DNA of 64,000 nucleotides from Macrostomum lignano. Its lineage: Eukaryota. Below the pieces are notes generated by a model. The model was not told the DNA's origin. It did not search any database and saw only the letters and a list, made by a program, of their open reading frames with translations. Positions within the stretch are counted from its first letter, which is position 1. Each line of letters starts with the position of its first letter. The stretch covers positions 552,227 through 616,226 of the forward strand of contig NIVC01000421.1 in the NCBI GenBank assembly GCA_002269645.1, in the 5' to 3' direction. The translations under genes were made by a program, and so were the position numbers. Of this stretch, positions 1 through 64,000 are shown piece by piece.

Positions 1-381
1 ACGGCTGCAAAAGCAGCAACAGCAGAAAAAATGTTACTCATTGGCAGAACAGTTGGCTATAATACCAAGAGGCGTCAGTGGCGCTTTTGCAGAAGGCTTC
101 ACCAACAAGATGGTACCATTGCACAAATTCTGTTACGAACATTTCATTGGTGGCAATCTTACCACGTGTTGGCTTGCTTTAGTCTGCACAGCTGGTCATG
201 GGCATTCACTTGGGAGCATGTAAATTTCACTCATTACTAATGAGCATTCAAAAACAGTTACAACCCTCCTCTTTTTGCAACCGGGCTTGGGACTGGCTTT
301 GGCAGAGTTAAAGCCATCACAAGAGACTATCTGGGGTTTGCAAAGGCTGCTTCAAACCCCCTCTGGCTGCATTTGCATGTA

Positions 382-3300
382 CGAGGGCCATTCCAAAAGT
401 TCATGCAATCAGACATTCTTTATTACAACAAAAAGCTGCTAATTTGGGCTTCTATCACTGCACTACGAGACTCTCTGACCGAACCCTTTAATTGGAACAT
501 TAATTGATTGAATTTTCCTATTGCTTGGAAAAAGACTCTAATTGAGCTTCTATCACCGCAGTATCAAGACTGTCTCTGGCCGAACCCTTTAATTGGAACA
601 TTAATTGATTGAATTTTCCTATTGCTTGGAAAAGGACTCTAATTGAGCTTCTATCACCGCAGTATCAAGACTGTCTCTGGCCGAACCCTTCAATTAGAAC
701 ATTAATTGATTGAATTTTCCTATTGCTTGGAAAAGGACTCTAATTGAGCTTCTATCACCGCAGTATCAAGACTGTCTCTGGCCGAACCCTTTAATTGGAA
801 CATTAATTGATTGAATTTTCCTATTGCTTGGAAAAGGACTCTAATTGAGCTTCTATCACCGCAGTATCAAGACTGTCTCTGACCGAACCCTTTAATTGGA
901 ACATTAATTGATTGAATTTTCCTATTGCTTGGAAAAGGACTCTAATTGAGCTTCTATCACCGCAGTATCAAGACTGTCTCTGACCGAACCCTTTAATTGG
1001 AACATTAATTGATTGAATTTTCCTATTGCTTGGAAAAGGACTCTAATTGAGCTTCTATCACCGCAGTATCAAGACTGTCTCTGGCCGAACCCTTCAATTA
1101 GAACATTAATTGATTGAATTTTCCTATTGCTTGGAAAAGGACTCTAATTGAGCTTCTATCACCGCAGTATCAAGACTGTCTCTGGCCGAACCCTTCAATT
1201 GGAACATTAATTGATTGAATTTTCCTATTGCTTGGAAAAAGACTCTAATTGAGCTTCTATCACCGCAATATCAAGACTGTCTCTGGCCGAACCCTTCAAT
1301 TGGAACATTAATTGATTGAATTTTCCTATTGCTTGGAAAAGGACTCTAATTGAGCTTCTATCACCGCAGTATCAAGACTGTCTCTGACCGAACCCTTTAA
1401 TTGGAACATTAATTGATTGAATTTTCCTATTGCTTGGAAAAGGACTCTAATTGAGCTTCTATCACTGCAGTATCAAGACTGTCTCTGGCCGAACCCTTTA
1501 ATTGGAACATTAATTGATTGAATTTTCCTATTGCTTGGAAAAGGACTCTAATTGAGCTTCTATCACCGCAGTATCAAGACTGTCTCTGGCCGAACCCTTC
1601 AATTGGAACATTAATTGATTGAATTTTCCTATTGCTTGGAAAAGGACTCTAATTGAGCTTCTATCACCGCAGTATCAAGACTGTCTCTGGCCGAACCCTT
1701 CAATTGGAACATTAATTGATTGAATTTTCCTATTGCTTGGAAAAGGACTCTAATTGAGCTTCTATCACCGCAGTATCAAGACTGTCTCTGACCGAACCCT
1801 TTAATTGGAACATTAATTGATTGAATTTTCCTATTGCTTGGAAAAAGACTCTAATTGAGCTTCTATCACCGCAGTATCAAGACTGTCTCTGGCCGAACCC
1901 TTCAATTGGAACATTAATTGATTGAATTTTCCTATTGCTTGGAAAAGGACTCTAATTGAGCTTCTATCACCGCAGTATCAAGACTGTCTCTGGCCGAACC
2001 CTTTAATTGGAACATTAATTGATTGAATTTTCCTATTGCTTGGAAAAGGACTCTAATTGAGCTTCTATCACCGCAGTATCAAGACTGTCTCTGGCCGAAC
2101 CCTTTAATTGGAACATTAATTGATTGAATTTTCCTATTGCTTGGAAAAGGACTCTAATTGAGCTTCTATCACCGCAGTATCAAGACTGTCTCTGGCCGAA
2201 CCCTTTAATTGGAACATTAATTGATTGAATTTTCCTATTGCTTGGAAAAGGACTCTAATTGAGCTTCTATCACCGCAGTATCAAGACTGTCTCTGGCCGA
2301 ACCCTTTAATTGGAACATTAATTGATTGAATTTTCCTATTGCTTGGAAAAAGACTCTAATTGAGCTTCTATCACCGCAGTATCAAGACTGTCTCTGGCCG
2401 AACCCTTCAATTGGAACATTAATTGATTGAATTTTCCTATTGCTTGGAAAAGAACTCTAATTGAGCTTCTATCACCGCAGTATCAAGACTGTCTCTGGCC
2501 GAACCCTTCAATTGGAACATTAATTGATTGAATTTTCCTATTGCTTGGAAAAAGACTCTAATTGAGCTTCTATCACCGCAGTATCAAGACTGTCTCTGGC
2601 CGAACCCTTTAATTGGAACATTAATTGATTGAATTTTCCTATTGCTTGGAAAAAGACTCTAATTGAGCTTCTATCACCGCAGTATCAAGACTGTCTCTGA
2701 CCGAACCCTTAAATTGGAACATTAATTGATTGAATTTTCCTATCGCTTGGAAAAGGACTCTAATTGAGCTTCTATCACCGCAGTATCAAGACTGTCTCTG
2801 ACCGAACCCTTCAATTGGAACATTAATTGATTGAATTTTCCTATCGCTTGGAAAAGGACTCTAATTGAGCTTCTATCACCGCAGTATCAAGACTCTGTCT
2901 GACCGAACCCTTTAATTGGAACATTAATTGATTGAATTTTCCTATTGCTTGGAAAAGGACTCTAATTGAGCTTCTATCACCGCAGTATCAAGACTGTCTC
3001 TGGCCGAACCCTTCAATTGGAACATTAATTGATTGAATTTTCCTATTGCTTGGAAAAGGACTCTAATTGAGCTTCTATCACCGCAGTATCAAGACTGTCT
3101 CTGGCCGAACCCTTCAATTGGAACATTAATTGATTGAATTTTCCTATTGCTTGGAAAAAGACTCTAATTGAGCTTCTATCACCGCAGTATCAAGACTGTC
3201 TCTGACCGAACCCTTTAATTGGAACATTAATTGATTGAATTTTCCTATTGCTTGGAAAAGGACTCTAATTGAGCTTCTATCACCGCAGTATCAAGACTGT

Positions 3301-3610
3301 CTCTGACCGAACCCTTCAATTGGAACATTAATTGATTGAATTTTCCTATCGCTTGGAAAAGGACTCTAATTGAGCTTCTATCACCGCAGTATCAAGACTG
3401 TCTCTGACCGAACCCTTCAATTGGAACATTAATTGATTGAATTTTCCTATCGCTTGGAAAAGGACTCTAACAAACTCCACAAATTAGCACGAAAGTCAAC
3501 TTCTAATCAACGGGCATGCATTAATGCAAATTACGTCCAGGAACTTAATCTGCACAAGTGCACCGGCAACTGGAATAAGCAAATGGCATGAACTTCTGGA
3601 TTGAACCACG
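382..3610. mobile_element. Non-autonomous Tc1/mariner-type element (MITE-like) with TA target-site duplication, interior expanded by a satellite
   Basis: Left end CGAGGGCCATTCCAAAAGTTCATGC (382-406) and right end GCATGAACTTCTGGATTGAACCACG (3586-3610) are inverted repeats matching at 20/25 positions. TA flanks both ends (380-381, 3611-3612). The TIR resembles irritans-type mariner ends (CGAGGG..TTC.AAAAGTTCATG, recalled from Hsmar2). No transposase ORF inside. Confidence 0.7.
447..3470. repeat. 101-bp tandem satellite, about 30 copies
   Basis: Unit ccgaaccctttaattggaacattaattgattgaattttcctattgcttggaaaaggactctaattgagcttctatcaccgcagtatcaagactgtctctgg recurs every 101 bp (gaaccc at 481, 582, 683...) with only scattered substitutions. 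Confidence 0.97.
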
Positions 3611-4799
3611 TATTAGAGTGGAAGAAATCTACCAGGGACATACAAAAGCAGCGAAATGTCCATTTCAACCAACTCTCCGTCAGGCCCAGCACGTCTGCAG
3701 CCAGCCTGCTATCAACATTGACAATGGCAAAAATATCTCTTGTATTAATTTAATAATTCATCCTTAATATTGCTCTAACAAAGATAGACCAGAAGCTAGT
3801 AATTTCTTTTCTGGAATCTAAACGCAAAAATTAAACTGTATCATATCTTTCCTAAGGTATCGATTTCTTAGAATCCCATTAAAGAACTTCTTAGAATGCC
3901 ATTAGATAGGATGCCTGCTATTGGGGAACCCACCAAGTCATATTTTACTTAGCCAAAATTGCAATCAAGTTTTCGGTCCACTTTCCTTATCGACCATCTT
4001 ATTGCGCATTATGCCATAAGATGAAATTACGAGTATTAGAATGCTATTACATGAGCACCTTAGAATTCCAGTATAGATACAATTCTTAGACTGTCATTAG
4101 ATGAGATTCTGATGAGATGACAGATAAGTTAGAATGCCTGCTTGTTTTGGGGGATGCCTGCCTTGTCTGCTGCCTGTTGTGTCACAAATTTTCCTTACGC
4201 ACCCAATTTAAAGGTCATATTCATGCCAATGCCAATGCAGCAGGAATTTTAGCATGTAGGGCCAAGGTAGCAATTATTTTTCCATGCTAAAATTTTACTT
4301 GTGATGGCTTTTCAACACATGTGCTTCAAAAACTCACTGATTTCTTCAACTGCTAGAGAAATCTTCGCATAACATTCTGCTTGTTTCATCCGCCTGCGCA
4401 CTCAGTCGATTCGTGTTGACTCGAGTTGGCTCTCACCAGACGGCACCAGTCTGTATAGTTTCTGTTGAACGTTAAATTCAATGAACAAAAGTTTACAGGT
4501 CTGCATCAGGAGTGACAAAATAGATATACGATTATGGAATGGGTCACGAATAATAAAATAGATCAGAGATTACAAAAATAGATCATGGTTCACACAATGG
4601 TCAGAAAAGAAAGAATGGGTCTGAAAATATCCTTTCATTATTTCCCACTTACAGTACACTTTTGGCATTTGCACTTTCAAGTCCCCGTTGTCACTGCCAT
4701 GGTACAACATAGTAATCACCATCACCACGTCTAGTTTCACTACATTATGGCTTGAGCAAAACATGCAAACATGTGTACATCATCAACTCACGCATATGC

Positions 4800-6478
4800 C
4801 TAGTCTCCTGTAAGCACTTCAGGGTAAACCACGTTCCTAGTCTTGGTTCCGAAAATTCGCACACGGACATTAGCCGCGTTCTTCGCTCGTGACAGAGCCG
4901 TGTACAGCTGGCCATGAGTGAAGCAACCGACTGCCAGGTCCACGCCAACTGTGTCCAGAGACTGTCCCTGCGACTTGTGGATCGTCAGGCAAAAACTCGG
5001 CTTCACAGGGAACTGCAGCCGCTTAAAACTGACGGGCAGGTCCGCATTGCTTGGAATCAGCGGAATTCGCGGCAGAAGAATCTCGTCTCCCGTGAACTGG
5101 CCGGCGGCAATCTTGCATCTAAGCACGTTATCGCCCATTGCGAGTATGATCAGCCGCGTACCATTGCACATCCGTGGCGGGTTGATGTTCCTGAGAAGCA
5201 CCACCGGCATACCGACTTTCAGCCTCAGCAAGTGAATCGGAAAGTTTGGAGCATCCAGCTGGTTGAGCAACTCAGGCGGGAAGTGCGTAGCGGCATCCTC
5301 ATCGGCCACGCTGTCTATCGAGCGGTACTCCCGCAGGCTGCCGGGGAACATGCCCAGGCACGTCTCATTAATGGCATCGACAGAGTCGTTGTAAGGCGCC
5401 AGGATCGCTCGGCTTGCAAAATAGCCGTCTCTCTCCACTGACTCCTCAAACGATGGGTAAACAAAATTGATTAGATCAGTGAGTGGCCCCTCCGCAGATA
5501 TCACGATCTCGACTGGGAGGGACACTTTCTCCTCCACATCCTGCTCCATTGTTCCAGATCCGATCTGTGAGGAGTGAAACAGTCAGTCAAAAGCTAGCCA
5601 GACTTTTAGGTTAGACATTCTGAATAAAGCACAATAAAAGCATTTTGCATTTTTTTCACAAAAACCCGCCCTTTAAATTTAACACCCGGAATTATTAAAT
5701 ATTTAAGTCAACAAAGACCAAACTTACCTGCTTGAGTAGCTCGGTGTACTTCACATATGTTGCAGAATCGGAACTGCTCAGCAATCGGATGTTTCTCGTC
5801 AGACGATGCCGCCGGAAAAATTTCCACAGCGGGGATCTACTAACACACGCCATAACGTTATTCGCACGCGTCCCATTCAAAACAACTGGCAAGAGCTGGC
5901 GATAGTCACCAGCGCAAACAAACACCAGTCCGCCGAATGGCACGTCCTGCTTTCGCACGTCTCGCAAGCACCGGTCGACTACCTCCAAATCCTTCCGGTT
6001 AGTCATGGAAATCTCGTCCCAGACAATTAGACGCGCTGTCCGAAACACGGCGGCTTGTTTGGACTGCACTCCAACAGAGCAGACGTCCTTGTTAGAGCGG
6101 ACCGCCCGGATAGGGATCTTGAACCTGTCATGAACAGTTGGTTTCGGCGCAATCATGTACAGCGGAACAATGCGGCTTAGTCAGATAGTAAGCAACTCAC
6201 GTGGAATGCGCAGTCTGTCCACCTGGCAACAGAGTCGCTGCGATTCCAGAAGCCGCAACGGCGAGGGCGACTTCCCCCGGCTGCGCACGAAGGCCAGCAA
6301 AACCTCCAGTAGGAAGGTCTTGCCAGTGCCAGCGGGCGCGTCCAGGAAGTGCAAGCCGCCGTTGCCGCTCACAAGATCCTGAGTCACTGACTCGTACACC
6401 GCTTTCTGCTCGTCTGTCAGCATTGGTAAGCGCGCCTCAGTAATCTGCGCTTGCTCGACCGCATCGAACTCGACCGCT
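4800..6478 (-). CDS. Helitron PIF1-family (SF1B) helicase exons
   Basis: Walker A DAPAGTGKT; VALAVAASGIAATLLPGGQTAHST|FKIP; LIVWDEISM; GDYRQLLPV; MCNGTRL; RLQFPVKPSFCLTIHKSQGQSL; HGQLYTALSR; NVVYPEVL before the stop at 4800. Introns at 6125-6200 and 5565-5727. Confidence 0.93.
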
Positions 6479-6567
6479 TAAGTACGCCAGACGCCTACAC
6501 AACCTGCGCCACGCTGTGAAATGACTTACCTGTGAAAGAAACCCTAAAGCAAAATTAACGCAGTTTT

Positions 6568-6638
6568 GGGTAAACGGCAGGAGTAACTATGACTGTCTTA
6601 TCAAGCCTAAATGCCTCGGCATCTAATTAGTACCGCGC
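6568..6638 (+). rRNA. Short diverged 28S rRNA fragment (R2/I-PpoI target region), not a functional rRNA gene
   Basis: gggtaaacggcaggagtaactatgactgtcttatcaagcctaaatgcctcggcatctaattagtaccgcgc aligns by eye to the conserved eukaryotic 28S sequence GGGTAAACGGCGGGAGTAACTATGACTCTCTTAAGGTAGCCAAATGCCTCGTCATCTAATTAGTGACGCGC. Confidence 0.8.
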
Positions 6639-6724
6639 CGCGCCGTACTAATCGCCGCTCGCCGTACGCGCCGCGCCGCGCCGTATTAGATCCGCGCCGG
6701 ACGCCGTCCGCCAAAATGCCCATG

Positions 6725-9700
6725 CGCTGCAATCAACTGCATCGGTCCAACTTGAGGCATCGCGGATGCCGCAGGCAGGCCGTAATCTGGCAGGTTGTTC
6801 CCGCCCATGGAGGTCAGCATGCTCTGCAGCTCGCGCAGCGCCAGGTCAGTAATCTCCTCGGTGCTCAAGTCTCGGTGATGAAACCGCAGGTCCTCGCACA
6901 TATCCTCGGCAAAGCTGCACCAGAGGTCGTTGCCATCATCAGGGTCACCCCATATGAGAATGACAGCCAGAAGATGTCTCAGGGCTCTTGGCATTCTTGA
7001 CTGAACGGCCTCAGCTAGGCACCGCCGCCAGTGGTCATCTCGCTGCAGCAGGCCGAGGGCCATGCAAGCATCCTTGGCGCTCGGGTGCACAACGCCATCC
7101 ACAGTCTGCAGCGCCTCAAAGCTGGTTGGTCCCCTAACCTGCAAAAGGAGCATGCGAACATAAAATAAATCACCAGTTCTTGGGCTCACCGTGTACATGC
7201 GTGCAACGTTTGTGTTCCGCACTACACCCGGGTGGCCATCGACTTTCGCGCCTCGCTTCGCTCGCCGCCACACTCTTTCACTGGCATGCCAAACGAAGTA
7301 GGACGGCACCTCCGTGTAGAGCAAGGACCGAGCAAACTCGTCAGTACGGCACAGCTTGAAAAATGCCGTCAACGTAGAGTCCCTCGGCGTCCTGGCTCTA
7401 GCACTTGCGGTCTGCTCGTTGAAATACACGAGCTGCTCCTCCGACTTGTGAACGCAGAGCCGGATGACCGCCGGAAATCTGTCGTGCACCTGATCAGAAG
7501 GTGGGAGAAATAAATACCTTTAAAGTTGTTGCTGACTTCTAAAGCTCACGGCTTTGCAATATTTAAAATTTAAAATACTTATTACTTCAAAGCCCAAAAT
7601 GGTATTCACGGCTTCCATTGGGCCAATGTAGCGCGCAGACAGATACTCCTTGATTTCATCACGCGGCCTCTCTCCATCGTTTGCCGCTACCGTTTGTGCC
7701 GGCTGTTGGCTACCCACAGCCTGCTCTCTCGGATCAGTTGAATTCTTATTGGCGTCGACTTTGAACGTCGCCATGTCGCCGCCCTTCAGCAAGTACTTGA
7801 TCACGTACTTGACCGATTTCACAGTGGCACAAACTTCAACGTTCATGTGGCACGCAAACTGGAGCAACAGGTCAGGGCTGTACGGAACAACCCACCTATA
7901 TTTTTATTAAAAAAAGAATGTCATTAACTTTTAAAAATACAAAAGCAGAAAAGTACAATTAGGCAATATCATTTCAACTCGCCTGTTGTCCATGCGAATG
8001 CTGCGGCCTTTGAACAGTTTGTCCACCGTAAATCCGCCCATCTCAGGCGAGCGTCTGCGATACAAAGGGTAGCCAGTATCGCTGGTCAGCGTCACCTGCT
8101 GGAACTCCTTCGGAAAGCCCTTGCTGCATTCGCCATTCTCCATGCAAGGGCACGCCGGATTCTCCTTGCCGCAGGGGCCATGGATCATGTGCGTCTTCAC
8201 CAGCTCATACAGCACAGGCTGCTGTCGTGGGTCCGGAATCTCAGCAGACATGATGTCATCGTATCGGTCCGGAGTCACCCGCTGGCCACTCGCGAGCCAC
8301 AGCAGAAAGTGCACATGGGGGAGACCTGAATTATTAAAAAAATATCGAAACATTTTTCAATCCAGTTATCCAATTTGTATCGAATTTGCATCACACAAAC
8401 CATGCCTATATTTAGTATTTTTGTAACGATATAAATATTATAAAACTTAACACTCAGAGTTGTACTCACCACGCTTTTGGTACTCTAGCGAGCAGACGTG
8501 CGCGGCCTCTTTCCCATAGCGCTTCGTTAGCTGAGCCAGCAGAGCTTTCTTCTTCATTTCAAAGACTCGGCTAACAATGTCCGGCCGGTGTTCAGCCCGC
8601 TGTCCAGGCAGCAGCTGAGCGCTAATCTCCGGCCAATTCGGATTGCATGTTGCCGTGACAAACAGGTCCGGCTTACCAAACTTGTGAACATAGGTCATAG
8701 CGTCCTGAAGCCTCTCCATCAGGTACCTTGGCCCGCCAACGAAGCTTGAGGACAGAAGCACATGTGCGGGCTTGCCTATGTCACTCGGATCTCTGTCGGT
8801 AGACCTGCCATCGGCTGCAAACAGAGCGTCCCGCAGACCGCTATACGTCTCGCTGCGCAGGTCCTGCTGATGGGTCCGCAAATACAGCAACCTCTCTGCC
8901 TCAATCTTCGCACACATGTCCACCAGGTACTGTTGAAATAATCTTCGGCCATAGTGCAGCACACTGAACTGGCCCGCTCGCACCATGATTTCGCTTGCAT
9001 AGTATTTCATGGGGGTCAATTTCTTGTCATTACTCATCCGCAACTCTGGGTGCCAGCCGTCCTCGCCATTCGGGAACAGCAGCACATACTCCAGCGGGTC
9101 ATATGAGCGGTGCGTCTCACTGATTCGCTGAGAACCGCCCCCACGCAGTTGAATCACGACGTCCCGACTGGCCGGTGCGTCCTCATTGTCCTCAACGATC
9201 AGGATACCGACCTCGTTTGCCGTAGGCAAGTTGTAGCGCCTGATTTTAACGGAGTTCATGGGATACAACTTCTGTAGAAACTGAATCACTTGTTACGCTT
9301 ATTTTACTTCTGCTTTCGTTTACATTTTTAAGTTTCGTTATAACAAACACACTAACTTACCGAATGTGTTCCCCAGATGGTCGACGGTCAGGGTGAATCA
9401 CAATTCGCGCATCTCCCAGCTCTGGGTCTTGGCTAATTCGCTCAGCAGCAGCCTTCAGGCTGCGGACATAGCCATTGCACTCGTGAAGCAGCGTCTGCAG
9501 CAGCTCCAGTAGCTCCGGTTTTACCTTCTGGCTGAGACTCTGGCGGCTTTCGAGTTCGCGATCGTTGAAGTACACCTGCCATCCCTGAGCTTCAGCCGAA
9601 GCCTCTGCAAACAGCGGCGCCGTGCGATGATGCATCTGGCCGCTGATGATGAAGCTGGGACACCAGCCTGGCACCAACCGCAGTTTGGCACCCAGCGATG

Positions 9701-9945
9701 TCAGGTGCAGCGCCGAGTTGTAGCTCCTGATGTTGGCCAGGAACGCGGCACTCAATCTGTGCCGCCCCATGTACAGATCCGCCAGCACTTGCGGCACGGT
9801 GCGGCTGGGCAGCTTCACCTTGCCTTTGGCGCAGCAGAAATTCCTGGTCTCCGCGCGCCAGAGTAGAGCACCACATTCCTGGCATGCCCTGTTCATTGGG
9901 CCGCAATCATGGGCCGGGGCCTCTGGCCTCGGTATTCTGTCAGAC
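6725..9945 (-). CDS. Helitron Zn-finger and HUH Rep domain exons
   Basis: CQECGALLW...CCAKGKV zinc module; GKPDLFVTATCNPNWPEI (motif 1); EYQKR|GLPHVH (HUH motif 2, split by an intron); HGPCG; YPLYRRR; DNR|WVVPY; SVKYVIKYLLKG (catalytic Tyr motif 3); DEIKEYLSARYI. Confidence 0.93.
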
Positions 9946-10074
9946 CTGTGATTGAGTTATATGCATGCACAAATAGTTACTATAATATAGACTGCCAAAA
10001 TTTATGAAATGTACAGTGTAAATATAAAAACTAAAATATAAAAATTACACTGACCAGCAGCACAAAAAGCCTAC

Positions 10075-10635
10075 CTATTTTGAGCAGATTCTGCATCAGA
10101 ATGACCTGTACCAAAATGACCTGAATCGGAAAGATCTGCCCTCTGCTCCGTTAAACTCGGCGCTTCTGCATCTGCAACGGGCTCAGAAACTGGCAGTGGA
10201 TCAGTCACGCGCAACGACTCATAGTGTTCATGGCGTAAAAGGATACGCACAATTGCAGTGGGTGGCTGCACAGTGGACATGCAGTACTGCAATACACTGC
10301 CATTTGCCTGATAAATAACCAGGTCAACATTGAAAAAACGGCTTAAAAGTGGCACGACCTCATCAGGAACATAGGTGCCCTCAGAAAAAGACTCATTAAT
10401 AATGGAATCAGCATTATCCGGCAAAACAAAGCCTTCGTCAATTAATTCGGGCATTACCTGCACTGCACGACATGTCAGTTCATGCCTCAAAGACGCTGCA
10501 TTGGTCTCAAGCGGAGTGCCCTGCAACTGGTCACATACTGCATGAAAAAAGCAATTTCCATCACCAGGGATTGGAACAACACTTAGCGTATTGAATGGTA
10601 CCACAGCTGGTGTGGCCAACTCACTATTGTCAAAC
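10075..10635 (-). CDS. OTU-like cysteine protease exon of the Helitron ORF
   Basis: IPGDGNCFFHAV (Asp/Cys box) and LLRHEHYESL (His box). The exon is bounded by ttcag and gtagg and is in frame with both neighbouring exons. Confidence 0.85.
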
Positions 10636-10799
10636 CTGAAAGATTGAAGTTATACTTTAGACTCTGAAAAACTCATTCCCACTGATACAGATTCCTAGAG
10701 AGTCAACAAAAAGTCAATTCTCACAAATGCAGACCCTTACAAACATTCCTCCACATACAGTTTCTTACAGTGGTTTCTTAGAAATTCTGATTCTTAGCA

Positions 10800-12420
10800 C
10801 AAATCCTACAAATAAAGATTCTTAAAAACGTATCCTAGAAATGCAGTTTCTTATATAAACACAGTCCTACAAATAAAGATTCTTAGAAACGTTTCCTAGA
10901 AAAGCAGTTTCTTATATAAACACAGTCCTACAAATAAAGATTCTTAGAAACGTTTCCTAGAAATGCAGTTTCTTATATAAACACAGTCCTACAAATAAAG
11001 ATTCTTAGAAACGTTTCCTAGAAAAGCAGTTTCTTATATAAACACAGTCCTACAAATAAAGATTCTTAGAAACGTTTCCTAGAAAAGCAGTTTCTTATAT
11101 AAACACAGTCCTACAAATAAAGATTCTTAGAAACGTTTCCTAGAAAAGCAGTTTCTTATATAAACACAGTCCTACAAATAAAGATTCTTAGAAACGTTTC
11201 CTAGAAAAGCAGTTTCTTATATAAACACAGTCCTACAAATAAAGATTCTTAGAAACGTTTCCTAGAAATGCAGTTTCTTATGTAAACACAGTCCTACAAA
11301 TAAAGATTCTTAGAAACGTTTCCTAGAAATGCAGTTTCTTATATAAACACAGTCCTACAAATAAAGATTCTTAGAAACGTTTCCTAGAAATGCAGTTTCT
11401 TATATAAACACAGTCCTACAAATAAAGATTCTTAGAAACGTTTCCTAGAAAAGCAGTTTTTTATATAAACACAGTCCTACAAATAAAGATTCTTAGAAAC
11501 GTTTCCTAGAAATGCAGTTTCTTATATAAACACAGTCCTACAAATAAAGATTCTTAGAAACGTTTCCTAGAAAAGCAGTTTCTTATATAAACACAGTCCT
11601 ACAAATAAAGATTCTTAGAAACGTTTCCTAGAAATGCAGTTTCTTATATAAACACAGTCCTACAAATAAAGATTCTTAGAAACGTTTCCTAGAAATGCAG
11701 TTTCTTATATAAACACAGTCCTACAAATAAAGATTCTTAGAAACGTTTCCTAGAAATGCAGTTTCTTATGTAAACACAGTCCTACAAATAAAGATTCTTA
11801 GAAACGTTTCCTAGAAATGCAGTTTCTTATATAAACACAGTCCTACAAATAAAAAATTCTTAGAAACGTTTCCTAGAAAAGCAGTTTCTTATATAAACAT
11901 AGTCCTACAAATAAAGATTCTTAGAAACGTTTCCTAGAAATGCAGTTTCTTATATAAACACAGTCCTACAAATAAAGATTCTTAGAAACGTTTCCTAGAA
12001 ATGCAGTTTCTTATATAAACACAGTCCTACAAATAAAGATTCTTAGAAACGTTTCCTAGAAATGCAGTTTCTTATATAAACACAGTCCTACAAATAAAGA
12101 TTCTTAGAAACGTTTCCTAGAAAAGCAGTTTCTTATATAAACACAGTCCTACAAATAAAGATTCTTAGAAACGTTTCCTAGAAATGCAGTTTCTTATGTA
12201 AACACAGTCCTACAAATAAAGATTCTTAGAAACGTTTCCTAGAAATGCATTTTTTCTTATATAAACACAGTCCTACAAATAAAGATTCTTAGAAACGTTT
12301 CCTAGAAATGCAGTTTCTTATGTAAACACAGTCCTACAAATAAAGATTCTTAGAAACGTTTCCTAGACATGCAGTTTCTTACAAACACATTCCTACAAAC
12401 AAAGATTCTTAGAAAGTTTC
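10800..12420. repeat. 61-bp tandem repeat, about 26 copies, inside Helitron intron 1
   Basis: Unit aaacacagtcctacaaataaagattcttagaaacgtttcctagaaatgcagtttcttatat, period 61, containing the palindrome gaaacgtttc. Confidence 0.95.
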
Positions 12421-12558
12421 TTAGAAAAACATTCCTACAAATACAGACTTTTAGATTCGTTTCTTAGAAATACAGTTCATCTCTACAAATAAACATTTTT
12501 TGAAACGTTTCTTAGACTTAGATATACAGATACAGTCAAATTAAAATGTTCATCTCAC

Positions 12559-12968
12559 CTGTTAACCGACACTCCTCGACGGCGAATTTGGTCTGCCTCC
12601 ACTCGAGCTCTTCGCTGAGCTTCAGTTTCCGTGGCCCTACGCTCACTTGTGCGCCGCCGAGCTGCAGTTAGGCGCTCTTCTCGCTGAGCGTCGGTCTCCA
12701 CGGCACTCCGCTTAGCCTTTTGCTGTCGGAGTCCAGCCAGGCGCTCTTCGCGCTGAGCGTCGGTCTCCCTGGCCCTTCGCTCAGTCTCCTGCTGCCGGTG
12801 TGCAGCCAGGCGCTCTTCGCGCTGAGCGTCGGTCTCCCTGGCCCTTCGCTCAGTCTCCTGCTGCCGGTGTGCAGCCAGGCGCTCCTCTCGTTGAACAGCG
12901 GTCTCTTGCTGACGTTTCTTTTTGGCATCTCTGCTCTTTTTCAAAGCGCTGGTGCCACGTCGAGCCAT
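12559..12968 (-). CDS. Helitron exon 1: Arg/Glu-rich ET..QREERL repeat region
   Basis: ATG at 12968; repeated ETDAQREERL motifs typical of Helitron RepHel N-termini; donor ag|gtgag at 12559/12558 splices in frame to the OTU exon. Confidence 0.75.
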
Positions 12969-13426
12969 TTTAGAATTTGGATCGAAAAATATGATAGGAA
13001 TTGAATTGAAAAATAAGATAGGGAGAATTAGAATGAAAAAGTAAAGATAGTCTGAGTGAGGGGTTGTGTGATAATTGACAAAGATAAGAAACCAATCATG
13101 ACAAACATTTTAAACTCAGCGCACCACCCCCACCCCAAAAAGCTGTACACTATTCAGTGTTAATAAATGTACCCTAAACGTAAATTCTCTCCAGCGCCCG
13201 CTGCTAATTGGTCAAGCTGCCCTTTAAAGCCAAAATTCTCCTTACAAAACTGCTAATAAAATGGTCAAAGTCAACAAGCAGCGATGAACAAATAGATGTG
13301 CAAATACTCGTGCACATTTTACACTCCTCTTTTTTACCACAAAGTTGTTAGCAATGCTGCATTGAAAACTTTCAATAAAAATCGCTTATATATATGAAAG
13401 TCGCTCTCTGCTATGCAGTCTTGGTC

Positions 13427-14586
13427 TTGGTAATCCTTGGATTATTAAGAGCAATAATCCTTGGATTATTAAGAGCAATAATCCTTGGCTTATCGAGTGC
13501 AGTAATCCTTGGTTTATTAATAGCAATAATACTTGGCTTATTGAGTGCAGTAATCCTTGGTTTATTAATAGCAATAATCCTTGATTAATCAAGTGCATTA
13601 ATCCTTGGTTTATTGATAGCAATAATCCTTGGCTTATTGAGTGCAGTAATCCTTGGTTTATTAATAGCAATAATCCTTGATTAATCAAGTGCATTAATCC
13701 TTGGTTTATTAATAGCAATAATCCTTGGCTTATTGAGTGCAGTAATCCTTGGTTTGTTAATAGCAATAATCCTTGATTAATCAAGTGCATTAATCCTTGG
13801 TTTATTAATAGCAATAATCCTTGATTAATCAAGTGCATTAATCCTTGGTTTATTAATAGCAATAATCCTTGGCTTATTGAATGCAGTAATCCTTGGTTTG
13901 CTAAGAGCAATAGTCCTTGGTTTATTGAGTGCAGTAATCCTTGGTTTATTAATAGCAATAATCCTTGGCTTATCGAGTGCAGTAATCCTTGGTTTATTAA
14001 TAGCAATAATCCATGGCTTATCGAGTGCAGTAATCCTTGGTTTGCCAAGAGCAATAGTCCTTGGCTTATCGAGTGCAGTAATCCTTGGTTTGCCAAGTGC
14101 ATAATCCTTGGTTTATTAATAGCAATAATCCTTGGTTTATCGAGTGCAGTAATCCTTGGTTTATTAATAGCAATAATCCTTGGCTTATCGAGTGCAGTAA
14201 TCCTTGGTTTATTAATAGCAATAATCCATGGCTTATCGAGTGCAGTAATCCTTGGTTTGCCAAGAGCAATAGTCCTTGGCTTATCGAGTGCAGTAATCCT
14301 TGGTTTGCCAAGAGCAATAGTCCTTGGTTTATTGAGTGCAGTAATCCTTGGTTTGCCAAGAGCAATAGTCCTTGGCTTATCGAGTGCAGTAATCCTTGGT
14401 TTGCCAAGAGCAATAGTCCTTGGTTTATTGAGTGCAGTAATCCTTGGTTTATTAATAGCAATAGTCCTTGGTTTATTGAGTGCAGTAATCCTTGGTTTAT
14501 TAATAGCAATAATCCTTGGCTTATCGAGTGCAGTATTCCTTGGTTTGCCAAGAGCAATAATCCTTAGCTTATCGAGTGCAGTAATC
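13427..14586. repeat. 24-bp minisatellite organised as 48-bp dimers
   Basis: Alternating gcagtaatccttggtttattaata / gcaataatccttggcttatcgagt subunits. The long ORFs here are translation artefacts. Confidence 0.95.
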
Positions 14587-14656
14587 TAAGTGTTTTTATT
14601 TAGTCCTTTAATAAAAGCTTTTAATAAAAAATTTTACACTACTACTTTTAAACTAC

Positions 14657-14720
14657 TTAGATTCGAACCCAGGTTGCTGCATTAGCAGTCTGGTCTGCTC
14701 AGCTCTAGGCTAGCTCTCAT
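14657..14720 (-). other. tRNA-derived fragment (possible SINE head or tRNA pseudogene)
   Basis: Minus strand reads tagcctagagctgagc (A-box-like), agactgctaat (resembles a Ser-GCT anticodon loop) and gggttcgaatc (B-box/T-loop). No complete acceptor stem is visible. Confidence 0.35.
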
Positions 14721-15402
14721 CGAAGTTATCAGTGAATTTGTACCACTTATATAATTCAACACTCACACCAAGTCAGGTAGAGTAAAAAGTCACGCGAAGC
14801 AGTTATGACATAATCAATTTCTTAGGCAAGTCAGTACCAGTGTCTATGAAAGCTAACAATATGGTTACGTAATATAAATTCAGTACTGCACTATACTTTC
14901 ACACTCAAAGCTGTGACGCAATTCAATTGAGTGTCAAATTCAGCCAGTACACAGACGATAAATAAAGTGTATTGTGATGCAATCTATTTCAGAATCAGAA
15001 TTCAACCAGTCAGTTTTTTCTCTAGCATTTTTACAGTGCGTTTCAAGTCGAAATAGCTGCTTGACCTTTGCAAAAAAGCATGTTTTTCGAATATTTAATC
15101 CCTTTAGCATCGAGCAATTTCTTAGCCACGATGCATGTACCGTCACGGAAAAATTTCTGATCGAATGGTGCAAGTTTGAACAAAATCGGTTGAGCCATTT
15201 TTGCTAAAATCGATCACACACACATATACCGACAGACCATTTTTAGTATATGGATAGTATATTGTGATATGTTGTTATTGATCTTAATATGCATGATAAT
15301 TTAGTTGTTAAAATCATATAGGCCTTATTTAATATTTAACCTGAATTTTTCACATAATTAAATATTCAAATTTATAGAATCTGCTCAACTTCTAAAAATA
15401 CC

Positions 15403-18400
15403 ATGGAGACTAAAGAAATCACAGATGTGGTATGTTCATTTCTCAATCATTTTTTCATTCACAAAAAAAGAATCAAAAGATATTTTAAAAAATCTATTAT
15501 TGATATTTTAGAATCCTGCCAAGGTTGTAATCAATGAGACTGCTTCTCAAAAGGAAGAAATTGATTCTATTTCTAAGGAATCTGATTTGATTAATCAATT
15601 GTCTGAAGCTGCTGTTGAGATTAATCTATGTGAAGCACTAGCTGGAGGCCCTGATGATGCTGAAGATGATATTGAAGAACATGAAGCTGTTCTTGCTGCT
15701 GTTGAGACTGAGTCAGCCAGCTATGATGAAGAACCAGTCAAACATGAATCTGGCATACCTGCTGAAAGTGATTCTTTAAAGGGATCTATAATTTCTATCT
15801 TGCATATAGAAGATAGAAAATTTATTATAAAATTTGCATACTCAAGATTAAAAGTCTTTTTTTTCTAATCTAATTTTTAGGATGTGAAACCCAAGCTATG
15901 TTTTATTTGTCAAACAGCTGTGGCTTCTTTGTTCTGCGAAAGCTGCAGTTCAGGTGAGCACCTTGGGTTTTTTAACAAATCCGCATTAAAGAATAGCCTA
16001 ACATTTATAGAATTTACATTAAAGTTAGTAAACGATAATTTCACAAAATGAATTTCAGAACACATTTCGACCAATTTATGCCTGCACTGCTTTATTAAGT
16101 ATCACAAAGGTGACATTAAGCATGGAGCTCGTGTGCTTTCAGCCGATGTAAGCAATTTATTGAATTATTGGTTATTTGTTCTAAATATTACTAATATCCT
16201 GTTAATAATGCTTCCCTACTAAATTATGTTTTAATCTAGGAAATAATTAAAAATCTACAAGCTGAGATCAACGCTTTGGAGATGCCCTACTCGCTTAGAG
16301 ACTATGACAGTCTCATTAACAATAAAGTGTTTAAAAACAGGTATTTTGTCACTGTTACTTGTTACGCTAAATTGATTATTCAATAGGCTACATGTCCTTC
16401 ATTAGGCTACATCTTCACTTCATTAGGCTACATTTATCCTTCATTAGGCTACATCTATCTTTCATTAGGCTACATTTACCCTTCATTAGGCTACATCTAT
16501 CCTTCATTAGGCTACATTTACCCTTCATTAGGCTATATCTATCCTTCATTAGGCTACATCTACCCTTCATTAAGCTACCCAATCCTTCATTAGGCTACAT
16601 CTATCCTTCATTAGGCTACCCAATCCTTCATTAGGCTACCCAATCCTTCATTAAGCTACCCAATCCTTCATTAAGCTACCCAATCCTTCATTAAGCTACC
16701 CAATCCTTCATTAAGCTACCCAATCCTTCATTAGGCTACACCTATCCTTCATTAGGCTACCCAATCCTTCATTAAGCTACCCAATCCTTCATTAGGCTAC
16801 CAAATCCTTCATTAGGCTACACCTATCCTTCATTAGGCTACACCTATCATTCATTAGCCTACACCTATCCTTCATTAGGCTAGATCTGTACTTCGTTCTA
16901 CTCAATGCTTCATTAGGCATACATCTATTCTTCAGAAGGAACCTTCCTCCCACCCCCTAACGCTCCCCCTCAGTTACCTGGCTCTGCTCACCGAGTGCAA
17001 GGGCGTCACGGCTGAGTTGATAGGCCGAGCCCAGCGCTTCATAAACGCATTGCAAGAGCGCGACTCCGTAGAGTGCAGAGAATTGCGTAACGCTTGGCGA
17101 GAAAAAGAGGACCGATTGAAATTCGCTCGCAGTGTGCAGCAAGCCAACTGTGCCAAGGTTCAGCAGTACCAGTGCCGGCTGGCTGCGGCTATCACCCGGC
17201 TAGAGAAGCTGAGAGACGGCGGCGGTCAGGGTGACGGCGAGGCTGCCGAACTCACTGATGACGGCGACTGTAGTGGTTTGCTGGAACAGCTGACCAATAT
17301 TTATCAAGTAAGCTGGCTTCCTGCGGGGTTGGGATCTGATTCCCCGTAGTTGGGATCTGATTCTCCATAGCTAGGATCTGATTCCCCATAGTTGGGATCT
17401 GATTCCCCATAGCTAGGATCTGATTCCCCATAGTTGGGATCTGATTCCCCATAGCTAGGATCTGATTCCCCATAGTTGGGATCTGATTCCCCATAGCTAG
17501 GATCTGATTCCCCATAGCTAGGATCTGATTCCCCGTAGCTAGGATCTGATTCCCCGTAGCTAGGATCTGATTCCCCGTAGCTACGATCTGATTCCCCACA
17601 GTTGGGATCTGATTCCCCACAGTAGGGATCTGATTCCCCACAGTTGGAAACTAATTCCCCACAGTAGGGATCTGATTCCCCACAGTTGGAAACTAATTCC
17701 CCACAGTAGGGATCTAATTTACCATACTTAGGATTTAATTCAAACAGTTCGCACAAAAATCCGCTGCAACCCTCAGTCCAAGCCGCAGCCGCAGCAGCAG
17801 CCAGTTCTGTCCCCAGACGAGCCGCTGCTTCTCATACAGTTTGCCGCTCCCAGCAACCTAGCGGATCTGCTGGACCGATTCTCCTCAGTTTGCAGCGAAA
17901 TCGAGCGAGTATTCAGCGTCCCCTATACTCGCCATCCGGTCAGCTCCGGTACCCTGGTGAGCCGTGGCTCCTCTCTGCTAACCGGATTGCCAACCTCCGT
18001 GTCACCGGGCGACACTCTCACCTATCGATTGATTGACAGTCGCGTATTGGGCTACGGTCTGTTCGGCGCCGCTCTGGATCATCCTCATCGGTCCTGCCTG
18101 TTGCGGGCTATGGCTACTGATGTCTCGCTTAAATTAGCTAGCGGCCAATTGAATCTATCCAATCAATTATTGTCTGGCTATGTACCGAAGATTGGCGACC
18201 AAGTGTTGGCTAGGTGCGAGGGCTTCTGGCGTCGCGGTCGGGTGGCTTATTCCCACGATTCGGGCTTTTCATCTGCTAATAGCGGCCTTACCTATTGGGG
18301 AGTGCAGCTAACTGATATGGCTCGGATTGAGAAGGTTGCGTCCAATGATATCATCGATGTTAGCAGGTTAGTTTTCTTTTTTAGCCCGTGTTTTAACTAC

Positions 18401-21400
18401 CTAGAACGTTCAGATCCTTCAGGTTTCAGCTGATGCTTAAGGTTGAGCTCAGATCCTTCAGGTTCAGCTCAGATCCTTCAGGTTCAGCTCAGATCCTTCA
18501 CGTTCAGCTCAGATCCTTCAGGTTCAGCTCAGATCCTTCAGGTTCAGCTCAGATCCTTCAGGTTCAGCTCAGATCCTTCAGGTTCAGCTTCGATGCTTCA
18601 GGTTCAGCTCAGATCCTTCGGGTTCAGCTCAGATCCTTCAAGTTGACCTCAGATCCTTCAGGTTCATTTCAGATCCTTCAAATTCAGCTCCAATGCTTCA
18701 GGTTAAGCTCCAATGCTTCAGGTTCAGTTCCAATGCTTCAGGATCAGCTCCAATGCTTCAGGCTCAGCTCCAATGCTTCAGGCTCAGCTCCAATGCTTCA
18801 TGTTCAGCTCCAATGCTTCATGTTCAGCTCCAATGCTTCATGTTCAGCTCCAATGCTTCATGTTCAGCTCCAATGCTTCATGTTCAGCTCCAATGCTTCA
18901 TGTTCAGCTCCAATGCTTCAGGATCAGCTCCATTGCTTCAGGCTAAGCTCCAATGCTTCATGTTGAGCCAAGATCCTTCACGTTCAGCTCAGATCCTTCA
19001 GGTTCAGCTCAGATCCTTCAGGTTCAGCTCAGATCCTTCAGGTTCAGCTCAGATCCTTCACGTTCAGCTCAGATCCTTCAAGTTGAGCTCAGATTCTTCA
19101 GGTTCATTTCAGATCCTTCAGGTTGAGCTCCATTCAGTGCTTCAGGTTGAGCTCCAATGCTTCATGTTCAGCTCCAATGCTTTATGTTCAGCTCCAATGC
19201 TTCAGGTTCAGCTCCAATGCTTCATGTTCAGCTCCAATGCTTCATGTTCAGCTCCAATGCTTCATGTTCAGCTCCAATGCTTCATGTTGAGCTCCAATGC
19301 TTTAGGATCAGCTCCAATGCTTTAGGATCAGCTCCAATGCTTCAGGTTCAGCTCCAATGCTTCAGGCTAAGCTCCAATGCTTCATGTTGAGCCAAGATCC
19401 TTCACGTTGAGCTCAGATCCTTCAGGTTCAGCTCAGATCCTTCAGGTTCAGCTCAGATCCTTCACGTTCAGCTCAGATCCTTCAGGTTCAGCTCAGATCC
19501 TTCAGGTTCAGCTCAGATCCTTCAGGTTCAGCTTCGATGCTTCAGGTTCAGCTCAGATCCTTCGGGTTCAGCTCAGATCCTTCAAGTTGACCTCAGATCC
19601 TTCAGGTTCATTTCAGATCCTTCAAATTCAGCTCCAATGCTTCAGGTTAAGCTCCAATGCTTCAGGTTCAGTTCCAATGCTTCAGGATCAGCTCCAATGC
19701 TTCAGGCTCAGCTCCAATGCTTCATGTTCAGCTCCAATGCTTCATGTTCAGCTCCAATGCTTCATGTTCAGCTCCAATGCTTCATGTTCAGCTCCAATGC
19801 TTCATGTTCAGCTCCAATGCTTCAGGATCAGCTCCATTGCTTCAGGCTAAGCTCCAATGCTTCATGTTGAGCCAAGATCCTTCACGTTCAGCTCAGATCC
19901 TTCAGGTTCAGCTCAGATCCTTCATGTTCAGCTCCAATGCTTCATGTTCAGCTCCAATGCTTCAGGTTCAGCTCCAATGCTTCATGTTCAGCTCCAATGC
20001 TTCATGTTCAGCTCCAATGCTTCATGTTCAGCTCCAATGCTTCATGTTGAGCTCCAATGCTTTAGGATCAGCTCCAATGCTTTAGGATCAGCTCCAATGC
20101 TTCAGGTTCAGCTCCAATGCTTCAGGCTAAGCTCCAATGCTTCATGTTGAGCCAAGATCCTTCACGTTGAGCTCAGATCCTTCAGGTTCAGCTCAGATCC
20201 TTCACGTTCAGCTCAGATCCTTCAGGTTCAGCTCAGATCCTTCAGGTTCAGCTCAGATCCTTCAGGTTCAGCTTCGATGCTTCAGGTTCAGCTCAGATCC
20301 TTCGGGTTCAGCTCAGATCCTTCAAGTTGACCTCAGATCCTTCAGGTTCATTTCAGATCCTTCAAATTCAGCTCCAATGCTTCAGGTTAAGCTCCAATGC
20401 TTCAGGTTCAGTTCCAATGCTTCAGGATCAGCTCCAATGCTTCAGGCTCAGCTCCAATGCTTCAGGCTCAGCTCCAATGCTTCATGTTCAGCTCCAATGC
20501 TTCATGTTCAGCTCCAATGCTTCATGTTCAGCTCCAATGCTTCATGTTCAGCTCCAATGCTTCATGTTCAGCTCCAATGCTTCAGGATCAGCTCCATTGC
20601 TTCAGGCTAAGCTCCAATGCTTCATGTTGAGCCAAGATCCTTCACGTTCAGCTCAGATCCTTCAGGTTCAGCTCAGATCCTTCAGGTTCAGCTCAGATCC
20701 TTCAGGATCAGCTCCAATGCTTCATGTTCAGCTCCAATGCTTCATGTTCAGCTCCAATGCTTCATGTTGAGCTAAGATCCTTCACGTTCAGCTCAGATCC
20801 TTCAGGTTCAGCACCATCCAGTGCTTCAGGTTGAGCTCCAATGCTTCAGGTTGAGCTCCAATGCTTCAGGTTGAGCTAAGATCCTTCACGTTCAGCTCAG
20901 ATCCTTCACGTTCAGCTCAGATCCTTCAAGTTGAGCTCAGATTCTTCAGGTTCATTTCAGATCCTTCAGGTTGAGCTCCATTCAGTGCTTCAGGTTGAGC
21001 TCCAATGCTTCATGTTCAGCTCCAATGCTTCAGGTTCAGCTCCAATGCTTCATGTTCAGCTCCAATGCTTCATGTTCAGCTCCAATGCTTCATGTTGAGC
21101 TCCAATGCTTCATGTTCAGCTCCAATGCTTCATGTTCAGCTCCAATGCTTCATGTTGAGCTCCAATGCTTCAGGATCAGCTCCAATGCTTCAGATTCAGC
21201 TCCAATGCTTCATGTCCAGTTCCAATGCTTCAGGATCAGCTCCAATGCTTTAGGTTCAGCTCCAATGCTTCAGGTTCAGCTCCAATACTTTAGGATCAGC
21301 TCCAATGCTTTAGGATCAGCTCCAATGCTTCAGGATCAGCTCCAATGCTTCATGTTCAGCTCCAATGCTTCAGGTTCAGCTCCAATGCTTCATGTCCAGT

Positions 21401-24400
21401 TCCAATGCTTCAGGATCAGCTCCAATGCTTCATGTTCAGCTCCAATGCTTCAGGATCAGCTCCAATGCTTCATGTTCAGCTCCAATGCTTCAGGATCAGC
21501 TCCAATGCTTCATGTTCAGCTCCAATGCTTCAGGATCAGCTCCAATGCTTCAGGTTGAGCTCCAATGCTTCAGGATCAGCTCCAATGCTTCAGGATCAGC
21601 TCCAATGCTTCAGGTTGAGCTCCAATACTTCAGGTTCAGCTCTAATGCTTCCGCTTTAGCTCTGGTGTCTTATTATTGATATGCCATTTAGTACTTAAAC
21701 CACTTATAACAAAATCTGTTAAGTTATTAACACAAGCCCTCATTAACCTGAAATCCCCGTAGCACCCCAAACGGTTACGGCCGTTTCCCGGACATTCCTC
21801 AGCTGGCTATTCTCGCCTGCCTAGTTGAACCGTGCGAAAAGAGCCCGTTCGAGGACAGGGCTTGGCTGGCCCGCTGGCTGGCTGATCGCGGCGTCGACTT
21901 GCCCAACTGCGGCGGTGCAACGGCCGTCAAGCAGGACGACTTTGATGACGCTGCCAAGGGGCCGCCGGTTAGGATTCGGATCGTACGACAGATTGAATTC
22001 CGCCAGAAGTTGGCGCACCTGGTGCAGCTGTGGCCCTGCGGCACGGACGAGAGCGACAAGGATAAGGTTTGTGCGGTTTATTTAGCGACATCTTCGACAT
22101 CATTCATCGACTCATTTACCGACATATTCATCGACTCATTTTATCGACATATTCATCGACTCATTTACCGACATATTCATCGACTCATTTACCGACATAT
22201 TCAATCATCGACTCATTTACCGACATATTCATCGACTCATTTACCGACATATTCATCGACTCGTTTACCGACATATTCATCGACTCATTTATCGACATAT
22301 TCTTCGACTCATTTACCGACAGATTCATCGACTCTTTACCGACATATTCATCAACTCATTTATCGACATATTCTTCGACTCATTTATCGACATATTCTTC
22401 GACTCATTTACCGACATATTCATCAACTCATTTACCGACAGATTCATCGACTCATTTACCGACATATTCATCGACTCATTTACCGACATATTCATCGACT
22501 CATTTACCGACATATTCATCGACACATTTACCGACATATTCATCGACTCATTTACCGACATATTCATTGACTCATTTACCGACATATTCATCGACTCATT
22601 TACCGACATATTCATCGACACATTCACCGACAGATTCATCTACTCATTTTATCGACATATTCATCGATTCATTTGTCGACATATTCAACAACGTCGACTA
22701 ATTTTATCGACATATTCGACCTACTCGTAGATATAAATTGACTAAAGTATTAATCGATATGTATATATGGATTTTCAGCATTATATTAAGCGACAATTTG
22801 ATGGATAAGTAAATCAAGCAAACTCAAAACAATCCTCCAGATCCAAGCCTGCTCAATCGACTTTGCAAACGAGTTGGAGCGTCAAAAGGAGGCTCAGGCA
22901 GCCGCGTCTCAGTCTGTCTGCCGCGACATCCGACTTGGCACGGATCCCACTGTCAGCTGCTCCAGGGCCATGTTCAATGCCCCAGCTGGTGAGTGTGTCC
23001 AGAGAGAGGGGCCCTCTAGGAGTGTATTGTGTCAGACTAGACAAGTGTTTTGCATTGACATTGACGCACAACCGGTGAGAGGCATTACTGCCCATTCGGC
23101 CGACTCCCCATAAGCAGGCACACGTACACAGTCATACGCACAGACACACACAAGAGTGTACAGCCCTAACTTTATTTATCGTTAGGCATGTACACTTCAC
23201 TGTGCCTTGGGGGTTGGTCAAGCCGAAAGTTCAATTTAGCCCCAAATTAATGTGCCAGACCACTTTGCTACGGCCCACCCAGTCCTGCAAGTGATGTCTT
23301 TTGTAATTAGATCCGCCCTTAATTATTCCGTGAGAGTCTTCTCTATGATTTTAAAAAATCGCTAAATATCTGAAATAAATCGCCAAAAATCGTCCCTGGG
23401 AATAAATCGCCAATAATCACCCCTGGAAAAAAATGGCCCAAAATCACCCCTGGAAAATATGGCCAAAAATCGTCCCTGGGAATAAATCGCCAATAATCAC
23501 CCGGTCACCCCTGGGAATAAATCACAAATAATCACCCCTGGGAATAAATCGCCAATAATCGCCCTTGGGAATAAATCGCAAATAACCACCTTTGGGAATA
23601 AATCGCCAATAATCGCCCTTGGGAATAAATCGCAAATAATCACCCCTGGGAATTAATCGCCAATAATCGCCCTTGGGAATAAATCGCAAATAACCACCCT
23701 TGGGAATAAATCGCCAATAATCGCCCTTGGGAATAAATCGCAAATAATCACCCCTGGGAATTAATCGCCAATAATCGCCCTTGGGAATAAATCGCAAATA
23801 ATCGCCCTTGGGAATAAATCGCCAGTAATCACCCCTGGGAATAAATCGCCAATAATAACCCCTGGGAATAAATCGCAAATAATCACCCCTGGGAATAAAT
23901 CGCAAATAATCACCCCTGGGAATAAATCGCCCAAAATCACCCCTGGGAATAAATCGCCAATAATCACCCCTGGGAATAAATCACAAATAATCGCCCTTGA
24001 GAATAAATCGCAAATAATCGCCCTTGGGAATAAATCGCCAATAATCACCCTTGGGAATAAATCGCAAATAATCACCCCAGGGAATAAATCGCCAACAATC
24101 GCCCTCCAGAGGATCAACAGGCCATTGATTTCCGTCGCGAGCCAACGCAGATGGAGTCATCCAACCAGCAGCAGCAGCAGCAGCAGACTGAAGACAATCA
24201 GGCGGACAATGACGATGCCCCGCCCAGTACGGGAGGCTCCTGTCCGCCTGCCACTGCAGCTGTCCCCCAGCAGCAGTCTGCTGACCAGTTTCCGCCCTCT
24301 GCTCCAACTGTGGAGAACTGGGGAAAATGTTCAAGCACCGAACCTGAGGTGCAGCAGCAACAGCCGATTGTAGTCCAGGAGCCTACTAGACGATGTATTA

Positions 24401-25887
24401 ATAGGCCAACAGTTATCAAAGCGCTATGCAATCAGCAGCAGATGTACTATAATGATTATCGTTATAGTAATAAGGACAGACAGCCTAAGGACTTCTCCAA
24501 TGCGTAAGCTTCTTATTGTGATTGATGGGTTGGTGGGGCGGCTCTTTTTGAAGTTACCGCTGTTCGGGTGGTGGGTGGGGCGGCTCTATTTGAAGTTACC
24601 GCTGTTGGGGTGGTGGGTGGGGCGGCTCTATTTGAAGTTACCGCTGTTGGGTGGTGGGTGGGGCGGCTCTATTTGAAGTTACCGCTGTTGGGGTGGTGGG
24701 TGGGCCGGCTCTATTTGAAGTTACCGCTGTTGGGGTGGTGGGTGGGCCGGCTCTATTTGAAGTTACCGCTGTTGGGGTGGTAGGTGCAGCGGCTCTATTT
24801 GAAGTTACCGCTGTTGGGGTGGTAGGTGCAGCGGCTCTATTTGAAGTTACCGCTGTTGGGGTGGTGGGTGGGCCGGCTCTTTTTGAAGTTACCGCTGTTG
24901 GAGTGGTGGGTGGGCCGGCTCTTTTTGAAGTTACCGCTGTTGGGGTGGTAGGTGCAGCGGCTCTATTTGAAGTTACCGCTGTTGGGGTGGTGGGTGGGGC
25001 GGCTCTTTTTGAAGTTACCGCTGTTGGGGTGGTGGGTGGGGCGGCTCTTTTTGAAGTTACCGCTGTTGGGGTGGTGGGTGGGGCGGCTCTATTTGAAGTT
25101 ACCGCTGTTGGGGTGGTGGGTGGGCCGGCTCTTTTTGAAGTTAACGCTGTTGGGGTGGTGGGTGGACCGGCTCTATTTGAAGTTACCGCTATTGGGGTGG
25201 TGGGGCGGTGCCTCTCTTTAAAGTTACCGCTAATGGGGTGGTGGGGCGGTGCCTCTTTAAAGTTTTTAGATACTTATAGCACTCACCTTGAAGTAAGCGT
25301 TAATTATCTAGGGTTGTCTGTCTGTGAAGCTTTTAAAAAAATCAATACTGTTTTTCGTTTAAATTTCAGCCAATGCTTTTTCTGCATGCAGTTTGGCCAC
25401 ATTCAAGCCCACTGCAAATATCGGTGAGTCGCTCACAGCACTGCCCAATTAATATTTTATACCAAATATTAAAGTGTTTTAAATACATGTCTTGCACTGC
25501 AGCGAACTGGCTAGCGGAGTTCAGGGCCAATCCAGGCGCTTGCCTCTGCACCAGCAGCAGTCCTCCCACGCCTCCGTTAACCAGCCTGGCGAGGTCGACA
25601 ATCCAAAACCGACAGACAGAACCGACGGCGAAGGCGGTCCCGATGAGCCGGCTGCGGCCGCTGCAGCGACTCCTGAAGTCGAACACCACGCCGGCTTTGA
25701 CGGCAGCGACGGCGTCAGAAGGCGCAACAACAACAGCGGTCGCGCCGACGCCGACGCTGGCGAAACCGGCGCCGAAGTCAATGCCGACTCGTCGCGACGT
25801 CGTCAGCAGAGAAACGGCGGCGGCAAGTCGAAGTCGAGAAACAAGAAAGACGGCACTGGTTACAGAGGCACTGTGAGGCGCAAGTAG
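15403..25887 (+). CDS. Multi-exon B-box / coiled-coil / Tudor / CCHC zinc-knuckle protein (RNF17/Qin-like architecture)
   Basis: Inferred exons: 15403-15429, 15512-~15770, 15881-15953, 16059-16147, 16240-~16340, 16936-17307, 17840-18366, 21763-22066, 22841-22988, 24110-24503, 25370-25423, 25503-25887. B-box CFIC..CESC..CLHC..H..H; helical segment 16936-17307; Tudor-like PKIGDQVLARCEGFWRRGRV...VQLTDMARIEKV; knuckle CFFCMQFGHIQAHC. Junctions from 17307 onward are phase-consistent; two upstream junctions and the start codon are uncertain. Confidence 0.75.
16388..16885. repeat. Intronic 20-21-bp minisatellite
   Basis: Units tccttcattaggctacatcta / ccttcattaagctacccaat lying between inferred exons. 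Confidence 0.92.
17330..17725. repeat. Intronic 21-bp minisatellite
   Basis: Unit gggatctgattccccatagtt, starting just after the donor at 17308. Confidence 0.92.
18408..21655. repeat. Intronic 20-bp minisatellite with two variant classes and higher-order blocks
   Basis: Units agctcagatccttcaggttc and agctccaatgcttcatgttc. Identical ORF-track translations recur at offsets of 944 and 760 bp (18433/19377/20137; 18693/19637/20397). Confidence 0.95.
22090..22720. repeat. Intronic 24-bp minisatellite
   Basis: Unit tcgactcatttaccgacatattca. Confidence 0.92.
23375..24105. repeat. Intronic 27-bp minisatellite
   Basis: Unit gggaataaatcgccaataatcgccctt; the array ends at the inferred acceptor ccctccag (24109). 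Confidence 0.92.
24525..25260. repeat. Intronic 39-bp minisatellite
   Basis: Unit ggcggctctatttgaagttaccgctgttggggtggtgggtg-like with a 13-codon period. Confidence 0.92.
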
Positions 25888-26489
25888 GAAAAAAACCCCA
25901 TTTTTTCGCAATTTAACTTCTTTGCACCAGCCCTCCTTTTCACCCTGTCCATGCTCAAAATCGGTGCATTGCATTTTGCCCAGTTGTGAGGCTTTTTTTG
26001 TCTTTAGTATCCAGGTCGCATTGCATAGCTCATACTACTGCTGTAAGACTGTCTGTCCAACAGTAGTATCGGGCACAAATTTATCATCAAAAAGAAAAAT
26101 GCAGTTCTTTTTTCATAACAAGTTTTTCTAGAACTTTTTTCATTGAAAACTAAAACTAAAACTAAGGCTACCTTCAGAACTATAATAAAGCACGGTGCTT
26201 CTCCAATTTGTTTTTGTTTCAGGGCGATTTTCTTTCAAACTAAATAGTAAATCTTATAGTACGAAATTGATTGTTAGTGTAAGTGTTTTAATTGCGATTT
26301 AATAAAATCTTGCAGCTTTTCACGCTTTGGTTTTTTTGTTTCAATATAAATTTCCAAGGTCACAGCTCCCGTGTTCATTTGATTTTATTAAGCATAGAGA
26401 TTATGCAAAAAAGCAGCATGCACCCTCTTATGGCATCAAAGCCCCCCTTTAACTCTCCCTATGATCTGCCTTGGCTTGGCCTACCCACA

Positions 26490-27650
26490 ACTCCCAATTG
26501 AGCCTTGACATCTCAACAATTCCCCCGTGAGCCTTGGCATCTCAGCAATTCCCCCCTGTGAGCCTTGGCATCTCAGCAATTCCCCCATGAGCCTTGACAT
26601 CTCAACAATTCCCCCCCCCGTGAGCCTTGGCATCTCAGCAATTCCCCCCTGTGAGCCTTGGCATCTCAGCAATTCCCCCCTGTGAGCTTTGGCATCTCAA
26701 CAATTCCCCCGTGAGCCTTGGCATCTCAGCAATTCCCCCCTGTGAGCCTTGGCATCTCAGCAATCCCCCCATGAGCCTTGGCATCTCAGCAATTCCCCCC
26801 TGTGAGCTTTGTCATCTCAACAATTCCCCCGTGAGCTTTGGCATCTCAGCAATTCCCCCTGTGAGCCTTGACATCTCAACAATTCCCCGTGAGCTTTGGC
26901 ATCTCAGCAATTCCCCCCGTGAGCCTTGGCATCTCAGCAATTCCCCCGTGAGCCTTGGCACCTCAGCAATCCCCCCTGTTTGCCTTGGCATCTCAGCAAT
27001 TCCCCCCTGTGAGCCTTGGCATCTCAGCAATTCCCCCCTGTGAGCCTTGGCATCTCAGCAATTCCCCCCTGTGAGCCTTGACATCTCAACAATTCCCCCC
27101 TGTGTGCCTTGACATCTCAACAATTCCCCCGTGAGTTTTGGCATCTCAGCAATTCCCCCTGTGAGCCTTGACATCTCAACGATTCCCCCGTGAGCTTTGG
27201 CATCTCAGCAATTCCCCCCTGTGAGCCTTGACATCTCAACAATTCCCCGTGAGCTTTGGCATCTCAGCATTTCCCCCCGTGAGCTTTGGCATCTCAGCAA
27301 TTCCCCCCGTGAGCCTTGGCATTTCAGCAATTCTCCCGTGAGCCTTGGCATCTCAGCAATCCCCCCTGTGAGCCTTGGCATCTCAGCAATCCCCACTGTG
27401 AGCCTTGGCATCTCAGCAATTCCCCCGTGAGCTTTGGCATCTCAGCAATTCCCCCGTGAGCCTTGGCATCTCAGCAATCCCCCTGTGAGCCTTGACATCT
27501 CAGCAACTCCCCCGTGAGCTTTGGCATCTCAGCAATTCCCCCCGTGAGATTTTGCATCTCAGCAATTCCCCCGTGAGCCTTGACATCTCAGCAATTCCCC
27601 CGTGAGCTTTGGCATCTCAGCAATTCCCCCCGTGAGCCTTGGCATCGGGG
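26490..27650. repeat. Intergenic ~29-31-bp minisatellite
   Basis: Unit gtgagccttggcatctcagcaattccccc with a variable C-run. Confidence 0.92.
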
Positions 27651-28134
27651 AAAATAGGTTTGGCGCCCTCTCACAATAGTTTTGGCGCCCCTGCTGGCGC
27701 CTCCCACCGCAAGAAAAACTCAAATCTACATTTATGCTTGATTTAAACAATACCAAGCTTTCCAAACTGTGACACAGTCTGAGGTAAAGACTGAAAAGTC
27801 TTTTGGTTAAAGAGAAAAGGTGTACATGTACATGTAGGTATTCTCGCAAAAAATCTGTCTCGCAAGAAAGTTATAACAATCTGCATGACGACAAGTTTAT
27901 GAAACTGAATTCAAATTTCAGCTCTGAGGTTTTAGTCTGCATCAAATGGTATACATGTTGGTTTATTACTTAATCTTTAATTGTCACTGCTATTTTTTAA
28001 TTTCTTAAAATTTTGGAATCGACGGGTAAGAGATGTCTGAGATGCATTATTAACAGTGGGTAAATTGCATGGTGGCTTTCAGTTATGAAAAAACTCATTG
28101 ACTGCATTTACATGTAAGAATCATTATCAGCAGA

Positions 28135-28415
28135 ATACTGAATCACTGAGTCTGAGGCATTGGATCTGAATCACTGAATCCAAGGCACTGAGTCTGAGGC
28201 ATTGGATCTGAATCACTGAATCCAAGGCACTGAGTCTGAGGCATTGGATCTGAATCACTGAATCTGAGGCACTGAGTCTGAGGCATTGGATCTGAATCAC
28301 TGAATCCAAGGCACTGAGTCTGAGGCATTGGATCTAAATCACTGAATCTGAGGCATTGGATCTGAATCACTGAATCAAAGGCACTGAATCTGAGGAATTG
28401 AATCTGAGGCACTGA
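28135..28415. repeat. Composite short tandem repeat
   Basis: Repeated tgaatcactgaat / ctgaggcattggatc / ccaaggcactgagt modules. Confidence 0.85.
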
Positions 28416-29171
28416 ATCCGTTCACTACTTTTAACAAATACATAAACTGTATATTTTCTTTGGAGGAAATTTGATCGAGAACTGTATTGTATTCCCTCAC
28501 TTATTCTCCTGTAAGATAAGTCGTAGGTAAAGCATCAGGTAACCCTGTTTGTCTGTCCCCCGGCCATTGAGTAGGCAAGAAGCTTATGGCAACGGGACAC
28601 GTCCAGCTAATGTTGACGTGGAAACTATTTCATAGAGAATTGATTTATCAGGCTCAAGGCTTATATTTGAACGATCTAAATCTCCTTTCTCTCTCCCGCA
28701 CTGCTCTGTAATGCAGTTAGGGATTAGAATTTTTTGGGAGCTCTGTCTGTCGTAGCTGCTGCCTAATCTCTTTCCCTTGACCCTGATTCCCAGATCCCGT
28801 CATCGAGAGGGGGCGGCGGCGGGACGAGCGAGGAGAGGAGAGGAGAGAAGAGGACGCGAGAAAAATTCCATCTCAAATCCCCACGGTTCATTTCGACCGG
28901 TTTCTCTTAACCGATCCCCTAGCTCTCCTCCCCTCTCTCCCCTTCCCTCGCCGCCTTTCTAACCCGCGGTTTTCCACTGGATGCTCTCTGTTCCACACTG
29001 TACTTGTGTACGAACCCCGGCCCTCTGCAAGCTACGGTCTGTTCCCTCCCACTCCCGTCCGTCCACAACTCCCCCGGCCCATCTCCGACCAACTTCGAAG
29101 ATTTATTCGTATCATTCTCTTTCGAAAGCCAGAGACAGTTTCTGCCACTTAAGCAGCTTTCCAATCCAGCC

Positions 29172-30353
29172 ATGAGCTCAGCGTCCAGTGCGAAACGGAT
29201 GGTGCAGATACCCCCGGGCTTCAAGGACCTGCTGCAAGAGTTCGCTGTCGCTGTGCTCCGCGAAACTCCGCCGGATGTGGTCGACTTTGCCGTTGATTAC
29301 TTCACTAAACTGCGCGAGCATCGAGAAGAGGACAGAGGCGACGACAATGACAACGAGGACAAGAACTCCGCCGATGGCGAGGGCGACTCTGACGTCGACG
29401 ACGAACCAATTCAGGCGCCGCCGCCGCGTCGAGGAACCCGACGAGTAGCCGTGGCCGGCGAGAGTTTCGACCCGGAGAAGGAGGACGACGACCCGACGCC
29501 GGTGGCCAACCACCCGAAGACCGAGGAGCAGCGGCAGCGCCTGAACGAGGCCATGAAACACATCCTGCTGTTCCGCTGTCTGGACGAGGACCAGGTACGT
29601 GACGTCATCAACGCGATGTTCGAGCGGCGCTGCGAGCCTGGCGAGAAGGTCATCACGCAGGGCGAGGATGGCGACAATTTCTACGTGATCGAATCGGGAG
29701 TCTACGACATTTACGTCCTGATCAACGGCCAGGACACCAAGGTCGGCCAGTACGATAACAAAGGCTCGTTTGGCGAGCTTGCCCTGATGTACAACGCTCC
29801 GCGGGCTGCCACCATCCAGTGCGCCTCACCCGGCAGCATCTGGGCGATGGACCGCGACACCTTCCGTCGTCTGGTCCTGAAGAAGGCCTTCCAGAAGCGA
29901 GTGATGTACGAGAACCTCATCGACTGCGTGCCGCTGCTCAAGCAGCTGGCGCCCTACGAACGGATGAGCATCGCCGACGCGCTGAAATCGAAGATCTACG
30001 AGGACGGCGTGCAGATCATCAGGCAGGGCGACCCGGGCAACGAGATGTACTTCATCGAGGATGGCGAGGTGCGAATCACGCGGGACACCCAGGACGGCAG
30101 CGGGGAGAAGGAGCTGTCCAGACTGCACAAGGGCGGCTACTTCGGCGAGTTGGCCCTGCTGACAAAGCAGCCCCGAGCTGCCAACGTGTACGCCAGCGGC
30201 GGCAGGTGCAAAGTGGCCGTGCTGGATGTCGGGTCCTTCGAGCGCCTTCTCGGCCCCTGTCTGGACATCATGCGGCGTTCCATTGACAGCTACAAGCAGC
30301 AGCTGGAGGCCATCTTTGGCAGCGTTGATGCTGTGCCCGACCTGCGAGCTTGA
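29172..30353 (+). CDS. PRKAR2: cAMP-dependent protein kinase type II regulatory subunit, intronless
   Basis: RII-type docking domain [32 protein letters not shown]; inhibitor site RRVAV; two cNMP domains with phosphate-binding cassettes [15 protein letters not shown] and [15 protein letters not shown]. Start taken at ATG 29172 (alternative 29199); the ORF track extends further upstream. Confidence 0.95.
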
Positions 30354-30794
30354 GCCTCTGGAATCTTCATCAATTGTCCGTCGGTTTGAAGACTTCAAAC
30401 AATCGTGTGTTGTCCCTTCACGTTTATCAGTAGGTTTAAGAAGCCCCTCAATACGTTCATTTTAAATGTTGACATAACTTTACAGTTTTATAGTGCTTTG
30501 TCCTTCACCTGTTAGCTAACTGGTATAGTCTGCTGTCTGACCCTCTAGTAGAAACCAATATTTTAAACTGCTGAATAATAACTCTTTGTTGTATGATAAT
30601 TTTACAATCCTATTAGTCTTCATATTAGCCCATTTATTATAATTAACATATCGCAATAAACGTATTAAAAGTTTCACCAACCAAAACTGTTGCTTTGATA
30701 ATAACTTTTTATAACTGAAATATTGCTTCAAGAAAAGTTTGATTAGCTTTTAAATATTTTTCGTAAATAAATCTGTTGATTCAACGGAATCATT

Positions 30795-31065
30795 TAGATG
30801 GGTGAGAGTGAAATGGGAGAGAGTGAGATGGGTGAGAGTAAGATGGGAGAGAGTGAGATGGGAGAGAGTGAAATGGGAGAGTGAGATGAGAGAGAGTGAG
30901 ATGGGAGAGAGTGAGATGGGTGAGAGTGAGATGGGTGAGAGTGAGATGGGAGAGAGTGAGATGGGAGAGAGTGAGATGGGTGAGAGTGAGATGGGAGAGA
31001 GTGAGATGGGAGAGAGTGAGATGGGACAGAGTGAGATGGGAGAGAGTGAGATGGGTGAGAGTGAG
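30795..31065. repeat. 15-bp purine-rich repeat (gagagtgagatggga)n
   Basis: Directly visible periodicity. Confidence 0.9.
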
Positions 31066-31394
31066 CACAAAAACAGGCTGATGAGCCGAGCAGGGAATGC
31101 TGAAACTCAATTAGGAGTGCATTTTGTAAAAAAATTGCATTCCAAGCAGGCGGAACAGGAATGGCGCCAACGATAAGTGGCGGAGCCGGCAGCTGGGCAG
31201 AGTGTGGCACAGGCTTTCGCTGATAATGAAGTCGCCCTGTGCCGCCTTTGGTTTCTCCCTTCACTCACAACTGAGCACAGCCTGCAGCTGCTCGTCCCAA
31301 GGGATCATCTTTCTCTCGCTCGCTGGGAGAAAGTTTCCCTTGATGGAGGTAGTAGAGCTTCTCATTGGAAATGACTAGCCTTGTAGGACTGTGT

Positions 31395-31745
31395 TCGCCT
31401 CTCCCTCTCCCTCACACTCTCCCTCAACCTCACACTCTCCCTCGCCCTCTCCCTCACCCTCTCTCTCTACCTCTCCCTCACCCTCTCCCTCACCCTCTCC
31501 CTCACCCTCTCCCTCACCCTCTCCCTCACGCTCTCCCTCTCCCTCTCCCTCTCCCTCACACTCTCCCTCAACCCCCCTTCACTTTCTCCCTCACTCACCT
31601 CCCTGTCTCACCTCCCTCACTCTCTCACTCACCTCCCTCACTCTCACTTATCTCCCTCACTCTCTCACTCACCTCCCTCACTCTGTCACTCACCTCCCTC
31701 ACTCTCTCACTCACCTCCCTCACTCTCTCACTCACCCTCTCTACC
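31395..31745. repeat. Pyrimidine-rich low-complexity repeat (ctccctca/ctcactcac)
   Basis: Directly visible. Confidence 0.85.
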
Positions 31746-32019
31746 ACCCTCATCGATACCTCATTACCCACCAACCCCCTCTCCTTTTCTATCCAATCTG
31801 GCCTCGTCGTCACCAAGGAACAGGCGGGAGCAGAGTGCAGTTTGTATTGAGCAGATCAGAGTACGGGTGGGGCAGCGAACCCCTGTGCTCAGACAATAAT
31901 TTAACTGGGATATGCAAACAGGTAGCTGGGTGAACTTTAACTCCTTGCATATTTTTCATCACCCTGGGCTCAACAGCAACTGAGTTATGTGCGGTCAGTC
32001 TGTCTTTTAAGCAAATTCT

Positions 32020-32340
32020 CTCTTAGTCTCTTAGTCTCTCTGTTAATCTCCCTGTTAGTCTCCCTCTTAGTCTCCCTCTTAGTCTCCCTCTTAGTCTCCC
32101 TGTTAGTCTCCCTCTTAGTCTCCCTCTGAGTCTCCCTCTTAGTCTCCCTCTTAGTCTCCCTCTTAGTCTACCTCTTAGTCTCCTTCTAAGTCTCCCTCTT
32201 AGTCTCCCTCTTAGTCTCCCTCTTAGTCTCCCGCTTTATCTGACTCTTAGTCTCCCTCTTAGTTTCCCTCTTAGTCTCCCTCTTAGTCTCCCTCTTAGTC
32301 TCCCTCTTAGTCTCCCTCTTAGTCTCCCTCTCTCAGTCCC
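32020..32340. repeat. 12-bp repeat (ttagtctccctc)n
   Basis: Directly visible. Confidence 0.9.
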
Positions 32341-32749
32341 CCTCTACCAGTCTTCCTCTCAGTCTACCTTTCCTAATCTCCCTATCTCAGTCTAGCTTTT
32401 TTCCTTTCCAATCCCTCAGCCGATCTCCTTCAGTCTGTCAGGGAAAGACTTCTGAAGCAGGAACTATACTCAGGATGGGTGAGTATACACTGGCTGAGCG
32501 GGCCTCAATATGAGCCTCATATAGAATGGCTGAGTAGCGGCAGAGACTGCGAGCTCAGCCGCTTCTCTGCCAACCGTGCGGTAATAAAATTTGTCAGCAA
32601 AGAAAAGTTCCCAGCTATGCTGACTGACTCGCGGAGCCCAAATTAGCATGGGCGTTGGTTTGCGTCTTTTTACTATTTAGTGAGCTCAGTAGGTTTGCCT
32701 ATATGAGTGAGAGATAGGGATCTGGAACCCCATCTTCCTGCAGCTCCCT

Positions 32750-33514
<765 letters not shown>

Positions 33515-33737
33515 GCCCTGTTGTTATCTAAGGTAAGCGTTTGAAACGTATCAAATTTTGTAACATGCTTCGAAAAGCTACATGTGTGCACGCACTGATG
33601 ACGTACACTTGGTTCGTAGGCTTACGAGAGTTTCATAACAGATATACATGTTAACACGAACACATACATGCAAGGTCGTAAAACGGTGTGACATTGCTAG
33701 CTCTTAAAAACGTTTTTTTTTCTAACACAGCCTCCGG

Positions 33738-34421
33738 ATGTCGATTGATCTGCATAATTTGGTTTTGTTTCTGCTTCAAGTGGTTCAGCATGCAGGCAGG
33801 CAGGTGAGTGCACTCCAACACAGCTCAGAGCTACACCTGGTGCGAAGCCAACCGGCACTGCGCATCGATCGGTGGCGAGCTCATCAACTCGTACGAGTCG
33901 ATCAAGCAGCTCAAGAGCTGCAACATCCCCATAGCCATTACGCCATTAGTGATCGCAATCTCCGGATTGGCCTGAACTCTCTGGCTGACTTCCGAGGGAA
34001 CAGCCCAGCTGGCTGGCAGAGGGTCAATGGAAAAGGAGTTTTCCCGAGTGACAGCTCTTCCCGAGTGATTCCGATTCCGATTCCGATTCCGATTCCGAGA
34101 TCCCGAGTGATTCCTGTGCGAATTCGTTAATCCGCCAAGGCCGTTGGATTCGAACAAATGGACAAAGACCCCGATTGATCATACGATTTTTGCCCCTCGC
34201 GAAGTGATGTGACTGCAGACTACTGCTTTGATGACCTGCATGGTGTGCAGAGTGAAATGCACTGCATCAAGAAGGCCGCCACTAGTAGGTATCCAAGCAG
34301 CTGCAGACACGTGCTGTACAACCGCAAGCAGGAAATTTGCCGCCTGCTGCTGTTTGCTGACGCCCAGGTGGAAAAGGAGATCGCGACCAGTGCCGATTGG
34401 GTCAAATACCGCCTGGCCTAA
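33738..34421 (+). pseudogene. Degraded C-type lectin plus PAN/Apple-like gene
   Basis: Hydrophobic N-terminus MSIDLHNLVLFLLQVV. In a shifted frame, SYTWCEANRHCASIGGEL (CTL N-terminal motif); back in the first frame, LRIGLNSL...GWQRVNG. Then HCIKKAATSRYPSSCRHVLYNRKQEICRLL (PAN-like Cys spacing) to a stop at 34421. At least two frame breaks. Confidence 0.45.
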
Positions 34422-35165
34422 TCAAAGCTATCATCTTTGTTTTAATCGTCTAGTGAACACGATTTAAAATCGAGATCCATCGAATGATGAATTGAATGAA
34501 ATACTGAAACTTAATTAAATATTAAAACGAAGTTTTAGAGAGATCTGGATAAAACCTGGAAGGAGTTTTTTCTGCAGTAAAAAAATAAAAACATTCGTTT
34601 TTTGCTAACCGTACGGCCCAAAAAATTCCGCTTTTTGCCTTGTTAAGTGATATTTTTCCTCTTTAAATTAGTATAATTGGTATATATATATATATCCTCT
34701 TATCAGTTTTGGCTTTAAAACTTTTTAAACTTAGCACTTAGTAGTGTTTTGTTCAGCTAAAACGCTAACTTTATTCTTCAGTTTCATTCATACTTTATTT
34801 CTACTGTAAGCGACTGTTCTACTATTTTTACTATCCACAAATATTATATTATATCACATATTATATAGCTATAAGTCTTACTCTCAATGTAATTTGCAGC
34901 TGTAGTATCCACAAGCTGTATTACTTTTACATGCAGTGTAAAAGCATGACCTACGAGTAAAATATGCAACCGCGGTCGCGAATACTAAACCTGCACCTAG
35001 ATTGAAGCCATAATAGTCGTTTTAAGTAAGTATAAGCATTAATTTTGGTAATTGTTGATAATTTCATGGTATTATAGGAGCATAAATATACAGGTGTACT
35101 GTAGCTTATATATATATTTATAAATATGTGTACGTCATAAATAACTAGCTAGTTATAATTGCACA

Positions 35166-36050
35166 TTAGTGACCAAGCGAGAGCGAAAGCAAAGCGGAGC
35201 GCACAAAGCGAAGCGGTCTCCAAAACCCAAAGAAAGCCGTCAGGGATAAAGAAAAAGAGAGAAGACAGAAAAAAAATAGCGCGGCCACTCCATCAGCAAA
35301 GGAGATCGTAGCCTCAGCAGCCTGTTGAAACTGAGGCAGGTAGCGCTGCACGGCATCACTCCTCCAGTCTCCAATGCGCATGATGTCGGCCACTGGGAGA
35401 CCCGGCAAGGCAGCCCAGGTCGCCCCACCTCTGCGCAGGCTGTGTGCGGAGAAGGAACCCTTTCTGAAGCCAGCCGCAGAAAATTTCTCGCGGAGGAAGC
35501 AGTCCAGATGCGTCGCGGTTAGCAGGCGCTGGCCGCCCCTGTCGTCGTGGTACGACCAAAGCGGCGAATCTGCGGCACGAATGTGCAGCTCGACAGCTCT
35601 CACCGGGCACAGAGCGGGTCGATGTGACAGCCTCGGTAGGAGCACTCGGTGACTGCGCTCCTTGAACTGGATCGCCTTGCCGAACTCGCAGCGAACAACC
35701 AGACCTTTCGGATGCTTGAGCAGATCAGCGCGCCGTGTCAGTGCCGGGCCCTTTCCAGTTCGGGGGAGTAGGCTGTATTTTCGCAACATCCCCCACCGCA
35801 TCAGCATCGTGGGCGACACTGGCCCTTTCCGGCTAGCACGCAGTCCGAGGACCCGCTTGGCACCACGCAATAAGTGAACAGCGGCGGCATGCTTGGTCAG
35901 GTCTGGTGCGGAGTTTAAGCGGAACCAGACCGACAGAGAACTGGCGACCGCTGAGAGAGTCTGGTGCAGCTTGGCGGCCTGAAAATGAAGAAAGGAGGCG
36001 TGGCCGAGCCAAAAGCGTGCAGGTGCCGAGTTTGGAGTACATAAGGTACT
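35166..36050 (-). mobile_element. Tyrosine recombinase of a DIRS/Ngaro-type element, remnant without RT
   Basis: Catalytic box FSAHSLRRGGATWA...DIMRIGDWRSDAVQRYL; CPVRAVELH; N-terminal HLLRGAKRVLG. No RT/RNase H ORF is seen nearby. Confidence 0.8.
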
Positions 36051-36292
36051 CGTATATAATAGCCAGCGGAGGGGGGCGGGGCTAAGTACAGCCCGCCCCA
36101 AGCAGATGCACAAGGGCAGGGGGTGGCTGATCACTAAAGCTGGTTTGCACAAGTTGCGCGCACCTATGCAAACCATGATTGCAGTTTTTTAGTATTTTTT
36201 CTCAAACAAGCAGTCACTCGTTTAATAACAATATTAATTTTTTCAACCGTGCATCGAATGAACTGTACTGTATTGTACCCCTATATCGCTAA

Positions 36293-36514
36293 CAGGGGAG
36301 CACGAGAATTTCCCGCAGGAATTTTTCCCGCCGAGCTTTCCCCGCAGGAGCTTTCCCGCACGAGATTTTCCCGCAGCGAGAGTTTCCCGCAAGAAATTTC
36401 TCGTGATTGCCTGTTTACCTTAAGAAAGAAATTGTAAAAAGGAAAGCTATTAGCAGAGACGCGATTTTCTTTGATAAATTCGACACAGGCAGCCAGCCAG
36501 CCAGCCAGGCAGGC

Positions 36515-36575
<61 letters not shown>

Positions 36576-36579
36576 GCCG

Positions 36580-36655
<76 letters not shown>

Positions 36656-36659
36656 GCCG

Positions 36660-36703
<44 letters not shown>

Positions 36704-36707
36704 GCCG

Positions 36708-36767
<60 letters not shown>

Positions 36768-36791
36768 GCCGGACAGACAGACAGACAGCCG

Positions 36792-36843
<52 letters not shown>

Positions 36844-36969
36844 GGTAGGAAGGTAGGAGGGTAAACAGGCAATCACGAGAAATTTCTTGCGGGAAAATCT
36901 CGGCGGTAAAAGCTCGGCATGAAAATCTCGGCGGGGAAATTTCCTGCGGGAAATTCTCGTGCTCCCCTG
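36293..36969. mobile_element. Foldback-like hAT-type MITE containing a (GACA)n microsatellite
   Basis: 29-bp perfect TIR caggggagcacgagaatttcccgcaggaa. A second ~36-bp inner inverted repeat (ttcccgcaagaaatttctcgtgattgcctgtttacc). 8-bp flanks atcgctaa / ttggctaa match at 6/8. (GACA)n occupies ~36490-36845. Confidence 0.85.
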
Positions 36970-37441
36970 TTGGCTAACAGTTTTTCTTTTTAGCCTTATC
37001 TAATGCCTTATTCTAATGTCTATAAATCAAAATACATGCACACACACACAAAACTACATGTATAAGAAATTCAATTGTTGCTTGAATTTTTGCTGCTAGC
37101 TATGTATACAATTAGTCAATTACAAGTGTACTTCGTATAAGTACTTGGTATAGAAGCAAGCCCCAGCGATCTGGAGAAAGTCGAAACCGCGGCAAAATAT
37201 TGCCGCCAGTCGCGACGTCCAGTATCATGCAATTGTACTTGCGATCACGTTGTCAATATAAATGACACATGCAATTTATTGACATTCCGCCCATTCCGCT
37301 AATCCCTGAGAAGCCCGCATTGGCTAGGGCGCGGGGCCGGTCAAGGGAGGTCTGCCAGCCGGGACCTGTCTGCGGTGGGGAAGACGGAGCCTCGTTTGGT
37401 AGCCTGGAAGAACCGATCAATGAGCTGTGTGGGATATTCTC

Positions 37442-37715
37442 GAGCCGCGGCAAGCGTCGTCCAGGGGCGGGCTGCATATGTGCCCGAGGGGGTGGAGCCG
37501 CGGCAAGCGTCGTCCAGGGGCGGGCTGCATATGGGCCCGAGGGGGTGGAGCCGCGGCAAGCGTCGTCCAGGGGCGGGCTGCATTTGGGCCCGAGTTGGTG
37601 GAGCCGCGGCAAGCGTCGTCCAGGGGCGGGCTGCATTTGGGCCCGAGTTGGTGGAGCCGCGGCAAGCGTCGTCCAGGGGCGGGCTGCATATGGGCCCGAG
37701 GTGGTGGAGCCGCGG
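37442..37715. repeat. 53-bp GC-rich tandem repeat, about 5 copies
   Basis: gagccgcggcaagcgtcgtccaggggcgggctgcat... recurs at 37442, 37495 and onward. It lies in GC-rich sequence that may be the gag-like part of the YR element. Confidence 0.85.
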
Positions 37716-38601
37716 TCACAGTTGAAGGCCGGACAGTGGCAGACGACACTGCTTAGCATCCTTTTGTTCTCGAGGCTGCAGAAGGGGCAGAGAGTTCACT
37801 CCGGCAGGCGCCGGAGGAAGCAGGGCCTGGCTAACCAAACCGTGACCTGTGAAGGTCATGGTGAGAGCGGTTCAAAAGGATTCTCCGGGATTGGCGGCAG
37901 TCTCGGGAATTCTGTGCCATCTGAGCTAGTGCAGCTAGGATATTTCGCCCATGCATTTATTAATCTGACGGTTTAAATGACCGCGTCGGAGATGGGGGCA
38001 GATCGAGAGGCACGGGCCAAGGAGTAGCGAACTGGAACCCGGCCGCCTTAGCGAGGGAGTCAGCGAGAGCTCTGTGGCCGGGGGATCGAGACAAAGCTGG
38101 CATGTCCCCCATAGCTTTTACTGGGTGGTCCCCCCCCCTGTCCCCCACGGGCCCACGGTGGCAGGTGGCAACTTTGCGAGAAATTAAATTACTCACTCTA
38201 ATGTCTTCGAACAAAGACCCTACAAACACCCTACCGCTTGGTGCGGAAACTTTGAAAGTATAATACAACTAAGTTGAAGTGAGTGAATTGGTATTAGTTT
38301 TTGTGCATGTCTATAGTCTATCTATACATATATAAATAAATCTGTAAATAATGTACATTAATGTGTTCGCTGTACTAAATATATACAGCTGTAAGGTTCC
38401 TGAAATTTCAAGGCTTTAAAGCCTGCGCGGTGCTTGGCTTTGTTCCGCAATTCTCAAGCTTGACCGAGGCTAAGGTGCATGTGTTTATCCCAAGCCCGGT
38501 CAACCGCACTAACCGGACCTCTGTCTTCCTTTTGACATTGTTGGAGCTATAGCCTTCCATAACGTTATCTTGTTCGGTGGTCATGTACATGTTCTGTATG
38601 A

Positions 38602-38941
38602 CAGTGGCGTAGCCAGGAATTTCAATTGGGACGGGGGGCACGTTGGCTTGGCTGGCCATGCCTTATGCCATTGCTACTTTTGGCACTCATTTTGGCGCCG
38701 CAGGCACTCATTTAGGCGCCGCAGGCACTCATTTTGGCGCCGCAGACACTCATTTAGGCGCCGCAGGCACTCATTTAGGCGCCGCAGGCACTCATTTTGG
38801 CGCCGCAGGCACTCATTTTGGTGCTGCAGGCACTCATTTTAGCGCTGCAGGCACTCATTTTGGCGCCGCAGGCACTCAATTGTCTCATGGTTTTTGGTAC
38901 CCGCCGCGCCCAATCCCACCCCACCCCTTGCTACGCCACTG
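38602..38941. mobile_element. hAT-type MITE (340 bp) with internal 21-bp tandem repeat
   Basis: TIR cagtggcgtagc / gctacgccactg; perfect 8-bp TSD ctgtatga (38594-38601, 38942-38949); internal (gcaggcactcattttggcgcc)n. Confidence 0.92.
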
Positions 38942-41900
38942 CTGTATGATGGGCTTCGGCCTTTTCGGCTCCTTTGTGGAAGCCTTCGGGCCTCAGGTCT
39001 CAGAAATAAATCAATTAGAGTCCTGGCCCCCCACTCCTGTCAGATGGTCAGCCCCATGGTAGCGTGATCTGTGGCGAGCAGTCTAGGTCCTATAGCGAGA
39101 GACAAGCAGGGTGAATTTTGAAGGTAGAGATTAAGATTAGCTAATGCGCAGATTAACAACCCGCTGCCACCAGATTGATCGGCTGAGAACTGCCTTGTCA
39201 TTGGTCCACTGTGATCGGCGCCGACTAGCTTAGCTACTCATCTGAGCTATTGGCGATCGAAGAAATACAACCGATTAAAATAACTGTCAGATTTAACCTT
39301 CTCACTGAATCTCTTCACATTTCAGATTGAATTGGAGTAATCAGACTACTAACAGTATTATTAAGTGATTTCTGCCTCAATAACAGCACTGCTGAACAAA
39401 ATGAGCAAAAGTGTGCGCCTATTCCAGCTACTGAAATAGGGAACAGATAAGGAATCAGCCAATCAAGCAAGCCTAGGTAGCCTCTCACCCAACCAATCAG
39501 AAACTCAACAGCCGGAGACCAGGTAATCCACAGTGACCGAATCGGCTTAGTGCTTCGCAGCTGTATGCCCAGGATGATGCTGTCACAGTCTTCGCAGATA
39601 GCTAGCAGGTGATGATCTTAACCTCGATGATCGATGCCGTCGACCGGGGGGATTCGTCCTTTTGATGATGAGGGGGGGTTGTCGCAATCCGGGGATCAAG
39701 AGACGACGGTCGTGACTCCGAAACAGGTCGATCGTCCCGGGAGTCCGAAGATTTGTCTGAGGTAAGAGGCAAGAGCCGGTGCCGCGGAATGAGTCCGAGC
39801 GGGCCAAAAACATTGGTTTAAATAGCCTCCAACTGGACCGCAATTTATTACAATGGAACACCTCGATGCTGATTGGCTGAGCCGATTTGTTATAACTGAC
39901 GTCGAATTTTCTGATTGGCTGAGCTTGTTGCCACCCAAACTTACGTGACCAAAAGATCCTATCAGTATAGCGAGGGGCCATAAAAATATGCCAGGTACGT
40001 GTTGTCACAATTATCATTCAAAATCGCTACACCATGATTTATGACCTTTCGCGTAGGAATTACAAAAATTAATGAAAGAATATGCATTAGAAAGATCTTA
40101 TTAATTGTAGAAAGTGAAGATGGTGAAGAGAAATCGCTAATCCCAAAGTACTTTTAGAGGTAAAACGCACAGCTGTCAAAACTGTCAAACGCTTGAGTGA
40201 ACACGAACAATAGGCCCTGACCTCATAAATCTGCACTGATGGCCTGTCAAAAATGATTAGAAAAAAAAGTTACCGGTCGATTCCTCTCAGACTATCTGGC
40301 GCCAGCCCGATCAACACTGAGTGAGGCGCAGGTGGCTGTCAGACCAGCTCACAAGCAATGATTTATGACCCCAAAAGCAGCGAAAACCGCGCCTACATAA
40401 CTACAAGTACTGGCAAAATCATTTACTCGAAAGCTACAAAAATCTTACTAGTATGAATTCTAGGAAAATTACATAAAAAGGAGAAAAATGCCCATAGCCT
40501 GCTGCAAGTAGGCTATAGCAAGTTTGGAGTCCAGGTGCGCGAGCGTGAAATTTGGAATAAAGTGCGTCCTCATCATGTACATGCACTGGTATTACAGCCA
40601 GTACCGTACTGCCACCGCACACCTGCTTTTTGGGCCACCAACGGACAGTTAACCGCGTCTGCCAGAGCTCGATCCCGTACTCCCGAACAGTCCGTAACAG
40701 ATAGGACAGCCGGCCTCCACCTTGTGAACCACTGTTGGTAATCAATGTTTTTTCAGGGTGCTAAAATGAGAGTGCATGAGTAAGTGCCTTGCAGCGCTAA
40801 AGGGAGTGCCTGCGGCGCTAAAATGGTGCCTACTATAGCTGCGGCGTCAAAAGGAATGCCTGCGCGACAAAAGGAGTGCCTGCGGTTCCAAAATGAGCGC
40901 TGACAATACGATCTTGATCAAATTCGTGTTGTAGGAAATGTAAGAATTTAATATTTAATCATGTTACATGTACACATGCTGAATTCTTGGCTTTTGCATT
41001 GTCCCCCACATATATAAAATCCATGGCGACGCCCCTGGAGACAGGTTAGGCTAAGGCGGAGCAAAAGTCGGGCGGGGCTTTTATCGGCGCGTGAATTACG
41101 TGCGTGTGACGTTGTCAGTTTAAGTAGCCCCGCCAAGTGCCGTTTTAGCCTTTTAGGATACGGTACGAATCTATAATATTGTTGGTTTCGTACTTTCACG
41201 TCTGCTTAAGTAGTAGTGTCCAAAGAATTTTAATCTCAGCTTGCGTACATTTGTAAAGCCTGCGTACAGTGCGCGATCGATAATTTCTGTTTTCTGTTTT
41301 TTTTCAGCCGGCCAATAGAAAAGCCGTGCATTAATTATGTTAAGTTCTCCTCGCGCGCCCACCCCCAGCCCGCTCTTTATCAGTCCTGTCTGGCTGGGCG
41401 CTCGGGGTTTAGACCCCGTTTCTGCCGCATCAAAGCCCTTCCCTGCCCCGCGCTGCTCTGCCCGCCCTTAGGCTCTCACTCCTTGTTTACTTGCCTTCTC
41501 TCTGGGCCTTTTCATATTACCAATTCCAGAACCAGAATCGGTTCGGAATTCCAAGAAAAACAGCAGTATAACTATTAAACTCTGTGAATATTTGACTGCC
41601 TTAACAACCTAACTTAGCACAATTTTTCACTTTCTTCTTGGCGATTGTCATTCAATAATAAAAACTTTATAGCACGTATCTGATCTCCTTCTAGTTATGG
41701 AGACAAAAAGTTATACTTCACAAATTGGTTCTGGTTCTGGAACCAGAGCAAGCAATATGAAAAGGCCCTCTCTCCGCCGCGTTCTAGCTACGCCTTCGCC
41801 AGCCTCAGTCACACCACTTCTACTGTCAGTTCGAGCTCTTCACTTACTACGAGCACCGCCACCGTACGTTCACCGCCATCACTTCGTCACCGTTGCCTCA

Positions 41901-44381
41901 AACTCATCGACCCCCTCTGCAGCTCCTACCATCTAACTTATTGTTGTGTAGCCGCCAGTGCATCGTTTGCGAATTCAACTAGTACTTTGATCTATCTCCG
42001 TTACAATAAACAAAGTCTGCGGCCATTGCCTGCACCAGTCATCATTATTGCCAAGTGCTACCGCTACAATTTTGCCTCTGCCGTATTTGTCTTGTCGACT
42101 ATTTTCGAGGCCGCCACATTATTCGTCACAGTGCGCTAAAGATTTTTTGATCAGCAAAGACTGCAGATAACTTAAACTTAGTATTCTTTCCAACTTCGCA
42201 ATCGCATCCATGTACGTATTAATAGAAGGAAACAAGACCCGGTTACAAACCGCAGAAAATAAGCAATGAAATAATCAATTTTTTTAACAATTAAACTATC
42301 GTTAATATTAAAATTCGACATCATTTTTCAGACATTTGTTAAAATCTAAACTAAATTTTGTGTTTTACGAAACAGTACTTTTCAGCGAAACCTGGAAAGG
42401 GGTCGTTCTCAAAGCTAGGTCACAACTTTTTGTTATTGCAAAAAAAGTTTATACATCGACCAATAATCGTACAAAAAAATTCTTTCGACAATTTCTGTAA
42501 GAAGCTGCTACTAAAACCACAAGAAAACTTGAAATTGACAAGAAATCAAGGCTATTTGTTATTCTTTGTTGCGGAAAATAAACGACAAAAATATTAAAGA
42601 GAAAATAAAATTTTCTTCTATTTTTATTTTAAATATGCAGTTAAATTTCTTTTGCAAAAATAAAAGAACAAGAAATTGACAAAGGAAATGTTTTTGAGCA
42701 CAGCATTTTGTTACTCTGCTCTAAATCCCAGACATTTAAAATTATCGTGTGCGAAAAAGTGCGAAATTATTATAGCATGCACTCGAAAGGACTTCGATCA
42801 GTTTAACTAATCACTGAATTAAGAAGTCTAAATAAGTCTTGAAAGGTTGAATTAAAAATCAAGTTTTCACTATGTATCTTTTCAAAGTTAAGATGATTCG
42901 ACAAATAAAGAATGTTCATTTTTATGGTTAATAGAATTGTTTTCATTTTTACATTAAATATAATAAAATCTAACTAATAGTAGAAAAAGTCAGGGAATTA
43001 TCCTTGAACACCAAAAAGCACATTGTGGATTTAATATCGACTGCATGTTCCTTAATAAAGGAATTCGGATACTAGTATATATTTGATTATTTGTAGCATA
43101 ATTTCTGAAAACTATAACTTGCTTGATTTTACTTTAAGTACTTATTACATTAATACTTATACCAAAGCTACATGTACTTAAAATAAAAAATTATAGTTAC
43201 TTATTAGACATTTTACTCCAAATAACTTAAAATAATTCAAATTTATTTTAATTAATTCATTTTTTGAAACTTTTTGGAAAATAGACAAAATTGAATTATT
43301 TAATTACCAAAAACCTACTAGCTTAACTAAAATAGCAATTAGTCTTTAAGAAAAGATTTCACTTGTTAATTGAGAAAAATGAGGATGTGCGAGGTGTAAA
43401 AATGCGAAAGAGCATGCAGGAAACAGAGACAAACAAAAATGTAGGTAAAAGACACTGCACATGCACATAATATGATAACCAGACATAATGCGCACACTGA
43501 AACACCAGTAGCAATGACGCCCAAGCTTTTGATGATCACAAGTGAAAAGGCAAAACCCAGCCATCTAATCAAAGAAGTAGACTATAGCACGCATATTGAG
43601 TGCATCACGCATTTTTTGCAGAGAAGCTCGAAAATTAACATTGTATTCTGTGCACAACCACCAACTGCGACAGGGTCTGCCGGGGGATTTGTGGGCACGC
43701 GGTCGCGGATACAAATCGGAGGAGTCGCTGACCATTCTGAAATTACTAGCTAGCACATGTAATTTTGTGTATTAATATTTTTTAGCCCGCTTTATTTCTA
43801 TGCTCTCGTCCGCCTCTCGTTAATGCATCCCCAGACTCATGCAAAAATTAAACTTATGATCGAACTATGCATGGCTTCCGTCCCTCGCTTTGAATCTCTC
43901 ACCTCCCCATAGTTCCATCAACCTTACCGTAGTGGCTTCCTATGCAAAAATCATCCCTCCGCATCTTACACAGGCTACTTCAGGCTGTAGACTGTACTAC
44001 ACTATTAATTAGTTGCGCTAAGGAATCTACATGTATTTTGCTCGCAGCGCAACGCGCTGCTCAAAGAAGTTTAGATCTATCTAGATATTCTAGTAATTTC
44101 AGGTTTGTCCATAGACTAGAGCTCATGAGATGAGAATTCCATTAACTAGTACATTTAATATGAATGAACTGCGTGTGTGTGTGCTGTGCATACATATGTA
44201 TAAAGACAGACAAATCGCGTCAGTTTTAGTATTAGGATATACGAGTAGTTTATGGGCCAAATTATTGTGTGGCACAATTCTTGGCATCACTCAGCAGGCA
44301 CAAGATGCAGTTAAGCAGCGCACGAAAATTCTACAAAAGAAATTGAGCCTGGTTGAGGTGATGCGAGGAGGCAGATCCACA

Positions 44382-45111
44382 ACAACAACAAAAAAATACG
44401 CTGTCATGATGGTAAAAGTCAGCGTCACAGGGCGCGCTTCATGGCTTGGGCGCGAACAAAGGCCGCGCCACCGGCAGTGTCCGGGGCGCCGGCGTCAGCC
44501 AGCAGACAGTCGACATAACGCCGAGTTCGCGCTTGACCTCGCCGGTAGGGTGCCTGCAGCGTGAGCAGCAGCACCTCCTGCACCGGCTGTGGGCAGTACG
44601 ACTCGGCGCGGATGAGATGGCCTGCGAGCTGGAGTCGCCGACGGCGCAGTAGATCACTTGGACGTGGCAGGCCAGCGCGGCGATAGAGTGCCGCGTTGGT
44701 GACTCGCTCGACGCCGATGTTGAAGGCGGCGCGCAGCAGACCAGCGTGCGCCGCATCGACTTGCTGTTCGAGTGAGTCCGTCAGCGTCCAGGTCTCGGCG
44801 TTGTACAGCAGGACGGTCTCGATTACCGCCTGGAACAGCGCCGCCCTCTGGCGGTCCGGTAGGGCCTCGGACTGCAGGACTGCCCTCACAGAACGAAAGG
44901 CAGCCCAGGCAAGCCCGCGGCGGCGTCGCAGGTCCTCGCGAGCGTCTGGAACCAGACCGCCGAGGTAGACGAACTGCTGACATCGCGGGAGTTCGGTCGC
45001 CTGCCCGTCAGCGCCTCGGCAAAATATTGCAGCCTCGATGTCGTCCGGCACGCAGAGCACAACGGTCTTCTGCGTGTTGACCACCAGGCCGACACTCGCC
45101 TGGTTGACCAC
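44382..45111 (-). mobile_element. 5'-truncated RTE-type non-LTR retrotransposon (RT C-terminal part)
   Basis: QFVYLGGLV..DLRRRRGLAWAAF..LFQAVIETVLLYNAETWTLT..RRRRLQLAGHLIR. Flanked by the 10-bp direct repeat cagatccaca (44372-44381, 45112-45121). Short ttg-repeat tail at the 3' end. Confidence 0.85.
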
Positions 45112-48100
45112 CAGATCCACACAATCTCAGTGAATACACCAGACTGCACCAGATACGAGTCCAGTCGAATGTGCGCACTGGTCTAAGCAGCACACGCATG
45201 TCCTTCTGACAATGACGGCACCTAGCTTCGTCCAAGCCTTTGCCAGCGTCACTGACAGCGTCAATACTACCATGCAGTGCCACCTGCAGCACCGACAACG
45301 GCAATTCCTCCAGTTAGCCCACAACAGTGGCTAAACTGAGGGACAGGGAACCTACCCACAGAAGACACACACATACACACACAGCACCGGCAGCAGCACT
45401 CTGACAGCATAACCTAAAGCTCCATGAGCTCAGTTTTCAAGCATTGAAGAAGCAGAAGCAGTCATCTTGGATCCAGGGATCAGGAAGAGTGTTGCATGTC
45501 CGACATGTGCCGTTTCCGTGGCAAAAGGTGATGGAGCAAATTAATCAACACTTACTATCTAGCTCGTATTAAGACAAAAAAACTGAGGCAAGCTGGGATT
45601 AAACCAAAGAAAAGTTTTTACTATACTTTTTTACCATACTTTTACTATACTTCTATAGTATAGTAGAGAGGTACTCTATTTAAATGCAGTAAGAAGTGAA
45701 ACAAATTTATATATTTAATTATTAAATTAAATTAATTCAAGGTAAATAACTTATTTAACCAATTTATTAGGAGTATTTATTATTATAATAAATTGATTTT
45801 TATACCTTACACGAAATAAGCTCTACATTCATTTCTTAGCTTGGGGCCCATCTGTATAAGGTCAGTTTCTTCAAAATGCTGATTAATTAATTAAGACCTG
45901 TTGTCTTTACTTAAATTTATAAGGGCATCTTAGAAGTTAATATTACTATATAATACATGTATAATAGTATTACTATATTATAATAATATAGTTGCAATTT
46001 TAATGACTATTGAATAAGTTTAAATGCTTCCCCTATTGACTCTAAATATATGGTATCTTTCCCTTCAGAAAAAATTAGCATAGAATGACTTGATGAAAAC
46101 AAAAAAAATAATTTCGAGATACACATTTGCTGATCATTCAGGTCAAATTTCAAGGTCCAGTTTTGCACATGTTTCTCTGTAGCTTGGTTACAAGGATTTT
46201 AATAAAAATATAATAAATATGTCCAATGAACTAACTGATACATAGCCAAATTGAAGTATTTTCAAAAACAAAAAAAATCATTTGCTCAGTTTACTTTACT
46301 GGATATCTGTGTAAAATTTCAGCTCAAAAGGTGCTCCATGGAGAATGCTAGTGTGGTTACAGGATATTTATTTTGTGCTTCAAAGTAGGAGTTAATTGCG
46401 ATGCATGGTTGCTTTTAATTATTTTTATCAATAATAGTGCTCTATTTCATAACAATTTTTTACAAAAAGATAATAAGACATGTTTTTCTAATTATCTGCA
46501 TCAAAATGTATCATTTTAAGCGCACATTCTAGACGTCAGCTGAAAAATACATTTTGTGAGACGCAAAGAGGCTATCCCACCGGAAATGCTAGGCGTCCAG
46601 TTAAGCGTCTATAAAATCATTTATAGTGCAGTTTATTGAGCTTTAAAAAATTCTTAAATTAAATTTATATAAGCTTTCATTTTAAATGTAATATAGCAAG
46701 GTTTCAACACAACAACAACTTGTTTTAGCTACAGACATCTTGTAGTATCAAAAATTAACATCGGTGAAATGATTGAATTTGAATTTTTTCATCGCTAATT
46801 ATCGCTTAATACCGCTAGATGATTAAAAACACTTTTGCATGATAAATTATCTTTATTCACAGATAAAAGTGTCCTATTATTTTGAATATGGCAGTAACAA
46901 TAGTAAATGTTCGGAAAATTGTTAAAATTTTTGCTCCTCCTAGAATTTGCGAACGACCTAAAGACTGACTGAGTGCGTACCTGCGCATGATGGCGTTTTC
47001 AATACATTATGCTATGGGCCTAGCCTATGGCCTATTGATGTACATATACAGTATATACTTCTTGAAAAACTACAGTATAGTATTATGACTATATTATTAC
47101 ACTGTTTCAGGCATGCGGGCCATATTATAGGCTAAAAAATATAATACTTTCATTAGTAATCTATAAAAAGATCTGTAAAGTAACATAAAGAATCTATACT
47201 GTGTTAAAAAATGCCAAGTCTGCTAAATGACAACTCTGAAAATTTTGAGGGTCAGTAAGGATTAGCAATAGTTAGGTACAATAGAGTCAAGATATTTGTG
47301 TTTGCCCCTAATTGGCATCCTAGTTTTAAATTTTGGGCATCCTAGGAATTCTGGAGCTTAGTCCTAAGATGCCAAATGCCACAATGATCAGGGGTTGTAT
47401 TTTGGATATTGTGGTAGGTCAATAGATGTTTTTGTTCTTAATTATTCTATCCCACTGGCCACTAAGGCCACTAAGTTGTAAGGCCTATCTATCTAGAATC
47501 TAGGTTGGTATGTGATTGATTTTATCAAAATTAGAGTCCTAAATTTAGACTAACCCTAGATTGGAGTTGCCCAATGAGACAAACTTCTTACTCTTGCTGT
47601 CTCCTAATAGTTATTACTTCTTTTTTCTATTAGCTTAAGCTTAGAGAATAGTAAGTTAGAATGCTTTGCTTTATTTCTTAGACCAAATTGTAGAGATGCA
47701 GCCAAATCTAAAATGAGGCAAAATTTGCTTGTATTTATAGTCTTATGGGGAGGTGCATCAGTGCATAAAACAAGTATAGCAAAACAAAGTCATCAATTTG
47801 AAAAAATTACCAAGAATAGTTCCTGTCAAAATAATTCTCTTATTTATAACAAGTTTAGAATTAAGTTATATAGTAGGGCTAAGTTTAGACTTTGTAGTCA
47901 TAGATCTAGATATATATCCTAAACTTAAATATGCCCTAAAATCTAATTAGTAGGCTCCCTAGTGTCATGGTGACCCATAATCAGGATCAAGATCATGACA
48001 TGACGCACCTATGCCAGAACAAATCCTATCAAAAAGTTGGATTGCACTATGCACCAGAATAAATCCTATCAAAAAAGTTCATTTGTACTGTGCGCTAGAA

Positions 48101-48664
48101 CTAATTCTATCAAAAAAGTTTGCTTGCACCATGTACCACAACGTTATAGAAAAAAACTGCAAAAAATCTATAATTTTCCATTTGAAAAATACAAGTAAAA
48201 CTTGTATTTGAATCTGTTTTATAGAAATGCAATGTTGATACAAATTAATTAAAAAAGCCATAAATACACTAGTAAATAAAAATTGCTAATAAAAAGAAAT
48301 TATATATAATTTTCTGTTGGAGAAAATATTGTCTTGTCCAAAGTTTTTGTTTTGCAACAAGTTATGCCAATTTTTTGTCTTATGCCTTACTGCACCAGAC
48401 TTTTCTCCCTTGCATGCTATTGCGCCGGAGTGCCCCAATGCAGCGCATATCCAACCCTTTTTTGTGTTGGAATTTTCCATGAAAAAGGCTATCTTCCTAA
48501 CTATGGAATTGGTGACTTGGTAAGGAATAGATATAAACTATAAAGGTCATATCCAATAGTATAGAAGTAGCTTGAATTATATGAAAAAGAAAAATGTAGG
48601 GCCTATCATTTAAATTGTATTTGAAAAATTAAAATATCAAAAACTAAGTCAATATCCAGGGACC

Positions 48665-49322
48665 AAGGTCTAGATCATATAGTCTATAGTTCAGAACACT
48701 GTATGTATCCCAGAAAAAAATATGACCAATTTTTTGGTATATGCCAGTTTATGCTAAACATATAGAATCTTATTGTAGCTAAAATGTCAATAGGGGGCCT
48801 ATATACTAACAAATGTAAAATTTCCACAAAATGTACACTAAAATTTCTCCTAAAAAGAGGTTATTTATCTTTGACAATGAGTTTCCTAATAAAGGTCATT
48901 TTTAAGATAGGGCCTATCAAAAATATTAACAGTTTATTTTTTAGATTACTTTTAGAGATAAAATAAAATTAGACCTTTGAAAATAATGATGCAAAGGTCT
49001 AGATCATATAGTCTATAGTTCAGAACACTGTATGTATCCCAGAAAAAAATATGACCAATTTTTTGGTATATGCCAGTTTATGCTAAACATATAGAATCTT
49101 ATTGTAGCTAAAATGTCAATAGGGGGCCTATATACTAACAAATGTAAAATTTCCACAAAATGTACACTAAAATTTCTCCTAAAAAGAGGTTATTTATCTT
49201 TGACAATGAGTTTCCTAATAAAGGTCATTTTTAAGATAGGGCCTATCAAAAATATTAACAGTTTATTTTTTAGATTACTTTTAGAGATAAAATAAAATTA
49301 GACCTTTGAAAATAATGATGCA
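48665..49322. repeat. 329-bp tandem duplication in an AT-rich tract
   Basis: Identical 60-aa ORF translations at 48784 and 49113; aggtctagatcatatagtc starts both copies. Confidence 0.9.
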
Positions 49323-49570
49323 TAATTTTAGTTTTCAATGATCATTTTTACTAATTTTATTAAATATTAGCTAATTGTAAAAGAACAAAAAAATTATCAC
49401 TCATTGTTTAGAGTATATGAATCATTCTTTTCTCAAACAAATTTTTGTTTTTTGTATGTCAATATATGTATAGTGTATGCAACTTTGCAAGAGGTTATTT
49501 GTACATTATATTCAAAAATTTCTAGCATACATGTAACCTTCTAAAGTCTAGACTTAAATTAGGCCCTAGC

Positions 49571-49909
49571 CAGTGGCATAGTCAGGAATTTCAATTTGGG
49601 AGAAGGGGAAGGTAGGTTGGCCTGGCTGGTCATGCCTAGTGACATTGCCATTGCCACTTCCCATTGCCATTGCAAAGTCAGATAGAATTTGACATTATGA
49701 GTTGATTTTAATTTTTATAGCTTCATGTAGTTCATTTTTTCTTTGATGTTTCAACCTGTCCTGTCCTGCAGACCAACCTGCAGCCAGTCTAATCTAGCCC
49801 ATAAAGTCTGGGTAATAAAATTTTGCTTGGTTTTTGGTACCCACCACACCCCACCCCACTCCCAGGCAATTGCCACAGCCCCCTTGGCCCTTTCCTGGCT
49901 ATGCCATTG
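49571..49909. mobile_element. hAT-type MITE (339 bp), same family as 38602-38941
   Basis: Ends cagtggcatagtcagg / cctggctatgccattg; perfect 8-bp TSD gccctagc (49563-49570, 49910-49917); shares subterminal ggaatttcaatt and tttttggtaccc motifs with the first copy. Confidence 0.88.
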
Positions 49910-50589
49910 GCCCTAGCAAAATAAATAGTCACTTTGTATTAAAAATTGATTTTTAAAACGATCTATCAAATGTCTCAATTAATTTTTGCCATCTATTCTT
50001 TAAACATATATTCAAGATTTTTTAAGTCATTTTTTCATTTTAAAAATAGAAGTTTATTCATTATTATATAATTTTCATGATTTATGACAAGTTTGATCAA
50101 TATTTACTAATTAACTAACAACTCTTATATTACATTATGGTTTCAGCCTATTTTAATCTTCAGACAACTAAAATGAGCAAAAATTTCTCTGAATCAGATA
50201 AGAGTCTGCTTTGCAATACAATAGCCACTATTGCTATCACAGCTAATAGTGATAGCTCTGTAAATAGCGGATGCAAAGTTTTATCAAAGCATTTGCTTCC
50301 TCTAAAGCCATATGATTGGGTTGAACTTTATAAGGTTATAATTGATTACCACTTCTAAGTCTTAATAAAAAATTAAGCATATTGATTCTAATTTTAAGAT
50401 AAAGAACTTTCTTTTGTAGACAAATCACAATGCTAATGAAGTCAATGCATTTACACTAACACTATCAACTAAAAAAGTTTTTTTGGACAACTTGTTGGAG
50501 TCAGTAAGTTTAAAATGTTGTATTAAAATTATTCTTGCATAAATAGTTAAACTGTTTGAATAATTTAAATTCAAGAATGGGGATTTGAT

Positions 50590-51260
50590 ACCTTGAAGGG
50601 GATTTAGGATCTCAATCCTACCTTGAATGGGATTAAGGATCTCAGTCATACCTTGGAGAGGATTCGATCTTAGACATACCTTGGAGGGTATTTGAGATCT
50701 CAGACATACCTTGGAGGGGATTTGGGATCTTAGACATACCTTGGAGGGGATTTGGGATCTTAGACATACCTTAGACATCTTAGACATCTTAGACTCTTAG
50801 ATCTTAGACATCTCAGACATACCTGGAAAGGGATTTGGGATCTCAGTCATACCTGGAAAGGGATTTGGGATCTCAGTCATACCTGGAAAGGGATTTGGGA
50901 TCTCAGTCATACCTGGAAAGGGATTTGGGATCTCAGTCATACCTGGAAAGGGATTTGGGATCTCAGTCATACATGGAAAGGGATTTGGGATCTCAGTCAT
51001 ACCTGGAAAGGGATTTGGGATCTCAGTCATACCTGGAAAGGGATTTGGGATCTCAGTCATACCTGGAAAGGGATTTGGGATCTCAGTCATACCTGGAAAG
51101 GGATTTGGGATCTCAGTCATACCTGGAAAGGGATTTGGGATCTCAGTCATACCTGGAAAGGGATTTGGGATCTCAGTCATACCTGGAAAGGGATTTGGGA
51201 TCTCAGTCATACATGGAAAGGGATTTGGGATCTCAGTCATACCTCGAAGGGGATTTAATA
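50590..51260. repeat. 30-bp minisatellite
   Basis: Unit acctggaaagggatttgggatctcagtcat, near-perfect from 50821 to 51240 and degenerate to the left. Confidence 0.93.
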
Positions 51261-51319
51261 ACAATCTGTCATAACTAATCCCAGTCAATCAGCCATTCTC
51301 TCTGTCTCGCCCGAATAGA

Positions 51320-54300
51320 CAACCAGATCCCTGTTGCGCAATCATCTGGCTAGCCATTTCGGGCCACTGTCCAGCCTCCACTTGATGAGGCGCAATCGCG
51401 GCGGTGGCAGCCGACTAACCGGCAGCGCCATAGCTGAGTTTGCCTCGCCTCAGTCGGCCACCAGCTGCTTGGCAGCGGAGCCTCCCCAGCTGACCATTCA
51501 CGGGTCGCCGTGCCCGCTACTCGACAAAGATCCCAGCGGCTGCGGCGACGGCGGGCGACCAAGGCGACGTCGATGTAATCTGCTGCGAGCGTCGCCTTTC
51601 TATGAAAAAGCTATCCGTGAAACCGATCCCAGCCCCATGGAATCTGTTGATCCTAACAATTTCTATGGCCAAGATGACGGAGAGGAGGCTGAGGACAAAT
51701 TGGCAGTTCATCAACGTCGAGCTGAACACGCCAATCAGTGCCTGCTGTTCAAAATTAATCCGATGGCTTTTAGAGCTATTTTGGAGCGACTGGATTTGAA
51801 AGATTGGTTTAGACTGTTGGTGAGAGACCTTGCTGTGCTTGTTTCATAACCCTTAAATTAATTCTCAGGTGAGAATCTCCCCAGAATGTCTCTTAGGTGA
51901 GAATCTCCCCCCAAGAATGACTCTCAGGTGAGAATCTTCCCCAGAATGATTCTCAGGTGAGAATCTCCCTCAGAATGATTCTCAGGTGAGAATCTCCCCC
52001 AGAATGACTCTCAGGTGAGAATCTCCCCAGAATGATTCTCAGGTGAGAATCTCCCCAGAATGATTCTCAGGTGAGAATCTCCCCAGAATGATTCTCAGGT
52101 GAGAATCTCCCTCAGAATGATTCTCAGATGAGAATCTCCCCAGAATGATTCTCAGGTGAGAATCTCCCCAGAATGTCTCTCAGGTGAGAATCTCCCCCCC
52201 CCAAGAATGACTCTCAGGTGAGAATCTCCCTCAGAATGATTCTCAGGTGAGAATCTCCCCAGAATGTCTCTTAGGTGAGAATCTTCCCCCCCCACAGAAT
52301 GACTCTCTGGTGAGAATCTCCCCCCAGAATGACTCTCAGGTGAGAATCTCCCTCAGAATGATTCTCAGGTGAGAATCTCCCCAGATGGTTCTCAGATGAG
52401 AATCCCTCCACAGAATGATTCTCAAGTGAGAATCTCCCTCAGAATGATTCTCAAGTGAGAATCTCCTCCAGAATTATTCTCAGGTCAAAGCAAAGCGCCC
52501 ACAACCCCGTCGGTGTCCGCAGGAGGTGTGCAGCTGCACACATCACCGGGTACGCCTCGCGCTGACAGCCACCCGTCAGTTTCGACTGGATGGGTCGCTG
52601 TTCCGACGCGGTTTTCCAGTCCCTTCGCCGCCATTAAACGACAGCCTCTGCATGCGATTGCTGGGCCAATTATCCACAACGCTGACTTGCCTAACTGTCA
52701 ATCTGGCGGATTACAGTCAGCGCAGCATTAGCGGCAAACTGCTGATTGACATTGCGCGACAATTCCCTGCTTTGGAGAGTCTGGAACTCGTGCCTGTACA
52801 GCTAAGCGCGGCCGACTGCCGATCAGCTGGTATCGCGGGGCTTCAGCGACTCGCTCGACTGCGCCTGCTGATGCCGCCGCCCGAGCAGAGGTTTGTCGCT
52901 AGCAGGGGAGCTTACGGTGGCCTTGGCTTCAGCAGCAGCTTCAGCAGCGGCTACGGCGACTGGACTGGGGACGAGTGTCGAATCACTGAAGATGGCCTCT
53001 GGCACCTGCTGAAGGTGATGGATTGTTTGATGAGTTGATAACGGATTCTGGGTTTCGGTAGAGATGATGGATTCTGGGTTCTGGTAGAGACTAAGGATTC
53101 TGGGTTTCGGTAGAGATGATGGATTCTGGGTTCTGGTAGAGACTAGGGATTCTGGGTTTCGGTAGAGATGATGATGGATGCTGTGTTCCAGTAGAGATGA
53201 TGATGGATGCTGGGTGTCAGTGGAGATGATGATGGATTCTGGGTGTCAGTAGAGATGATGATAGATGCTGGGTGTCAGTAGAGATGATGATGGATGCTGA
53301 GTGTCAGAACCTAAAGCCGCTCCCCACCGCACGCAGACCGTGGGTCCCAGACTGGAGGAGCTTCGCGTCCCGGCCGCCGGCCTCAGCGGCAAGTGCTTCC
53401 ACTTCCTGACCGACCGCCTGACCATCCTGGAGCTGGTTGGTGTCGTCTCGCCGCGCGTACTTCGCCGATTGACCGAAGCCGCCTGCTGTCGGTCGCTTCG
53501 CTGCCTCCTGGTTGTCGCCGCTCCGCCAAGCCGCACTCCCGCTGGCTGTCGTCTTGCCGACTGGCTCGACTGGCAGCCAAGCGACCTCTACGCCCGATTG
53601 CCGCGTCTGTGCATCGCCGACTTTGCCGGCCGCGGCGTCAGCTGCTCGGCTCGTCACGTTGAGCTGCCGGTCGGACAGGAGATCGGCTACTTCGGACGTC
53701 GGCACGGCGATTTGGGATCGGCAGATATTGGACAGGCCAGGCGTGGCGAGAGATGGCTGAGCGTGCTCACCGCGTTCACCTGCGTTTCCTGCCTGGTGCT
53801 CACGGATACGTCTGTGAGTTGGTTGATGGATGATGGGATTTTGGGATTGATGGATGATGGGATTTTGGGATTGACAAATGATGGGATTTTGGGATCGACG
53901 GGTGATGGGATTTTGGGATTAACGGATGATGGGATTTTGGGATTGATGGATGATGGGATTTTGGGATTGATGGATGATGGGATTTTGGGATTGATGGATG
54001 ATGGGATTTTGGGATTGATGGATGATGGGATTTTGGGATTGACGGATGATGGGATTTTGGGATTGACCGATAATGGGATTTTGGGATTGACGGATAATGG
54101 GATTTTGGGATTGATGGATGATGGGATTTTGGGATTGATGGATGATGGGATTTCGGGATTGATGGATGATGGGATTTTGGGATTGACGGATGATGGGATT
54201 TTGGGATTGACCGATAATGGGATTTTGGGATTGATAGATGATGGGATTTTGGGATTGACGGATGATGGGATTTTAGGATGAACGAATAATGGGATTTTGG

Positions 54301-55487
54301 GATCGACAAATGATGGGATTTTGGGATTAACGGATGATGGGATTTTATGATTGTTGAATGATGGGTTTCGGGGATTTGAGGATAAAGATTGGAGATTTGG
54401 GTTGAGATCTTTAGACTGGGTTTAGTTGCATTGCATTGTGCATTGGGTGATGGCGTGTTAGGCTGTGCATGTTTAAGTAAGTCGATGTGGGTTCTCTCGG
54501 ATCGTGTCTAGAACATGCACTGCCCGCTACCCCTGGCCATGGCCAGGTGGACGACCAGTGTCTGCAGGCGGTGAGCCAGCGCCTGTCCAGCAGTCTGCAG
54601 GCCCTGTGCCTCACCCACTGCACCCGGATCAGCGCCTCAGGCTTTTGCGCGCTCGCCGAGTGCTCCAAATTGCGTCGGCTCCGAGTTTCCTGCACGCAGT
54701 TCGACCTCGGCGTTTCAACCCGTCTGCCTCCGCCGGGACTGCAGGAGCTGGCGGTGGCCTCCTGCCACCGGCTGGGCCAGCCTGTGCAGCCCGGCGTGCT
54801 GCGACGCTTCCTGGCACTTCGCCAACTCGTCAGTCTCGACCTGTCCTTCTGCGTCGGACTGCCGACTGCCGACGAGATTGCCGATTGTCTTCGTCGGACC
54901 GACAGCGTCGCTGCCGCTGCTAAGCTAACCATCTACTGTAGGGGTGTCAGCGTGCCGATTGCGCAGGTTAGTACGATGAAGCTTTGGCGTCTCAGCCTCG
55001 GCAATCCCATTTAACCCGTTAACAACGTTACCGTGACAAGAATCTTGTGACTTCTCTTCAATTTCTTGACTATCTGACGATCTGAATGCGGTTATTCTTA
55101 CTGTTAAAGAGTCATACTCGTACCTTTATGAAACTTCAGGAGCAACTGGACTCGATGAATCTAAATAGGCCAGTCGAGTTTAACAACCATCGATATCCAT
55201 CGTCGTCATTGACTTGTACTCAGCAGGACGGCTGGTCCAATAGCGACTGGACCGCAACAGCCGCCCAGTCGGTACGGCCAATGTGCCTGCCGACACACTG
55301 GGTTCACCCCACTGCCACCGAAGCAGCCCGCCAGCAGGACCTGGAAGGCGGCTACGAGCACTATGTGGGCGAGTTCGACCTCATAGAGGACGAGCACGAC
55401 TTCGATTTTGACGATACGGACGATGAAGATTATACAGACGAAGACTTAATCGACTGGGTTGACGACGGATCAGATTTTAGCTATTGA
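51320..55487 (+). CDS. F-box / leucine-rich-repeat protein (FBXL-like), multi-exon
   Basis: F-box [25 protein letters not shown]|EVC spans the first intron. LRR motifs include [44 protein letters not shown]. The acidic C-terminus ends at 55487. Approximate exons: ~51320-51829, 52522-53013, ~53310-53813, ~54483-54966, 55140-55487. The start and one junction are uncertain. Confidence 0.75.
51860..52485. repeat. Intronic ~29-bp minisatellite with a palindromic core containing TTCTCAG|GTGAG
   Basis: Unit gattctcaggtgagaatctccccagaat; gattctca and tgagaatc are reverse complements. Confidence 0.92.
53040..53300. repeat. Intronic degenerate repeat (ggattctgggtt..ggtagagatgat)
   Basis: Directly visible between FBXL exons. 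Confidence 0.8.
53820..54350. repeat. Intronic 24-bp minisatellite
   Basis: Unit gatgatgggattttgggattgatg, beginning after the donor gtgagt at ~53814. Confidence 0.92.
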
Positions 55488-55991
55488 TGACAGAAGGCTG
55501 CGATGATGCTGTCAGCATGCTCTGTGTTGCATTTTGCTCACCCTTTAAACCAGTTTAAATATACAAACGTTAGAAACTATTAACTACCAATAACAACACT
55601 AAAAAGCTGCACTTCAAAAGTTTTATAATAGTACTTGAACTTAATTTGCTTCCCGATATATATTGTAAACGTCATTCATAAACGCTTAAACAAACAGATC
55701 CGATACCTTATGTTACTTTAGTATAGAGCATGGCTGACAGGCTACGATTTACGTACTGTATAAAATGCGTCTGCGCTTTACAGTGCAGAGCTGTAGAGAC
55801 TGCAGTTTGTGTAGTATGTAATAACTGAGTATGATGCGACATTGATTAGTAAACGGCCAGCACATGTAATTACAGTATACTATAAGTTGCAGTTTGATTA
55901 GCAGGCATCCAGCAACTCGTACAGGTCGGTAGGAGCGCCGCGATCAAGCCAGCATACAGGTTGGTATAGCGCGATCCGCAACGCACATCGA

Positions 55992-56117
55992 TCACTTCTT
56001 CTTATGACCGCCCTTGGCAGCGGCCTGCTCGCCCTCGGCTTTTTCCGGCTGCTGCTTGGCGGCGTCCTTGTTGGCATCGGCGGCCTTCTTGTCGGCGGCG
56101 GCTTTCTTGGCAGGCAT
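55992..56117 (-). CDS. Microprotein A, copy 1 (41 aa, MPAKKAAADKKAADANKDAAKQQPEKAEGEQAAAKGGHKKK)
   Basis: ATG at 56117 in an acaaacATG context, TGA at 55992; G/C-ending codons; paralogous to microprotein B. Not in the ORF track because it is under 60 aa. Confidence 0.6.
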   Translation of the reverse strand: MPAKKAAADKKAADANKDAAKQQPEKAEGEQAAAKGGHKKK

Positions 56118-56840
56118 GTTTGTCTGTTGAGATTAGGAAGCTGATGCTTGAAGCATGAATTTGAGAAGCGAGCAGCTGCGGTTTGCAAGGTGACCAACGT
56201 CAACTTCAAGTATAGCTAGCTGGCTGTACATCCTCATTAGAAAAACTATCTAGATATGTCCTAAAGGGCACTTCTTCTTATTTAACCGCTTATTGGAGCA
56301 GTGCAGCTCTACAAGGAACATTGGTGCATATCTAGCCTCTAGTTGGATGTGCTGGACAACGAAATCTAGAGGATGCTATATCAAGCCAAATGCAAGTAAT
56401 GCCCCCTTTCTCTGTCTGCAACTGCTGATCTAACACAAAACATCCTAAGCATATAGGGAAACAGAGAGCATTTAAAGAACGAGAGCCGAAAACACCTGCT
56501 TGCTTTAAAAATACTGTCCAATATGTAATTAGGAAATGCTACTGTAATTATTCTACAATCAAACAACTTTTTTCAAAGGATCAATTTACAACTATAAGCT
56601 TTCGTCAGCACGTGAGTAAGGTTAGTACAGTACAGAATACAGTAAGTAACCTAATTGCAGTTTCAGAGCTGGATGCAGCGACTCTTTAGCCCTAACAAAG
56701 ACGATACGCTAATGCGGACAGATTATAGTATACTGTACAGGTATAGAGAGAGCTCAGAGTTCCACTCAGTCACGCCAATAGTAGGCCTGGCTGTCATGCG
56801 GTGCAGAGCACACCTAACAATTGATCTCTCTGAAATCGCA

Positions 56841-56981
56841 TCACTTCTTCTGACCGGCCTTGGCGGCAGCGCCACCAGCCTGCTGTTGTTGTTGCTGCTG
56901 CTTTTGCTGCTTGGCGTCCTTGTTGGCATCGGCTGCCTGCTGCTTGCCGGCTCCCTGCTGCTGGTTCTGCTTGGCTGGCAT
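56841..56981 (-). CDS. Microprotein B, copy 1 (46 aa, MPAKQNQQQGAGKQQAADANKDAKQQKQQQQQQQAGGAAAKAGQKK)
   Basis: ATG at 56981 (the ORF track starts upstream at a non-ATG codon). Shares MPAK, AADANKD, KQQ and AAAK.G.KK-stop with protein A. Confidence 0.6.
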   Translation of the reverse strand: MPAKQNQQQGAGKQQAADANKDAKQQKQQQQQQQAGGAAAKAGQKK

Positions 56982-57868
56982 TCTGTGTTTTGCTTTTTGT
57001 GCTTGAAAGCTGCTTAGAGCTGCAATCGGGGCGACAGTAAGCAAGTCATATAGTGCTCACACAACAACAACACACACACAGCAGCGAACGAAGTCTGCGT
57101 GCATCTTAATCAAGTAGCTAGCTAGAATTTTTAAGTGCTACCAACCAGAGTATAACTTAGCTAAATACCAAAGGAATTTCACTCTTTCTACTCATACAAC
57201 TAATGATCGACGCTGGTTGCATTGATAAACCTGATGACCTGACCAGCTCGCAAGGGATGCCTAGAAATTATACATTTACGAGCCGTATACTCCATTTCCA
57301 CAGATTAGTCTACAAAAGCCCAGTAGCTAATTATTGCACTGCAAAATGTCTAACTCTTATACATAAACTGAAACAGCCCCACTGTCAGCCTGTGAGCGAG
57401 AGGCCCCTAAGCCTTGAGGAGCATGAAACTATATACGTGACTAGGAAGCAGCAAAAATATTGGTAAAAGTAGAGCTCAAGCCGAAAAACGATTGTTGGTT
57501 GTTTCAACAACTTTGTAAGTAACTGATGCACCCAGTACAACAATGTAATTTACGACAAGTACATGACTGCCCGTCAGAACAGAGCAGCTGGTACCATAGT
57601 ATAGAGCATGGCTGACAGGCTACGATTTACGTACTGTATAAAATGCGTCTGCGCTTTACAGTGCAGAGCTGTAGAGACTGCAGTTGTGTAGTATGTAATA
57701 ACTGAGTATGATGCAACATTGATTAGTATCCGGCCAGCACATGTAATTACAATTCGCTATAAGTTGCAGTTTGATCAGCAGGCATCCAGCAACTCGTACA
57801 GGTCGGTAGGAGCGCCGCGATCAAGCCAGCATACAGGTTGGTATAGCGCGATCCGCAACGCACATCGA

Positions 57869-57994
57869 TCACTTCTTCTTATGACCGCCCTTGGCAGCGG
57901 CCTGCTCGCCCTCGGCTTTTTCCGGCTGCTGCTTGGCGGCGTCCTTGTTGGCATCGGCGGCCTTCTTGTCGGCGGCGGCTTTCTTGGCAGGCAT
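57869..57994 (-). CDS. Microprotein A, copy 2
   Basis: Same sequence as copy 1. Confidence 0.6.
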   Translation of the reverse strand: MPAKKAAADKKAADANKDAAKQQPEKAEGEQAAAKGGHKKK

Positions 57995-58717
57995 GTTTGT
58001 CTGTTGAGATTAGGAAGCTGATGCTTGAAGCTGCAATTTGAGAAGCGAGCAGCTGCGGTTTGCAAGGTGACCAACGTCAACTTCAAGTATAGCTAGCTGG
58101 CTGTACATCCTCATTAGAAAAACTATCTAGATATGTCCTAAAGGGCACTTCTTCTTATTTAACCGCTTATTGGAGCAGTGCAGCTCTACAAGGAACATTG
58201 GTGCATATCTAGCCTCTAGTTGGATGTGCTGGACAACGAAATCTAGAGGATGCTATATCAAGCCAAATGCAAGTAATGCCCCCTTTCTCTGTCTGCAACT
58301 GCTGATCTAACACAAAACATCCTAAGCATATAGGGAAACAGAGAGCATTTAAAGAACGAGAGCCGAAAACACCTGCTTGCTTTAAAAATACTGTCCAATA
58401 TGTAATTAGGAAATGCTACTGTAATTATTCTACAATCAAACAACTTTTTTCAAAGGATCAATTTACAACTATAAGCTTTCGTCAGCACGTGAGTAAGGTT
58501 AGTACAGTACAGAATACAGTAAGTAACCTAATTGCAGTTTCAGAGCTGGATGCAGCGACTCTTTAGCCCTAACAAAGACGATACGCTAATGCGGACAGAT
58601 TATAGTATACTGTACAGGTATAGAGAGAGCTCAGAGTTCCACTCAGTCACGCCAATAGTAGGCCTGGCTGTCATGCGGTGCAGAGCACACCTAACAATTG
58701 ATCTCTCTGAAATCGCA

Positions 58718-58858
58718 TCACTTCTTCTGACCGGCCTTGGCGGCAGCGCCACCAGCCTGCTGTTGTTGTTGCTGCTGCTTTTGCTGCTTGGCGTCCTTGT
58801 TGGCATCGGCTGCCTGCTGCTTGCCGGCTCCCTGCTGCTGGTTCTGCTTGGCTGGCAT
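58718..58858 (-). CDS. Microprotein B, copy 2
   Basis: Same translation as copy 1. Confidence 0.6.
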   Translation of the reverse strand: MPAKQNQQQGAGKQQAADANKDAKQQKQQQQQQQAGGAAAKAGQKK

Positions 58859-59745
58859 TCTGTGTTTTGCTTTTTGTGCTTGAAAGCTGCTTAGAGCTGC
58901 AATCGGGGCGACAGTAAGCAAGTCATATAGTGCTCACACAACAACAACACACACACAGCAGCGAACGAAGTCTGCGTGCATCTTAATCAAGTAGCTAGCT
59001 AGAATTTTTAAGTGCTACCAACCAGAGTATAACTTAGCTAAATACCAAAGGAATTTCACTCTTTCTACTCATACAACTAATGATCGACGCTGGTTGCATT
59101 GATAAACCTGATGACCTGACCAGCTCGCAAGGGATGCCTAGAAATTATACATTTACGAGCCGTATACTCCATTTCCACAGATTAGTCTACAAAAGCCCAG
59201 TAGCTAATTATTGCACTGCAAAATGTCTAACTCTTATACATAAACTGAAACAGCCCCACTGTCAGCCTGTGAGCGAGAGGCCCCTAAGCCTTGAGGAGCA
59301 TGAAACTATATACGTGACTAGGAAGCAGCAAAAATATTGGTAAAAGTAGAGCTCAAGCCGAAAAACGATTGTTGGTTGTTTCAACAACTTTGTAAGTAAC
59401 TGATGCACCCAGTACAACAATGTAATTTACGACAAGTACATGACTGCCCGTCAGAACAGAGCAGCTGGTACCATAGTATAGAGCATGGCTGACAGGCTAC
59501 GATTTACGTACTGTATAAAATGCGTCTGCGCTTTACAGTGCAGAGCTGTAGAGACTGCAGTTGTGTAGTATGTAATAACTGAGTATGATGCAACATTGAT
59601 TAGTATCCGGCCAGCACATGTAATTACAATTCGCTATAAGTTGCAGTTTGATCAGCAGGCATCCAGCAACTCGTACAGGTCGGTAGGAGCGCCGCGATCA
59701 AGCCAGCATACAGGTTGGTATAGCGCGATCCGCAACGCACATCGA

Positions 59746-59871
59746 TCACTTCTTCTTATGACCGCCCTTGGCAGCGGCCTGCTCGCCCTCGGCTTTTTCC
59801 GGCTGCTGCTTGGCGGCGTCCTTGTTGGCATCGGCGGCCTTCTTGTCGGCGGCGGCTTTCTTGGCAGGCAT
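59746..59871 (-). CDS. Microprotein A, copy 3
   Basis: Same sequence as copy 1. Confidence 0.6.
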   Translation of the reverse strand: MPAKKAAADKKAADANKDAAKQQPEKAEGEQAAAKGGHKKK

Positions 59872-60594
59872 GTTTGTCTGTTGAGATTAGGAAGCTGATG
59901 CTTGAAGCTGCAATTTGAGAAGCGAGCAGCTGCGGTTTGCAAGGTGACCAACGTCAACTTCAAGTATAGCTAGCTGGCTGTACATCCTCATTAGAAAAAC
60001 TATCTAGATATGTCCTAAAGGGCACTTCTTCTTATTTAACCGCTTATTGGAGCAGTGCAGCTCTACAAGGAACATTGGTGCATATCTAGCCTCTAGTTGG
60101 ATGTGCTGGACAACGAAATCTAGAGGATGCTATATCAAGCCAAATGCAAGTAATGCCCCCTTTCTCTGTCTGCAACTGCTGATCTAACACAAAACATCCT
60201 AAGCATATAGGGAAACAGAGAGCATTTAAAGAACGAGAGCCGAAAACACCTGCTTGCTTTAAAAATACTGTCCAATATGTAATTAGGAAATGCTACTGTA
60301 ATTATTCTACAATCAAACAACTTTTTTCAAAGGATCAATTTACAACTATAAGCTTTCGTCAGCACGTGAGTAAGGTTAGTACAGTACAGAATACAGTAAG
60401 TAACCTAATTGCAGTTTCAGAGCTGGATGCAGCGACTCTTTAGCCCTAACAAAGACGATACGCTAATGCGGACAGATTATAGTATACTGTACAGGTATAG
60501 AGAGAGCTCAGAGTTCCACTCAGTCACGCCAATAGTAGGCCTGGCTGTCATGCGGTGCAGAGCACACCTAACAATTGATCTCTCTGAAATCGCA

Positions 60595-60735
60595 TCACTT
60601 CTTCTGACCGGCCTTGGCGGCAGCGCCACCAGCCTGCTGTTGTTGTTGCTGCTGCTTTTGCTGCTTGGCGTCCTTGTTGGCATCGGCTGCCTGCTGCTTG
60701 CCGGCTCCCTGCTGCTGGTTCTGCTTGGCTGGCAT
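60595..60735 (-). CDS. Microprotein B, copy 3
   Basis: Same translation as copy 1. Confidence 0.6.
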   Translation of the reverse strand: MPAKQNQQQGAGKQQAADANKDAKQQKQQQQQQQAGGAAAKAGQKK

Positions 60736-61620
60736 TCTGTGTTTTGCTTTTTGTGCTTGAAAGCTGCTTAGAGCTGCAATCGGGGCGACAGTAAGCAAGT
60801 CATATAGTGCTCACACAACAACAACACACACAGCAGCGAACGAAGTCTGCGTGCATCTTAATCAAGTAGCTAGCTAGAATTTTTAAGTGCTACCAACCAG
60901 AGTATAACTTAGCTAAATACCAAAGGAATTTCACTCTTTCTACTCATACAACTAATGATCGACGCTGGTTGCATTGATAAACCTGATGACCTGACCAGCT
61001 CGCAAGGGATGCCTAGAAATTATACATTTACGAGCCGTATACTCCATTTCCACAGATTAGTCTACAAAAGCCCAGTAGCTAATTATTGCACTGCAAAATG
61101 TCTAACTCTTATACATAAACTGAAACAGCCCCACTGTCAGCCTGTGAGCGAGAGGCCCCTAAGCCTTGAGGAGCATGAAACTATATACGTGACTAGGAAG
61201 CAGCAAAAATATTGGTAAAAGTAGAGCTCAAGCCGAAAAACGATTGTTGGTTGTTGCAACAACTTTGTAAGTAACTGATGCACCCAGTACAACAATGTAA
61301 TTTACGACAAGTACATGACTGCCCGTCAGAACAGAGCAGCTGGTACCATAGTATAGAGCATGGCTGACAGGCTACGATTTACGTACTGTATAAAATGCGT
61401 CTGCGCTTTACAGTGCAGAGCTGTAGAGACTGCAGTTGTGTAGTATGTAATAACTGAGTATGATGCAACATTGATTAGTATCCGGCCAGCACATGTAATT
61501 ACAATTCGCTATAAGTTGCAGTTTGATCAGCAGGCATCCAGCAACTCGTACAGGTCGGTAGGAGCGCCGCGATCAAGCCAGCATACAGGTTGGTATAGCG
61601 CGATCCGCAACGCACATCGA

Positions 61621-61746
61621 TCACTTCTTCTTATGACCGCCCTTGGCAGCGGCCTGCTCGCCCTCGGCTTTTTCCGGCTGCTGCTTGGCGGCGTCCTTGT
61701 TGGCATCGGCGGCCTTCTTGTCGGCGGCGGCTTTCTTGGCAGGCAT
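61621..61746 (-). CDS. Microprotein A, copy 4
   Basis: Same sequence as copy 1. Confidence 0.6.
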   Translation of the reverse strand: MPAKKAAADKKAADANKDAAKQQPEKAEGEQAAAKGGHKKK

Positions 61747-62469
61747 GTTTGTCTGTTGAGATTAGGAAGCTGATGCTTGAAGCTGCAATTTGAGAAGCGA
61801 GCAGCTGCGGTTTGCAAGGTGACCAACGTCAACTTCAAGTATAGCTAGCTGGCTGTACATCCTCATTAGAAAAACTATCTAGATATGTCCTAAAGGGCAC
61901 TTCTTCTTATTTAACCGCTTATTGGAGCAGTGCAGCTCTACAAGGAACATTGGTGCATATCTAGCCTCTAGTTGGATGTGCTGGACAACGAAATCTAGAG
62001 GATGCTATATCAAGCCAAATGCAAGTAATGCCCCCTTTCTCTGTCTGCAACTGCTGATCTAACACAAAACATCCTAAGCATATAGGGAAACAGAGAGCAT
62101 TTAAAGAACGAGAGCCGAAAACACCTGCTTGCTTTAAAAATACTGTCCAATATGTAATTAGGAAATGCTACTGTAATTATTCTACAATCAAACAACTTTT
62201 TTCAAAGGATCAATTTACAACTATAAGCTTTCGTCAGCACGTGAGTAAGGTTAGTACAGTACAGAATACAGTAAGTAACCTAATTGCAGTTTCAGAGCTG
62301 GATGCAGCGACTCTTTAGCCCTAACAAAGACGATACGCTAATGCGGACAGATTATAGTATACTGTACAGGTATAGAGAGAGCTCAGAGTTCCACTCAGTC
62401 ACGCCAATAGTAGGCCTGGCTGTCATGCGGTGCAGAGCACACCTAACAATTGATCTCTCTGAAATCGCA

Positions 62470-62610
62470 TCACTTCTTCTGACCGGCCTTGGCGGCAGCG
62501 CCACCAGCCTGCTGTTGTTGTTGCTGCTGCTTTTGCTGCTTGGCGTCCTTGTTGGCATCGGCTGCCTGCTGCTTGCCGGCTCCCTGCTGCTGGTTCTGCT
62601 TGGCTGGCAT
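62470..62610 (-). CDS. Microprotein B, copy 4
   Basis: Same translation as copy 1. Confidence 0.6.
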   Translation of the reverse strand: MPAKQNQQQGAGKQQAADANKDAKQQKQQQQQQQAGGAAAKAGQKK

Positions 62611-63490
62611 TCTGTGTTTTGCTTTTTGTGCTTGAAAGCTGCTTAGAGCTGCAATCGGGGCGACAGTAAGCAAGTCATATAGTGCTCACACAACAACAAC
62701 ACACACACAGCAGCGAACGAAGTCTGCGTGCATCTTAATCAAGTAGCTAGCTAGAATTTTTAAGTGCTACCAACCAGAGTATAACTTAGCTAAATACCAA
62801 AGGAATTTCACTCTTTCTACTCATACAACTAATGATCGACGCTGGTTGCATTGATAAACCTGATGACCTGACCAGCTCGCAAGGGATGCCTAGAAATTAT
62901 ACATTTACGAGCCGTATACTCCATTTCCACAGATTAGTCTACAAAAGCCCAGTAGCTAATTGCACTGCAAAATGTCTAACTCTTATACATAAACTGAAAC
63001 AGCCCCACTGTCAGCTGTGAGCGAGAGGCCCCTAAGCCTTGAGGAGCATGAAACTATATACGTGACTAGGAAGCAGCAAAAATATTGGTAAAAGTAGAGC
63101 TCAAGCCGAAAAACGATTGTTGGTTGTTGCAACAACTTTGTAAGTAACTGATGCACCCAGTACAACAATGTAATTTACGACAAGTACATGACTGCCCATC
63201 AGAACAGAGCAGCTGGTACCATAGTATAGAGCATGGCTGACAGGCTACGATTTACGTACTGTATAAAATGCGTCTGCGCTTTACAGTGCAGAGCTGTAGA
63301 GACTGCAGTTGTGTAGTATGTAACTGAGTATGATGCAACATTGATTAGTATCCGGCCAGCACATGTAATTACAGTTCGCTATAAGTTGCAGTTTGATCAG
63401 CAGGCATCCAGCAACTCGTACAGGTCGGTAGGAGCGCCGCGATCAAGCCAGCATACAGGTTGGTATAGCGCGATCCGCAACGCACATCGA

Positions 63491-63612
63491 TCACTTCTTC
63501 TTATGACCGCCCTTGGCAGCGGCCTGCTCGCCCTCGGCTTTTCCGGCTGCTGCTTGGCGTCCTTGTTGGCATCGGCGGCCTTCTTGTCGGCGGCGGCTTT
63601 CTTGGCAGGCAT
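63491..63612 (-). pseudogene. Microprotein A, copy 5, with a 3-bp deletion and a 1-bp frameshift
   Basis: Reads MPAKKAAADKKAADANKDAKQQPEK and then shifts frame at a shortened T-run. Other homopolymer losses nearby suggest consensus error. Confidence 0.45.
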
Positions 63613-64000
63613 GTTTGTCTGTTGAGATTAGGAAGCTGATGCTTGAAGCTGCAATTTGAGAAGCGAGCAGCTGCGGTTTGCAAGTGACCAACGTCAACTT
63701 CAAGTATAGCTAGCTGGCTGTACATCCTCATTAGAAAAACTATCTAGATATGTCCTAAGGGCACTTCTTCTTATTAACCGCTTATTGGAGCAGTGCAGCT
63801 CTACAAGGAACATTGGTGCATATCTAGCCTCTAGTTGGATGTGCTGGACAACGAAATCTAGAGATGCTATATCAAGCCAAATGCAAGTAATGCCCCCTTT
63901 CTCTGTCTGCAACTGCTGATCTAACACAAAACATCTAAGCATATAGGGAAACAGAGAGCATTTAAAGAACGAGAGCCGAAAACACCTGCTTGCTTTAAAA

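What the first reader, a model, noticed from the sequence alone, without database searches (positions are those of the whole stretch)
55719..64000. Tandem gene array encoding a pair of unannotated paralogous microproteins
Seen: each 1.88-kb unit has two co-oriented minus-strand smORFs, A (41 aa) and B (46 aa). Both begin MPAK, share AADANKD(A)AKQQ (identical 20-nt gcgtccttgttggcatcggc) and end AAAK.G.KK-stop. Their length differences keep the frame and their codons end in G/C like the PKA gene, while the spacers are AT-richer and unrelated. Known: homogenised tandem arrays typify dosage-hungry genes such as histones. Inference: a high-expression two-component family of small, disordered, basic proteins. 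I recognise no homolog, and there is no histone fold or signal peptide. This is the best candidate for an undescribed system in the window.
Basis: partly seen in the sequence, partly recalled or inferred. Interest (0 to 1): 0.8.

Follow-up and report, generated by a model that had tools for sequence, protein, structure and literature searches.

The report
Flatworm tandem array of two microprotein genes
This is a real, transcribed and spliced tandem gene array of the flatworm Macrostomum lignano, in which two related 41- and 46-residue reading frames alternate; they encode very basic proteins with no hydrophobic residues, no relatives in other organisms, unproven translation and unknown function.

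Summary
Window 55719-64000 (minus strand) holds 4.4 copies of an 1875-1877 bp unit. Each unit carries smORF A (41 aa) and smORF B (46 aa), which are clear paralogs.

The window is Macrostomum lignano. The array is 99.6-99.9% identical to two GenBank contigs of assembly GCA_002269645.1, one of which holds 12 units. It is 97% identical to a third, homeologous array.

"Unannotated" is only partly right. RNA-seq-derived GenBank models (PAA49765.1, PAA92363.1, PAA46468.1) overlap the ORFs, but they carry spurious N-terminal extensions or a frameshift.

Those models prove two things. A GT-AG intron of 615 nt runs from 234 nt after the A stop to 38 nt before the next B start. A leader exon lies upstream of the array and is spliced onto the first B exon. 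Both acceptors fit the M. lignano spliced-leader acceptor motif.

Coding evidence is moderate:
- A/B similarity is confined to the stretch from ATG to stop.
- All indels are in frame.
- Codon usage favours this frame.
- dN/dS is about 0.5, which is not significant.
- 46 of 48 copies are intact.

No homolog, Pfam domain, Rfam family or transposon feature was found. Function is unknown. I infer small basic disordered or helical proteins made at high dose.

The parts
55719..64000 (-). Tandem array: 4 full units plus a partial unit of 1875-1877 bp. It continues beyond the window end. Its 3' edge is at 55719.
   Evidence: The same array has at least 11.5 units in L003 and at least 5.7 units in the homeologous L001.
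57869..57994 (-). smORF A (41 aa, MPAKKAAADKKAADANKDAAKQQPEKAEGEQAAAKGGHKKK). Identical copies lie at 55992-56117, 59746-59871 and 61621-61746.
   Evidence: Codon usage favours this frame.
58718..58858 (-). smORF B (46 aa, MPAKQNQQQGAGKQQAADANKDAKQQKQQQQQQQAGGAAAKAGQKK). Identical copies lie at 56841-56981, 60595-60735 and 62470-62610.
   Evidence: B is contained whole in GenBank PAA49765.1 and PAA92363.1.
63491..63612 (-). Fifth A copy. It has an in-frame loss of GCC plus a 1-nt deletion in an A5 run, which shifts the frame. It lies in a partial unit with seven single-base deletions.
   Evidence: Probably assembly error or a degenerate copy.
57635..58030 (-). A exon (396 nt): acceptor AAATTGCAG|CT, 36-nt 5'UTR, A ORF, then 234 nt up to the donor ACA|GTACGT. 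Other copies lie at 55757-56153, 59512-59907 and 61387-61782.
   Evidence: The donor is proven by reconstructing PAA49765.1. The acceptor is inferred from the motif [T/C]TNCAG.
57020..57634 (-). GT-AG intron (615 nt) from the A exon to the next B exon. Other copies lie at 58897-59511 and 60774-61386 (613 nt).
   Evidence: Splicing L002 10001-10085 to 10701-10879 gives exactly the 87-aa GenBank protein.
56841..57019 (-). B exon from the acceptor GATTGCAG|CT (38-nt 5'UTR) to the B stop. Its 3' end is not defined. Other copies start at 58896, 60773 and 62648.
   Evidence: The acceptor is used by both GenBank models. The 56- and 58-aa gene models start at this exon's first bases.
58031..58717 (-). 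B-to-A spacer (687 nt, GC 0.42). It would contain the B 3'UTR and the outron or intron before the A acceptor. It has no AATAAA or ATTAAA and no GTRAG donor.
   Evidence: Role inferred.
57939..57958 (+). 20-nt block identical in A and B (GCGTCCTTGTTGGCATCGGC, encoding ADANKDA on the minus strand). There are 9 copies in the array.

Best explanation
The region is a lineage-restricted tandem gene array of Macrostomum lignano, with 12 or more units per locus and at least two homeologous loci.

Shown:
- Each unit carries two exons, one holding smORF B and one holding smORF A.
- The array is transcribed on the minus strand of the window.
- A GC-rich leader exon about 1.8 kb upstream of the array is spliced onto the first B exon.
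- Each A exon has a 5' splice site 234 nt after its stop, which is spliced across a 615-nt intron onto the next B exon.
- The units are kept almost identical, presumably by unequal exchange or gene conversion.

Inferred: a promoter upstream of the leader exon drives a long read-through precursor, since the unit has no AATAAA or ATTAAA. The TTGCAG|CT acceptors in front of A and B are used both in cis and by spliced-leader trans-splicing. This would yield SL-B mRNAs and SL-A(-B) mRNAs.

Inferred, about 0.6: the translated products are A (4.2 kDa, pI 9.8) and B (4.8 kDa, pI 10.2). They are paralogous, Ala/Lys/Gln-rich microproteins with no hydrophobic, aromatic, Cys, Ser, Thr or Arg residues. They cannot form a folded core and would exist as soluble lone helices or disordered chains.

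Most likely role, at low confidence (about 0.25): abundant polycationic hydrophilic proteins made in 1:1 gene dosage. They would act either as protective hydrophilin-like or 'Hero'-like solubilisers, or as nucleic-acid or chromatin counter-ions.
For: Species and public copies: the only protein relatives among 1.84 billion representatives are three M. lignano GenBank entries. Their contigs carry the same array at 99.6-99.9% identity (L002, L003) and at 97% (L001).

Transcription and splicing: the annotation was built from RNA-seq with StringTie/TACO/TBONE and TransDecoder (PMC5730564). Joining L002 10001-10085 to 10701-10879, and L003 10001-10124 to the first B exon, reproduces PAA49765.1 and PAA92363.1 exactly, at GT-AG boundaries. 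The acceptors TTGCAG fit the M. lignano SL acceptor motif [T/C]TNCAG (PMC8629364). The 56- and 58-aa gene models begin at the first bases of the B exon.

Coding:
- A/B alignment z-scores are 10.3 for the ORF, 2.0 for the 5'UTR and 1.1 and 0.3 for the 3' flanks. BLAST similarity is confined to the ORF.
- There are 20 identical, 4 synonymous and 17 non-synonymous codons, and all indels are multiples of 3.
- dN/dS is 0.50.
- Frame 1 is the best sense frame by codon usage: +0.60 and +0.19 bits per codon, against -0.5 to -1.8 for the other frames.
- A is intact in 22 of 24 copies and B in 24 of 24.
- Between homeologous arrays B is unchanged, and A differs by N16S plus an in-frame loss of Ala.
- Proven exon sequence shows 1.0% events and the rest 2.4%. 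This parallels the genome-wide paralog SNP rates of 1.1% in CDS and 2.2% overall (PMC10733133).

Product properties. AlphaFold single-sequence models predict helices 4-22 and 24-37 in A and helix 8-42 in B, with pLDDT 71-76.
Against: - There is no direct evidence of translation.
- The ORFs are built largely from GCC, CAG and AAG triplets, so in-frame indels could come from triplet slippage without selection.
- dN/dS of 0.5 rests on about 25 synonymous sites and is not significant.
- The exon-versus-rest difference between homeologs has p = 0.07.
- Antisense frame 1 also scores positive on codon usage.
- The 20-nt block with no synonymous change suggests gene conversion or a constraint at the nucleotide level.
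- A spliced A-B transcript would be dicistronic, which disfavours translation of B unless B also receives its own spliced leader.
- No ortholog from another species is available.
- Two copies carry frameshifts. Both are homopolymer deletions at array or contig edges.
- SL usage, poly(A) sites, expression level and tissue could not be examined.
Confidence: 0.6

Rival explanations
1. The array encodes a spliced long non-coding RNA. The A and B reading frames would be incidental products of GCC/CAG/AAG-rich exon sequence, and the conserved block would act at the RNA level.
For: - The ORFs are low-complexity and triplet-rich.
- dN/dS is only about 0.5 and is not significant.
- The 20-nt block is exactly identical, with no synonymous change.
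- There is no homolog in any other species.
- The GenBank CDSs are longest-ORF artefacts.
- The spliced A-B arrangement is dicistronic.
Against: - A/B similarity starts at the shared ATG and stops at the shared TGA, and the 3' flanks are unrelated.
- Four conserved residues use different synonymous codons.
- Codon usage singles out this sense frame.
- Both ATGs have A at position -3.
- 46 of 48 copies are intact.
- No Rfam match was found, even at E <= 1.
Confidence: 0.22
2. It is a young, selectively neutral macro-satellite or segmental tandem duplication that is transcribed incidentally. Under this reading the ORFs are recent de novo frames without function.
For: - The units are almost identical, with 5 variable columns in 1877, as in satellites.
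- About 15% of the M. lignano genome is simple and tandem repeat.
- The sequence is found only in this species.
- The constraint statistics are marginal.
Against: - A and B are old paralogs whose flanks have diverged beyond alignment while the ORFs stay 70% identical. The two-ORF unit therefore predates the amplification.
- The array is retained, with both frames intact, in a homeologous subgenome copy.
- It has a dedicated leader exon and regular GT-AG splicing.
Confidence: 0.12
3. The functional product is something else in the unit: an intronic snoRNA or other small RNA (a host-gene model), a transposon or LTR, or a longer protein read in another frame (the Pro/Arg/Ser-rich 59-103 aa ORFs that overlap A and B).
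For: - Introns make up most of the unit.
- The overlapping +1 frames both start MPTRTP, from an ATG inside the shared 20-mer, and share an RRSD motif.
- One GenBank model, of 153 aa, spans 9.5 kb of the array and could not be reconstructed.
Against: - Rfam gives no match at gathering score or at E <= 1.
- There is no tRNA.
- There is no C box on either strand.
- Every other unit ORF lacks a Pfam or transposon domain.
- There are no dispersed copies in the other 55.7 kb of the window.
- The alternative frames fit codon usage poorly, and their ends fall in unrelated sequence.
Confidence: 0.05

Closest known systems
Spliced-leader-resolved operons and polycistronic transcriptional units of M. lignano, nematodes and tunicates
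   Same: The ORF-bearing exons are co-oriented behind one upstream leader exon. The acceptors match the species' SL acceptor motif. Public models are numbered as several genes within one transcriptional unit (Mlig001540g3).
   Different: Here the 'operon' is a homogenised tandem repeat of the same two smORFs. One junction (A exon to next B exon) is a proven cis-intron, so cis- and trans-splicing would compete at the same acceptor. SL reads could not be inspected.
Polycistronic smORF genes such as Drosophila tarsal-less / polished rice
   Same: Several very short, paralogous ORFs sharing a conserved core motif lie on one transcript, and annotation pipelines miss or mis-call them.
   Different: The tarsal-less ORFs are 11-32 aa with an LDPTGXY core on a single unspliced message. 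Here the ORFs are 41-46 aa, sit on separate exons and are repeated 12 or more times. There is no sequence relationship.
Dosage-driven tandem arrays for small abundant proteins: histone clusters, protamine-like genes, and the winter flounder type I antifreeze genes that encode about 40-aa Ala-rich helices
   Same: The array is homogenised and head-to-tail, with more than one gene type per unit. The products are small, Ala/Lys-rich and predicted to be helical.
   Different: There is no histone fold or H1 globular domain, no Arg, and no Thr periodicity as in antifreeze peptides. Units are joined by splicing rather than being independent genes. The resemblance rests on my own knowledge and on composition only.
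Hydrophilins and heat-resistant obscure (Hero) proteins, SERF/4F5, TMA7
   Same: The proteins are very hydrophilic (GRAVY -1.5 and -1.8), Gly is 7-11%, and they are charged, lack a hydrophobic core and are small.
   Different: There is no sequence match to the Pfam 4F5 or TMA7 models or to any other family. Stress induction and protective activity are untested.

Membership tests
Histone / linker-histone-like chromatin proteins | Histone fold or winged-helix H1 globular domain detectable by profile | tested here: not met
   Pfam hmmscan at E <= 10 gave no family for A or B. A PDB profile search at E <= 10 gave none. At 41 and 46 aa, with no hydrophobic residues, the proteins cannot form such a fold.
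Conserved eukaryotic basic microproteins (TMA7, SERF/4F5) | Match to the family profile | tested here: not met
   There were no Pfam hits at E <= 10. A HMMER search of 1.84 billion representatives found only M. lignano entries.
Hydrophilins (operational class) | Gly above about 6% and very high hydrophilicity | tested here: met
   A has 3 Gly in 41 residues and GRAVY -1.47. B has 5 Gly in 46 residues and GRAVY -1.81. The criterion is taken from my own knowledge of the class.
Hydrophilins (operational class) | Accumulation under water deficit or osmotic stress | not testable with these tools
   No expression data could be reached. The gene IDs are absent from paper texts and from the supplements that were searched.
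SL trans-spliced operon of M. lignano | Acceptor with the motif [T/C]TNCAG at the 5' end of each cistron | tested here: met
   TTGCAG|CT lies 36 nt before the A ATG and 38 nt before the B ATG. The motif comes from PMC8629364.
SL trans-spliced operon of M. lignano | RNA-seq reads carrying the 35-nt spliced leader joined at those acceptors | not testable with these tools
   The only evidence is indirect: the 56- and 58-aa gene models begin at the first bases of the B exon.
Transposon / LTR terminal repeat | Transposon protein domains, terminal repeats, dispersed copies | tested here: not met
   No unit ORF has a Pfam domain. There is no copy elsewhere in the window or in the 11.6-kb upstream flank of L003.
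snoRNA or other structured-RNA gene array / host gene | Rfam family match, or C/D box signature | tested here: not met
   Rfam gave 0 matches over the whole window at gathering score and 0 over the unit at E <= 1. There is no RUGAUGA on either strand. H/ACA-type RNAs are not excluded.
Protein-coding gene (generic) | Purifying selection on the reading frame | tested here: inconclusive
   dN/dS between A and B is 0.50 on 24.7 synonymous sites. The homeolog comparison shows 0 changes in B and 2 in A. The frame and both ORF boundaries are conserved.

The most novel reading that the evidence does not exclude
One promoter drives a precursor of a dozen or more alternating smORF exons. Competition between cis-splicing (A exon to next B exon) and spliced-leader trans-splicing at the same acceptors then sets the output of two orphan microproteins made in fixed 1:1 gene dosage. 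These proteins have no hydrophobic residues and would act together as an abundant polycationic helical or disordered pair, for example in stress protection or as nucleic-acid counter-ions. This would be a species- or genus-specific microprotein system with an expression architecture not described for animal smORFs.
Probability: 0.22. Interest if true: 0.65.

Novelty: new variant of a known kind. Interest (0 to 1): 0.45.

Why it matters
If A and B are translated, this is an orphan microprotein pair that standard pipelines mis-annotate. TransDecoder's longest-ORF rule produced 71-, 87- and 100-aa artefacts instead of the 41- and 46-aa products.

It sits in a transgenesis-capable regeneration model, where it can be tested directly. 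The architecture is a tandem array whose units are spliced to one another behind a single leader exon. That would make a compact case for studying how cis- and SL trans-splicing share acceptors, and how very short ORFs reach high dosage.

If the ORFs are not translated, it is simply a transcribed macro-satellite and of limited interest.

Tried and rejected
- Exact-sequence look-ups of A, B and the PKA-R ORF found nothing on record.
- The word-indexed search with B returned nothing although B is contained in P0002 and P0003, which is an index or bias-filter limitation. Repeating it with P0002 returned only P0002 and P0003.
- Pfam, NCBIfam and PDB profile searches of A and B gave no hits.
- A metagenome scan produced 600 pattern matches, none of them a relative.
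- The M. lignano spliced-leader sequence is not in the window, so this is not an SL RNA array.
- Rfam, tRNA and C-box scans were negative.
- I tried to reconstruct the 153-aa GenBank model that spans L003 17552-27111. There is no 2-exon solution and there are 56 equally possible 3-exon solutions, so I abandoned it.
- I looked for a canonical donor or a poly(A) signal after B. There is no GTRAG and no AATAAA or ATTAAA in the unit. A weak candidate, ACA|GTATAC 108 nt after the B stop, remains unsupported.
- The gene IDs Mlig030344, Mlig001540 and Mlig029044 appear in no paper text and in none of the supplements that could be searched.
- Membership in histone, TMA7, SERF, HMGN or antifreeze families, which I recalled from composition, was rejected for lack of any profile match.


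Full report
**1. Observation**

The region 55719-64000 is a head-to-tail repeat with start-to-start spacing of 1877, 1877, 1875 and 1870 bp. BLAST against related contigs puts its 3' edge exactly at 55719, and it runs off the window at 64000.

On the minus strand each unit carries smORF B and smORF A:
- B is 46 aa, with its ATG at 56981, 58858, 60735 and 62610.
- A is 41 aa, with its ATG at 56117, 57994, 59871 and 61746.

The two products align with 23 invariant positions: MPAK, AADANKDA, KQQ and AAAK.G.KK. The shared 20-mer occurs nine times, against 0.00 expected. The A/B length differences are 12, 6 and 3 nt. GC3 is 0.80 and 0.74, against 0.82 in the PKA regulatory-subunit ORF of the same window. 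ORF GC is 0.62-0.64 and spacer GC 0.42-0.43.

The description is therefore correct, with one exception. The fifth A copy (63491-63612) has lost one GCC and one A of an A5 run, so it is frame-shifted. That partial unit carries seven single-base deletions in 1062 nt. This is the signature of long-read consensus error or of a degenerate copy.

**2. Organism and public counterparts**

A word-indexed search with A found one protein, and a full HMMER scan of 1.84 billion representatives with the A+B profile found three. All are Macrostomum lignano GenBank 'hypothetical proteins': PAA46468.1, PAA49765.1 and PAA92363.1.

Their contigs in assembly GCA_002269645.1 carry the same array:
- L003 is the end of a 1.24-Mb contig. 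It has 12 B and 11 A copies and is 99.6% identical to the window.
- L002 has 2.5 units and is 99.8% identical.
- L001 has a unit of 1870-1875 bp and is 97% identical. There A is 40 aa (N16S plus an in-frame loss of one Ala) and B is unchanged.

M. lignano has three recently diverged subgenomes, with paralog SNP rates of about 2.2% overall and 1.1% in CDS (PMC10733133). L001 is therefore best read as the homeologous array.

Within an array, only 5 of 1877 columns vary across 14 units. That is concerted evolution.

**3. Transcription and splicing**

The GenBank annotation was derived from RNA-seq by StringTie/TACO. Boundaries were cut at spliced-leader and poly(A) signals by TBONE, and CDSs were chosen by TransDecoder (PMC5730564).

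The 87-aa PAA49765.1 begins in a short ORF in the 3' part of the A exon and continues in frame into B. Joining L002 10001-10085 to 10701-10879 reproduces it exactly. This defines the donor ACA|GTACGT 234 nt after the A stop, the acceptor GATTGCAG|CT 38 nt before the B ATG, and a 615-nt intron. In window coordinates the introns are 57020-57634, 58897-59511 and 60774-61386.

The 100-aa partial PAA92363.1 is reproduced by joining a GC-rich exon to the first B exon. That exon is L003 10001-10124, with donor CAT|GTAAGT, and it lies 1.5 kb upstream of the array's first base.

So the array is transcribed, has a leader exon of its own, and its units are spliced to one another. Both array edges fall inside the A-to-B intron.

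The acceptors before A and before B are both TTGCAG|CT. They fit the SL trans-splice acceptor motif [T/C]TNCAG reported for this species (PMC8629364). Two further public models, of 56 and 58 aa, start at the first bases of the B exon, as expected if TBONE cut there at an SL peak.

The unit has no AATAAA or ATTAAA, and there is no GTRAG donor downstream of B. How the B exon ends is therefore unknown.

**4. Are A and B coding?**

In favour:
- When the two half-units are compared, similarity is confined to the ORF (BLAST).
- Segment-wise global alignment gives z = 10.3 for the ORF, 2.0 for the 5'UTR, 2.6 for the 60 nt before the acceptor, and 1.1 and 0.3 for the 3' flanks. The conserved block thus begins at the shared ATG and ends at the shared TGA.
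- Four of the 23 conserved residues use different synonymous codons.
- Codon usage modelled on the PKA-R ORF scores +0.60 (A) and +0.19 (B) bits per codon in this frame, against -0.5 to -1.8 in the other sense frames.
- A is intact in 22 of 24 copies and B in 24 of 24. The two broken copies are homopolymer deletions at array or contig edges.
- Proven exon sequence differs between homeologous arrays at 1.0% of positions and the rest at 2.4%.

Against, or weak:
- That last contrast has p = 0.07.
- Nei-Gojobori dN/dS between A and B is 0.50, on only 24.7 synonymous sites.
- The ORFs are triplet-rich, so in-frame indels may be slippage.
- Antisense frame 1 also scores positive.
- The 20-nt block has no synonymous change at all.
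- No ortholog from another species is available.

I put translation of A and B at about 0.6.

**5. What the products would be**

A is 4.2 kDa with pI 9.8 and net charge +5. B is 4.8 kDa with pI 10.2 and net charge +6, and is 35% Gln. Neither contains I, L, V, F, W, Y, C, S, T or R, and GRAVY is -1.5 and -1.8.

Single-sequence AlphaFold models give helices 4-22 and 24-37 in A and one helix 8-42 in B, at pLDDT 71-76. A hydrophobic core is impossible.

There is no signal peptide or membrane segment, and no Pfam, NCBIfam or PDB match. The proteins meet the compositional definition of hydrophilins, but nothing more can be tested here.

My working model is an abundant pair of soluble polycations, either protective 'Hero'-like or hydrophilin-like proteins or nucleic-acid counter-ions. 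This is an inference at about 0.25.

**6. Alternatives examined**

- Structured RNA: Rfam found nothing in the whole window at gathering score, and nothing in a unit at E <= 1. There are no tRNAs, no C box on either strand, and no SL RNA sequence.
- Transposon: none of the other unit ORFs has a domain. The unit has no other copy in the window or in the L003 flank.
- Alternative frames: the overlapping +1 frames (59-103 aa, rich in Pro, Arg and Ser, both starting MPTRTP inside the 20-mer) fit codon usage poorly and end in unrelated sequence.
- Still open: a non-coding or neutral macro-satellite reading cannot be excluded, and I give the two together about one third.

**7. Comparison and novelty**

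The closest analogues by mode of action are SL-resolved operons, polycistronic smORF genes such as tarsal-less, and dosage arrays for small abundant proteins. Membership of any protein family was tested and not met.

The loci are already in GenBank, but mis-modelled, and I found no paper that mentions them.

I rate it a new variant of a known kind. It is a homogenised array of two orphan smORF exons joined by inter-unit splicing. Interest is moderate because translation, expression level and function are all still open.

Noticed in passing
window 4800-9900 (minus strand): ORFs with Helitron_like_N (E = 9e-46) and Pif1/UvrD helicase domains. This is a Helitron transposon remnant or copy.
   Followed up: no
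window 29172-30353 (+): A complete PKA type-II regulatory subunit (RIIa docking domain plus two cNMP-binding domains) in a single uninterrupted 393-codon ORF. It matches mammalian RII-alpha at E = 2e-121. This exact protein is not on record in the public gene collection.
   Followed up: partly
window 50588-54376: A run of long minisatellites with periods of 30, 29/57, 29/58/87 and 24 nt and about 20 copies each. They overlap plus-strand ORFs of 170-326 aa that have no Pfam match. The next ORF (54487-55014) has weak LRR hits, and 55086-55487 ends in an acidic tail that converges on the array.
   Followed up: no
window 62939-64000: The partial unit at the window edge differs from the others almost only by seven 1-nt deletions and three 3-nt deletions. 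Two of the 3-nt deletions (the GCC in A and a TTA) match the homeologous L001 array. This suggests a mosaic or poorly polished stretch of assembly.
   Followed up: partly
L003 17552-27111: A public gene model with a 153-aa product starts at a B-exon start and ends at a B stop 9.5 kb (five units) away. Its exon structure could not be reconstructed uniquely.
   Followed up: partly
window 57939-57958 and every other copy of the 20-mer: The only block that is perfectly identical between A and B contains an ATG in the +1 frame. That ATG opens overlapping ORFs, both beginning MPTRTP and both containing RRSD. It could be chance from shared sequence, or a nucleotide-level constraint.
   Followed up: partly
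A and B exon starts, e.g. window 58030 and 58896: The M. lignano spliced leader ends in ATG. If it is trans-spliced here, it would open a 7-codon upstream ORF before A (ATG|CTT CAA GCA TCA GCT TCC TAA) and a 2-codon one before B (ATG|CTC TAA). Both end before the main ATG.
   Followed up: no
A codon 37 and B codon 42 (e.g. window 57884-57886 and 58733-58735, minus strand): Both paralogs use GGT at the conserved Gly before the C-terminal Lys run. This codon is used 0 times among the 29 Gly codons of the PKA-R ORF.
   Followed up: no
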